From: Callorhinchus milii
Taxonomy: Eukaryota
Length of the DNA stretch: 64,000 nt
Direction: 5' to 3'
NCBI RefSeq assembly: GCF_018977255.1
Contig: NW_024704757.1
Location: 16,058,001-16,122,000, forward strand
Shown: positions 1-64,000 of the stretch, in pieces
How positions within the stretch are numbered: position 1 is the first letter of the stretch
Layout of the letters: every line of letters begins with the position of its first letter
Translations under genes and position numbers: made by a program
The notes under the pieces: model-generated
Told to the model about the DNA's origin: nothing
What the model saw: the letters and a program-made list of their open reading frames with translations, nothing else
Database searches by the model: none

Positions 1-774
1 GACACAGGCTCAGATCCGCGATGGCTTCTGACTCGTGGCTCCTTTACAATGATAATTGATAACCAACCCAAGTGAACAAGGGGAATATTGTGGAGTGGGA
101 AATACTTCCTAGTCTTTTGAAAAGAGTAACAGTGGAGCTCATAACTCTCTCACCAGTTGCGAGCTGGGTTTTTACACCTCAAATTGTTGGAAGTGCAAGT
201 CACAGCACAGGGCACAGAGAGACACAGCACTGCCCCAGGTCTCTGTTGGTATGCAATCTAGATAAGAACATTTCGGGGCTATATATAGACTCAATATCTC
301 CTGTGTGTTCCTACCAAATCCTTGCATGGTTGCTCGGCCCCATTTATGTACAACTCTTGTTGTGTATCTGCCCACTCGAGCCAGTCCACAGCCTCTATTC
401 CATCACAGCCGCAGCCTCTATTCCTGGCATTCGTGTTTGATAACAGCGTCTGTGCTTCACAGAGGATTGCTGTTGAGTGTCGGGAGTGAGGCCTCGAGGA
501 CAAACAAGGCAGCCGACGTACGCACAAACAGTCCCACAAACAGCCATGAAGGGAATGACCCGTGTCATTTTAATTTTAGGGATTGTCGGCCGGGACACAC
601 TGGTGCCATTTGATACCGTCCTTCCTGAATACTCTCCCGTCACAGCATCAAAAGCTGGTTCTTGAATGAATCCAATGTCCCCATTTGAGGCTGGAAACAT
701 TTGCCCTGGTAGCTGTCCTCCGCCAGCTGTTCCCTACTTCAGTACAGTCTAATAATCATAATATTAGGACATCA

Positions 775-1060
775 TCTTAAATCTAGAGTTAGGCCATTTA
801 GGAGTGAAATCAGGAAAACATTTTTTTCATGCAAAGGGTTAGTGGAAATCTGGAACTCTCTCTCCCCCAAAAGGCTGTGGATGCTGCATCCATTCACATT
901 CGCAAGACTGAGGTGGATAGATTTCATCAGGTCGGGGTATCAAGGGATATGGGGCAAAGGCGAGTAATTGGAGTTGAGGTACAGATCAGTCATGAGCTAA
1001 TACAATGGCGGAACAGGCTCGAGGGGCTGAATGACCTCCTCCCGTTCCTATGTTCTTATT
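775..1060 (+). mobile_element. CR1-type LINE 3' end
   Basis: RT C-terminal remnant (..FFMQRVSGNLE / WNSL..KAVDA) and tail GGCTCGAGGGGCTGAATGACCTCCTCCCGTTCCTATGTTCTT. Confidence 0.7.
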
Positions 1061-1489
1061 ACAGTCTTTCAAAAGCATTGTCTGTATTAAACTTGCCCTT
1101 CAGAGCCACACAATAGGGGGTTGAAATAGACATCGCTGTTGCAAGTGGTAACGTCACTGGTGCCTTGTGATGTAAACTGGGATCACTGCACATCACACAA
1201 GATATGGGGTCTGAGAGCAACACAGGGCAGGGTGGGGCGGGGGTGTGGTTGGTGTAACGTACGTGGGCTTTCCTGGTTCGTGCCGGGAGGTGAACAGCAA
1301 CACGTCTGCGGTCTGGAAGGCGCACAAAAAACGGATCTCTCTCTCTCGTGGGAAGTACCTGATCTCAGCGGCTGTAAGTAAGTGTCACTCTGCACAGGGA
1401 GAAAGTGTTGATTCTTTCCAGAACAAATGAGAGATTTCTGTTAGAAAATAATTTCTCGGGACACATGTCGAGCAACTGCCAGGATGGTG

Positions 1490-1680
1490 GGAGGCCAACT
1501 GGATGGACCTTGGATCTTGGTCGGAATTGGATAGGAAAAACTTGCAAGGCTATGGGGAAAGAACAGGGGAGTGGGACTGATTGGGTAGCTCTTCCAAAGA
1601 GCGGCTGAATGGCCTCCTTCTGTGCTGTAATATTCTATGATTCTATTCTAGGATTCTTTTGCAAATTCCTATGTTCTAAT
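1490..1680 (+). mobile_element. CR1 3' tail with (ATTCTATG)n (related tails at about 28730-28900 -, 49490-49595 +, 57440-57520 +)
   Basis: GGCTGAATGGCCTCCTTCTGTGCTGTAATATTCTATGATTCTAT. Confidence 0.7.
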
Positions 1681-1811
1681 CAGACCACTGCCAGCAACGT
1701 TAGCAGGAGGGGGGGAGGGGTGTGGGTGGGTTAGGTGCTGGGTTCACTACTGGCTTGGTCGTTCCCTCGGATTCCTCGTTGACCGGCTCCTGTCGTGTTT
1801 GGTTTTCCCAG

Positions 1812-4800
1812 CAACGTGGAGGAGATCTCCCGCTTCCCCGACCTCCCCACCCGCAGACCGATGACCTACCAGGCCAAGCAGCTGATCTCCCGCGAGATCG
1901 AGCTGGAGAAGATGAGACGATCGGAGGCTCTGCTGCTCACTCGCAACGTCAACAAGAAGGTAATGGTTAAACGTCACCCAATGTCACTGAGACACAGAAG
2001 CTAAACACATACACACACAGACGCGCGCACACAGACACACACATACACGCGCGCACACACACACACACACAGATAGACAGACAGACACACACATAAACCG
2101 ACCTGCGGGGAGGAGATCGCGAGGCTCTCCTATGCACCTCTCGGTTTATTTGTACTCAGTAACGTTTTCCGTCTCGTGCCTTGTATTAGGACGACGTGGA
2201 GGTCAAGGGGCAACCCGGCGATGGCAAGAAACACTCCTCGAAGCCCAGCCGGAAAAACCATGCGCAGCGGCTGGAGACGGTGCTGCAGAGTGTGATTGTG
2301 GAGGTTAAGGTAACGATCTCTCAATAACTCCCAGAATAATCAGCCACGCCCGCCCACAAAACACACAGTCACTGCACAAAGTGCCGTGTGGTGGAGCCGG
2401 GTCGATAATAATAATAATAACCCTTGAGTTTGATACAGCTCCTTATCATGTCATCGAGACATCTCGTAGAATTTTGTGGGCGAAACGTGGAAAACATTTG
2501 CACACGTTCCGGATGAATTGAAGGGCCTTTTTCCTATGGTTTATGCTCGTCAGTGCACCCTGGCTCTGATCTTTTCTGATAACTCAAGGATATTTATTAT
2601 AAGTCATAAGAGTTCTTCTTTGATACATTCCTCATGTTGCCCTCACAAGTGCTGTGGGAGTGTCCCACACAGTAGGGACTTGTCGGATTGTTCTTTTGCT
2701 GTAATTATCTGGTGTTTACAGGGACGGCAGCTGTATCTGGTGCGTCATTTAGTGATTCTTTGCGGTAAATGTGTAGCCCGGCAAACACCTCTGATTGGTA
2801 GATTGATGGACGTTGTAGTACAGAGTGGGCTCGGAGGGTCAAACAGCCCAGCATCTGTACCTTATCTCCTGTGTTTCTACGAGACAGCAGCAGCTGGAGG
2901 TGAATTGACTGTGGGCAAGTCCAGAGTTTGTATCATATAAACTGAGACTCTTAATCCACTGATTTGATTTATTCCTTCCAGTGTAATCGCCTTATCACCA
3001 GCTCAGCTTAGCTACAAGACCTTTGTATTCTGCTGCTCATCAGGCTCTGCTTCTACCAATCAGTCATCGACCCTGAAACGTGCTGCAGGTCGGGTCTTAG
3101 TCCAAGAGATACAGTAAACCTCTCAAAAGGCATATCAGTGGGGACCTTATGTCAAACTCTAACCCTAACCCTAAGATTATAAACTTTTCACTGGAACTTG
3201 GGCAGGTGTTTTTGCTTCGGACTCTTGCGTTGACTCGGTCTCTCTCTCTGTCTCTGGTTTGACCATCAGTTGGGCCAGATTCTCGCTTTCTTTGGTTTAA
3301 CTTTGTTTTTGTTTGTCTTTTTATTTCCGTGTCCAGCCGGAACTGGATTTCTTTGGGCAGAGAGTGAACACGAAAGAAAGGAAAATTGTGTCGTCGATGA
3401 CAGGTATTCACAGGGGATGACCTCACGCTCTCGTTTCCCGGTCAACGGGTCATTTCATTCTCCCCGTAGGAAGGTGATGGGCGGTGTGGAGGGGATACGC
3501 TGTATCTTAACTCCAATTACCTGCCTTTGCCCCATATCCCTTGATACCCTGACCTAACAAATATCTGTTCACCTTAGTTTTGAAAATGTGAATTCAAGCA
3601 TTCAAGGCTAGAGAATGCCTGGCTGGTCATTCCATTTGTAGAACACACCGAGCCTCTGGGGGAGGAAGCCTGATTTGCCAACAAACAAACAAACAACCAC
3701 AAAAAATCAGTCACTACACTTGACAGCAATCACTTGTGTGGATTGGGACGGGCTCAGTCGGGTGCAGCTGAAATGTCAGTTTCTTTGTTGCTTTAAAAAC
3801 CCGATTTGAAATGAAAATTATTTGCTTTTTGCTTTTCAAGATGATTCGAAATGTGCACCTCCCACATCAACCAGATTGTCACCTCTTGCCCAGGGATTGT
3901 GAGTGTGTGTGTGGTGGGGTGAGGGGTGTGTAGGGGTGGTTGGGTGAGGGGTGTGTGTGTGTGTGGGGGGGGGGGTTTGGGTGAGGGGTATGTGTGTGGG
4001 GGGGTTGGGTGAGGGGTGTGTGGGGTAAGGGGGGTGAGGGGTGTGTGTGTTTTGGGGTTGGTATCTAGGTGTCTCAGTCCACCATTGGCCACTGGTCCTG
4101 TGATGGGCTGAGGGTCACATTGCCCGCCCGGTGTGAGTAGGTAATTGTGCTTTGCTGTGTGTTTCTCCTTTGCTATCTTGTGGTTTCCATAGCAATATAC
4201 AATCTGCTTTTGCTGTCCCTGTCGGCAAACCTCTGTGCACTGACCTCCTTTTCAGAGGGATTGCGGTTTAGATAGGCCATCTCCTAATGCAGGCTTGTTC
4301 GGTTGGGATCAGTCGTGCCCTCTCCTCTCCTCGCTGCTGTTACGCATTGGTGGAGGCGGCTGACGTCCTCTCAGTGTCGGCTCGGAGTTTGTTCCTCGTA
4401 CATTACTGACCACCCCCCCCCCCCCCAACCTGTCCAATTTCCCAAATAGGAGGTGTTTCTATGGCTCAAGGCATTTGTTTGTGTCTGGGGGTGTTATTGA
4501 GAATATAAATAATTATTAATGATAATAAGCATGTCAACCCACTGAAAACCATTACTGAGGGTTGACTTGATGCTGTAATGGAGGGGGGAAGAGGGGGGAG
4601 ATGGGTGTCCAGGGAGGTTGAAGGTGAAATGGGCTGAACTCAAATCTACAAAAGCAAATTTGAGAGTCCTGCAGTTTATAAACAGTGATGTACAATTACA
4701 CCATTATAGGCTTCGTAATGAACCTCTCCCACTCTTCACCCCCTAACCCTACCCCCCACTCACAGTGGCCAGAGCTGCAGAGCCCGAGAAGGAACCGGCT

Positions 4801-4908
4801 GAGAAGTTGATCGGAAAAGCGGTGGGAAAGAGTGACGTTTGGTTCCGTTTCAACGAAGGCGTTTCCAACGCTGTCAGACACAATGTTTGTATCAAGGACC
4901 TGCTCTGA
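1812..4908 (+). CDS. CHTF18: Chromosome transmission fidelity factor 18, last four coding exons (5' part outside window)
   Basis: AG/GT-bounded exons 1812-1959, 2190-2309, 3337-3403, 4766-4908 join in frame: NVEEISRFPDLPTRRPMTYQAKQLISREIELEKMRR..NHAQRLE..PELDFFGQ..VWFRFNEGVSNAVRHNVCIKDLL*. This matches the recalled CHTF18 C-terminus (VWFRFNEGVSNAVRR..DLL). Confidence 0.96.
3898..4060. repeat. GT/G-rich low-complexity tract in a CHTF18 intron
   Basis: GTGAGGGGTGTG units with long G runs. Confidence 0.75.
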
Positions 4909-5587
4909 GTTTGTGTTGGGACCATTGGGGATGGGAAGGGGAGGGAACGGTGGGGGTGAAGACACACACAACCAACCCTTTAATGAGCACAAAGGAGTTA
5001 AAATATTCTTACACAGGAGAGAGTGGTCACCATTGGAGCTCGCTTTTTGACCCTCTTGACTGGCCAGAAAGGGGAGAAGGTCCATCTCACTGGGTGGTGC
5101 TGACAATGGCCGAGAGCCTCCGAGAGGTTGAAGCCGCCAAGTCTCCGAGCTCAGGCACAAAGATGTGAGGGTCACAGCACCAGCTCAACCATTGACCCCT
5201 GCGCCCAGTGAGACAGCCACCTGTCTACTTTGGCTTTGCGCCCGCTGAACCGACGTCAGATAACGGTCACGGTCGTTCTTTGCTCTAAACAAAAAAAATG
5301 AGGGGGTGTGGGGGCGGGGGGGAGGGAATTGTCATTGCGTTCCCAATATGATGGGGAGATTTGTCACATGGCTGCCAACAGCCTAGGCCTTTGAGATCCC
5401 ATCTTCAATTGGGTGGGGTGTGGGGGCCCAACTTGACTGGGAAACAGACCAGCCTCGCTGAGCCACCAGATCAGCACGTCATTTACGGATTTTTTTTTGT
5501 AATTTTTTTTTCTCCTCCCCCCTCCGGCACGTCAGGAAATTCCAGGCGGGTCAGACACTCGAGTTATAACCCGTTCCTCCTTATTGC

Positions 5588-5593
5588 TTTATT
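5588..5593 (-). terminator. Probable GNG13 polyadenylation signal (AATAAA)
   Basis: tttatt on + strand, about 245 nt past the GNG13 stop. Confidence 0.55.
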
Positions 5594-5835
5594 TGTCAGT
5601 TTCCTGTTACAGCGCTCCTTTCGAGTTGTACAAAGAGGTTGGTTTAATCACCCGTACAATTATATAGATTTTTTTTCCCTTGACTCGTTACCATAAAATG
5701 TACAAAAAAAAGGTAAATGTGTACTTTTTTTTAAGAGCTTAAAAGACTGCGTTGACCAAAATTTCCCCACTCTCCGCGATTGTGGAGACTTTTACAAATT
5801 GTAATTGCTTTTACATACAGAGCAGTTTGGAAATG

Positions 5836-7636
5836 TCAAAGTATAGCGCACTTTCCCTTTTCTACCCAAGGGTTGTTCTTCATTAACTCTGGGTTTAGGA
5901 ATGGATCGCCAGCCATTCCCTCTTCTATCCACTTCACGAAGCTTGAGGCAGCGAGGGAGAGAAAGAGAGACTGTGTGAGTGTCCAGACACCTGTTCATAA
6001 AAAACAAAGCCCTACATTGACTGATCAACTCATTCCCTCTCCCAGGCATCTTTTGGCTTACAAATACGTTGATTTCATAGAATAATAATCCTTGCATTTG
6101 ATCTAGCACCTTTTCATAGCCGCGAGGGGGGGGGGAGCATCTCAAAAGGCTTCACAGGATTTACTGTAAAAGTGTCTGGTTTGAAAGGCAATCGCAGCCA
6201 ATTTGCACCCAACGATGTCCCACATTCCAGCCATGAAGCGAATGACCAGTTGTTCCTGGGGTAGGAAACCAGGGAAACTCCTTCTCTTTTTGAATAGCAT
6301 CGTGAACAGGCAGCCAGGACCTAAGTCTCATCTGAAGGTGGTACCTCTGACAATGCAGGGCACCCCCAGCACTGTATTGGAGGGAACGACTTAGACCATG
6401 CAAGTTCAGGCCCGACGTAGGACTTGATCCCACAGCCTTCAGTCTCCGAGACGAGAGCGTTACCACCCGAGCCAGGCTGACACCTGAAGTTCGGATTTGA
6501 AAGCTGTGCTCCCTAGTAATGGATGCCATTGCCTGGGAAAAGAAGGGACGATTCAGGGGAGAATGCGCTGAAGTGATATTTCCTTCCATAGGAAATTCAC
6601 TGCTCTATGCCTCCCTGACGAACACTTTGCCCGGCGAATGCCACATGAGGAATTACAGGGAGACGTCCCTACTTGTACATGCTCTGTGCCCCCGAGCTAC
6701 CTGGCAGCCACTCACTTTTAATGTGTTGCAACAGCTAAATACTCACCAGTTAGTCATCCATTACAACATTCCTGGCTGGTGACTTTGCTGCACATTTTCC
6801 CCCATTCACTCGCTCGGTTATCGATGACCTCACTGATCGCGTTAAAACAATGTGATCTAAATGTCTCAGCGCTCGATAAGTGCTTTCTCTTCCCTCATCG
6901 ATGGTGGTGGAATAACTAATCCCAGAGCTAACCCGTTAACTTTCTCTATGTAAAATATTCATGTGCTGATTGATTTAAGCAGCGGACGCATTGTGGAGAG
7001 AGCAGTTGAGGTGTTACATGTGGTTGGGGGTGGTAAGGAGTGTACAGCTGCGACCCTCTGTGTTTCCACCCCCCGCCCCCTCTTCCCCTCCTGGACTTGT
7101 GGGAGGGGGTGAGGATCTCCGTAACTGATGAATCCCTTGTATCCAGCAATCTTGGTACATTTCCAAATGCAAGGATTATTATTATTATTTGATGCAGCGC
7201 CTTATCACGTCTTCGAGCGCTTCACAGAATATACTGTAAAGTGAATTGACTGTATATTTTGTGGGTGAAACACGGCAGCCAATTGCACACAGCAGCGTCC
7301 CACAAACAGTCGTGCATTGAGCAACCAAATTATTACTATTTTTTAATTTTGAAGGGATTCTTACGCCCCGGAAAGTGATCCATCAATTAACTAACAAGTG
7401 GGTTCCTACTTACTGCTCGGTAAACAGAGGCGTGTGGAGTAAGGAAACCGGGAATCGAACCCAGGTCCTCTCGCTTGCGAGGCGAGTGCTCTAACCACTA
7501 AGCTACTAGACTCCACGTCAATCTCAGTGTTAGCTTACTCAGGGACTGTTTTGGAAGACATCTCTCGCTTGAAGGCCAGCTGATATTTCAGACTCTCCAC
7601 TTCCTTCTTGAATTGGGGAACGTCCCAATCTTCCAT
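5836..7636 (-). CDS. GNG13: G protein gamma-13 subunit, 67 aa, two coding exons
   Basis: Exons 7636-7539 and 5941-5836 (204 nt): [67 protein letters not shown]. CaaX end; tail-to-tail with CHTF18 as in human. Confidence 0.97.
6080..6490 (-). mobile_element. Older DeuSINE/SacSINE1-like element
   Basis: tRNA-like head near 6480 and Deu-like core (AGATGAGACTTAGGTCC..TGTTCACGATGCTATTCAAAAAGAG on -); family recalled. Confidence 0.6.
7186..7514 (-). mobile_element. Near full-length copy of the same SINE in the GNG13 intron
   Basis: Reverse complement of the 53176 element including its tRNA head. Confidence 0.85.
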
Positions 7637-9876
7637 GGTCACAGATCTTCTCTCACGCTCCTTTCTTCAGAGAAAAAGAAATCTGGAAAAGAGCAAGTAA
7701 ACAGGAAGGTCCACGTGAATGCGAAGAAATGCGAAGCCCCTGATGTGGTGCAGCTACAAACAATGCATGAATTCACACTTTTCCATTGCCACACATTCCT
7801 TCCTGCTTTCTCCTCTCTCCCATTCCCCCTTCACCCTCCATTTCCATTGATCACCAGTTGCCCTCAAAAAAGAATAATAATTTGGTCACTCAATCCACGG
7901 CTGTTTGTGGGGACGCTGCTGTGCGCAATTGGCTGCCGCGTTTCGCCCACAAAATATAGTCAATTGGCTTTACGGTATATACTGTGAAGCGCTTTGAGAC
8001 GTCTCGAAGACGTGATAAGGCGCTGTATCGAATGCAAATGCGAGGAAAGTTGGCAGCACAATGTTGTAGCGAGGACACACACTATCCTGTGCAGCTGAGC
8101 CAAACACACCAGGAAACTCAATCCCTGCTCTAGTGCTGAGTTGACTCATCTGAGTCCAGGCAGTGAAGATGGTGATCAGTGATCAGACAGGAGGAACGGG
8201 CTTCAGCAGGCAATGGCTGCCACTGGCCAATCCTGCTTCTTGTAAGGTCCTGGCGTGAAGTTATCAGTGCATTAAAACACACATCATTATCAGAACAGAT
8301 CAAACATTTCTTCCACTGTCGACAAACTGTAAAAATGTGATACTTTGTAATGTGATAATTATCCAAAGGAAACGACTCGTTTTTCACCCCCAAGCGCTCT
8401 GAGACGCTATCCTACGTGGAGGGCGCTGTATAAGGGCAAGTTGGTGTCGTCGTTCTTCAAAACATAAAAAAGCTGTAACATGATAGACTACAGATAATAT
8501 ATTGGTATTTATAATGTATAATAATCCTTGCATTTGATGTAGCACCTGGTCAAGTTGAAGCATCTCAAAATGCTTCACGGCATTTACTGTAAACGCTTGT
8601 CCCAGTATTTTGTAGGCAAACACGGCAGCCAATCTGAACACAACAACGTCCACAAACAGCTATGAAGTGAGTGACCAATTTGTTTTAATTTGGGGAGAAT
8701 GTTGGCCAGGAAACCAGGAGAAACTTCCTTCTCTTTGAAAAAATGTTGCTGTTGGAACTTTCAGGTGACGGGCAGACGAGACCTCGGTTTTAACGCCTCA
8801 TTCGAAGGTTGGCAACTCCCAACAATGAGGTGATAAGAAGTCCGACCTCGTCTGGCCTGAGGTTAGGGCAACTCCTCAATTTCACGGCCACAGCGCCCAG
8901 TCCACCCGCCTGGCATCGGCGTGGGGAGTTGGGAACACTCAACTCAACCCCTGCCACTTTCTGCAGAGGCTAATGTGTGTCCAGGAAAATCTGGGCTGGA
9001 GGGGGCTGAGGGAACCCTCACTGGTGCCAATGGCACATACACAGTCACACACAGTCTGATCTTAGGACACAGATCTCATGCTCTCAGCTCTGAAGCTTTG
9101 ATGTAGAGGAGGAGGAAGTATATCAACATTATATATAAACAGAGCGAGCGAGCTGGAGTACGTAATCTGTTTACTTACAACCATCATCGTCTGTGCTCCA
9201 CAAATGTTAACACGGAGCAAAGCAAGTTGAAAGCTCCTTACAAGCACGTTAAACACTGATATTAAACCACTGACATGTCTACGCATTTCACCCACGGCAT
9301 CGCTTTAACTCTCTCCTCCCCCCACCCCCTTCCCCCCAAATACATCAAGAAGACAGACAGAGAGAGGAGGCAAATTTCAAGCCTCACTTCCTTGGTATCC
9401 CAGTTAGATAAACCCAACCCAAGGGAAGACCAGCAGAATTGGCTCGAGCAAAGAAGGACCAGATCCATTCAGTCCGCTTTCCACCATGATGGTAGTCACT
9501 TGCACATGTCATCGTGTCCCAAACTATACACTATCGCCCCCCAGATATTATTTCCTAACAGAAATCCATCTCATTCCTGTGACAAGGTCAGTGATTAAAG
9601 CCTAGACCGTGAGACTCTGTGAAATAAACCACAGTCACACACACACAGAGTTCGCTCAAACCATTCGATCGACGCATTTTATTGTTATTCACATTTACAT
9701 CTGCAGCCAATCATTCCCCATCACCACCAACAACAACAACAACAACAACCTGCGATTACACAGCGCCTCTCAGACAGCGCAGCACCTAACCCAGAGCACA
9801 ACTTCAAGAGAGAATATACAGACCCTCTCCTGACCAGAGCGCCCTGACTGCTCTCTACTGATGGCTCATTTGGGGG

Positions 9877-10772
9877 NNNNNNNNNNNNNNNNNNNNNNNN
9901 NNNNNNNNNNNNNNNNNNNNNNNNNNNNNNNNNNNNNNNNNNNNNNNNNNNNNNNNNNNNNNNNNNNNNNNNNNNNNNNNNNNNNNNNNNNNNNNNNNNN
10001 NNNNNNNNNNNNCGCCACCNNNNNNNNNNNNNNNNNNNNNNNNNNNNNNNNNNNNNNNNNNNNNNNNNNNNNNNNNNNNNNNNNNNNNNNNNNNNNNNNN
10101 NNNNNNNNNNNNNNNNNNNNNNNNNNNNNNNNNNNNNNNNNNNNNNNNNNNNNNNNNNNNNNNNNNNNNNNNNNNNNNNNNNNNNNNNNNNNNNNNNNNN
10201 NNNNNNNNNNNNNNNNNNNNNNNNNNNNNNNNNNNNNNNNNNNNNNNNNNNNNNNNNNNNNNNNNNNNNNNNNNNNNNNNNNNNNNNNNNNNNNNNNNNN
10301 NNNNNNNNNNNNNNNNNNNNNNNNNNNNNNNNNNNNNNNNNNNNNNNNNNNNNNNNNNNNNNNNNNNNNNNNNNNNNNNNNNNNNNNNNNNNNNNNNNNN
10401 NNNNNNNNNNNNNNNNNNNNNNNNNNNNNNNNNNNNNNNNNNNNNNNNNNNNNNNNNNNNNNNNNNNNNNNNNNNNNNNNNNNNNNNNNNNNNNNNNNNN
10501 NNNNNNNNNNNNNNNNNNNNNNNNNNNNNNNNNNNNNNNNNNNNNNNNNNNNNNNNNNNNNNNNNNNNNNNNNNNNNNNNNNNNNNNNNNNNNNNNNNNN
10601 NNNNNNNNNNNNNNNNNNNNNNNNNNNNNNNNNNNNNNNNNNNNNNNNNNNNNNNNNNNNNNNNNNNNNNNNNNNNNNNNNNNNNNNNNNNNNNNNNNNN
10701 NNNNNNNNNNNNNNNNNNNNNNNNNNNNNNNNNNNNNNNNNNNNNNNNNNNNNNNNNNNNNNNNNNNNNNNN
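9877..10772. other. Assembly gap
   Basis: N run with a short called island near 10013. Confidence 0.99.
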
Positions 10773-11295
10773 ATATCTAAACCCATCTGAGGATTCCTAT
10801 TTCTATGGCTCCCACCAAAACCACTTCGGCCTCAGAACTCTCTAACTCCCTCTCCCCCTCTCTGTGTCTCCCCATTTCTCTCTATCTCTGTCTGTCTGTG
10901 TCCCTGTCTCTCTCTGTCTATCTCTCTTTCTCTCCCTGCCTCTCTCCTTCTCCCTCCCCCCTCTCTCTGTGGGTGGATCTGCCTATGTTGATGTGGTCAG
11001 TGAGCTCCACTTCAGCCCATTTTGTGATACAAACACAAGAGAAAAATCCCAAACCCCCAAACCCAATGTGTTGGCTCTTTGGACAAAAGCGTCGCCACTC
11101 TCTCCCTCTCTCTGTACGTTCCCACAGTAAGAAGCCACGGACCCAAATGCAGGTGAACAAAAAACAAATGCAGAGAGCAAATCATATCAAAAGAAACATG
11201 TTTCTGGGGGAAGAGACCAGAGAAATAAACCACAACATACGACCTGAGCGCCTCAATCTGTGCCCCTCCATCCCCTCTGTCTCTGTCTCTCTTAC

Positions 11296-11710
11296 CAGAG
11301 TACCAGGCGGGTGGGTGGGTGAGTGAGTGAGTGGGTGGGTGATGTCGAGTCTGGTCTGTAGAGTAGTGTAGAGTAGTGTAGAGTCTGGGAGTGCCCTCTC
11401 TCTCTCTCTCTCTCTGTGTATCTCCTCCTGTGTTGGACGCGTCAATTTTACGCCAATTTCACAGACGCTGTTCTGACCAACAGCCCAACCGCCACCATCC
11501 GAGTCCACCCCCGACCACAGCCCCGAGCGCTGTGTCACACACACACACACACACACACAGAGACCTAATGTCTGTGATTCTGGATCGCAACGTTAAATAG
11601 CAATCGCATGTTTTTCTGGGGAGAGAGAGAGAGAGAGAGAGGAGCGTCTGCCTTTCCTTTTCTGGTGGTAAAGTGGTTCGCACTCGGAACGCATTAAAGC
11701 TCATTGGATG
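11296..11710 (-). promoter_or_regulatory. Candidate GNG13 promoter and non-coding first exon
   Basis: Minus-strand GTAAGA donor at 11295, TATTTAA at about 11593-11599, CCAAT at about 11704-11708. A CAG acceptor at 7683-7685 sits just upstream of the GNG13 ATG, so an upstream exon is required. This location is inferred. Confidence 0.35.
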
Positions 11711-12509
11711 CTTTTTGGTTTATTGCTTTAACCGTTTGCTCACCAGATTCTTGTCTGTCTCAACACTCACTCACTCACTCACTCACACACAGAGTGCGTG
11801 GATTATCATAGAAATGTTAATACTACTCCTGGCATTTGACAGAGCGCCTTATCATGTCTTCGAGACGCCTCAAAGCGCTTCACAGGACACACTGTAGAGT
11901 GATTTGACTGTGTATTTTGTGGCCGTTTTGACACACGGTTGGGATCAACTGTGTTAACATTGGAATTAATCCCAATTAAGGATTATCCGAGGCAAGGATT
12001 ATAATTATTAATATGAACTGTATTTATATTGGAATCACACAGACGGGCTGTTCCCCTAATGTCTGTGTGTGTGTGTGTGTGTTGGGGAGAGAGAGATTTA
12101 ATTTCTTCCCTCTTTCATCTCCCTCTCACTGTTTTTCCCCACCCTCTTGCTCATGTATTGAAGACTTTAGAGCAATCACAATGAAACTGTAATTGGCATT
12201 CACAGCGCATTACGTTCCTGTGGGTGAAACACCTTTTTTATATTAAAAAGAAAGGAACAATTGCCTCTTAAACATTGTGGGCTCGACTGTGTGAATAAAT
12301 CATTCGAGAACCCAGGATAGATTGCGTCCCCACAAAATTTAAAGTACCGATTTCAAGGGTTGAGTGATGGGGGAAGAGTGCAAGTCAGTGAGTCCTTTGG
12401 CTCTTTGCCTTTTGTCAGTGTTTTTTTTAAAAAAAATCAATTTAAACCCAAAAAAATCCCATCCAATCTGTCATACATTTCAATTGCAACTTTAAAAGAA
12501 AAATAATAA

Positions 12510-12686
12510 GAATAATAAATCGATCCACAGCTGCTTGCGGGACGCTGCTGTGCGCAATTGGCCGCTGCATTTCACCCACAAAATATAGTCAATTCACTTT
12601 ACAGTATATCCTGAGAAGAGCTTTGAGATGTCTCGGAGACGTGATAAGGCGCTGTATCAAATGCAAGGATTATTATTATTATTATT
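12510..12686 (+). mobile_element. 5'-truncated SINE, representative of many fragments (about 7880, 11820, 16455, 21640, 24470, 29905, 31925, 34425, 36080, 42015, 45175, 47480, 51960)
   Basis: Body plus (TTA)n tail without tRNA head. Confidence 0.8.
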
Positions 12687-13919
12687 AAACAGCTTCACAA
12701 ACCCTCGTCCTCTGTCCCTATCTTTGCTAGTCAGAGAGTGAACTTACCTCAGTCAGTTTCAAGGCACTTTCACTGCAGACAGAAGAGAAAAGCAATGCAA
12801 AATGTTGCTTTCACCAACATATACTTGTCTTCCTTCCTTATATACACAGTATATATATATATATATTATATATATGTGACGAGGTTTTAACTAAATATAT
12901 ACAGATGCTCTGTTCCTTTTTTAAAAATAAATCCGAAATCCTTAGTGCAATCTATTCATCTGCTAGTGATCCATTCGGAATATTCGTCCCTGGAGCTGAT
13001 GTGCTTATTATACACTGATGTACTGTAGAGCCTGTCCTTTCACCAACGACTGTCACTCCAAACACCGCTGCAGTTAATGCTGAGCTGGAAGCAATTACTC
13101 AGTTCCTGGTGTCTCGTTAGAGAGAGAGAGAGAGTGTGTGTGTGTGCGTGTTTGCGCGGGGGGAGGGGGAGTGATGTCCATCCTGGAACACTCACTTGTA
13201 TAATTACATCCCTTAGGGACACAATGTGTTTGTTGCTTTATATAAACTCCTGATAATGCCTGAATAATGTGCCCTAAGTATAAACAAGCGCGCTGCAAGT
13301 AAATAAGGTTCGATTATTAACAATAATACTCCTTGCATTCGATATAGTGCCTTATCACGTCATCATTAAAACATCTCAAAGTGCTTGTTGTGGAGTGGAT
13401 TGACTGTACACACACACAGACACATATAAGTGTGTTCAAAACATGAGGATGAATCGAGCAGCCCTGGAGGCGGTTAGAATTCAGCGCTTTTAAGCAGTTT
13501 TGCTGTCAAACATGTGGCTGCCTGTTTACCCTCAAACTTTCAGGAATTCATCGCTTCCAGACTAACTTCTGACAGAACTCCACCGGCTCTGTGTGTCTTA
13601 ATATTAACACTGAATATGTATTCGGTGCAAATAGAGGCCAGCCCACAGGCAGGAACCGCAAAATAAGTTGAAATCATTGTTTCCAACTTATTGGAAAGGA
13701 GGGCCCGTAATAAATCAGAAGTAGTAGTACTGTACTGAAAATACTGTACTCTTGAATGGTGTTATTCCATCAATTAAAGCCACAGTTTGTTTAAAGGGAC
13801 TATTTGCTTTCGAATACATTCAGACTGAAACTCTAGTTGGATGGAGAGCTTCAGTGTGAACAATGGTTAGTTGCTGTGTGAACACGAAGCACTTATAGAA
13901 TTATACAATAAGCAATTAT

Positions 13920-14272
13920 GGAGCACTCACTTCACAAGCAAGAGACCCGAGTTCGATTCCCGGCAGGGCGAAACGTTCAGCAAATTTCCTCACTCCACAC
14001 TCGCCTCGGTTTACCTCGCAGCAAGCAGGAATCTGGTTGTTAGTGATTGGCGGATCGCTTTTCCGGGGGTAATAAGCCCTTCAAAAAACAATAATAATTT
14101 GGTCACTCAATCCACGACTGTTTGTGGGACGCTGCCGTGTGCAATTGGCTGCTGCGTTTCGCCCACAAAAATACAGTCAATTCACTTCACAGTATGTTCT
14201 GCGAAGCGCTTTGAGACGTCTCGAAGAAGTGATAAGGCGCTGTATCAAATGCAAGGATGATTATTATTATAA
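13920..14272 (+). mobile_element. SINE copy
   Basis: B box GAGTTCGATTCC, body and (TTA)n tail. Confidence 0.85.
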
Positions 14273-14739
14273 TTGTCAGTTTCAGCTCCCAGCGGGTCTG
14301 TGGAATTGAGCTAAGTGCCGAGGCACCAGGAAATTGATTATAATAATGCTGGTTGGCCACAAACTGACCCTTTGCATCGGTTGGATTTCACAAAATGTGT
14401 GAATGCAAGAGGGGCCAAGCAGCAATTTCAAAGCATTTATATTTCAGGAATGGGAGAGGAGGGGGAAGGAATAATCACTTTATTTCCTCTCTGTTTATCT
14501 CTCTGTTTACAAAGTGGTGCATTGGAATGAGTCGGCAAGGATGTGAACTGGGATTTTTTTCCTGCATTTTGCTAAAGGGGGTGAAAAATACATCACAGCA
14601 TATGAAATAACAGATAACAAGCGAGCAAAGGAACTTTTATGATCAAGATATTTTAAATCTTGGGAGTAAAATTTCAACTGCATCTAGATTTACTCGGAGA
14701 ATTTCTTTTCACATCAGGAAAACCTGTGGATGCACTTCA

Positions 14740-15112
14740 AGGGATTTGCGGTAAATTGACTGTGTACTTTGTTGGCAAATGGTGGGGGCAGCCAACTTGC
14801 GCACAGCAATGTCCCCACAAGCAGCCACGCAGTGAATGATCAATCTTGTCCGGGGAATTATTGGTCAGGATACCAGGAGAGAATCGTTTCTCTTTTCCAG
14901 TTGGATCTTTAACGTTCACCTGAACAGACACAGAATTGACATAGGTTTAACATCTCATTCACTGTCAACGGATGCAGTCCACACGCCATTGAATTGGAGC
15001 GTCAGCCTAGACTGTGAGTTCAAAGTCCCGATGTGAGGCTTGAACCCACAACCTTCAGACTCAGAGACGAGAGAGGGAGGGAGAGAGAGCGATACCAGCT
15101 GAGCCAGGCACC
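14740..15112 (-). mobile_element. Older DeuSINE/SacSINE1-like element
   Basis: Head GGCTCAGCTGG..GTGGGTTCAAGCC and core TGAGATGTTAAACC..GTCTGTTCAGGTGAACGTTAAAGATCC on -. Confidence 0.65.
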
Positions 15113-17814
15113 TTGGCTGACAATTTGGCAAAGTCAGTACAATAGTAAATCTTAAGACTCGGGTGACTCTCTATTCAAGAGTTCCTCTGTGCAGCATGAG
15201 CTTATTGTAAGCTGTGAACACCAGCCTCCTCAGTGAGTGAGTATGTTCAGTGGCGTGCGTGTGTGTGTTCAATCCTAACCCATTAAAAATTAAACACTCA
15301 CACATACTGTACATTACCACACAGCTGTCAAATTATTACATCTCGCAGAAACCTGCTCGTTATCGAGGCAGAACTCGGTTTGGCCTTCTGTTCTACTTTG
15401 CACCACATTCTGTGCACTCAGCAGCTGTTACAGGTGTTCAGGAGTGCATTACAATAGCAAAATGTGTGTGTGACACAGCACCCTGTCAAGTGCTGTGTTG
15501 CGCAAGGGCCAACGCAGCACCCGGCTCTGTGCAGCAGTCCAAGACGCTGTCCTCTACAAACCGCAAGTTGTTGTTGATGTCGGAGTTGGGCACTGACACT
15601 AAGCTCTGGTTCGTGGGAGATCCTAATCCCAAGACACATCGTTGTGGTGAAACACTGAATGAAGCCCAGGTGGCTCCCCTCGAGGAGGAAAGGAGAATCA
15701 AAGGAGCAGACGCCCTATTCACTTCCCTCGAGGTCGTTCACTTAGAAAATCGAAAGCCAATGCCATCAGCCTGTCGATTGGCCAGGAACAGTGACTGCAA
15801 GGCAGTCTCACAACTTGGTTCTCAGAATTCGAGGCTTTGAAGATGAGTCGACGGCTTGTTCTGCACTGAACTTGAGTTTCATCAAACCGTCAATCAGTAA
15901 CATTCAGTCAGCCGGTTCCCCACAGTGGACAAGCCCCCAGCGAAGACGATTGGAAACATAAGATGGTGTCGGGGGAGGCAATGCTGCAGCATGAAAGGGT
16001 CCTATTGTAAGCGGAACAATGGCCTTTGTACCTGGTGATTCTCTATCTTTCTTTCATTATTTAAAAGCCGTCATTTATCCACCTCATCCCAAAGGAGACC
16101 CGGTGCTATTAAGCCACAGAGATGGATTTGCCCAGGGCAGCTTCAGGGCTGAAAATCGAGTAGTTAATCACTGCTTTTCGAGGCCAGATGTTTTTGCTGT
16201 ACCTTTACCACTGACACCCTCTTTGCAACTACTTTGACATTGAAGTTTTAAGTCAAGTATCAGAAGCAGAAAGTGGGAGAGGGAGAAAAAGTGAGAGGGA
16301 GAAAGATGGGAATTGAACACCAGCCACCATTGAATTTCAGCTATTATGACAGGTGTCAATGTCACTGTGGGCCATTCATTTAGGAACATGATGATCCCAA
16401 GATTTTGACCAGCCAGAGCTTTCGAGACAGATTTGTTAACATTTGTCTTGTATTTGGTCACTCAATCCTCGGCTGTTTGTGGGGACGCTGCTGTGTGCAA
16501 TTGGCTGTCGCGCCTTGGGATGTCCTCCCGACGTGAAAGGCGCTCTATAAATGAAATCTTGTTGTTGTTGTCGCGTTTCGCCCACAAAATATATACAGTC
16601 AATTGACTTTGTATTCTGTGAAGCACTTTGAAACGTCTCAAAGACGTGATGCGGTGCTTAATCAAATGCAGGATTATTATTATTATTGTTAGGAAGCCTA
16701 TGAAGATCTCATTGAACTTTTCCCAGATTCTACATAAAGTTAAGGTGAACTTAAATGATTGACGTAGCCGCACACTCTGCACAACTTAAAGGCAGAAAAA
16801 AGGGGGAAATTGAGCAGAAGTGATTGAGGGACATTAACAAGTCTATATATTTGAGAGTTTGACATTGAGCAGATGTGCGGCAATGGCCTTGTTTTGGTCC
16901 TGTGGGTTCCAATGTTCCTAAGTCAAAGTGCCAGTTTTCCATTCTGTTCCTCACCAGAGTAGCGAGGTTGAAACTGCAAACTCAGCAACATGATCCATCA
17001 CAGACCTTGTTTACCTAGTGTCCGTGCTCCTACACATCCATTTCGCCCCGCCAGCTGGGATCAGTCATCTTGAATTATTTGCATAGCAGTTGCTGTAACT
17101 GCGCTATTTTTACTGCCATCAGTTTAGTTGTAAAATCTAATCCTTTGAGCTGATCCACAGCATTAGGCACAGAAATGTGTGTATAATGACTCTGGGGCTT
17201 AACATGGTGCTGGAAACATCCAGAAATAAAACAAATCATTCTAAAGAAAGGGAAAGAGAATGACCAAATGGAGGTTTTATCCTCGTTCATTAATGTGGAT
17301 CTGTTTGGCTATTGCTGCCCATATTAGTAGTTCAACCGCTTTAATGCAAGCACTATCGTAATTAAACTGTGGTCTCCCACCCCATGAACTGCAAACCATT
17401 GTCCCTTTGCTGTGTGTTTGTCTGTAGCGAACATTGTCAGTCATGAACCAGGATTATTCTCAGAAAGTGATGGTTTGCAATATATATGAAAAGCCAGTCA
17501 TCCTGACAAAGAGTCTTTGTCAAAGAAACTCTGATGGATTTAGCAGTGAAGCTCAGTTTCAGAAATATTGTCAACACAGCAAAATCCTTCAGAACAAATT
17601 ATACTTGGAGCCTTTTCGGGTTTTTTTGGGGGGGGGGGGGTGGCGGGGAGGAGAATGCCACATGGGATGTGATAATCAACACCAGTCACATTTTTCACCC
17701 TTATGAATTTTGTTTCCATAAGCATGAAATCAACAGCTGCCAATGAACCCTCCCACCGCAAATAACAACTTATACTTCTGCAGCACCTCATGTAGGATAA
17801 CAACACATGACGTT

Positions 17815-18110
17815 CACACATTTACATCGTGCCTTTCACGTCAGGAGGACGTCCCAAGGCGCTGGACAGTCAGGGATTTGGACCCGAGCTGGTGGTTGGG
17901 ATCAGGAGGGATGGAGGGCAGGGAGGGTGGGGGTAGGAGGCTGGCTGAAGGCGTGGTCGAAGAGGAGGGTCTTGACGGAGGCAAAGGGAGGGAGCGAGGC
18001 CAAGCGACTGTGGCATGGAGACAGGCTGAAGGCGTGACCGCCGATAGTGTGGTGTGCCAGGCTGAGCTGGTGGAGGGAAATGGAGCAGGCCACAGCACAT
18101 TGAGCGGAAG
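17815..18110 (-). mobile_element. L2 LINE 3' fragment (related pieces at about 28060-28250 +, 41690-41795 -, 54760-54815 -, 56820-56890 -, 57853-58060 -, 62860-63040 -)
   Basis: Same tail and GGACAGTCAGGGATTTGGAC 3'UTR as the other L2 copies. Confidence 0.7.
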
Positions 18111-18570
18111 GAGCGAACGGGTAACATTTAACAGATTTCGAAAGAGAATAACATTTTGAAAGCAACTCCCCCCCCCCGCCCACCTTTCCACCCCCCCACC
18201 AACCCTCCCACCCTCCACTCCCCCAACATTGGCGTAAGTTCAATATTCTGCAGCTGTCTGTCCGTCAGTGAGGTGTGATCCCTGAATAAGCCCAATGTCA
18301 CAAAGAGATTGCAGCAGCATGGTCAACCTCTTCATAAGAGCAGCACAGGAGAGCAAGCCCGGCCCATGCAATCTGTCAAGTGCTCAGCTTGGTTCACTGT
18401 AAAACCCGTGCTCTCCTCTGTGACATTCATCACAAGAGATGAGCTGCTCTCTCCTAAGCTCGTCGAGTTGGGAGTTGTATATTATGATCCGTGTCTAGCT
18501 CTTTAGAGCAGAGTAGAGGGAATCATCAACTCCTAAAGCATTATAATGCTAATGGTTAATGGCCATCTGG

Positions 18571-18573
18571 CAT

Positions 18574-18615
<42 letters not shown>

Positions 18616-18660
18616 TCACAGACACACACACAGACACACACACACAGACACACACACACA
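18571..18660. repeat. (CA)n microsatellite
   Basis: Read directly. Confidence 0.9.
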
Positions 18661-20533
18661 GGGCACTCTGAGTTCACAGTCCAGGCTGAGCGCCCACTGT
18701 ACAAGACAGAGCCATTTACACTCCATTACTGTAAATTATAAACGATAATTATTCATAACATTAACATATTAATTAACACTGCATTAGAACTAATACCAAC
18801 TGGTTCTGATCAAATTATATTTACCGACTGTCAAATTGCCTTTCTTTCTTTAGGGCCTCTTTGATGAATTGCATCACGTAACTACGTAATGAAAGAATTA
18901 ACATTTTTAACACAATGCTTACTTAATAATAATAACCCTTGCATTACTTAATCAATTACTGTAGATAAAACCAACCCTGCCAAATATGTTTTATTGATTA
19001 GCAAGCAGTAATATACAATAAACTCCTTATAACTCGATCCTGCCGTAACTTGTCACGACCATTTGAGTCATCATTCTGTCAATATTCTGGCCACATTTTT
19101 GTTTCACCCACAAATATGAGACATCTACAAGACGTGAAAAGCGCTATATCAAATGCAAGGATTATTTACATTAATATGTATATCATGTCTTTGAAATGCC
19201 TCAAAGCACTTCACAGAATATACTGTAATATTTTTACATATGTCTAACGCGCCACTCTGGATAACTGATCACTCATCCCCACCCCCTAGAGTGACGAGTT
19301 ATCAGGAGTTCACTGGATTTAGCAGCTCATTAGGAAGTTATACATTTAGATTTGATCCAAAATGTTCTGGGAATATAGCATGTAGGGCTATTAATAGGAT
19401 AGTTGGCTGAAATCATCAGTACATGGTTCAGTCTGTTATATGTTATAATATCTCTGCCTGAGTCAGTTACTCAACACGATGGGCCAACATATTGAAAATC
19501 ATAGAGAATTATAGATGTCAAACAATCCTCTCCCTGTCTCGTTGTTGCTTGGAAATTGAGCTCCATGGACAACAGCAGCCTTATAAGCCTAAGAACTTGA
19601 GACGGTTTTATCATCTTGACTGGGAAAAGCCTCTCAAACAATGGTGGAACTGGTGGTGGGAGGAAAATGGGGACAACCTACACAGGAGTTTCTCATTGCA
19701 ACTTATCAATAAAAAAACCACATTGGGTATCAGATGGCGAAAGAATAGCAATACATCAAAAGAACTAAAAGTACAAGGCATTAGCCAGTTAGGAGAGATG
19801 AGTAAGAGCTCACTGCACGTTCAATACCCACCAGCAACCAACCATTTAAGAAGAGCAGGAATATTTACTGCGATTTTTCTATATTGGTTCAAACGAGTTT
19901 GCAAATCTGAAAGACAAACTACAGTAGTCAAATGCAGGAATAAGCACAAATCAGGCCCAGCTGGTAAACACGGGCTGTCCTTGCAATCACATCAGCACCT
20001 GTTTCAATAAAGAGGAAAATGGTTCAAAGCAAGGCAAATCAGCACAATCATCAAAACCACACACACACACATAGCTTTTATGCAAAGCAGAGTTGGGAGT
20101 GGAGGGAGCGAGGCAAGACATATTGCAACCCGAGATTGTTTAAGTTCCAGTGACAAATTTGATTTCCTGCAAGAAGCAAATCATTCGAAATGCAGATATT
20201 TATAAACCCGCTCGCAAACATCAATTACATTCAAAGCAGCTTCTACGTATTGAGAAGCGTGTTATTTTTATAGGTTCACGGTCACGAGAAAATTGCGCAT
20301 TACTCACACATTCAGACTTTTTCCTCTTTTTTTTGTCTTATTGTCCTCTTACTCATTCTAATCCTCCTGTGGATTATTCACAACTGGCTTTTATTTGACC
20401 GCCAATCCCAACTACAGATTGATTCTTCTTAGCTCAGTTGGTAGCACTCCTGCGTCTGGGGTCACAAGTTGTGGGTCCACACCCCATGTCAGGACTGAGG
20501 CCAGACTGACAGTCCAGTGCAGTCCTGAGACAC

Positions 20534-20908
20534 AATAATAATCCTTGCATTTGATTATAGCGCCTTATCACATATTCAAGTCGTCTCAAAGCGCTTCACA
20601 GAAATATACTGAAACGCGAATTGACTGTAATATTTTGTGGACGAAACGTGGCAGCCAATTGCACACAGCAGCGTCCCTCACAAACAGTCGTGGATTGGGT
20701 GACCAAATTATTTTTTTTTAAATATATATTTTTTGAAAGGATTTTTACCTTGGAAAAGCGATCAGCCAATCGACTAACAACCAGGTTCCTACTTATGCTA
20801 GGCAAAGAGAGTAAAGAAATTTGCCGAAACTATCACCCTGGCCAGGAATTGATCCCGGGACTTCTTGATTGCGAGGCGAGTGCTATAACCACTAAGCTAC
20901 AGGACTCC
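20534..20908 (-). mobile_element. SINE copy, full length
   Basis: Head (..CTACAGGACTCC), body and tail match the family. Confidence 0.85.
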
Positions 20909-21024
20909 ATTGATTGACACTCCAGGGCAGTACTGACAAACAACCTACTAATGCAAGAAAGGCAATGCAGAGACCTCGCGAGACGAGTAGACAACATCTT
21001 CTTTTGTATTAAAAAATTTAATTG

Positions 21025-21030
21025 TTTATT
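21025..21030 (-). terminator. Probable polyadenylation signal of the 720-aa gene
   Basis: tttatt (AATAAA on -) at the end of an AT-rich ~1.35-kb 3'UTR-like tract. Confidence 0.5.
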
Positions 21031-22377
21031 AAATAGTACTTTGCAATGTGGGGTTGAAAGATCTGAATACAATAGACCCAGAGAAAAATATACATTCAGT
21101 AGCAAGAATTAAAAATGGATTGAAAATTAAAAAGGATTTCGCTCGCTCCCTCTTTTTTAAAACCCTTGTAAAATATTGAAAATTGGATATGCAAAATGTC
21201 ACTTTTGTTTTGCTCAACAATGACCAGAACAAATCAACTGAAAATTGCAACAAAACTGTAAATATATACAGGAACTGGTCTCAAAACCTTACAGAGCAAG
21301 TTCAGCTCAGAGTACAAGGCACCATCCAAACCAGAACAGTTAAAGAAACACAGCCTTTTCTGTTTATGTAAATAGAAAAAAAATTGGCAAAGCTCAAACA
21401 TTTACTGGCTCTTCAACATTGCCACCGATATGGTCTTCAGCATCTAAAGTTCCTCTTCTGAATCTCAAGTAGAAAAGCAATTGGTGAGGTACCACTGCCA
21501 GATAAGGTGCTCATGGTTCACAGAAATTAATGTAAGTTAATGAATAATTTAATCATCAAGAACCCAGAAGATATTACAAACATATTTGGTTTTTTTTAAC
21601 TAAGGCGATTTTTTTAAAAAGGAATCTACTGCAGAGAATGTCTTGTTGAGACGTCTCAAGTACTTTACAGAATATACTGTAAACTGAATTGACTATATTT
21701 TGTGGGCGAAACGCGGCAGCCAATGGTGCACAGGAGTGTCCCACAAAAAGTCATGGGTTGAGCGACCAAATTATTATTATTATTTTATTTATATTTTTTA
21801 AGGGATTATTCCTTCTCCTCCTGTCATGTGTGGTCATCAGATTAGCCAAAAAACACACAAAAAAAACTTTTTAGCCTCTCTCCCCTAAAGCAAGCCAATA
21901 ATAAGAGTTTCAGAGAATCCCCGACCCTCCAACCTCCCTGTGCTCCAGTTTCAGATTGACCGCGTTGTGTGAGTGAGTTAAAGGGCCAAACGCCACCCAA
22001 GTATCAGGATTGCAGTCCAGCTTCGTAACGTAACGTAAATATAGGACAGGAAGAACAGTCACATTCAACCTTTGAAACGCTGACTAATCTAATGCACATT
22101 TCCTGGATTTACATTAAGGAGTAAAGCTTTTTTTTCCCTCGCAGATGTACCCTCTCAAGAACAATCTTCTCAATCTTCTCAGAGACTAACTACAAGTGGA
22201 TGACTTATTACCAGAGAGAAGTTTTATTAAAACAAAGTGAAATTTCCATTAAAATCAGACGATTGCGGTTGGTGCCAGGCTCTCAGGAGCACAATTTGCA
22301 GGAATGTTCGGTCGAGATTGGCCACAGTTAATCCACCTTTTCCAGCCATCATCAGGACTGCCACATTGTAGGGAGCA

Positions 22378-25300
22378 TCAGACTTTCTTTAACGCAATCA
22401 TATTTATTTTGTTCCTCAGCTCTGGCAAATGCTTAGCGTTCTGCCTATCAATGGCCGGAATGACCTGATCACAGCAAACAAGAACGTGAAACACAAGTGA
22501 ACAATTCAGATGATTTCTGCAGTGAACTTGAAACTCCACTTCAGTTTTTTTGGAGGGTTCAGCCCGGTGCGGAAACCCATCACCATGCTTAAGAGTATCC
22601 AATTCAGGCAGAGTTCCACATATATATGTCTGCCACCTACATTTCTTGTGTCTAGAATGGAGATTACACTCTCTCTTGTTTAATTAATTCCAGAGAGTAT
22701 CATATCAGGTTGGCAATAGCTAAGGCTTGAAGACACCACAGTTTGCGCTGGGGTAATATTGCAGCTTAACAAGATAAAGTCACATAGTTTACCACTGAGA
22801 GTATGAGAGCGCTGTCTGGCAAGCTTCCTGCTGCTGGTCCAGCTGGGAATTAATTGAAGCCAAATGGTAAAAATTCTTGCTACCAAGTGGCCAGTCTGTC
22901 CCTTCCAAGTCTTGTTGACGAGCCAGGCTGGCTGGAGTGTCATCAACAGTGCCCTGGGGTGTAGTGGAATTCACCTGGCTCAGGAATCAGACTACCGTGC
23001 AGGGTTGACTTGATTTCTGACATTGCCATGGCTGGAAACGGTTCAACTTTAAATCAATGATATCCTGAAAGATTTCCATCAGTGATGCTCGAGAGTCAAG
23101 ATAGTGTGAATTCCCCCCCCACAAGCTCACAGCAAAAGCTCAGCACATTAGTGCTGTTCAAACATGCAGTGGCAAGATGCAAGTTAACACCTGGGACACT
23201 CCACCGAGAGGAAATCAGGTGCTAACAAGGAAACCAACAAAATCACTGCAGGCAACTGTAATGCAGCCTCTCGGGTTTAGTTACAAACCCACACAGACAA
23301 GTACTCGGGAGCTTACAGTCCTCCCTGATGGCTGGGCTGACGTGGGACATGGATAAAGAGCAGATCACAAAATAAAGTGGATTAGGATACAACAAAACAT
23401 CAAAGCTACATGCAGTGTCTAAATTGCCTCTGTGTCTTCTACAACCCTCCCCCAACAACACACAAAAAAACAAATCTGCTCCAAAAACATTAAATCAGAT
23501 TAACCTTAGACATCTAGTCACACTGACCTTATTTTGTAGAAAACTGTGAAGTGTCTGTTCCCACACACATTCGTTCCCCTTCAGTCTGAAGGGACAATGG
23601 TACATGTTAGCTAAGCTATCGATTGGGAAACTATCAAACTTCTCAAACTAAATCGACTGTAATATTTTATTCAATTACTGAGATGAGTTAAAATGGTCTG
23701 TTAAACGACTATCATCGCGGACACTATTCTAAAGGGGAGAATGGAGAAGAGTGCAAAGCAAATCACGAGACCCAACCGCAAAACTCATAAAGAACACAAA
23801 GGGGTTGGAGTAGATGAGTTGGGTATCTATTGAACATCATTAAATATCAAGGACGTGATCGACAGCCATGAAGGGAATTATAAATTGCGTCAATGATGTA
23901 AGTATTTTGGGGGATACTTATTTCCTTTCCAAATATCTCATCAATATCATTAAAAAACGGAAAAGCTTCAAAATAATTCTTGTCCCTAAACCTAATTTCA
24001 ACTGAGCTGAATTTGTACACAGGTTGTTATTGAGCGAGGGAAAAAGTCAACAACCCAACTCGGGTGTAGAAACACTCACTCTTGCCAGGCTTCCACGAGA
24101 ATCTGGACCATTTGCATGCTGTTGGCCTGCACGCAAGGGTGCGTGTCAGACAGGAAGATATTCACAAAGTCACAAACATAGCCAGCGTCGTGACATTTAA
24201 ACCTGAATATTGAAACAAACAACTAGTGAGGAGCAACACGTACACTTCTAATGGCACCTTTCAGACTGGGAAATCATCTTAAAGCACAATCGATTTGCGG
24301 TGCAGAGTGTATGACTGACTATACATAAGAAAGACACAATAGAACTCACGGAAGAAAAAATCAGTAATACCAAGGTCAAAGCGCTGAGATTAAGGAGACT
24401 TCGACTGAAGACTCATTATATGAGAAAAGATAATCACTGATCCTCACAGCAACAAGCTTACTCTTCTAAATATAATAATCCTTGCATTTGATGTAACGCG
24501 TTATCATGTCGTCGAGATGTCTCAAAGCGCTTCACAGAATATACTGCAAAGTGAATTGACTGTGTATTTTGGGGATGAAATGCAATGTTTGGACGCAAAA
24601 GTGTCATAGCACTGACTGCACAAACCTTCCTCTCTTTCTCTCTGTCAAGAAAAACCCATATAAATGTTCCCAGTGCCAACACCAGTATTAGATAAAGTTT
24701 ACTTACCCCTCAAGCAACATGCCCTTATACATGTAAAGGTTTTTTCCCAATAGTATGCAGAAATGGCGCAAGTTCTCCTCCTCCACCCTCAGCTTGTCAA
24801 GCAGGAGTTTCAGTGCCCACACATTCCTCTAAAATGCACAAATAGCATTGGTCAAGCGCAAGGAAATCCAGGCCCGTCTCCATCCGAACCACTTCACCGC
24901 TGACCGGCCACATCTACATGGAGCTGACAGGCTTGAGATTTGGATTGCGCGGGCCAAACACCAGGAAAAGTGCAGGCTGGTCCTCGGGGAAGGTTGGAAC
25001 TTAGAAAATGTCGCAAACAGTTTTTGATCTCGCAAATTTGAAAGCATTTGCTTTAGTAAGCGTACTTCTATGAGGAAGGAGTTACTTTCTCTTCGTTAAC
25101 AAATTACCTCCTGCTCTTCGTCAGAAAAATAAAGTTTTGAAAGGAGACAGGGAATTTATAGAGGTACATGAGATTGTACAAAAGGTCAGATTTTAATTGT
25201 GCCATCATAGCCATCTAGCGTTCTCCCATGGGGTAGAGCGCAACTGCCTGTTCTATAACTGGGATTTGTAAGGAGGAAATAAAAATGTTTCAAAGCAAAA

Positions 25301-28300
25301 ATAAAGCAGTTACAGTAACCTCGCTGATCTTACCCCATAAGCTAGTAGTAGCTGCAGAACCATGTACATCGTGGGCAGTTTGGTGTGCCACATCTGGACG
25401 AAGGCAATAGTCACAAGGATTAACATAGCTGCCTTGCAATCCTGTGAACAGCAGTACAACTCCATGTTATTGTTCACTCAGCCTCTGACACAACTTACAC
25501 TCTGGCGAATTACACAGTTAACATCCAGCAACATTCATTTGTACAATCATTCACTTTTGAAAAACACAGGAACTGAACTGAACCAAACAGCAGAGACACC
25601 TGTGCAAAGGACCCTCATTTTACCCACAAAATGAAAGCATCCGTAATTATAATATAATAATCCTTGATTTGATCTAGCGCCTTATCATGCCTGAAAGCTC
25701 TTCACAGAAATTGTGGGCGATATGCAAAATTATCTTCTGCCTTAGGGCATTCATTCACCAAGTTTACAGTACATTCTGTGAAGCGCTTTGGGACGTCTAG
25801 AAGACGTGAAAAGCGCTATATCAAATGCAAGGATTATTATTAAGTTTAATAAAGCCAAGAATTTACATTTGGATTAATTAGCAGGTAGTTTATCTTTTTT
25901 TTAAATAAATTTGACATCAATGCTATGGTCACTGGGCCAACTGTGCCTCTGTGCTCAGTGCAAACTGCTTGTAGTCCTTGTTCCCTTTTAACCCATTACT
26001 CTAAGACCCACACATCAACGGAACATTGTGAATTCTTCCCCCTCCCTCTGTGTCAGACTCCGCCATTGTCATGCGCTCTGGGGTGAAGTGGGCTGTATAA
26101 ATGCATTGTTGTTTTGGAGACGCAGTGTCCTTATTAGCCACGTACCACGGACAGGAAGACTTTGGGCAAACCGACTATTCCTTTCTTCAGATCCTCCAGG
26201 ATGATGGCAGCCAGGCCCGCTGTGCTCTGATGACAAAAGTACAATGGTTTTATACTAATCCAGGAAGCGGGCAAGGATTTCTAGCTCATGCTCTAAAACC
26301 ACAGCTCTCCTGACAGACTCTATAACTTTTGAAGGACATCGCCTGCTGGGACACTGCTAGGAGTGTCAGGAGGCCGTTGTGACTGAGTAATGCGTGCAGG
26401 AAGCCAGCCAGACCTGCTGAAGCTGCACGTGTACAGTCCACGCTACACTGAGCATCAAGGAGTTTGTCTTTAATATTCTTATGACTTACAATCAACAGAA
26501 CTGTTTTCAGCAAAAATTAAGACTTTTTTGTTTACAAATTTATACACTTAAAACTTTCTGGCTTTCTATCTCTATCCTGGCTGCTTTCTCTCGGAGAAAC
26601 GGGATCAGAAGTGTCCGGATCAAACAGTTGAACTGTAGTCTGGAACAAAATCAATCTGCAGTGGTGCTTTTGGGAACTGTTTAATGGATTACCTTTAGCC
26701 ACACTGAATGAAAGAAAGGGAGTTAAACTGAGCTCTCGCTTAAAATCGCACAGTACAATCCAAAGGTTTAGGTATCAAACTCACTTCCACAAACTCGGCG
26801 GATGGAGCTTGGATCACCTCACTAAGTAACTTGCCATTTTTCCCCAATGTGAAAGAGTTGCATTGAATCTCAATCAGTTTGCTCCAGCACTGAACCTGAA
26901 CAGGACAAAATAAAACACACAGCACAATAATAATCAGGTACCGTTAAACCTCGGTTTGAACCACTGGGGCCCCAGGCTCCAGGGCTGGGGATTAACCCTC
27001 TGAGAAACCTACAAATAGTTCTGTGCCATCAGACTGAGACACGAGGAGCAGTTGAAATGATAACTATTTTCCTCAAATTTAGTTTTCCTGCCACTCCTCC
27101 CACCATTACCTAATCCGAGAGGATAGATGTGTTCTGCAAATGTTTGCCTATAAACAACTGTTTGGTCTACAAAAGCAGCATTAAAGAAGCCAAGAGGATA
27201 ATAATAATAATGCTTGCATTTCATATAGCGCCTTATCAAGCTGTTGAGACGTCTAAAAACGCTTCACAGAATATATTATAACAGGGATTGACTGTATTTT
27301 GTCCCAAAAGTGTTTTTGTATTGAGTGACCATTTATTTATTATTATTATTATTTTTGAACAACCGGGTTCCTACTTACTGATTGGTAAACGCAGTGTGTA
27401 TTGTGTGAAGTAAGGAAAGTTGTCCAAGTTTTCGCCCTTCCTGGGAATGGAACCCGGGTCCTCTCGTTTGCGAGGTGAGCACACTAATCACTACGTTACG
27501 GGACTGTACACCACTCATGTAAATGTAGACACATGACGCGTTGTTGAAACAGTCGGGTTCAAATCTCCAGAATTCAACTTGAAACCTTATCCTGACTACT
27601 TATCGTACTTGACTGAGGTCCTAAAGAAGCATTTGGTGCCAATGGAAGCATTTCTCAATATAAATAAACAATAACCTTCACACTGAACATCAATCAGAAA
27701 GGGAAATTAGGTGAAAATTAAAATACTTACATCTTTATAAAGTGCTTTATTTACAAACAGAATCCGGAGCAAACTTCTCATCATTACGTGGATTTTTACT
27801 GAAGAATCACCTGGAAATAGACAATGATCGACGCAAGATTTAAACCCTCTATAATCAGGCAAAATGACTTTCCTTGGTAAATCGACTAATAACTGGGTTC
27901 CTACTTACTGCTGGGTAAACGGGGGCATGTGGATTAAGGAAACTTGCCCAAGGTTTCGCCCCGCATAGGAATCGAGTGCTCTAACCAATACACACATGAG
28001 CAGGATTGATATGCCCTATTTACCACCAGAGATGCAAGCTAAAAGGACCATTAGCATCGAGGCTTTCTACAAAAACTCTCAAAGCCTTGCTTCCTTCCCC
28101 AACTTCAGGTCACGCCTGAAGACCTTCCTCACCGCCCATGCCTAATCAGCTCCCCTGTCCCCGGCTCGACAACATGTTCCGCCACTGTCAAACACTCTGG
28201 AACGCTACCATGTGTGAAGGGCACCATATAAACAAAGTTGTTGTTGTTGAAGCGATTCACTGAAGTCAAAACATGTGATTTTTAAAACTAGATAGGTTCT

Positions 28301-31300
28301 CGATAGTGAGTGCCATTATTTGTACCCATGGGACAACCATAATACAACCAGGATGCACACATGACATGATTCAATTTAAAAATGCAAAGCTTTAAGGCTT
28401 ATAGCAACAATAAAGGCCAATTACATTTCCTTGATCTACACAAAGTAATGCTCCTGTGGAAAGAGGCAATTTCCCAAGAATTTGGGACTTGTCACATCTG
28501 GTAACAGTTAATTAAAAGCTTTTAATTAAACACATCTTCCTCTTCTGGGTCAGTGCAGCTATGATCGAAATTCCCATGTCAGCTGGTAAGTGGAGCAAAA
28601 CCTGAGATCAACCGTCACTCACAGTGCAGCAGAACAAACTGTACCAGAGTCACAGTCTATTTTCTTACATTTCTTTCCACTCGGCCAACCACTCGATTGG
28701 AAATCTTCCACAAATTGAAATGGAATTTTTCTTTGTAGAATCATAGAATCTCACAGCACAGGAGGAGGCCATTCGGCCCATCATGCCGTGCCTGCTCTTT
28801 AAAAAAGAGCTACCGACTATTCCCCACTCCCCCGCTCTTACCCCGTAGCTCTGCACATTTTTCCTTTTTAAAGTACATATCCAATACCCTATTGAAACCG
28901 ATTACTGAATCTGATTAACATGGCCAATGAACAGCACAGCATATTGTAAGTAAAAATAGAGCACAGAATTAATTGATAGATAATGCAGAATGTGTCAAAG
29001 GGTGAAGCATGAGAAGAAGACTTGGGGGTGGATTGTGGACTCATTATGTCCAAACAATGTGAGGCAGGCAGCAACAAACAAAGCAAACAGTATATCAGGA
29101 TTGATTGCCATATCAATAGAGTTCAAATCCCCAGAAACCACGCAGAAGGCATACGATGTTCTAAAGGTTCTGCGTAGTTCTGGTTGCTGTAACATAAAGG
29201 GCCAAACAGGCCCCAGAGGCTGTGTAGGAGCGAAACAAGGCAAATTCCCAGTGTTAGGCCAGACTCTGAGAAAAGACTGGTTATGTAAGGCTCCATCTCA
29301 AAAAAGCGGGGAACTTACAGAGGACTGCAAGTTACTAAATGGGATAGAGAACATGGACCAAGGTAGTTTCAGGTAGGCAAAAGTGCTTACAATAGACACA
29401 AGGAAATATTTCTTTAGACAGAAGGTTATGTCAAGCTGAAATGGGTTACCGGGGCAGTGGATCCAGTTGAAACAAAAACAGAAAGGTGTAAAAAGAGACC
29501 TAACAACGAGAAAAGGGGTTAAAGGCTGAAACGAATCTTAAGAGTATTTTACTTTTGTTTCTCAAATTCATTCGTTGATAAAAAAAATTGCCGGCTGACC
29601 TTTGACACAAACCCAATTTCCTTCCTCTGAAAGGTCACTGCCAGGAGGTACGGTTTCCGTTTTCAGAATCTTTAAGTAGATCGAGTACTGGATGGGAGAC
29701 AGACGGCAGGCAGTGCAGCACGAGAGGCTGGAATTAACATGGAAAGCCTGCAGAGCGTGGTGAAAATCTCCATATTTGCAAATGTAGAACGGAACTTTGT
29801 CTTGCAGTGCCTGCAACCTGCTCGAAAGGAAACAGAATTACACCACAGGCCAAGGTGCAGGGAGTAAAATGAAAACTAAGGCAGTAGCAATCACAACACA
29901 ATTTATAATAATAATAATCCTTGCATTTGATAAGAGCGCCTTATCACATCGTTGAGACATCTAAAACCGCTTCACAGGATACACTGTAAAGTGCATTGCC
30001 TGTGTATTTTGTGGGCAATAAAATGAATGTTTTTCACAAGTTCACAAAATTGATTTTCTGAAAGGCATATATAATCGAATGCAAGGATTATTATCATTGC
30101 TATTAAAGATCGAATCAGAAAACATGCGCCCTGCAACACACCGCACTCACTTTAGTGTATCGCTGCATTTTACCACTCGAAGGTATCGCACCAACTCCCT
30201 GTACCTGGAACAGAAACAGTTAAACTGTTAGCACATCAGTTAATGTCAACCGAATGAAGCGCTTTGAAACGTCTCAAAGACGTGATAAGTCACTATATCA
30301 AATACAAGGATTATTATTAATTACCACAAACCTCAGTGACATTTGAATGGCGCAGTCAGTATTTCCACGATAGTAATGAAGTGCTTAAACAGGAGATGAG
30401 CATTGCGGAGATGGCCGGTACATCAACTGGGCAATTACACTTGAGATGTTACAAAAAATTGCCTATTATCATGTGGAGATTGCTGCTGTGCTTGAAAGTT
30501 ATCTCCATCTCCACAAGACACAAACACACTGGAGTCATGTTCGAGCTCTACATCGTTAAGAGTTGCCGATGAAATGTTAAACTGAGGTCCTGTCTGTTCA
30601 GGTGGACGTTTAAGATTCCCTGTGGCACTGTTCGAAAAGAGACTGGAGTTTCTCTCTCCCCTTGCCCTTGCCAACAATCCCCCAGATTAAATCGGCCTTT
30701 TACTTCATGGCTGTTTGCGGATGTTGTTGTGTGCAAACTGGCTGCTGCCTCCGGGTTCATCTACAAGTCACTTCATTTGAGAGCAAATCCTATGAAGCGC
30801 ACTGAGACATCCTCCAACATAAAAGGGACTGTATCAAAGACAAGGATTATTTATTTATGACTTCCAGTATAACGTGGGCCCAGAGTAAACTCACACTCTG
30901 AACAAAGCCGTGTTCAACCGGAGTGCGTTCTCGGGAGGCTGCACGGTATTCAGGGCAAGATCCGTTCTACAACATCTCCCTGAATGGCAATGGAGTGGGA
31001 AAGCTTCATGCAACATGGCAGTTTAATGAGGCATTTACATTTGGGTTGACATTTACTCCAGCAGTTAAACTCTGACTATTTATAACAGAGGCTGGCTCTT
31101 GGAAGCTCATAAAACATTTAAACATTTCACTTTAACCATTACTAGAAAAAAATACAATTCTTGATTTGCTCGAGTCAACATCGTGGCCAATTTCATCCAT
31201 TACATCTCAAACAACTGCAGACAGGGCATTTTTTTACTTGCAGCACTCAGCAGTGTTCTGAAGAGCTAGGAAACATTAATGAAGGCAGCTCACTTCACTG

Positions 31301-34300
31301 CGATGGGATACAGCAAATGTAGATGACAAGCTTGGCAATTTGCCAGGCCAGAAAAAAACGTGGAATGGTTTTACTGTGGCAAGAGGCACTTCTCACTTAG
31401 AAAGGCTAGTGCTCAAACAGCAAAACATTTAAAATGAAGCCTTCTGAATCAGTTACCGTGAAGGAATGGCATAACACAGCAACTGTAACTGCAGTGTTGT
31501 GGAAATGATATCATCCACTTAGAGAGGATGCTGCAAAAACGTAATTTGACATTTTCCTTTATACAAAAGTATTGAAAAGACAATAAATCAGAAGCTGTGG
31601 TTGAAACAAATACCATTCAATGTGTTCAAGAGAAAACTTGCTGCGTAAATGAGAGAAGGGACTGGGGTAGGGGGGGGTGTAAAGAGGGGAATATTATTTA
31701 ATTATTTATTTCAACATGTGGCTGGTAAACTCAATCCACAGTAACAAATTTACATTTATACACAGTAGCGCCTTTCACGTCGGGAGGACGGACGCCTCAA
31801 AGCACTTCGCAGGATTTTACTGTAAGGTGCAGTGTGTATCGTAGCCAATGTACACCGACCGAGAAAGCTATAGTTTTGAAGAGGATTCAAACGTCGTCAT
31901 AAAACATTTTGCTGTTATACCACCATTGTGTGTGGGACACTGCTGTGCGCAATTGGCTGCTGCGTTTCGCCCACAAAATATACCGTAAATACACTTCACA
32001 GTATATCCTGTGAAGCACTTTGAGACGTTTTGTCGACCTGATAAGGCGCTATGTCAAATGTGAGGATTATTATTATTTATTAACGTTGTGTATAATCAGC
32101 TTACTCTTCTCTGGCCTCCATTCTTTCCACCCGCGCCTGGATCACGACAATCTCTTCCCATAGCACTTCCTTCCTGCCTTTCTTCTGCCGCTGCCCAGTG
32201 ATGTTCTGTCCTCTCAGGATGGAGGTGAGGAAAGGGTCATCCCAGGACAGCACGTTGAGACTGCGAGCAAACAAACAAACACACTAACTAACTCGATCAT
32301 TTTCATGGAGGGTCGTTGACAAAGCTGTACTTCAAAGCTAAGACCGAATACATCAAATTCTGGATGTTTTGAAATGCTCCATAAATAAGACAAGCTCTCA
32401 CCTGTTTGTGAAGGCAAAGCAAAAAGAAGGAAATGGCAGAGTTTGATAGAACCTTTTCAACTTATCAAACAGACAGGGAGGAAAGTCGCTCAGTACCAGC
32501 ATTTTCTGTAAAGAGTTGGCAATTCTGTAATAAAAACAAGGACGCAGTGATTGCGAACTTTATCAGCTGTGACAAACTGCAAATATGACAGGTTACAACT
32601 CGACACCCAGTCCCATTCCGATATTTCCAATCTTTACGACGTTGCATCTCAGATCAATGCTGGATATGAAAGACTTGAGACATATGTCACCTTTTTCTCC
32701 CGTCCTGTGGGTCCATATAAAGTACTTCTGCTTTGTGCCCCTGTGATTAATGTTTTATGGTCTGTGCTCCAATGCACACGCTTTCAGATTTGAATGCCAG
32801 TAACAGGCAAGGCATTCACATCAACTGTATCATATTAATAAACTTTTGAAATTTTCACCTTGACGCTGCAACAGCAAATGTAAATGGGGGGGTGGTTGGG
32901 GGGTGATGGCATAACCTTAAGCCTTGAGGAGAGGGAAGGGGAAGGAGGATGGAATCCAGGATGCAGTTCCAGAGAGTGGGGGTAGAATGGCTGAAACTTT
33001 ACTCACTGATGGTGCGGTGAATCAGCCGGGGAAACAAACCAACAGAATGTTTCTGTAAGTAAAAGGCTGACAGGCACAGACAGTGGAGCNAAAAAAAAAA
33101 CTACAAAGGGGTTCAGGTAGGAGCTAAACAAGTTGCTGTCAACTAAAAGGATTCGGGGCTGTTACCTTAAGAGTACATTAAGACACATCTTGCAGGAAAG
33201 TGATTGGGAGGCTTGATGGACCCGGTAGGCCCGTAACAGTTACTATAAAAAGCTGGTGTTATATTATTAGAGATAGTGCATTCTAAAGTTCAATGTAATC
33301 CTCGCGAAGCAAGCTGACCCCGGTGTTAACACAACGGAACAGAAAAGTGGAGCATTTGAAGAGTCTGAAGTTGCAGCTTGATCAGAGCAAAATCATGACT
33401 TTCACAAGGACGTTTATGTAGAGCTTTGGAATACAAAAACTTACCTGTGCATAAAAAATGGTACAGCCAGTTTGGGAGTTGAAGACATTAGATTTAGATC
33501 TGTATTGGTAACTCTGTTAAAAGAAAAAAGAATGAATGTGGTTCAAGCAATGACAATGGTTAATGTAATTTTTTTTAAGAAATCTTTAAAAACACGAGAA
33601 AGATTTGAGTAAGATAATAGAAAATGATATATATATTAATGGCATAAATGACAAAAAGTCAAAAATGGAATTGGACAAGGAGTCAGAGTAAAGGGTATGC
33701 AAACAGGAACCATTTCATAGTCCTTTAAATACACAATTTCCTCATCTCCAAGGAGATGGAAACCAGAATAATACCGGAAATATTTTTAGAATAATAATCC
33801 TGGCATTTAACACAGTGCCTTTCACGTCAGGACGATGTGTTAATTGCTTTATAGAATTTCACTGTAATATCCAGTGACTGTGTATTATATAAGCAAAGGC
33901 AACATCCAATTTGCGCACAACAATGTCCCACAAACAGCCATGGAGTGATGAGTGATAAATCCGATTTTTATTGGGATGGGGTGGGGGGGGGGGGGGCAGG
34001 ACACTGGGAGAAACATCTGCAGATTGGCTGCCAGCGTTCTCCGTCACAGGAACAAATGTTTGCAGTAAAAAACAAAAAGGAACTAACTGTGAGAGCTGTT
34101 TGTGAAAGAGGATTTCTTTTGCCGCACCCATCATCATAACAACAGCTGCTTTGGGCTTCTCCTGGTCTGCCTGACACAGAAAATTGTCCACCAATTCAAA
34201 CACAGCCGTGTAACTGCAGGCGAAAAGGAGGGAATGTCAGCAAAATGCAGCCAAATTTTCCCACATTACATTCTTCACCACGCAATTCATCCCAGTTAAC

Positions 34301-37226
34301 AGAACATTCTGCAGATTTCCAATGAGTAGTAAATAGGTTGCAAAGGGCAAGACTCAAATGACAAAGTATTTACACTTCCTGCTTGCTAAAAACACCAGTT
34401 TTATACAGTAACAACCGTTAAAATAATAATCCTTGCATTTGACACAGCGTCTTACCACGACTTCAAGACGTCTCCAAGCACTTCACAGGAAATACTGCTA
34501 AGTGAATTGACTGTCTATTTTGTGGGCGAAATGCGGCAGCCAATTGCGCACATCAGTGTCCCCACAAACTGTCGTGGATTGAGTGACCAAATTATTATTA
34601 TGATTATTATTATTGATTTTTTAAGACAGTGACAGAAAACCCAACCCGGAGTTGATTCCTTTCCCTCTCTAATTTCAGACTCAAACTGGTCAAGTCACAT
34701 ACCTGTATAACCGGATATCAAAATGATTTATCAAACACTTTTCACAGAACACGTTGAATACGTTGTGGCAGGAGCATGTGCAGGGAATTGTATGGTTGGG
34801 AACACTCATTCCCATCAAATATTTATTGTATTCCACGGCAAGAACCAAGGAAAACTTCTGCAGCAATTCTCCTGGAGAGCAATCAGAACACAATACATTC
34901 AAAAAGTTTTCTCCAGAACCTTCAAAAGACAAATAGAGCCCTTCACAACCTATTGCCAGCCTGTGAGTGGTTGTTTATTTCATCATCTGAGATTACAATT
35001 CAGATTGCAATTTTCTCTCCCCCTGCACGACGCTGAAAGTGCTTGGTTCTCACATCTGGTTACCCTCGAATCCTAAGTCATTATGGTTGCATTTCCCTCA
35101 AAGCTGAGGTAATAAAACCATACTAAGCACAGTTTTCAGAGGTTGCATCAAGTGAATAGGTTTTCAATATTCCAACAGCCATTGAGCCTCAATATAACCA
35201 CAGGATTGGGCAGTTCTTACCTCCACGTCGCAGCTCAGCGTCAATGTCCACCAGGTTGAAGTTGAACATCGAGAGCGTGCCCTTCAGTGCTGCATCACGA
35301 TGTGCTTTCCAGTACTTGCTCTTGTTGTGAGCATTGCAATGGCAGAGCGACGGGACCTTCCAAAATTCGCACTGTGTCAATAGGGCAAGAGATGCATTTC
35401 TTTATCAGGTAAAAGAGAGCGAATTCTGATACCATTGCGAAAAATGTGTGCATGGAGCTTTTACACAAAAAAAAGCAGCATTGGAGGAGCCAATAGTAGT
35501 TGTTAAAGTGATTTTTATGCTGAGAACAGCTTTTTGCCTTGAGATCTGTCTGAATTTCAATTGAATGCAATAGAAATCATTCATTTCTTTTTCTCTCGTA
35601 AGGGATACAGCTGACAGAATTGCACCCACCTTGGAAACAGGCTTGTCGCAGATATAACAATAGCACTGTTCACAGAAATTTAAATTATTGTCCACTGGCT
35701 CCGAGGTATCATTTTCTCTGCGCCTAAAACGTGCAAGACAATTGGAAACTTTTCAGGCAACGTATGTCCCAGAAGTGACTTCAATAGACTTACTGTTGCA
35801 TAGCATACAGGAAGTGATGTCTGTGGTAGCCATTTTGTAGTGCTCGGTCTGACTTTATGGACCCAAACCACTACGATGTGACAAGGATTGAATGCATTTG
35901 GGATGTCCTCCCGACGTGAAAGGCGCTATACAAATGTAAGGAGTAAGTGTTAAACAGCTAATGGATTAAGGTGCCACATTACTGACCCTCGTCCTCAATT
36001 TCTTACACCCACAGATTGGACCATTAGTATAACAGTAGACCCAACTTCCAAGAGAATATGTAATATAATTATTATTATAATTATAATATAATAATCCTTG
36101 CATTTGATATAGTAACTTATCATGTCATCGAGACGTCTCAAAGCGCTTCGCAGAATATACTGTAAAGTGAATTAACTGTATTTTGTGGGCAAATAATAGT
36201 CCAACTTCCAGGAAACATGGAAAGGTCGTGGACCCGAAACGTTGACTCACTTTCCTTTCTCCATAGATGCTGCCTGACCTGCTGAGTGTTCCCAGCTCTC
36301 ACTTGTTTTTCTTCCGGGAAACATTGTGTTTGATTTACACTGGGAAGGCTCCACGCCTGCATGGAGGATCCCAATCGGCCCCTAATGGTACCTACGTGAA
36401 ACTCTGTTCCATACAGTCATAGCGAGCGTGGGGCATCACATTCCCTTTCTTACTGTACGTAATTGCGAGCCCACATTCCTCATCCACCACCTCAGCGCTC
36501 TTCTCCTTAGATGTACCAGCTACTACCTCTGCAAGGAAATTAAAACATTGCCAGTGAAACAACGTCTTTCCATGTTCACCCCCACTCCTCCTGGATTTTA
36601 ACATCGCTTGTCAAGAGCATTAAAATCATAAATAAGGATGGGGTTATGGTGGGTCTGAGCAGCTTGCATATTCTGTATAAAAGATTTCTATGTTTTTATA
36701 TATATATACACAGATTAATCCTGAAGTACTAAGTCATTAGGGCAGTAAATTGCTCAGCAGTAAGTAAATGAACACTTGAAATGATGTACACGTCAGAGAT
36801 CATCACTAAATGATCACACCCCAGAGCAGGCAGTTACTCACACACCTACAAGCGACAGCCTGAAGTGTGCAATAACAGGCAGCCTGGGAGCAAAGCTGCC
36901 TCATCCCTCCCCCTCAGCATATATCGCAAAAAACACAACAAAGAGACAGACATCAAGTATTAATAATAATCCTTGAAAAGTACAATCAAAATTAGGGAGA
37001 AGAGTATCGGAAGTTTAAGTGCACGATACCGAGCTTCGTATTTTGTCCACTCAAACCCGCAAGGTTCGTTTGCAGTCTGAGAAACGTCAGTCAAGCACAT
37101 CCGACAAACAGATAACCCAGCCGTACCTGGAGGATTTTCCACTATGAGCACCGAGAATTCGCTGTCGTTTTCTAATTCAGTGTCGCTGATTACAATGACA
37201 CTCTCATCTCCCTCGTTTGGCTCCAT
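22378..37226 (-). CDS. Uncharacterised 720-aa protein (19 coding exons) with SIM-like N-terminus and RIN13-like Cys/His module; resembles the fish zgc:112980-type family as recalled
   Basis: Exons 37226-37127, 36528-36396, 35723-35630, 35371-35221, 34871-34703, 34213-34088, 33513-33445, 32524-32402, 32260-32105, 30204-30151, 29817-29600, 27810-27731, 26895-26785, 26226-26146, 25441-25334, 24828-24707, 24202-24080, 23585-23528, 22464-22378. All are GT-AG with matching phases, total 2163 nt, no internal stop. Confidence 0.88.
27198..27505 (-). mobile_element. SINE copy with internal deletion
   Basis: Head and tail match the family. Confidence 0.8.
28985..29480 (+). mobile_element. Degenerate CR1 ORF2 fragment
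   Basis: EEDLGV-like and KANS..G.I-like remnants; AGGAAATATTTCTTTAGACAGAAGGTT. Confidence 0.5.
30545..30855 (+). mobile_element. DeuSINE-like core and tail (similar copies at about 8520-8830 -, 40580-40790 +, 44300-44460 -)
   Basis: GATGAAATGTTAAACTGAGGTCCTGTCTGTTCAGGTGGACGTTTAAGATTCCC core. Confidence 0.65.
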
Positions 37227-37573
37227 TTGAGCCTCCGCTCAGAACTGTTAGCGAGGAGCAGACATTGTGAGAACAGCTTTTTTTTTAAACAACTGCCGCC
37301 CCAAACCAAAGCCGGTCTTTCTCAATTCAAATGCAGGCGGCAACGAGGACAATAATTTTACATCTGTATCGCGCCTTCCACAGGACACTTTACTCTGTCC
37401 CAACTTCAAGCGAGCGTCGACTGCAGAAAAGTATAAAGAAATGAGGACGGATAAGTCAAGAGGAAAGCAAACGCAGCCAACAATCCCCCAAATAAAACTG
37501 GTCATATATTCTACAATATATATAATAATCCGTACATTTGATATAGCGCCATATATAGAGAGGGGGGGGGGGG

Positions 37574-38847
37574 NNNNNNNNNNNNNNNNNNNNNNNNNNN
37601 NNNNNNNNNNNNNNNNNNNNNNNNNNNNNNNNNNNNNNNNNNNNNNNNNNNNNNNNNNNNNNNNNNNNNNNNNNNNNNNNNNNNNNNNNNNNNNNNNNNN
37701 NNNNNNNNNNNNNNNNNNNNNNNNNNNNNNNNNNNNNNNNNNNNNNNNNNNNNNNNNNNNNNNNNNNNNNNNNNNNNNNNNNNNNNNNNNNNNNNNNNNN
37801 NNNNNNNNNNNNNNNNNNNNNNNNNNNNNNNNNNNNNNNNNNNNNNNNNNNNNNNNNNNNNNNNNNNNNNNNNNNNNNNNNNNNNNNNNNNNNNNNNNNN
37901 NNNNNNNNNNNNNNNNNNNNNNNNNNNNNNNNNNNNNNNNNNNNNNNNNNNNNNNNNNNNNNNNNNNNNNNNNNNNNNNNNNNNNNNNNNNNNNNNNNNN
38001 NNNNNNNNNNNNNNNNNNNNNNNNNNNNNNNNNNNNNNNNNNNNNNNNNNNNNNNNNNNNNNNNNNNNNNNNNNNNNNNNNNNNNNNNNNNNNNNNNNNN
38101 NNNNNNNNNNNNNNNNNNNNNNNNNNNNNNNNNNNNNNNNNNNNNNNNNNNNNNNNNNNNNNNNNNNNNNNNNNNNNNNNNNNNNNNNNNNNNNNNNNNN
38201 NNNNNNNNNNNNNNNNNNNNNNNNNNNNNNNNNNNNNNNNNNNNNNNNNNNGTGAGGAGGGAGAGAGAGAGAGGNNNNNNNNNNNNNNNNNNNNNNNNNN
38301 NNNNNNNNNNNNNNNNNNNNNNNNNNNNNNNNNNNNNNNNNNNNNNNNNNNNNNNNNNNNNNNNNNNNNNNNNNNNNNNNNNNNNNNNNNNNNNNNNNNN
38401 NNNNNNNNNNNNNNNNNNNNNNNNNNNNNNNNNNNNNNNNNNNNNNNNNNNNNNNNNNNNNNNNNNNNNNNNNNNNNNNNNNNNNNNNNNNNNNNNNNNN
38501 NNNNNNNNNNNNNNNNNNNNNNNNNNNNNNNNNNNNNNNNNNNNNNNNNNNNNNNNNNNNNNNNNNNNNNNNNNNNNNNNNNNNNNNNNNNNNNNNNNNN
38601 NNNNNNNNNNNNNNNNNNNNNNNNNNNNNNNNNNNNNNNNNNNNNNNNNNNNNNNNNNNNNNNNNNNNNNNNNNNNNNNNNNNNNNNNNNNNNNNNNNNN
38701 NNNNNNNNNNNNNNNNNNNNNNNNNNNNNNNNNNNNNNNNNNNNNNNNNNNNNNNNNNNNNNNNNNNNNNNNNNNNNNNNNNNNNNNNNNNNNNNNNNNN
38801 NNNNNNNNNNNNNNNNNNNNNNNNNNNNNNNNNNNNNNNNNNNNNNN
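37574..38847. other. Assembly gap in the 5' intron of the 720-aa gene
   Basis: N run flanked by G/GA-rich sequence. Confidence 0.99.
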
Positions 38848-38879
38848 AGGAGAGAAGGAGAGGGAAAGAGAGAGATTCT

Positions 38880-38990
38880 CCTTTACTTTCTCCGGTCGCC
38901 AACTTCACATTTGCCGCTCAGCCGTCAGCACTTCCGGGTCACACCCTCAGCCCCGCCCCCGACAACCACTTCCGGGTCAACGATCTCTCC
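38880..38990 (-). promoter_or_regulatory. CpG-rich promoter and non-coding exon 1 of the 720-aa gene
   Basis: Two CACTTCCGGG ETS/GABP sites (38929, 38967), GC box 38951-38960, minus-strand GTAAAG donor at 38886. Confidence 0.55.
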
Positions 38991-39000
38991 CCAAAATCAC

Positions 39001-39270
39001 CCCCAAATATTGGCCCCAAAGTCACCCCAAATATTGGCCCCAAAGTCACCCCCAAATATTGGCCCCAAAGTTACCCCAAATATTGGCCCCAAAGTCACCC
39101 CCAAATATTGGCCCCAAAGTCGCCCCCAAATATTGGCCCCAAAGTCACCCCAAATATTGGCCCCAAAGTCACCCCCAAATATTGGCCCCAAAGTTACCCC
39201 AAATATTGGCCCCAAAGTCACCCCCAAATATTGGCCCCAAAGTCGCCCTCAAATATTGGCCCCAAAGTCG
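39001..39270. repeat. 24-25-bp minisatellite, 11 units (CCCCAAATATTGGCCCCAAAGTCA)
   Basis: Read directly; unit ends run gtca,gtca,gtta,gtca,gtcg twice, then gtcg. Confidence 0.95.
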
Positions 39271-40261
39271 CCCCAAACATGGCGCCCCTCACGTGGGGTG
39301 GTGTCCGCGGCACTTACAACAAATGTCGAGACTTCATTGACTCGAGTGACTGATCCTTTATTGGGAACCGCTGGTGAGAGATGAGCACGAAGATCCCACA
39401 CGAGTGCACAGGTTTCCATGGGGTTCAGGTGGACCTCAGGGTTTTTTTCTCACAAGTCGAGTTTTTAAACTGTTCTCTCTTTCGAGTCAACGTGAACACA
39501 CGGAACGTTTCCGATTGCCTCGAGATATTACGTACAGATGAGGTCAGAGCGGCAAAGCTGGGAAATGGTACTGAACGGGTGAAAGACGGCAATGAGTCCA
39601 CATTAGTTCATCAGCTAATATGGTGCGGACCAGGAAAACACTCCCCTGGCTTCCCCCTCCCCATGTCAGGGAGGTAATGATGTCACCTCTAAGGCTTCGC
39701 CCTGTATGACATGGTTCGAAGGAGCTGCTAATTTGTCCCAGTCTTATTCTGCGGCGCTGTTTCTCTCTCGCGCGCCTCTTTACTAGCCCGCGGGGATGAT
39801 GTACAAGCTGAGACGCACCCTGTTTGTACGAGCGCAACTCCCACCACTCTCCACGCAAAGGAAGATAAGAGATTGAAATCAGAAAGTGGCAAAATATGCT
39901 TTTTTTTGAAAAAAGAAATGGTTGTGGATCTTGCTGGATTTTAGCTTCAAATCCTGAAGTTAGGAAAATTAGGAAAACCACTAAATAGGAAAAACAACGT
40001 TTCTCTCAGTGGGTTATTAATATTAATGTTCTGGTGTTTGGCACCTGAGCCACTTGAATCTGATCCCACTTTCCCGCTCAGCTCCCTACCTCCATTATTC
40101 TTTCCTCATTTGTCCTTCGGGTTGGACTGGCTGATGTATGACTTTACAGATGCGGGAGCCTGGATAGCGAATGGAGCCGAGCAGTGGAGGGAGAGGTTAA
40201 GGGGTGAAATCCATTCTAGGTTACGAAGGGTTATTAACGCCTCCCATCTATGGAAACTGCT

Positions 40262-43200
40262 TTACGCCATCACGTTTATTAACGTATGCGAAAGAATGAA
40301 GTGAATGTTTCGCAGGCCGGGGTTCACCCTGTTCCCGCTGCCGGGCAGCATCTCCACGTTACACTCAGAGCCCCGGCAGCACTTGGTGCAGGACTTTTGG
40401 CCTGTCGCCTCTTGGCAGGCCTCCTCCATGTTGGAATCCGTGCAGGTTTCCCCACAGCCACGGGTCATGCTGGTTTCATTGCCCGTGACTTGACACCCAG
40501 ATCTGGAACACAGCATCGGACGTCAATGGCGAGTGAAGCTGTACATACAATCATCCATCCTTAATGAGATAGCTCTAGCCGTCATTCAAATGAGATATTA
40601 AACCTGAGGTTCTGTCTGCCTGTTCAGGTGGGCATTCAAAATCTTTAGGCGCTATTCGAAAAGAGAAGGGAGATTCTCTCTCCCGGTGTCTTGGCCAACA
40701 ACCCCCTCCCCCCCACTCCCCCAAATAAAATTGGTCACTCGTTTCATGGCTGCTTGTGAGATCCTGCTGTGTGCAATTGTGCTGCCACATGCATTCATCT
40801 ACACCTACATATAATAATCCTTGCATTTGATACAGTGCCTTATCACGTGTTCAAGAATATACTGTAAAGTGAATTGACTGTATATTTTGGGGGCGAAACA
40901 CACAGTCACTCACTCCTCTACGAAGCTCCAAAGGTTAAAAGGCATTATGTCAAGCAGAAGGATTATTATTATAATCCCCATTTCCTTTCCTTTCCCCTTG
41001 TGCCTTTAATACTTATCCAATTCCCTTTTAAGCATAGCTGCTGTCTTAGCTTCCTTTGTCTTCAAATCACAGCTCAAATAATGTTCCACCAACAACCCCT
41101 GAGATGACATCATGTGGCGGTAACAAGCAGAGACAGAAAGGCTGTGTACTGCAAGTCCCAGAAGAGCCGGGGTGGGGAGGAAGTGTTCTACTGTAATGCA
41201 CGCAATGCAAAAGTGGAAGAAGCCAAAAATTGAGCTGCTTGTATAATTAACGTGGCGCCAGCCGCGATTGATGCGACGTGTCTTGTGGGAACTCTAGAAA
41301 GAGCGTCACGTCGCAGGACAGGGCTCATTGATCCGTGTGGATGAAATGTGTCTGCTCTCACTCTGTCTCCAGAGCTCATCCCCAAAGGAGAAAATTAAAA
41401 TGAGTGACGCTGGGATTACATGGGGACTAATGCCCTGTTTCTAATGGCAAATGGAAGCTGGACTCAACCCAAAAAACCTGGCACTTTGTGAATTGTCCAG
41501 ATTCACGCTGCTCAGTGTCCTCACTCAATCAACCACTGAGTGGCCGAGGTATTGTAATTTACAGGAGTGACACCAGAGAACAAAGGCAGCGCCGGCCACT
41601 GTGTCACAGCGAGAGAACGGAAGAGCTGCTCTAATCTGTTTCCCAAACTCGGATTATAGAATCAGACAAGAAAAGAGAAATTAAGTTTACAACAACAATC
41701 AACAAATGACATTTACACAGAGCCTTTCTCGTCGGGAGGACCTCCCAAGGCGCTGGAGAGTCAGGGATTTGGACCCAAATTGGAGGTTGGGTGACACAGG
41801 TATTAGAATTAGGACCAGATCACTATGACTTCAGCCTTACCCAGCAGCTAGCAGTGGAGTCAGTGCATCTCTCTGTTGTGTAGTTCACCAGCTGGTGCTG
41901 AGCACAGGCCTCCGTGCCGCTGCAGGAGAAGCAGGAAGGTGTATTCCTCAGGGCAGAGCCTGTGGACATCTGCAAGAAGGGAAGAGAAGTCAGAGGTTTT
42001 CAGTTGTTATAATAGTAATAATCATCCTTGTATTTGATACAGCGCCTTGTCTCGTCGTTGAGACGTCTCAAAGCGCTTCACAGAATATACTGTAAAGTGT
42101 AGTGACTTGTTTATTTTGTGGGGGGAAACGCAGCAGCCAACTTGCGCACCGCAGCGTCCCACAAACAGTCGCAGAATTTGAGTGACCAAACCAAACATCG
42201 CTCATACTGATTGAGCGGTCACATCCCAGCAGGTAGACCGTCACTGGGGTGGGGTGGGCGCCGTGATTCTTCATACTCAGCAGCTCCCTGTTGTTTCCTT
42301 TCAAACACTTATCCACACAATGGGCAAAGCATTCCCTAAAGTCACGTCAAGGTATATAATCTTGAAGCAATATCTAGGAGCTTTAGTGTGTTTAATTGCC
42401 AGCACGGTTTGCATGTCTGCAGCAGGAGAGGTGAACGTAATCTGCTGTCACTGGCTTTTGCTGATCATGCACTGAAACAGCCACCTGCTGGATCAGGACT
42501 GTATCAGGTTTTCCCTTTCACCAAACTGCAAATAATACAATCTGATGGAACAGAAGCATCACCCAGTGGCCTGGCCGAAAACTGATAAACTCACTGAAAT
42601 TGGGCCAAAGGATTCGAATTCAAAAGATAACAATAATCCTTGTATTTTTATAGCAAGTAATAAGATCAATGCAAATATCTGGATTCATAAGAGATTACAA
42701 AATAGTAATAATAATAATCCTTGAATTTTTATAGCAAGCAAAACTAGGACATGTCTCAAAATACTTCGCACATTAATTAGTGTCAAGGGTAGTGACTGTA
42801 TTTTTGGAAACAAATGCAGCAGCTATTTTGCTCACCGCAATGTCCCACAAGCACAATGTGTAAAAGACGTTGAATAAAAGTGTAATTGGAAGGGTGAAAA
42901 CGCAATTGTGTCTATCTAAGGTGAATGAGTGCCTGATCCTCACTGAAATGAGCACAGATGCATTGGGAGACTTACTGCTGATCTGTAGTCTGCGGTCGAC
43001 AATACAATCTCTGTGACCAGTTCAGCTGGGAAGAAGAAAAAAGGGCACCAAACATTTTAGTTTAAAGATCAACGCGAAGTCACAATAAAAACACACTTCA
43101 ACAAGGTCATTCCAACTCAGTACATTGGAACAATAAAGTAGCTTCCTCCAAAGCTCAGTACAGTTACTGCTCGACTGCTTGAGCCACATGGACCAAGAAA

Positions 43201-43961
43201 GTCCGATATTTAATGGTTCTGCACTGAGTCAGACCATCCCAGCTGGGAACAAGAGTTGAGATGCTAGAATTGGCCTCAGCGTCTCTGGCCTTGGGAATGG
43301 AAACGATCAGTCGGGTTCACGTTTCTGGCCGGTGACCAGTGACCCTCTCGCTCCACTGGAAAGCAAGTATGTTGGAGATATCAGAGTAGGAACCACAGCA
43401 AAAACATGTCACAGCAAGAACAGCTTCTGCGCTGTGCTGGGAGTGTGAGGGAAATAGCAGGTAACTAACAGACATAGAAATCTCTGTACTTTAGGAGGTG
43501 ATTCAGCCCACTGTGTCTTGTGCCATTCTAGGACATCAACAGGACTCTCTCCTTCCCATTCCTCTGTTCTTTCCACAATCCTCCAAATTAGCTAACGATC
43601 CTCCAGATAAAATCGGACATTCACTTCATGGCTGTTTGTGGGCTATTTGCTGTGTGCAAACTGGCTGCCGCGTTTGCCTACACAATACAGACACTTTACA
43701 TATGTCCTGTATAGCACTTTGAGATCCGTTTCCAAACGGAAAGGTCGCCATATCAAATGCAGATTATTATTTTATCAACGGAATAAATTCACCTTCAAAT
43801 TGTGTGTATTGTTCCTGACCAAAGGCACACACTACACTGTATGTGCAGCCCAAAACACAGCGCAACTCAGCGCCGTAAGCTGTTTTTTCTAGAAACTTAC
43901 CAAAAAACATAGCAGTTAATGCAGTAGTGAGGAGTAAAACAGCAAGAGTCTGCTTCAACAT
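40262..43961 (-). CDS. Ly6/uPAR three-finger protein, LYPD6-like 12-Cys pattern, with signal peptide; frame broken at the start of the last exon (possible pseudogene or assembly error)
   Basis: Exons 43961-43901 (MLKQTLAVLLLTTALTAMFF), 43025-42976, 41969-41841 (CFSCSGTEAC..RCTDSTASCW) and 40502-40262 (QVTGNETSMTRGCGETC..EEAC..KSCTKCCRGSECN). The CCxxxxCN terminus is the LU-domain hallmark. Confidence 0.75.
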
Positions 43962-44802
43962 CTTCAGTAATCTGAGGATAAAAAAGTCTGTAATATTTCA
44001 AATACGATTCAAACTCTTTCCCCCCTCCACCCTCCCAAACACAGACACAAACTCCTACTTACCGTTAAAAGCCAGCCGCCCCCTTCACTGTGCTCCCCAT
44101 TCCTCTTCTAATCAGATTTGGGGAGAGGGAAAGGTTCTTCTCTTCAATCAGTACAGCAACATATCGGTTTTTATGGCAACTGTCGCTGTCGGTGAAGCGA
44201 GCTTAAGTGGAGTTTGAATTGTTCTGCGGCCACATTTTTGTGCCAAAAGATTTTGTTGCACTTATTGCTGGGAAATAAGGCACCTAATGCTAGGAATTAC
44301 AACACTTTGCACACAGCAATGTCCCGCAAACAAGCATGAAGTGGGTGACAAAGTTTATCTGGTGGATTGTTGGTCGGGAAATTGAGCGAAAAGTTTCCCT
44401 TCTCTTTTCGCACAGTACCGTGGGATCTTTAATGATAAACTGAGACAGATGGGATGTTATTTCCGTGAGAAATGATTTCATCCCATGCCTTGGAGGAGAA
44501 CTTTGTTAAATCGCTGGCTCGAGTTAATCAAATACCATCTCCAGGCAGATAGTTGGTTTACCACAGTAACCAGGGACATTCACTTCAGAGCTACCTATAA
44601 AATCTTTGTATTTCAGCTGAAAAGAAAGCAGCTCCTTTTGTGAACCGAGACTCTCTGTCGGTGTCAGTGTTTGTAAAGATGAAAGATGGCATTACTCCAG
44701 TGTCTGCACCATCTGTTCGCAGCTTTCCCACAGCCCAACATTTGTAAATGATCCGATGCTCTGTGGAGAACAATGGAATTTCAGTTATTTTCTGATGTTT
44801 GA

Positions 44803-45031
44803 GCACATACACTCGCACACACACACACGGACACACACACTCGCACTCACACACTCGCACTCACACACACACACACCCTCACACACGGACACACACTCGC
44901 ACTCACACACACCCTCACACACGGACACACACTCGCACTCACACACACCCTCACACACGGACACACACTCGCACTCACACACTCGCACTCACACACATAC
45001 ACACCCTCACACACGGACACACACTCACACT

Positions 45032-45063
<32 letters not shown>
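44803..45063. repeat. CA-rich compound repeat with a ~34-bp periodic unit (CACACACCCTCACACACGGACACACACTCGCACT)
   Basis: Read directly. Confidence 0.85.
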
Positions 45064-45329
45064 GCAAAATTGCAGTTTATAAGTAATGGACCTGAAGGTC
45101 TGCGACAAACTACGAAGCAGAAAACTGTGGCTACACATGACTCGGTCCCGGTCTGAAGCAATTGGGCATTTATAGTAATAATAATCCCTGCATTTGACAC
45201 AGCGCCTCATCATGTCTTCGAGGCGCCTCAAAGCGCTTCACATGAGACACTGTAGAGTGTAGTGACTGTGTGTTCAGTGAACAATCCTGAGGGGGACAAT
45301 CCAGCCCGCCCAACAGCTGCCTGTCACAA

Positions 45330-45760
45330 ACGGAGCAGAATTAGAGAGAACCATCGGCGGAGTTTACTTGATCTCCCGTTTACTCGGCGGTTGCACTGAT
45401 TGCACCACATTGCAAACCACCGGTCGTCGAATATCGCGTCACTGATCCGACTCCGCGTCGCCTTCGTTGCCCGGCGTCAAATCGGGCGCGATCCGGGCAA
45501 CTAAAGCCTCGGTCGGCATTTTAACAGCTTTGAGCGGCGAGAAGACAATCTACAGAGAGACTCACCGCCGCCGAGTCTTTACAATAGCGGCGGCTATACA
45601 CAAACATGTCCCTGAGTGGGCTCAGCGAGCCGGGAGGGTGGGGGGAAGGTATTATTTGCAAGAGCGACGCCGAAGTGAGGAAGGACCCACTGCGGTGACG
45701 CGGACAGTGTGCGCGGCGGCCCAGGAGGACCCGGGGCTGCTGTCGGCGGTTGGGGAGAAG
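45330..45760. promoter_or_regulatory. CpG-island promoter of BUD31, possibly bidirectional
   Basis: High CpG density upstream of the BUD31 ATG; minus-strand GTGAGT donor at 45565. Confidence 0.6.
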
Positions 45761-47812
45761 ATGCCCAAAGTGAAGAGGAGCCGAAAGCCGCCGCCTGACG
45801 GCTGGGAACTGATCGAACCCACTCTGGATGAGCTGGACCAGAAGATGAGGGAAGGTGAGTGCGAGAGAGAGAGAGAGAGAGAGAACTCCATTCCTTCCTC
45901 TCTCTCTCTCTCTCTCCTCATAGTCGTTCCTTCCCTCCCATTGTCTCCCCTCTTCCTCCTCCTTTCATTCCTTCTCTTCCTCCCTCTTCCCCCTCATTCC
46001 TTCTTTCTTGCCCCCGCGCTCTCCCCATTCCTTCCCTCTCTCCTTATTCCCTCCATTCCTCCCCCCCTCCTCCCCCTCCCCCCCCTCCCCCCCCCCCCCC
46101 TCCCTCCCTCCCCCTCTCCCCCTCCCTCCCCCCCCCTCTCCCCCCCCCCCCCCTCCCCCCCCCTCCCCCCCCCCCTCCCCCCTCTCCCCCCTCCTCCCCC
46201 CCCTCCCCCTCCCCCTCCCCCCCCTCCTCCCCCCTCTCCCCCTCCCCCCCCCTCCTCCCCCCTCTCCCCCTCCCCCCCCCCCTCCCCCCCCCTCCCCCCC
46301 CCCCCCCCCTCCTCTCCCCTCTCCCCCCTCTCTTTTTTTCTCTATCCCCTAATTCTTTCCTTCTCTGTTGAAACTAAACGATAAAATGTTGGACCCCCGA
46401 TCCTTGGCCACCGGAGTTTCGGTAAAGATTTCCCATTCGCTCCTAATCTTTTCTGCGGGTGAGGTTCGCGGTGTGTTTTGGGGACTCTGCCCCGAGGGAT
46501 GGATATGGTGGAAGATGGAACATAAAACTCCTGGATGTCGGGGCTCAATGGCATCTTGTGAACGGAGAGAAAAATGGGAACTTGTAAACCGCACCAAAGA
46601 GAAGCCTCTGTGCCGGCAAAGGACAGAGGGTTGTGATTGAGGGAGTGAAGTGATTCCTTTAATTAGATACCGTACTAAAAGTTGGCTTTGTATTGTGTAT
46701 TTGGGATCAGCAGTATTGTATTTCACTGGTGGAGGCTGGACTGCTATATTACTTTCTTGTGCGACGTGCTGACTAATAATCTTTTGCCTTTTTTTTTTGC
46801 AGCTGAGACCGAACCTCACGAAGGGAAAAGAAAGGTAGAATCATTGTGGCCCATCTTCAGACTCCACCACCAGCGAACACGGTACATCTTCGACCTGTTC
46901 TACAAGAGGAAGGCCATCAGCAGAGGTAGCGGCTTTAAGCATCTTGCAGCTCTGTTGTTTTTGAGTTCTCCCGTTTCGCCAAATCTTTGCTCGCTGGCGT
47001 CAGAATGTTTGGTTCGGTAAACTTTGTGACGAGGCCCGGCTGTTTTAGTTGTGCGTTTAACCCTAGCGCATCGCAGGCGATTCCTTGTTTCAGTAGCTTC
47101 ACGTTAATAAAGTGTATGGTTGCATAAATGCTGCACTCTTGTTTTTTTTAGAGCTATATGATTATTGCATCAGAGAAGGTTACGCTGACAAGAACCTCAT
47201 TGCTAAGTGGAAGAAGCAGGGCTATGAGAATCTGTGCTGCCTGCGTTGCATCCAGACCCGAGACACCAACTTCGGAACAAACTGTATCTGCAGAGTCCCC
47301 AAGAGCAAACTGGAAGTGGTGAGTGAGTCCCTGCACAGTCCGTTCTCTGCCCAACACTCGATTCAAAACTAATTGACAAATTATTTTTCAGTGCCTATAA
47401 ATGCACTCTGCTGGTCTCCCTCCGTAATCAGTCTCCCTCTCAGTCTCTAGACTCCGTCTCGCCCTCTCTTTCAGTCTTTAAGTAGGAACCCGGTTGTTAA
47501 GTCGATTGGCAGATTGGTTTCCAGTAGTAATATCCCTCCAAAAACTAATAATAATTTGGTCACTCAATCCACGATTTTTTATGGGACATTGCTGTGTGCA
47601 ATTGGCTGTCGCGTTTTGCCCATAAAATGTAGTTGATTCGCTTTCAGTGTACTCTGTGAAGCACTTTGAGACATCTCAATGACGTGATAAGGCTCTATAT
47701 CAAAATACAAGCATTATTATTACTTTATATCATTTTTTCACGTTTATTTTTCACTCCCCAGGGAAGGATTATCGAATGTACGCACTGTGGATGCAGAGGC
47801 TGCTCTGGCTAA
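45761..47812 (+). CDS. BUD31: BUD31 (G10) spliceosome-associated protein, 144 aa
   Basis: Exons 45761-45854, 46803-46925, 47152-47318, 47762-47812 (435 nt): [69 protein letters not shown]. Confidence 0.98.
45862..46365. repeat. Polypyrimidine / poly-C low-complexity tract in BUD31 intron 1
   Basis: (GA)n followed by about 450 nt almost entirely C/T. Confidence 0.9.
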
Positions 47813-48628
47813 ATTCAGGGTCTTCCTCAGTGAGTTGTGAGGAAGCAATGACATTTTCTGCTGGGGTGTATTGTGCATAGTTTGCTGTATTCTTAACTAG
47901 AAACTATGGACCATAATTAAGGCAAGATTTATTTCATTTTTCTGCATGTACTAAAACACTGTTTCTTAATGGAGTTCAGTAAGTTTTTAAAGTACGAATG
48001 TCATTCTTTTTAGACTAAAGCTTGAGATCACTCACCTTTTTATAAAATAACAAGCAGCATTGCAGCTAATGGTTCAGTTTAGATGCTGGTAACTATACAA
48101 TTTGCAGCATCCCTTGAGATTGTCTTGTTTGTCAAATGTGCTTAAACTATTAAATCTGTACCGCAGTTTAAATCTTGGAAATATTAAAGGTCCCTCAACT
48201 TTATACTGCTTCATCTCAACAGTCCTCTCAAGGCCTATCATTCATCTAGCCCCACACTGCCAAACAAAACTCTTTTGAAAAAGCAGTCACTAAAAACAGG
48301 TGCAAATGTGACTGACTCTCACAAAGTCCAACTCCACACTGGCTTTTTTTTGTACAAAATGTTTAATTTGTGATTAAGCCCAAATACAAAATGTAGTCAT
48401 TCCCCCATCACTTGCTGTTTGTGTAGCTGACAGATCGAAGGAATGTTTGAAACCAATAAATGAAAATAAACCACGATTAATCTTTTGAGTCCTGTGCACG
48501 GAGAGGCCAGCTTTCCAATCAGGTTTTGCTCAAACTCCCCGCCCGGCACGTTCCCTGCCCGCCATCCTCCCGGCTGTGGCCCTGTCCTGGCCTGTCCCCG
48601 GAGCCTGGTCACATCGCCTGCCCGCGGG

Positions 48629-51600
48629 TCACCGTCCGCCCATCACAAAGCTGGACGCTTCACACTCATCCGCCTCATCACTCGAATTCTTTGTCTTCTC
48701 TTCCTCCTCACTGCTGGAAGCTTTGTCACAGCCTGAAGCACGGAGCAAACACAAGGAAAACGCACAGTTATACGTTTGTGACGAGAGTTTCATCCCCGGT
48801 CCTACTGAGCAAGCTACAGGTCCTACAGAATCCCAAGTGGAGACCGCTCAGTGCTGCAACATATTGGGTATATTAGATATATTATATCCAAAGACCTAGA
48901 TGAGGGTTTTGAAGATGATGAAGATTAACACACTGTGTCAGTGCTTACCCTCCTCCACTGGTTTATTCGGCTCTGGTTTACGTTTCTTTGCCAACATTTT
49001 CTTCTCCTTTAACTTCTGTCTGTAACAAAAAATAGATTTTGGTTTGAACGCAGCCAGTTAAAGTCGCCGTTTTCAGCTGGTTCAACAACCACCCCCCACC
49101 CACCACCACCCCCGGTGCACATCACATTAAGGTCCCTAATGCCTCTGCCAACCCGCTGCCCATTAGCAAGCAGCATGCGCCCTCCGTGGCCTGCAAGATC
49201 TCTGCCCACTGAGAAGGGTGTTCCGTGCCAGTCAAACTTTCACCGCCAGGAAAATAAAAGGTTTTTGCCTTTACCGTTTATTTCGGCGTTTGGCGGTCCT
49301 CTCCTCGGCAGCTTGCTTGTTCTGGCCCAGTTTAGTTTGGAATTCCTCCTCAAGACGTTGCTGCGGCACGAAACAAGTCACAAAGTGAACCGGAGCCACG
49401 TGAGGACAGAGCCAAGACCCAGCCATCCATCAACTGGCAAGTTACACTATCAGGGCATCACTGCCAACACTTCCCACCCCTGTTTACTGCAAGGATATGA
49501 GGATAGAGCGGGGGAGTGGGACTGACTGGATAGTTCTTCCAAAGAACAGGCTCAATGGGCTGAACAGCCTCCTGTGCTGCAATATTCTATGATTCCCTAT
49601 AATAGTAAAGCTCAAGCTACAGTGTGGGACGAGCAACATTCCTGGGCTTATTACTTGTCGAGTGGCCGGATACATTGATCGTTCAACCCAGAGCCCGGCA
49701 AGGGACCTTGCTGTGTACAAACCCAACTGCTGCATTTGTTAAAAGAACAGTCCTGACAATTGAGCTTCTGTGTGAAGTGCTCCGCGGTGTGAAGTATCAC
49801 ACGCTCACCTTGACCGCCTGTTTTTCCATGAACTCCTCCCTCATGTACTCCCGTCGTCGCAGGTGTCGGTAAACGTGGAACTCCCCGCTCCCAGCCCCAG
49901 CGCTCGAGCCTGTCACCGGAGCAGAGTTCCTGCAGTCAGTCAATACCGGCCACCAAACCTCACAGCAATCCAACTCCAAACACTTCTGAACTCTTAAAGG
50001 TTCCGTTATAATAACAGCACCAGTTTCAGACCCTTAACTTGCTACAAGAGCTACTCCATATATCTCAAACTTTATTGTTAACAAGAATCTGCAATTCCTT
50101 TCTGAAACCCTGTGTCGTTCCCTGTTCTGTTGCCTGTGCTGACAGCCAGTCCCACCACCTGCCAGGCAGCCTTCTTACTCCCTCATTCATTTGTGTGTTA
50201 TTTTGTTTTGACGAATTTGACCTGTCCGTTCTGGAACACTCTGAGAACGCACATTGTTTTGTACACTACAGCGTTCGTCCCCCACATACCCCCTCTCCTC
50301 AGTGCCCCCACCCGCCCCCCCAGCCCGCACTCACCCATCACATCGCGGACAAATTCAGGCGGAGGTCGGGGAGCCCACTCCTTGGGTTTCTCGGGAATTG
50401 GAACCTGTTTGTCCTTCAATGAGAAATTGAGTCGTTCTTAGTCAGTAAAGATTTGAGGAGATAATAATAATAATCCTTGCATTTGATATAGCGCTTTTCA
50501 CGTCGGGAGGACGTCCCAAAGCGCTTCACAGAACACACTGTAAAGTGAATTGACTGTATATTTGTGGGCGAAACGCGGCAGCCAATTGCGCACAGCAATG
50601 TCCCACAAACAGTCGTGGATTGAAAATGACCAATTTATTATTGCTTTTGGTTTTGGAGGGATTATTATTAGGCTCTGTGTGGAGTAAGGAAACTAGCCCA
50701 AGGTTTCGCCCTCTGCCTGGAATTGAACTCAGGTCTCTCACTTGCAAAGTGAGTGCTCTAACCACTGAGCTACAGGACTCCATATTGTAGAGAGCCCAGT
50801 CTGCTCCCAGAGACAGTTACACAGGACGCTGGTTTGGCCTCAGTTTGTGGCTGTGATCTCTCATATTAATATTCAGTATAGAACAAGGTTCTTTGTATGT
50901 TGGATTCAGGAACATTGAGCAGCCCTTTCCCGGTCTGCACTGAGTTATTGATCTCAGCCTGGAGCAGCAGTCAGGGCTGTGACTGGTCTCAGTTCCCAGG
51001 GTTAGGGAGGAGGGAACTTCAACCAGTATTCCCTCCCTCCTGATTGCAATGGAACAGTGGAGGGCTGGAGGATGAAAGTGAGAGCAGATTGGAGGATAAG
51101 CTTTGATACCCTCCTGCCAGTCAACTCACTGTATGGCCTCAGACACGAGAGGGGATAGAGAGCAACTGGCACCCATATAATACGATACGATTGACATTTT
51201 GACAGTGTCTTTCACGTTGGGAGATGTCGCAAATTGACAACCAAAACTTGGTGATGGGCAGAAGAAAACAAATGAGGCCAAACGGGATAAAGATTATCGA
51301 GAGATGAAGAAACAGGAGCAAATGACCGAGCCACACGGCTCAATGTTACCGCACACAATCACACGGTCCCGGGAAAGTCATCGGTTTCTCAAACCTTGTC
51401 GGCATCTTCGGAGATTCGCAGCGTCTGAAATAAACAAAAAAAAAGGAATCATTCAAGCCATCACCCGGCCGCACAGGGCAGCGCTGAGGAGGACACGGAG
51501 TCAGGAGCGTCGACTGCCAGGTGGAATTAGGAAAACATTCCAGAACGAGGAATTCCCTGCTGCAAACTCTGGGACACACACGCACGCTCACACACCCTCA

Positions 51601-52375
51601 CACACCCACACATACACCCTCACACACCCACACATACACACTCACACACCCTCACACACACACACAGACACCCTCACACACACACTCACACACCCTCACA
51701 CACACACAGACACGCTCACACACCCACACACGCTCACACACACACCCACACAGACACACTCACACACCCACACATACACACACTCACGTTCACAGACACA
51801 CTCACACCCTCACACACCCACACATACACACTCACACACCCTCACACGCTCACACACACACAGACACACACACCCACACATACACACACATACAACTCAC
51901 ACACCCTCACACGTACACGCTCACACACACACCATGTAAAATCAGTCGGTGTAACATCCAGACTGTTTGTGGGGACGTCGCTGGGGTGCGATCGGCTGCC
52001 GGGTTTGGCCCACAAAACACACAGTCACTACACGTACCGTGTATCCCGCGAAGCGCTTTGAGACGTCTCGACGACGTGACCGGGCGCCGGATCAAACCCC
52101 GGGGTTATTGTTGTGATTGTTATTGTTATTAGGGATATAAATGCAAATTGTTGTTGTTGGTGAAGCTCAGAGCCCCGGGGGGGGGGGGGGGGGCTCTGAC
52201 TCCAGGCCTCAGGCCCTCGCGCTCTCTCTCTCTCTCTCTCTCTCACCGCGTTCCTCATGAGGCGCTCGAGCCGCAGGCGCTGCTCCTCGGCCGCGGTGCG
52301 CGGGATGACCAGAGGCTGCGCCGCTTTGCGCCCGCGGCCGCCCCGAGACCTGTCCCTCTCGCTCCCCGCCGCCAT
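48629..52375 (-). CDS. PRKRIP1: PRKR-interacting protein 1, 189 aa
   Basis: Exons 52375-52247, 50413-50335, 49909-49809, 49360-49275, 49019-48949, 48732-48629 (570 nt); signature [42 protein letters not shown]. Confidence 0.97.
50461..50781 (-). mobile_element. SINE copy, short-middle variant with L2-type subterminal tail
   Basis: Head and tail match; tail carries CACGTCGGGAGGACGTCCCAA as in the L2 ends. Confidence 0.85.
51574..51932. repeat. CA-rich compound repeat in PRKRIP1 intron 1
   Basis: CACACCCTCACAC-type units. Confidence 0.85.
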
Positions 52376-52500
52376 CTTGCCGCTGATCCCGCCCACCTCG
52401 GTCGCGCCGTGATGACGTCGCCCCCTCCCCCCCGCGCAGCCAGAGGGAGGCCTTTCCGTGACGTCATCGCCCCGCGCCGACTGGTAGCCATTGATCCAGT
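52376..52500 (-). promoter_or_regulatory. PRKRIP1 promoter with CRE sites and YY1-type start context
   Basis: TGACGTCA at 52459-52466, TGACGTCG at 52413, GC boxes, and AAGATGGCGGC over the ATG. Confidence 0.6.
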
Positions 52501-52514
52501 AATAATGACACAGG

Positions 52515-53150
52515 TCACCTGTGTGAGGGGTACACCTGTAACAGGACACCTGTGTGAGGGGGTACACCTGTAACAGACACCTGTGTAAGGGGTACACCTG
52601 TGTGAGGGGTACACCTGTGTGAGGGGGTACACCTGTGTGAGGGGGTACACCTGTAACAGACACCTGTGTGAGGGGGTACACCTGTAACAGACACCTGTGT
52701 AAGGGGGTACACCTGTGTGAGGGGTACACCTGTGTGAGGGGTACACCTGTGTGAGGGGTACACCTGTGTGAGGGGGTACACCTGTGTGAGGGGTACACCT
52801 GTGTGAGGGGTACACTGTAGACACCTGTGTGAGGGGGTACACCTGTGTGAAGGGTACACCTGTGGGGGTACACCTGTGTGAGGGGTACACCTGTGTGAGG
52901 GGGTACACCTGTGAGGGACACCTGTGTGAGGGGGTACACCTGTAACAGGACACCTGTGTGAGGGGGTACACCTGTGTGAGGGGGTACACCTGTAACAGGA
53001 CACCTGTGTGAGGGGTACACCTGTAACAGACACCTGTGTGAGGGGGTACACCTGTAACAGGACAACTGTTACAGGTGTACCTCCCTCACACACACAGGTG
53101 TTGTAAAGTGAGCTCAGGGAGGTTAGGGAAGTCAGGTGTACCCCTCCTCG
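52515..53150. repeat. Complex minisatellite (ACACCTGTGTGAGGGG(G)T and ACACCTGTAACAG(G) units) with an inverted terminal copy
   Basis: About 33 CACCTG copies counted by eye; orientation flips at about 53063. Confidence 0.95.
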
Positions 53151-53175
53151 CCCCCCAGTCAAACTCCCGTGCGTT

Positions 53176-53548
53176 GAGTCCTGTAGCTCAGTGGTTAGAG
53201 CTCTCGCCTCGCAAGCAACAGGACCTGGGTTCGATTCCCGGGCAGCGCGAAATTACGGGCGACTTTCCTTACTCCACCCACGCGCCTGTTTGCCCAGCAG
53301 TAAGTAGGAACCCGGTTGTTAGTCGATTGGCATATCACTTTTCCGGGGGTAATAATCCCTTTCAAAAAAAATAATTTGGTCACTCAATCCCCGACTGTTT
53401 GTGGGACGCCGCTGTGTGCAATTGGCTGCCGCGTTTTGGCTACAAAATATACAGTCAATTCACTTTACAGTATATCCTGTGAAGCGCTTTGAGACGTCTC
53501 GAAGACGTGATAAGGCGCTGTATCAAATGCAAGGATTGTTATTATTAT
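53176..53548 (+). mobile_element. Full-length tRNA-derived SINE (~370 bp) with (TTA)n tail
   Basis: A box TAGCTCAGTGG, B box GGTTCGATTCC, CGC anticodon-like loop, body GCTGTGTGCAATTGGCTGCCGCG, tail TCAAATGCAAGGATT(ATT)n; many copies in the window. Confidence 0.9.
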
Positions 53549-53660
53549 GTTCCCATGATTTAGCTCCCGTAGCTTTTATCCCCTCCATTACACAAGCTCC
53601 CACCTTCAGTGGTCTCCATTATATACTCCAATACACAAGTTCAGTCAGTTAGTCACCAGC

Positions 53661-53666
53661 TTTATT
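53661..53666 (-). terminator. Probable PTCD1 polyadenylation signal
   Basis: tttatt (AATAAA on -) about 180 nt past the stop. Confidence 0.6.
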
Positions 53667-53842
53667 TTTACACATTTACAATATTGACCTCTATAGACCA
53701 TTGTGATCGATATCTAGTGCCCTCAATAGGTATCCATCAACTTCAGCCCAAGGACCCAATGTGAGACCAATGGCAAAGTCTAGTCGGGATGAGGGTCACT
53801 AGAAATGGGAGTCCTTGCAGGCACGGCAGTAGTCTTGTTGCT

Positions 53843-56800
53843 TTAATGTACTTTGCTTTTCTTCTTTTTCTCTGGCCTTAATTTTGTTGTTGTTGTTTTA
53901 ACATCGCTTTGATTGGGTTGATCCTCCTGGGTTGAGGAAACTTTCTTAATTCTGTATCTTTCCCACGGGTGAGGTGTCTCAGCCACAGGCATCCATGTCA
54001 GCCATTGGTAGTAGAAGCCACGAAAGCCATCGATCTTTTCCAGGTAGGTATTCTTTGACTTGTACTAGAAATGGAGAAAGGAGACAGATAGTGAATCTAC
54101 AAATCCTGTACTTCAAATTAGCACTGGATAAAAACTAACTTTAATACAGAGAATTTCCTCTCTCTTCCACACCTATCCATGAGATCAACAGAGTTTGAAG
54201 CTTATTTATACCATCAACGTGGGAGATGCAGCTCTGGATTCACGGCAACAATAACAAATTACGTTTGCATAGTGCTTTTCTCGTTGGAAGGACATCCCAA
54301 GGCACTATATAAATGTAATTTTGCAACAAAGGCACAATCAATATTACACTTCACAGCAAATCACAAGAACGTGTGGGCGAACATTCAAGATACTTTGGAA
54401 ATAAATCAGTGCTTCTTTTTCACATACCCGGTCAAATTTGGGAGGGTAGCTGGCTGCAAACTCCAGTTGTCTAAGAACGACCTGGTTGGGTGAGACCTGA
54501 TTTCTGGCCATATCTCGGAGGACGTCAATGAGGAACACGTAGTCCAGCTGCTTGGCTGCAGCGTTGATCAGTGTGCTGTACACGTTGACATTGGGGATAA
54601 CTCCAGACATCTGGAAAGAATGATTTTCAATCAACACCACAGTATATCATTCTAAAGCATTTCTGTTTCGTGGGTCCTTGTGCTTTCAGTGCAGATAGAA
54701 CAAGAATGGCATCTCCTGAACTCCTGTGAAGTTCCTGCAAACAATTAATTTTGCAATAACTTGCATTTATATAGCGCCTTTCACGCAGGATAGCGTCCCA
54801 GAGCGCTGCCCTGGTGAAGAGCTGGAGGGTTACCTTCATGTCAGACAAGAGCTGGAGTCCGTCGCAGCTTTTCCTGCAGGCGATTGCCAGGTTACAGAAG
54901 GTGTACATGTTGGGTGTCAGGCTGCGCTCTGTCAGCAAGCGGATCACCGCCTGGCGGGAGACAGAAAAACACACACAACACCTTCAGTATTGATCTGGAT
55001 AAACTCTGAACCTAAGAGCAGTCACATATAGCAGGTGAATGAGGGCTGGCACCTCTCATTCGATTCCTTACCTTTGCCCCCTCCAGGTCACCCATCTTGC
55101 TCCTCTTTCTGACCAAGGTGTTGAAGAATGAAATGTCTGCTTTCACCCTGTGCTCGTCCATGAGAGTCAACAAGGAGGACTCGGAGTCGTTCTCCAAGTC
55201 CATCACGTCAACCAACAGTGTGAAGGTCTTAATATCTGGCCGCACGCCGTCTGCCTTCATTTTACCGAGGAGGCCGCTCAGATTTCCGATCAGCGCGAGT
55301 CTATCACACGGTCTCCCTGCTGCTCCCAACGAGATAACGTTCCCTTTATGAACCTGGAGGTCCAGGAGGTTAAGTGGGCCGTCACTGTGGCCTGAGACAG
55401 ACAGTTTGCTGGCGTTTGAATCCACTGTAAAGATTTGGGTAGCGGGAACCAGATCCGTTGATTGCTCTTCCCTTTGCAATAGTTTGTTTTCTTGACTTGG
55501 GCTGGACAGTGGCTCTGGTGCTTTGACTGGTATCCATGTGGATTCGGGATTGATTCGCGCTGTGGATCCAGCGCCTCCAGCTTTGTCTCCGTCCTCGGGC
55601 AGGAAGGAGACGTCTGCAAATATCTGTTGCTCCAAAAGGTCCACGTCCAAGCTCCCTGTGCTTTTCTCCTTGTGCTTCTCTTTTTGCCCTTTCAGCCTCC
55701 GCACCTTCCTGCGCTGCTGCAAGCTCCGCACGCTGTCATCCTCGTCCAACAGCAAGCGAGAGGCCATGGAGGGCTCCCCGATCCCACAGTCCCTCGCGGC
55801 TCGCAGCAGCAGGTTGTAGCTCTTGGCATCGGGCCGGATCCCCAGTTTGAGCATCTGTCGCCAAATCTACAAGACAGACAGAGAGATCACTTCGAGGCCC
55901 CAATCGTAAAGGGTTCACAACATCACATCATCAAACATTAAAGGATTCGCTCTAAAATGGCCCCATATTTGTCTTAACAGTTTGACAATTGGACTTCGAT
56001 AAGGATTTGCCATGACACTCCTTACACTGATTTAGGAGCTACCTATTTTCCTCTCTAAGAAGGGTGGTGGTGGTGGGAGGGGAAGAGTTGCAGGCATCTG
56101 TGGTATTTTATAGATCTGCCACAGGATCTCTAGATAAAAGCTCAGAACCCGATGGAGAATAAGGAATGAGTAAAATGTGTGACCTTTTGACATTAGAGGC
56201 ATCACATCCAATGCAAGTCTTATTTATAAATAGGCTGAAGAGCCTCCTTCTTCGAGACTTCTCTCGTGATTTCCCTTCACCTCGAACACACATGCTCTTT
56301 GGCAGATGCACCGACTGACCTGACCAGACCCGACCCTAATGGACCAAAGAGCTGTACAGTCATTACCTGCAAAAGGCACCTGAAGCCGTTCTCGGTGTCG
56401 TTGATGCATCCAATCATCAAGTTGCTGAATGTGATCTCATTCACCTCGTGACCACTGTGAACTATTTCCTGAAAAAAACACAGAGGAAGCTCTGATCAGA
56501 ATCAGTCTAGTTAACCGCTAAGTTCAGCTAACTCTATCTGTAGCTTTGAGTAGTTATTTGTACTGCTGTCAGTCTTCAAAGAGACACAGATTAAGCCTCT
56601 TTTCCTTAAGTATTCAACATCCTTGGGAAGGAAAAGTACATGTATTTGGACATGGGGGGGGCAGAGATCACGATTGGGCTTGGCCGCAATGCCTCTCAGC
56701 ACTCACATGAAGCATGGTCAAATGGGTGAGGGGTCTGGTGCCTGTGAGATAGCAGCCTGGAAAAGACTCAGGAGGAAGAGAGAAAGTTGGTGGTTTCCCT

Positions 56801-59655
56801 TTGCACCGATGACCCCTGACAACAACAACAAGATTACATTGTATAGCACCTTTCACGTTGGGAGGACGTCTCAAGGCGCTGGACAGTGTACAGCATTCCT
56901 GACCCCCCTGAAGACAGCAACTCTATGTGTACCTGAAGCACTTGGAAGCAGGCCCTGAGGTCAGAGCAGATAGCGAAGGCCTTCAGCATGGAGTGGTAGG
57001 TGTGCAGGTTGGCTTGGATGTTCTTGCGCTTCAACTCTTCCCGGAGTTTGATGACAAACTGCAGACCAGAGTGCTTCCATGGCGACTCCGCGCAGGCGTT
57101 GAACAGGGCGGTGTACGTGGCTTCACTGGGGATTATAGCCCTCTTCTTCATCTGCCGAGAGACAACCAACTCCTCCAGGTTATGACACAGTAAAGTCTTT
57201 TCAGCATCAATAACCTCAAAATATTTAAAAGCATTTCGCTCGCAGATAATTGCTGTCAAGTGCAAGTGACTGAATTCAAAGTAAACACGGCAGCCAATTT
57301 ACACACACCTACACGATCCCAGAAGGAGCAGTGAGGTTTAAAGTCCAGTTCATACAAAGTATAGATAGCCAGGACACCGGGATAAGTTCCCAACATATCA
57401 CAAGACCTTTAATGTCCACTTAGTAACTGGAGTTAGATTAGAAGATCAGCCATGATTGAATGGCGGGGCAGGCTCGAAGGGCCGAATGGCCTACTCCTGC
57501 TCCTACATGTTATGTTATGCGGGTAGACAGGATCTCCAGTACCCCAGAACCAGTGCCACTAAATCGAAATTTATTCTGAGCCCCTCTCCCATCCCCCATT
57601 CTCCTCAATCAGGACACCTGTTGACAGACAGACCCTGATACTCACATCATTGTACAATCTGATGGCCTTTTTCAGGTACCCTGCTCGCCCGCAGCCCCCT
57701 ATCAGCACTGTGTAGTTATACTCCTCTGGTGGCAGTTGCTCCTCTTTCAGCATTCGTGTTTCAAACATGACCAGAGCCTCACTCAGCTAGACAGGAGAGA
57801 GGATAGGATATCAGTCAGGGCACCTTTCCAGTCACTGCATGACACAGCTATGCAACAACAACAACAAATTACATTTACACAGCGTCTTTCATGTTGAGAG
57901 GACGTCCAAGGCGCTGGACAGTCAGGGATTTGGACGTGAGCTGGGGGTTGGGATCAGGGCGGATGGAGGGCAATCCGGGTAGGGGTAGGAGGGTGGCCGA
58001 AGGCACAGTCGAAGAGGAAGGTCTTGAGACATGCCTTGAAGTAGGCCAAGGAGGGGTCAAGGTGAATTGACTGTGAGATGGAGTTCTAAAGGGTGGGGGT
58101 AATTTATTGAATTGACTGAATTTTGGAGGTGAATTGACTATATTTTGTGGGCGAAATGCGACAGCACACAGCGATTGATAATCCTTAATTGTGGATTCAC
58201 AACGCACAGTGATAATACTGGATCTCAGTTCCTCGCTGAGTAATAATAATAATAAACGTTGCATTTGATATAGAGCTTTTCATGTCTTCTCGACGTCCCA
58301 AAGCGCTTCATAGAATAGACTGCAAAGTGAATTGACTATATACTTGTGGGCGGAACGCGGCAGCCAATTGCGCACCGCAGCGTCTGTCCCACAAACATTA
58401 TTGTTTTGTTTTGGAGGGATTATGATTGGGGCTCTGTGTGGAGTAAGGAAACTTGCCCGAGGTTTGGCCCTGACTGGAATTGAACTCAGGTCTCTCGCTT
58501 GCAAAGCGAGTGCTCTGACCACTGAGCTACAGGACTCCACTGAATAACACTGAGCCATCAGTGGAACCACATCACACGTTGTAAGTGCCATTNNNNNNNN
58601 NNNNNNNNNNNNNNNNNNNNNNNNNNNNNNNNNNNNNNNNNNNNNNNNNNNNNNNNNNNNNNNNNNNNNNNNNNNNNNNNNNNNNNNNNNNNNNNNNNNN
58701 NNNNNNNNNNNNNNNNNNNNNNNNNNNNNNNNNNNNNNNNNNNNNNNNNNNNNNNNNNNNNNNNNNNNNNNNNNNNNNNNNNNNNNNNNNNNNNNNNNNN
58801 NNNNNNNNNNNNNNNNNNNNNNNNNNNNNNNNNNNNNNNNNNNNNNNNNNNNNNNNNNNNNNNNNNNNNNNNNNNNNNNNNNNNNNNNNNNNNNNNNNNN
58901 NNNNNNNNNNNNNNNNNNNNNNNNNNNNNNNNNNNNNNNNNNNNNNNNNNNNNNNNNNNNNNNNNNNNNNNNNNNNNNNNNNNNNNNNNNNNNNNNNNNN
59001 NNNNNNNNNNNNNNNNNNNNNNNNNNNNNNNNNNNNNNNNNNNNNNNNNNNNNNNNNNNNNNNNNNNNNNNNNNNNNNNNNNNNNNNNNNNNNNNNNNNN
59101 NNNNNNNNNNNNNNNNNNNNNNNNNNNNNNNNNNNNNNNNNNNNNNNNNNNNNNNNNNNNNNNNNNNNNNNNNNNNNNNNNNNNNNNNNNNNNNNNNNNT
59201 GGGGGGTTACCTGGTCAGTAAACCCTGACCTTGTTATTTTTGATCAGCTCTTTGCACCGCAGGAAGTACCAGTACGTAGTGTTCCTTCTCAGCGGCTCGG
59301 ATTGCACTTCGGACTCTGTGATCGCATCGCCACCGCCATCGCCCCACTCGTGCACCTCGGCGGCGGTGTTGCGGAAAGCCCTCCTGCGGGAGAGTCCCGG
59401 GGACGGAGGCCCGAGGCCCCCCGAGGTATCCTGATGCACGGACCCGCCCTCGGGGGAGTGCGGCCCTCGGCACCGCCCGCCCTTCGTGTCTGCGCGGCCG
59501 ACTGATGGCGCCCAACTCCTGGGCCCCGGGAGGCCCACAGGGCACCTCCTCGCCGCCCGGCGCACACATCCCAACGGGGACGCGCCCGGACGGGGCAACG
59601 AATGATACAGCCTCGGGAGCCTCTGGAGGCCGCAGGTACCCAACAGCCGCGCCAT
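53843..59655 (-). CDS. PTCD1: Pentatricopeptide repeat domain 1, mitochondrial, 734 aa
   Basis: Exons 59655-59230, 57786-57646, 57151-56933, 56468-56367, 55866-55072, 54950-54834, 54610-54428, 54064-53843 (2205 nt). PPR motifs ([33 protein letters not shown]), [11 protein letters not shown], an Arg/Leu-rich N-terminus, and [20 protein letters not shown]. Confidence 0.96.
58241..58538 (-). mobile_element. SINE copy, same short-middle variant as 50461
   Basis: Shares GGAGGGATTAT..GGCTCTGTGTGGAGTAAGG junction with the 50461 copy. Confidence 0.85.
58593..59199. other. Assembly gap in PTCD1 intron 1
   Basis: N run. Confidence 0.99.
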
Positions 59656-59659
59656 GTCC

Positions 59660-60511
59660 ACCGGCTGCAGCTCTCAGGCCCCTGTGGCTCAGCCCCACCC
59701 CCATGCGAGGCCCACCTCACGTGCTGCCGCGCCTCACCGCGCAGCGCCGATCCTGATTGGCGCCCCTTCGCGACACGGCCCCGCCCTCACCTCCTCTCCC
59801 CTCCCCTCCCCCCCGATCTCGCAAACGCGATTGGCCGACGCTCCCGTCAATCTCTCAGCCCCGCCCCCCTTCCCCGCCCCGCCCCCCCCCGGCGGCTGTC
59901 AGGTTAGGCTGTACCAGGCAGTCGCAGGCGATCGCGGAGAAATCGAGGGCTCACTCACACACACACACACACAGGACGTTCAGAGGCTCGACGATTCCTC
60001 AGTCGTCTGCTCCCTAGTGGCCAGTGATGGGATCTAACACTAATGGTTGATGTCTTATATATATATATTATATGGCAAACAATAAACAGTGTAACTCGGT
60101 AGAAATGTGACATAATTATTGAGCTTTTCCCCCCTCCCTCCCTCCCTCCCTCCCCTTGTGTCTGGGGGATATACATGTGAATGTTTTTTGAATGGGGTCC
60201 TCCCAACTGAAGGTGGCGCTGTTGGAGGAGTGAGCGGGTGGTGGTGGGGGGGTCAGCTCTTGGCTGTGCGGTTTCCCTCTTTGTTGCGGGGCCAGTGCTC
60301 CCGGTTTGGCGGGTTGGAGGCAGCGGCCGCTCACAGAGAAGAGGTCCGGGGCCCGGGGAGAGAGAGAGAGAGAGAGAGGCCAGGGGCCCGGGGAGAGAGA
60401 GAGGCCAGGGGCCCGGGGAGAGAGGCCAGGGGCCCGGGGAGAGAGGCCAGGGGCCCGGGGAGAGAGGCAGAGAGAGGGGGCCCGGGGCCGGGGGTGGGGG
60501 GAGAGGCCGAG
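59660..60511. promoter_or_regulatory. Head-to-head PTCD1/CPSF4 promoter region
   Basis: ATGs 857 bp apart and divergent; ATTGG boxes at 59756 and 59830; GC boxes 59858-59890; CpG-rich. Confidence 0.75.
60348..60500 (+). repeat. G-rich ~21-bp tandem repeat (GGCCCGGGGAGAGAGGCCAGG) just 5' of the CPSF4 ATG
   Basis: About five to six units with variable GA-run length. Confidence 0.85.
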
Positions 60512-63420
60512 ATGCAGGAACTTATCTCCAATGTGGACCACATCAAATTCGAGCTGGAGATCGCGGTGGAGCAGCAGCTCGGGGCTCAGCCGCTGCCCTT
60601 CCCCGGGATGGACAGTGAGTGGTGGCCATTCCTGCACAAGCCCTCCCTCACTCCCTCGCACACTCCCTCCCTCCCTCGCACACTCCGTCACACCCTCACA
60701 CACTCCCTCCCTCACACACACCCTCCCTCACACCCTCCCTCCTCACACACACCCTCCCTCACACCCTCACACACTCCCTCCCTCCCTCACACCCTCACAC
60801 CCTCCCTCCCTCACACCCTCCCTCCCTCACACCCCTCCCTCGCGCCCTCCCTCACACCCTCACACTCCCTCACACCCTCACACACACCCTCCCTCCCTCA
60901 CACACACCCTCCCTCACACACTCTCCCTTCCTCACACCTCCCTCACACCCTCCCTCCCTCCCCCACACCCTCCCTCCCTCACACACTCCTTCACTCACAC
61001 CTTCACTTATATTTTTCTCTCTCTATTCTCTACCCCTCTCCTTCCCTCCATCAGTCTCCCTCACTCTTCTTCCATCTTCCTCCTTCATCTCCCCCCCCCC
61101 CGCCTCTGCTCTCCCCTCCCTCACCCTTCCTTCCTCACATCATCCTCATTCTCTCACCTCAACTCTTGCTCTGTCCCCTCGGAGTCTGCACTCCCTCTTC
61201 GGCTCTATGAGCTCAGCTGTGGTCTTGTTTTCAGGAGGGGACACACACACACACACACCTGTAACTTCAGTGATTGCGAATCTGATCGCTCAGAGATGAC
61301 TCTAATGTTTTGCGAATGATTAAGCGCAGTGAGATTCTGTGTAAAAAGCTGTTGGGTCCCGTTGTGATGTTTCTAATACCCTCTCTACTAAGTGAGGTGT
61401 CGTTAATATTCTCAAGACAGAGAAGAAATAGATGAGATCGTAGTTGTGTTGTTCAACACTCTTTGTTTCTTTTTTCCTCCTTCCCTCCACCTCCCGCTCC
61501 CTCATCCAGAGTCCGGAGCAGCGGTCTGTGAATTCTTCCTCAGAGCATCTTGCGGGAAAGGTAAGAAATTGACGTCAACGGTCTACATATTTCAGGGATT
61601 AAAACTGCTCATGTTTTTCTGTGGGGATTTTGTGCTGAAGTTGAGGGTTATTGATGGGATTTGAAACCGGTACTGTTCAGATGGACTGTAGGCTCTTTAT
61701 ACAAGTTCCCATGCGTAAAGGCAACAAATATTCTATTAAAAATATTTACCTACATAAAAGATAAACTGCATATACTGTAGATTATTTGTTTCTTATATTG
61801 GATGAGTTGCTTCACCCAATTGCAGTTACTAGTGTAACAATATTCTCCAAGCTTTCAGGGCAGACCTGAGTTTCTTCTTGTGAACACCTCTGTCTGTACT
61901 TGTAGATGCTGTGCTCTTTCTCTTCCAGAGGGTGTGACGGGGCGAGACCTGATACGGTGATTTTAACTGATTCTTGTTGTAATGTTGCAGGTGGGATGTG
62001 CCCGTTTCGGCACATCAGTGGGGAAAAGACGGTGGTGTGCAAGCACTGGCTACGAGGGTTGTGCAAGAAAGGAGATCAGTGTGAATTCTTGCACGAATAT
62101 GATATGACCAAGATGCCCGAATGCTATTTCTACTCCAAGTTCGGTGAGCGCTGTGTATCTTTATCTCCTGCTGACTTTCTAAAAGTGTCTTGTTGATCAC
62201 TCACGGGTGTGGAAAGGACTGGTTTTACACAGCAATTTGCCATCTGTGCGTGGGAGAGAAGGACCAGGCAAGAGAGATCTGAAATAACTGTAGGAAATAG
62301 ATGCGTTTTGCGGGTCCAACCACCTTGTGTTCAGTGCTGTTCTCTGTGCCTTGTACCTATGCAGGAGAATGTAGTAACAAGGAATGTCCGTTCCTACACA
62401 TCGATCCTGAATCCAAAATCAAAGACTGCCCCTGGTATGACCGAGGCTTCTGTAAACACGGTAAGTGCTAAATAATCCCTTCACATAAACAAATAATAAT
62501 AATAATTTGATTGCTCTGTTAAAGTAGTGAACTCAATGTGATAATGTAACTGCTGGCTGGCTTCAGTGGGTCACTGATCCAACTCTGGGCTTTTTGCAGG
62601 TCCCCTCTGCAGGCACCGACACACACGACGAGTCATCTGTGTAAACTATCTGGTAGGATTCTGCCCGGAGGGACCCAGCTGTAAATTCATGCAGTAAGTA
62701 CAGTACATGGCAATTTGTGTAACTAACTCTTTTAATATCACTCCTTATCAGTTTAGTGTCTCAGCACTTCATCACGCGTTGCTTTAATCTGGTGGGGGGA
62801 GAAGATGCCAATATTTTTCTGTGTTTGTCTCAGTAGCAGAGTTTACCTTCACGCAGGGTAGTGTCCCAGATATGGCGGAGCATGTCGCTGGGAAAGGAGG
62901 AGGTGACCATAAGCACGGTCAAAGAGGAAGTCTTCAGGTGCGACCTGAAGATGAGAAAGGAAGGGGCACGTCAGAGGGTTCGAGCAAGTGTTCCAAAGTT
63001 TCAGGGCGTAGTATCTGAAAGCACGGCCACCGATGCTGCCACCACTATTCATGGCTTTACATTCATGTTCGGGTTTCTGGAAGCTGCTGTCTAGTAAATC
63101 TCTGATCCCAGTTTGGAAGTGGACTGTGTACTGCTCACTGCACTTTCCTCATGTTTTATGAACTAGAATTATGGCTGACTCCGGGTTTTTGATCATCTAA
63201 ACACTCTCGCAGCTGCTCAGAGTTCAATCCCTCAGTCACGCCTTGGTTTAAGATTCTCTCTACTCGCTCTGTTACAAATGAGTTGCTTGAGGCTGATTTT
63301 AAATGCAAGCATGCATAATTTTTTTTTCTCTCTCTCCAACTTAGCCCTCGGTTTGAGTTGCCTATGGGTACTGGTGTTGACCAGCCACCAATACAACAGC
63401 AGCAGCAGATTCAACAGAAG
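60512..63420 (+). CDS. CPSF4: Cleavage and polyadenylation specificity factor 4 (CPSF30), first six coding exons (3' part outside window)
   Basis: Exons 60512-60614, 61510-61560, 61991-62143, 62365-62460, 62600-62693, 63345-63420. [41 protein letters not shown].. followed by five CCCH fingers ([20 protein letters not shown]). Confidence 0.97.
60640..61190. repeat. C-rich compound repeat in CPSF4 intron 1
   Basis: CCCTCCCTCACACA-type units, then a polypyrimidine tract. Confidence 0.85.
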
Positions 63421-63440
63421 GTACAAACCCAACCCTTTAT

Positions 63441-64000
63441 TACAACAACAACAAGATTGCATTTGTATAGTGCCTTTCACGTCTGGAGGACGTCCCAAGG
63501 CGCTGGCAGTGTACAACATTTCAGACCTGAGCTGGGGTCAGGGGGGAGAAGGGAACGGAGAGGAGGGGAAGGGGGGTGACCGATGGCACGGTCGAAGAGG
63601 AGGGTTTTGAGGCGAGACTTGAAGGAGGCTAAGGAGGGGGCGAGGTGGAGTGACTGGAGGATAGAATTCCAGAGGTTGGGGGCAGAGTGGCTGAAGGCTC
63701 TCCCGCCAATGGTGGGCAGGTGGGTCGGGGAATGTGGAGCAGCCAGAGCCGGCTGAGCGGAGGGAATGGGCGAGTTGGTAGGGGGTTAGGAGGTCGCAGG
63801 GGTAGGGTGGGGCGAGGCCATGGAGGGCTTTGTAGGTGAGGACCAGGATCTTGAACTGGATCCTCTGAAGAATAGGGAGCCAATGGAGTCGGGCGAGAAT
63901 GGGGGAGATGGGGTCACGGAGTTTGGTGCGGGAGAGGACACGGGCTGCAGAGTTCTGGATTACCTGCAGCCTGTGGAGGGAGGAGTTGGGAAGGCCGACA
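63441..64000 (-). mobile_element. L2-type LINE 3' end with (TTG)n tail, runs off the window
   Basis: (CAA)n on +, shared tail CCTTTCACGTCTGGAGGACGTCCCAAGGCGCTG, ORF2-like remnant (LHWLP..RIQFKIL on -). Confidence 0.8.

Follow-up and report, generated by a model that had tools for sequence, protein, structure and literature searches.

Analysis of a 64,000-nucleotide stretch of Callorhinchus milii DNA (the window) showed that the product of the zgc:112980 orthologue carries SUMO-interacting-like motifs (SIM-like motifs) in front of a RIN13_N Cys/His module, and comparison with its relatives supported the same arrangement across eukaryotes, plants included. The gene, its orthology and the RIN13_N domain family were already known. 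The pan-eukaryotic pairing of the module with SIM-type motifs, a second Cys4 site, a predicted helical solenoid and a candidate unsolved zinc fold are added here.

The gene is real and spliced, and encodes 720 residues. Its RefSeq protein (XP_007904295.1, 720 aa, the longest isoform, named “uncharacterized protein zgc:112980”) maps exactly onto 19 GT-AG exons that run from position 37226 down to a stop codon (TGA) at 22378, and a search with exon 4 alone returned the Callorhinchus milii protein zgc:112980 at 100% identity. The gene is single copy (four of six genome matches were its own exons, and the other two had E above 0.1). An earlier interpretation of the letters alone, the sequence-only reading, had quoted several peptides and a spliced N-terminus, and all were recovered on the minus strand: VIVIS at 37199, SVLIVE at 37154, PHARYDC at 36433, FCEQCYC at 35677, CEFWK at 35371, and HCNAH at 35341. 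They are joined by four GT-AG exons (37226-37127, 36528-36396, 35723-35630, and 35371-35221) that give residues 1-159 of XP_007904295.1. This span takes in 4 of the 19 coding exons, with residues 160-720 outside it; the reading was right that an uncharacterised gene joins SIM-like motifs to the module, but it missed the second Cys4 site and the solenoid of about 580 residues. No paper naming zgc:112980 was found in a literature search. The features are collected in Table 1.

Four sequencing runs were compared; their RNA origin is a guess, none being recorded as RNA, and their contigs give no level or tissue. The pieces listed for a 2661-letter contig of one run fall in coding exons 1, 5, 11, and 19, and the gaps between them equal the summed lengths of the intervening exons; a contig of another run joined exon 1 straight to exon 2. 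From this spliced-model spacing and the skipping of introns, the zgc:112980 orthologue is therefore transcribed and spliced as modelled. Contigs extended 59 and 422 letters past 37420, and the splice acceptor of the first coding exon at that position therefore points to a non-coding exon further upstream.

Table 1. Features of the zgc:112980 orthologue, with positions in the window
Feature	Positions	Strand	Residues	Content
Whole coding span, zgc:112980 orthologue	22378..37226	minus		19 coding exons, 720 aa
First coding exon	37127..37420	minus	1-33	5' UTR 37420-37227, ATG 37226
SIM-like motif 1	37173..37202	minus	9-18	S-VIVI-SDTE; hydrophobic core, then Ser and acids
SIM-like motif 2	37137..37157	minus	24-30	S-VLIV-E
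Coding exon 2	36396..36528	minus		Proximal acidic/beta motif and P66-H67-x-R69-x-x-C72 of the module
Proximal acidic/beta motif	36493-36455	minus	46-58	Possible third SIM or structural strand
Coding exon 3	35630..35723	minus		N91, C95-x2-C98-x-C100-x2-C103 of RIN13_N
Coding exon 4	35221..35371	minus		C110, W113, C119, H120, C121, H124, W130; helical region begins
Coding exon 5	34703..34871	minus		Second Cys4 site C192-x-C194...C202-x2-C205 at 34782-34723
Coding exons 6-19	22378..34213	minus	216-720	Predicted helical solenoid
GQNITG and basic loop, conserved	32211-32155	minus	339-357	Within the solenoid

The RIN13-type module proposed in the sequence-only reading was confirmed. The link is right but not new, because the Pfam family PF27679, named RIN13_N in the Atlas, is already assigned to these vertebrate proteins: precomputed matches to it were present for the protein of the window and for each of the 120 relatives listed (120 of 156 matches listed). 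An older Pfam release gave no PF27679 match on the window's protein, which fits the earlier date of that release. BLASTP against the Eucalyptus RPM1 interacting protein 13 aligned residues 59-145 (E 4e-10, 28% over 93 columns) and showed no similarity outside the module, other stretches having E above 7. The vertebrate profile matched a seven-row profile of plants, algae, and protists at 99.3%.

The deep conservation claimed for the Cys/His residues also held in the orthologues. H67, C72, C95, C98, C100, C103, C110, C119, H120, C121, and H124 showed no variation among the vertebrate proteins aligned (55/55), which were retrieved with this region, so that part of the conservation is a selection effect. 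Nine of the eleven were kept, per position, in 37-38 of 38 relatives classed as non-vertebrate mostly by sequence, few of them being named. C119 (2/38) and H124 (16/38) are mainly vertebrate. R69, N91, W113, A123, and W130 were likewise near-invariant in the non-vertebrate relatives, and the exceptions noted were one Chlamydomonas protein with H-A for H-C and one legume entry without C95. The pattern PHxRxxC...CxxCxCxxC-x6-C-xx-W...HCxA is kept in animals, plants, and protists. With a ligand spacing of H-x4-C...C-x2-C-x-C-x2-C-x6-C...H-C, the module putatively binds two to three zinc ions through nine pan-eukaryotic ligands, or 11 in vertebrates. None of the 74 module members matched the RING, PHD, B-box, or IBR families (Pfam, E up to 1), nor did any of the 74 match a Pfam zinc-finger or nucleic-acid-binding family.

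Structure modelling predicted a compact fold for residues 61-135, with pLDDT above 90 when a deep alignment of 74 rows was used. In the first full-length model the module was unfolded (pLDDT below 50), and it folded only with the deep alignment. Foldseek found no PDB match to the module model up to an E of 10, a wide fold search reached a best Z of 2.1, and the viral library a best E of 3.8. Of three sequence-profile searches against solved chains, two found nothing and one gave 11 weak matches (best E 0.02). The module is therefore named only as a candidate new zinc fold, since an absence of matches is not proof.

In the passages of PMC12751080 that deal with them, SIMs are a loose motif with a four-residue V/I/L core whose flanks are acidic or can be phosphorylated, often at CK2 sites, and several copies together favour SUMO chains. 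VIVI-SDTE and VLIV-E satisfy the sequence definition (at least three V/I/L in the core, an acidic or Ser flank), and the N-terminal 60 residues hold 16 acids versus 3 bases. Of 121 vertebrate proteins, 118 have motif 1 and 114 have motif 2, with variable spacers; many of these proteins are isoforms or come from closely related species, so the counts are not independent. The strict motif count in the window's own protein was at chance (1 versus 0.53 in shuffles), and since this single-sequence count is not beyond chance, the support for the SIM-like words is their conservation. The SIMs of the sequence-only reading thus stand as conserved motifs that fit the definition and reach plants and protists.

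The non-vertebrate count used 48 of 59 relatives (11 were left out, with an N-terminus too short or no anchor) and excluded the 22 residues adjoining the module. It gave 42 acid-flanked SIM-like cores versus a shuffle mean of 6.7 (maximum 14, 500 shuffles), the patterns having been written after the sequences were seen and the shuffles not representing other acidic disordered nuclear proteins. At least one distal core was present in 32 of the 48 relatives and at least two in 10, with 16 showing no strict distal motif. VIDLT-type words occurred in 7/48 (0.14 expected), recurring in unrelated lineages, and basic NLS-like words in 29/48 (4.4 expected). LIR-type words were found in 3/48, with 7.2 expected, and WDR5-type words in none of the 48. 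Three land-plant proteins had acid-flanked hydrophobic cores upstream of the module, and in 37/59 non-vertebrate relatives the third acidic/beta motif preceded the module at a constant distance.

Residues 1-50 are predicted to be disordered; residues 1-40 had pLDDT 34-55, and both distal SIM-like motifs were unstructured in both models. Residues 46-49 and 54-56 were modelled as strands touching the module, because of which the proximal motif may be structural. Co-folding of residues 1-140 with a metagenomic SUMO2-type protein and two zinc ions, run without alignments or controls, scored 0.29 (mark 0.34), which speaks neither for nor against SUMO binding.

Behind the module, a helical hairpin carries the second Cys4 site, which was invariant in 55/55 vertebrates and could be recognised in every animal sequence of the alignment as far as the sponge; in hedgehog, one of its Cys is shifted. 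The four residues (C192/194/202/205) may hold one further putative zinc. Residues from about 136 to 720 were modelled as an all-helical solenoid, with pLDDT mostly above 85, and no enzyme signature was found in the animal solenoid. An iterated profile of residues 140-720 reached tunicates, amphioxus, and hemichordates, and sponge weakly. Structural matches to the solenoid were of the generic HEAT/ARM/TPR type (best Foldseek E 4e-3), and the best, obtained for the solenoid within the full-length model, had Z 9.6 over 96 residues (rmsd 2.3). Rif1_N, ZSWIM4, ZNF292/Rlf TPR, and DUF6880 were considered as homologues of residues 140-720 and rejected, with TM by query of 0.27-0.47, below the bar; Pfam gave these Atlas look-alikes no support in 20 animal proteins. 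Outside animals, one protist cluster and a single additional protein matched the helical region weakly, at 5-10 bits (0/30 reversed controls above 5 bits), and its presence there is not claimed.

With an E cut-off of 0.001, the full-length profile retrieved 1115 cluster representatives, and the best 150 of these, of which 20 are named, included lamprey, tunicates, amphioxus, hemichordates, a sponge, a diatom, and Chlamydomonas. Land plants were found in a separate search, and Atlas clusters add haptophytes. The vertebrate names among 120 of 156 listed matches covered sharks, sturgeon, coelacanth, lungfish, frogs, turtles, birds, monotremes, and marsupials. Of placentals, the listed matches included hedgehog, with full-length proteins of 687-739 aa, and two short entries with out-of-family stretches, one from dugong (237 aa) and one from black rhino (268 aa). 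The short entries hint that the gene has decayed in some placental lineages. Neither human nor mouse was named among the matches listed (120 of 156; best 150 of 1115, 20 named), a coverage too narrow for us to claim that humans have lost the gene. No relative was found in prokaryote genomes (0/83), and none of 600 pattern matches in viral contigs was one.

The animal architecture of module, Cys4 site, and solenoid goes back to sponges, and the label “vertebrate” given to it in the sequence-only reading was too narrow. Three land-plant proteins end in low-complexity tails after the module, two long family proteins have a PDZ domain at the N-terminus, and a Chlamydomonas protein carries two tandem copies of the module. 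In a diatom protein, the SIM and module are placed on an SNF2 ATPase whose best solved match is RAD5 (E 4e-43). Rad5-type enzymes normally carry a RING; no RING match was found in this fusion, which was the only one among 36 proteins scanned. Across these architectures the SIMs and the zinc module appear to be a portable unit, with the part behind it (solenoid, Rad5-like ATPase, or low-complexity tail) exchangeable.

A SIMC1-like nuclear adaptor that reads SUMO is, by analogy, the role to which we give about an even chance. It is taken as the most likely because the layout is that of SIMC1 and the animal solenoid shows no enzyme signature. The predicted-disordered acidic tail would dock its two or three candidate SIMs onto multiply SUMO-tagged proteins, and the motif type and tandem layout suggest that binding would occur with avidity; this binding may be strengthened when a CK2-type kinase phosphorylates the conserved Ser that follows SIM1. 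The predicted zinc module and helical solenoid would then bind and deliver a partner, probably in the nucleus. A role in chromatin or DNA-damage surveillance, for which the one Rad5-like fusion and the SIMC1 analogy speak, would be the weakest step, and plant RIN13 may likewise act in a SIM-dependent manner. Against the adaptor stand the chance-level strict motif count in the shark protein, the limits of the patterns and shuffles given above, the lack of independence among the vertebrate counts, the possibly structural nature of the proximal motif, the 16/48 relatives without a strict distal motif, and the frequency of the Rad5-like fusion (1/36).

The sequence-only reading had left the function as adaptor or ligase. 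Now that the helical solenoid is counted, the adaptor fits the full architecture better, and the ligase half lost ground with the lack of any RING-type family in 74/74 members. A ligase of a non-RING kind is the leading rival to the adaptor but unlikely, although several features agree with it. SIMs directly before a multi-zinc domain make up the RNF4-type layout in the SIM passages of PMC12751080. The acidic/beta motif keeps its distance from the module in the 37/59 non-vertebrates, the invariant surface-type residues R69, N91, W113, A123, and W130, none of them ligands, suggest a conserved partner site, and in the diatom the SIM and module sit on a Rad5-like ATPase without a RING match. This fusion is, however, a single case, the ligand spacing is not that of RING, SP-RING, or RBR, no such Pfam family was found in the 74 members, and the vertebrate SIM pair does not have the Pro-x-Arg-Pro spacer of ZNF451. 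The widest form of this explanation, to which we attach little probability, would make RIN13_N a pan-eukaryotic non-RING zinc fold that forms, with its SIM tail, a new class of SUMO-targeted ligase; it would replace the RING in the diatom Rad5-like enzyme, explain via SUMO how plant RIN13 acts on nuclear immunity, and have decayed more than once in placentals.

It is improbable that the zinc module is itself the targeting part, binding DNA, chromatin, or a modified nucleotide chain, with the SIMs only retaining the protein at SUMO-rich sites. The conserved aromatic and basic residues and the basic helix after the module (R69, W113, W130, R134) would suit such binding, as would the fusion to a DNA translocase, the NLS-like words upstream, and the tandem duplication in the Chlamydomonas protein. 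The 74 members matched no nucleic-acid-binding family, however, and the basic helix may merely pack on the helices that follow it, which are conserved in animals. The adaptor also assumes that the acidic-hydrophobic motifs are SIMs, and it is quite unlikely that they instead dock on some other beta-groove partner, such as a PH domain or a further ubiquitin-like fold, or pack back onto the module, with SUMO uninvolved. The chance-level count in the shark protein, the strands modelled at residues 46-49 and 54-56, and the looseness of the motif in the same passages (PMC12751080) would agree with this. Against it, both distal motifs were unstructured in both models, and the VIDLT-type words recur across unrelated lineages, which the LIR- and WDR5-type words do not.

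The pairing of SIM-type motifs with the module from sponges to plants offers a first direct and cheap test of RIN13_N function, including that of a plant immune regulator, and, whichever role it has, the module is a candidate for a new zinc fold. If the adaptor is true, it would be a SIMC1-like reader invisible to human-centred SIM screens, should humans lack the gene. A ligase, if true, would be a new class among the enzymes of SUMO-ubiquitin cross-talk.

Among known systems, plant RIN13 (PF27679) has the same Cys/His module and the same acid-flanked hydrophobic motifs upstream. Full-length similarity to it was not found, only residues 59-145 aligning, and plant RIN13 ends in a low-complexity tail, whereas the animal proteins have the second Cys4 site and the solenoid. 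The reported immune partners of RIN13 are plant-specific. The literature found on RIN13 consisted of passing mentions, and papers and supplements beyond the search may bear on the question. Such passages report that PAD4 is moved into the nucleus by plant RIN13, which acts via SNC1-EDS1/PAD4 (PMC8831314, PMC13326511), and SUMO changes are tied to SNC1/EDS1 autoimmunity in part of another source (PMC8514785). No SUMO link was found in the RIN13 passages of PMC8831314; one may nonetheless be published in the original RIN13 reports or in the Arabidopsis screen for SUMO interactors (Elrouby 2013), their supplements included.

The RNF4/RNF111-type STUbLs have clustered SIMs before a multi-zinc domain, as does the shark protein at the motif level (two, possibly three, within 58 residues), but the RNF4-type RING is absent from it, the spacing being different and no Pfam match being found. 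The Uls1/Rrp1-2-type proteins are SIM-SNF2-RING proteins, and one RIN13_N family member is likewise fused to a Rad5-like ATPase, but with no RING match there. ZNF451-type SUMO E3 enzymes have two SIMs with a short Pro-x-Arg-Pro spacer; in the shark protein, about 11 acidic residues without Pro-x-Arg-Pro stand in its place. SIMC1 (C5orf25), the SUMO-reading subunit of the SIMC1-SLF2 loader of SMC5/6, shares the layout of tandem SIMs, disordered N-tail, and alpha-solenoid, but it has no such zinc module, and the shark protein has no sequence match to any solved chain. In the passages of PMC9708086 on SIMC1, its tandem SIMs and alpha-solenoid localise a partner complex at SUMO-rich nuclear sites. 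SIMC1 serves here as a working analogy and not as a claim of family membership.

The region upstream of the zgc:112980 orthologue contained both CCGGAAGT words of the entire window (2 against 1.18 expected), a word which we take to be of the ETS type. The region with this pair and the adjoining tandem repeat is likely the promoter of the non-coding first exon. The predicted RefSeq isoform X2 was without the SIM-like motifs and without H67 and C72 of the putative zinc-binding RIN13_N module, and isoform X3, predicted to begin at residue 144, was without the module. The features of the window, including neighbours of the gene, are shown in the table.

Features located in the window
Feature	Position	Strand	Basis
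Both CCGGAAGT words, 38 bases apart, upstream of the zgc:112980 orthologue	38930-38975		
Tandem repeat, unit roughly 21-22 bases	about 38990-39280		
Isoform X2 alternative start exon, inside intron 2	36250-36324	-	RefSeq annotation
G-protein gamma subunit, two exons	5839-5940 and 7538-7639	-	Pfam G-gamma
PPR gene, presumably PTCD1-like	53951-59382	-	Pfam
CCCH-finger exon, presumably CPSF4-like	61906-62193	+	Pfam
Stretch assumed PRKRIP1-like	49654-49935	-	no Pfam support found
Stretch assumed CHTF18-like	1783-2001	+	no Pfam support found

The G-gamma exon pair, presumably GNG13-like, was placed downstream of the zgc:112980 orthologue, and the same G-gamma sequence was fused to the orthologue in two bird entries, which points to a conserved neighbourhood of the two genes. 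Among the placental entries P0129, P0156 and P0161, that of hedgehog was full-length while those of dugong and black rhino were short, and a patchy decay among placental mammals is therefore possible. The G-gamma adjacency is a guide to the site for seeking any human remnant of the gene.

Among non-vertebrate relatives, P0251 and P0270 combined a PDZ domain with SIM-like motifs and RIN13_N, and both proteins had another long region besides. P0270 carries the label “archaeon”, and it is probably a mis-binned eukaryote since the prokaryote genome scan gave no match (0/83). In P0268, from Cylindrotheca closterium, a VIDLT-type motif and RIN13_N were fused to a Rad5-like SNF2 ATPase in which no RING was seen; the fragment P0315 had its N-terminus in common with P0268. 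One mostly chordate RIN13_N Atlas cluster (rank 10) also contained Helicase_C_4 (PF13871) in 11% of members; a helicase may have been fused here a second time, or the gene models may be at fault.
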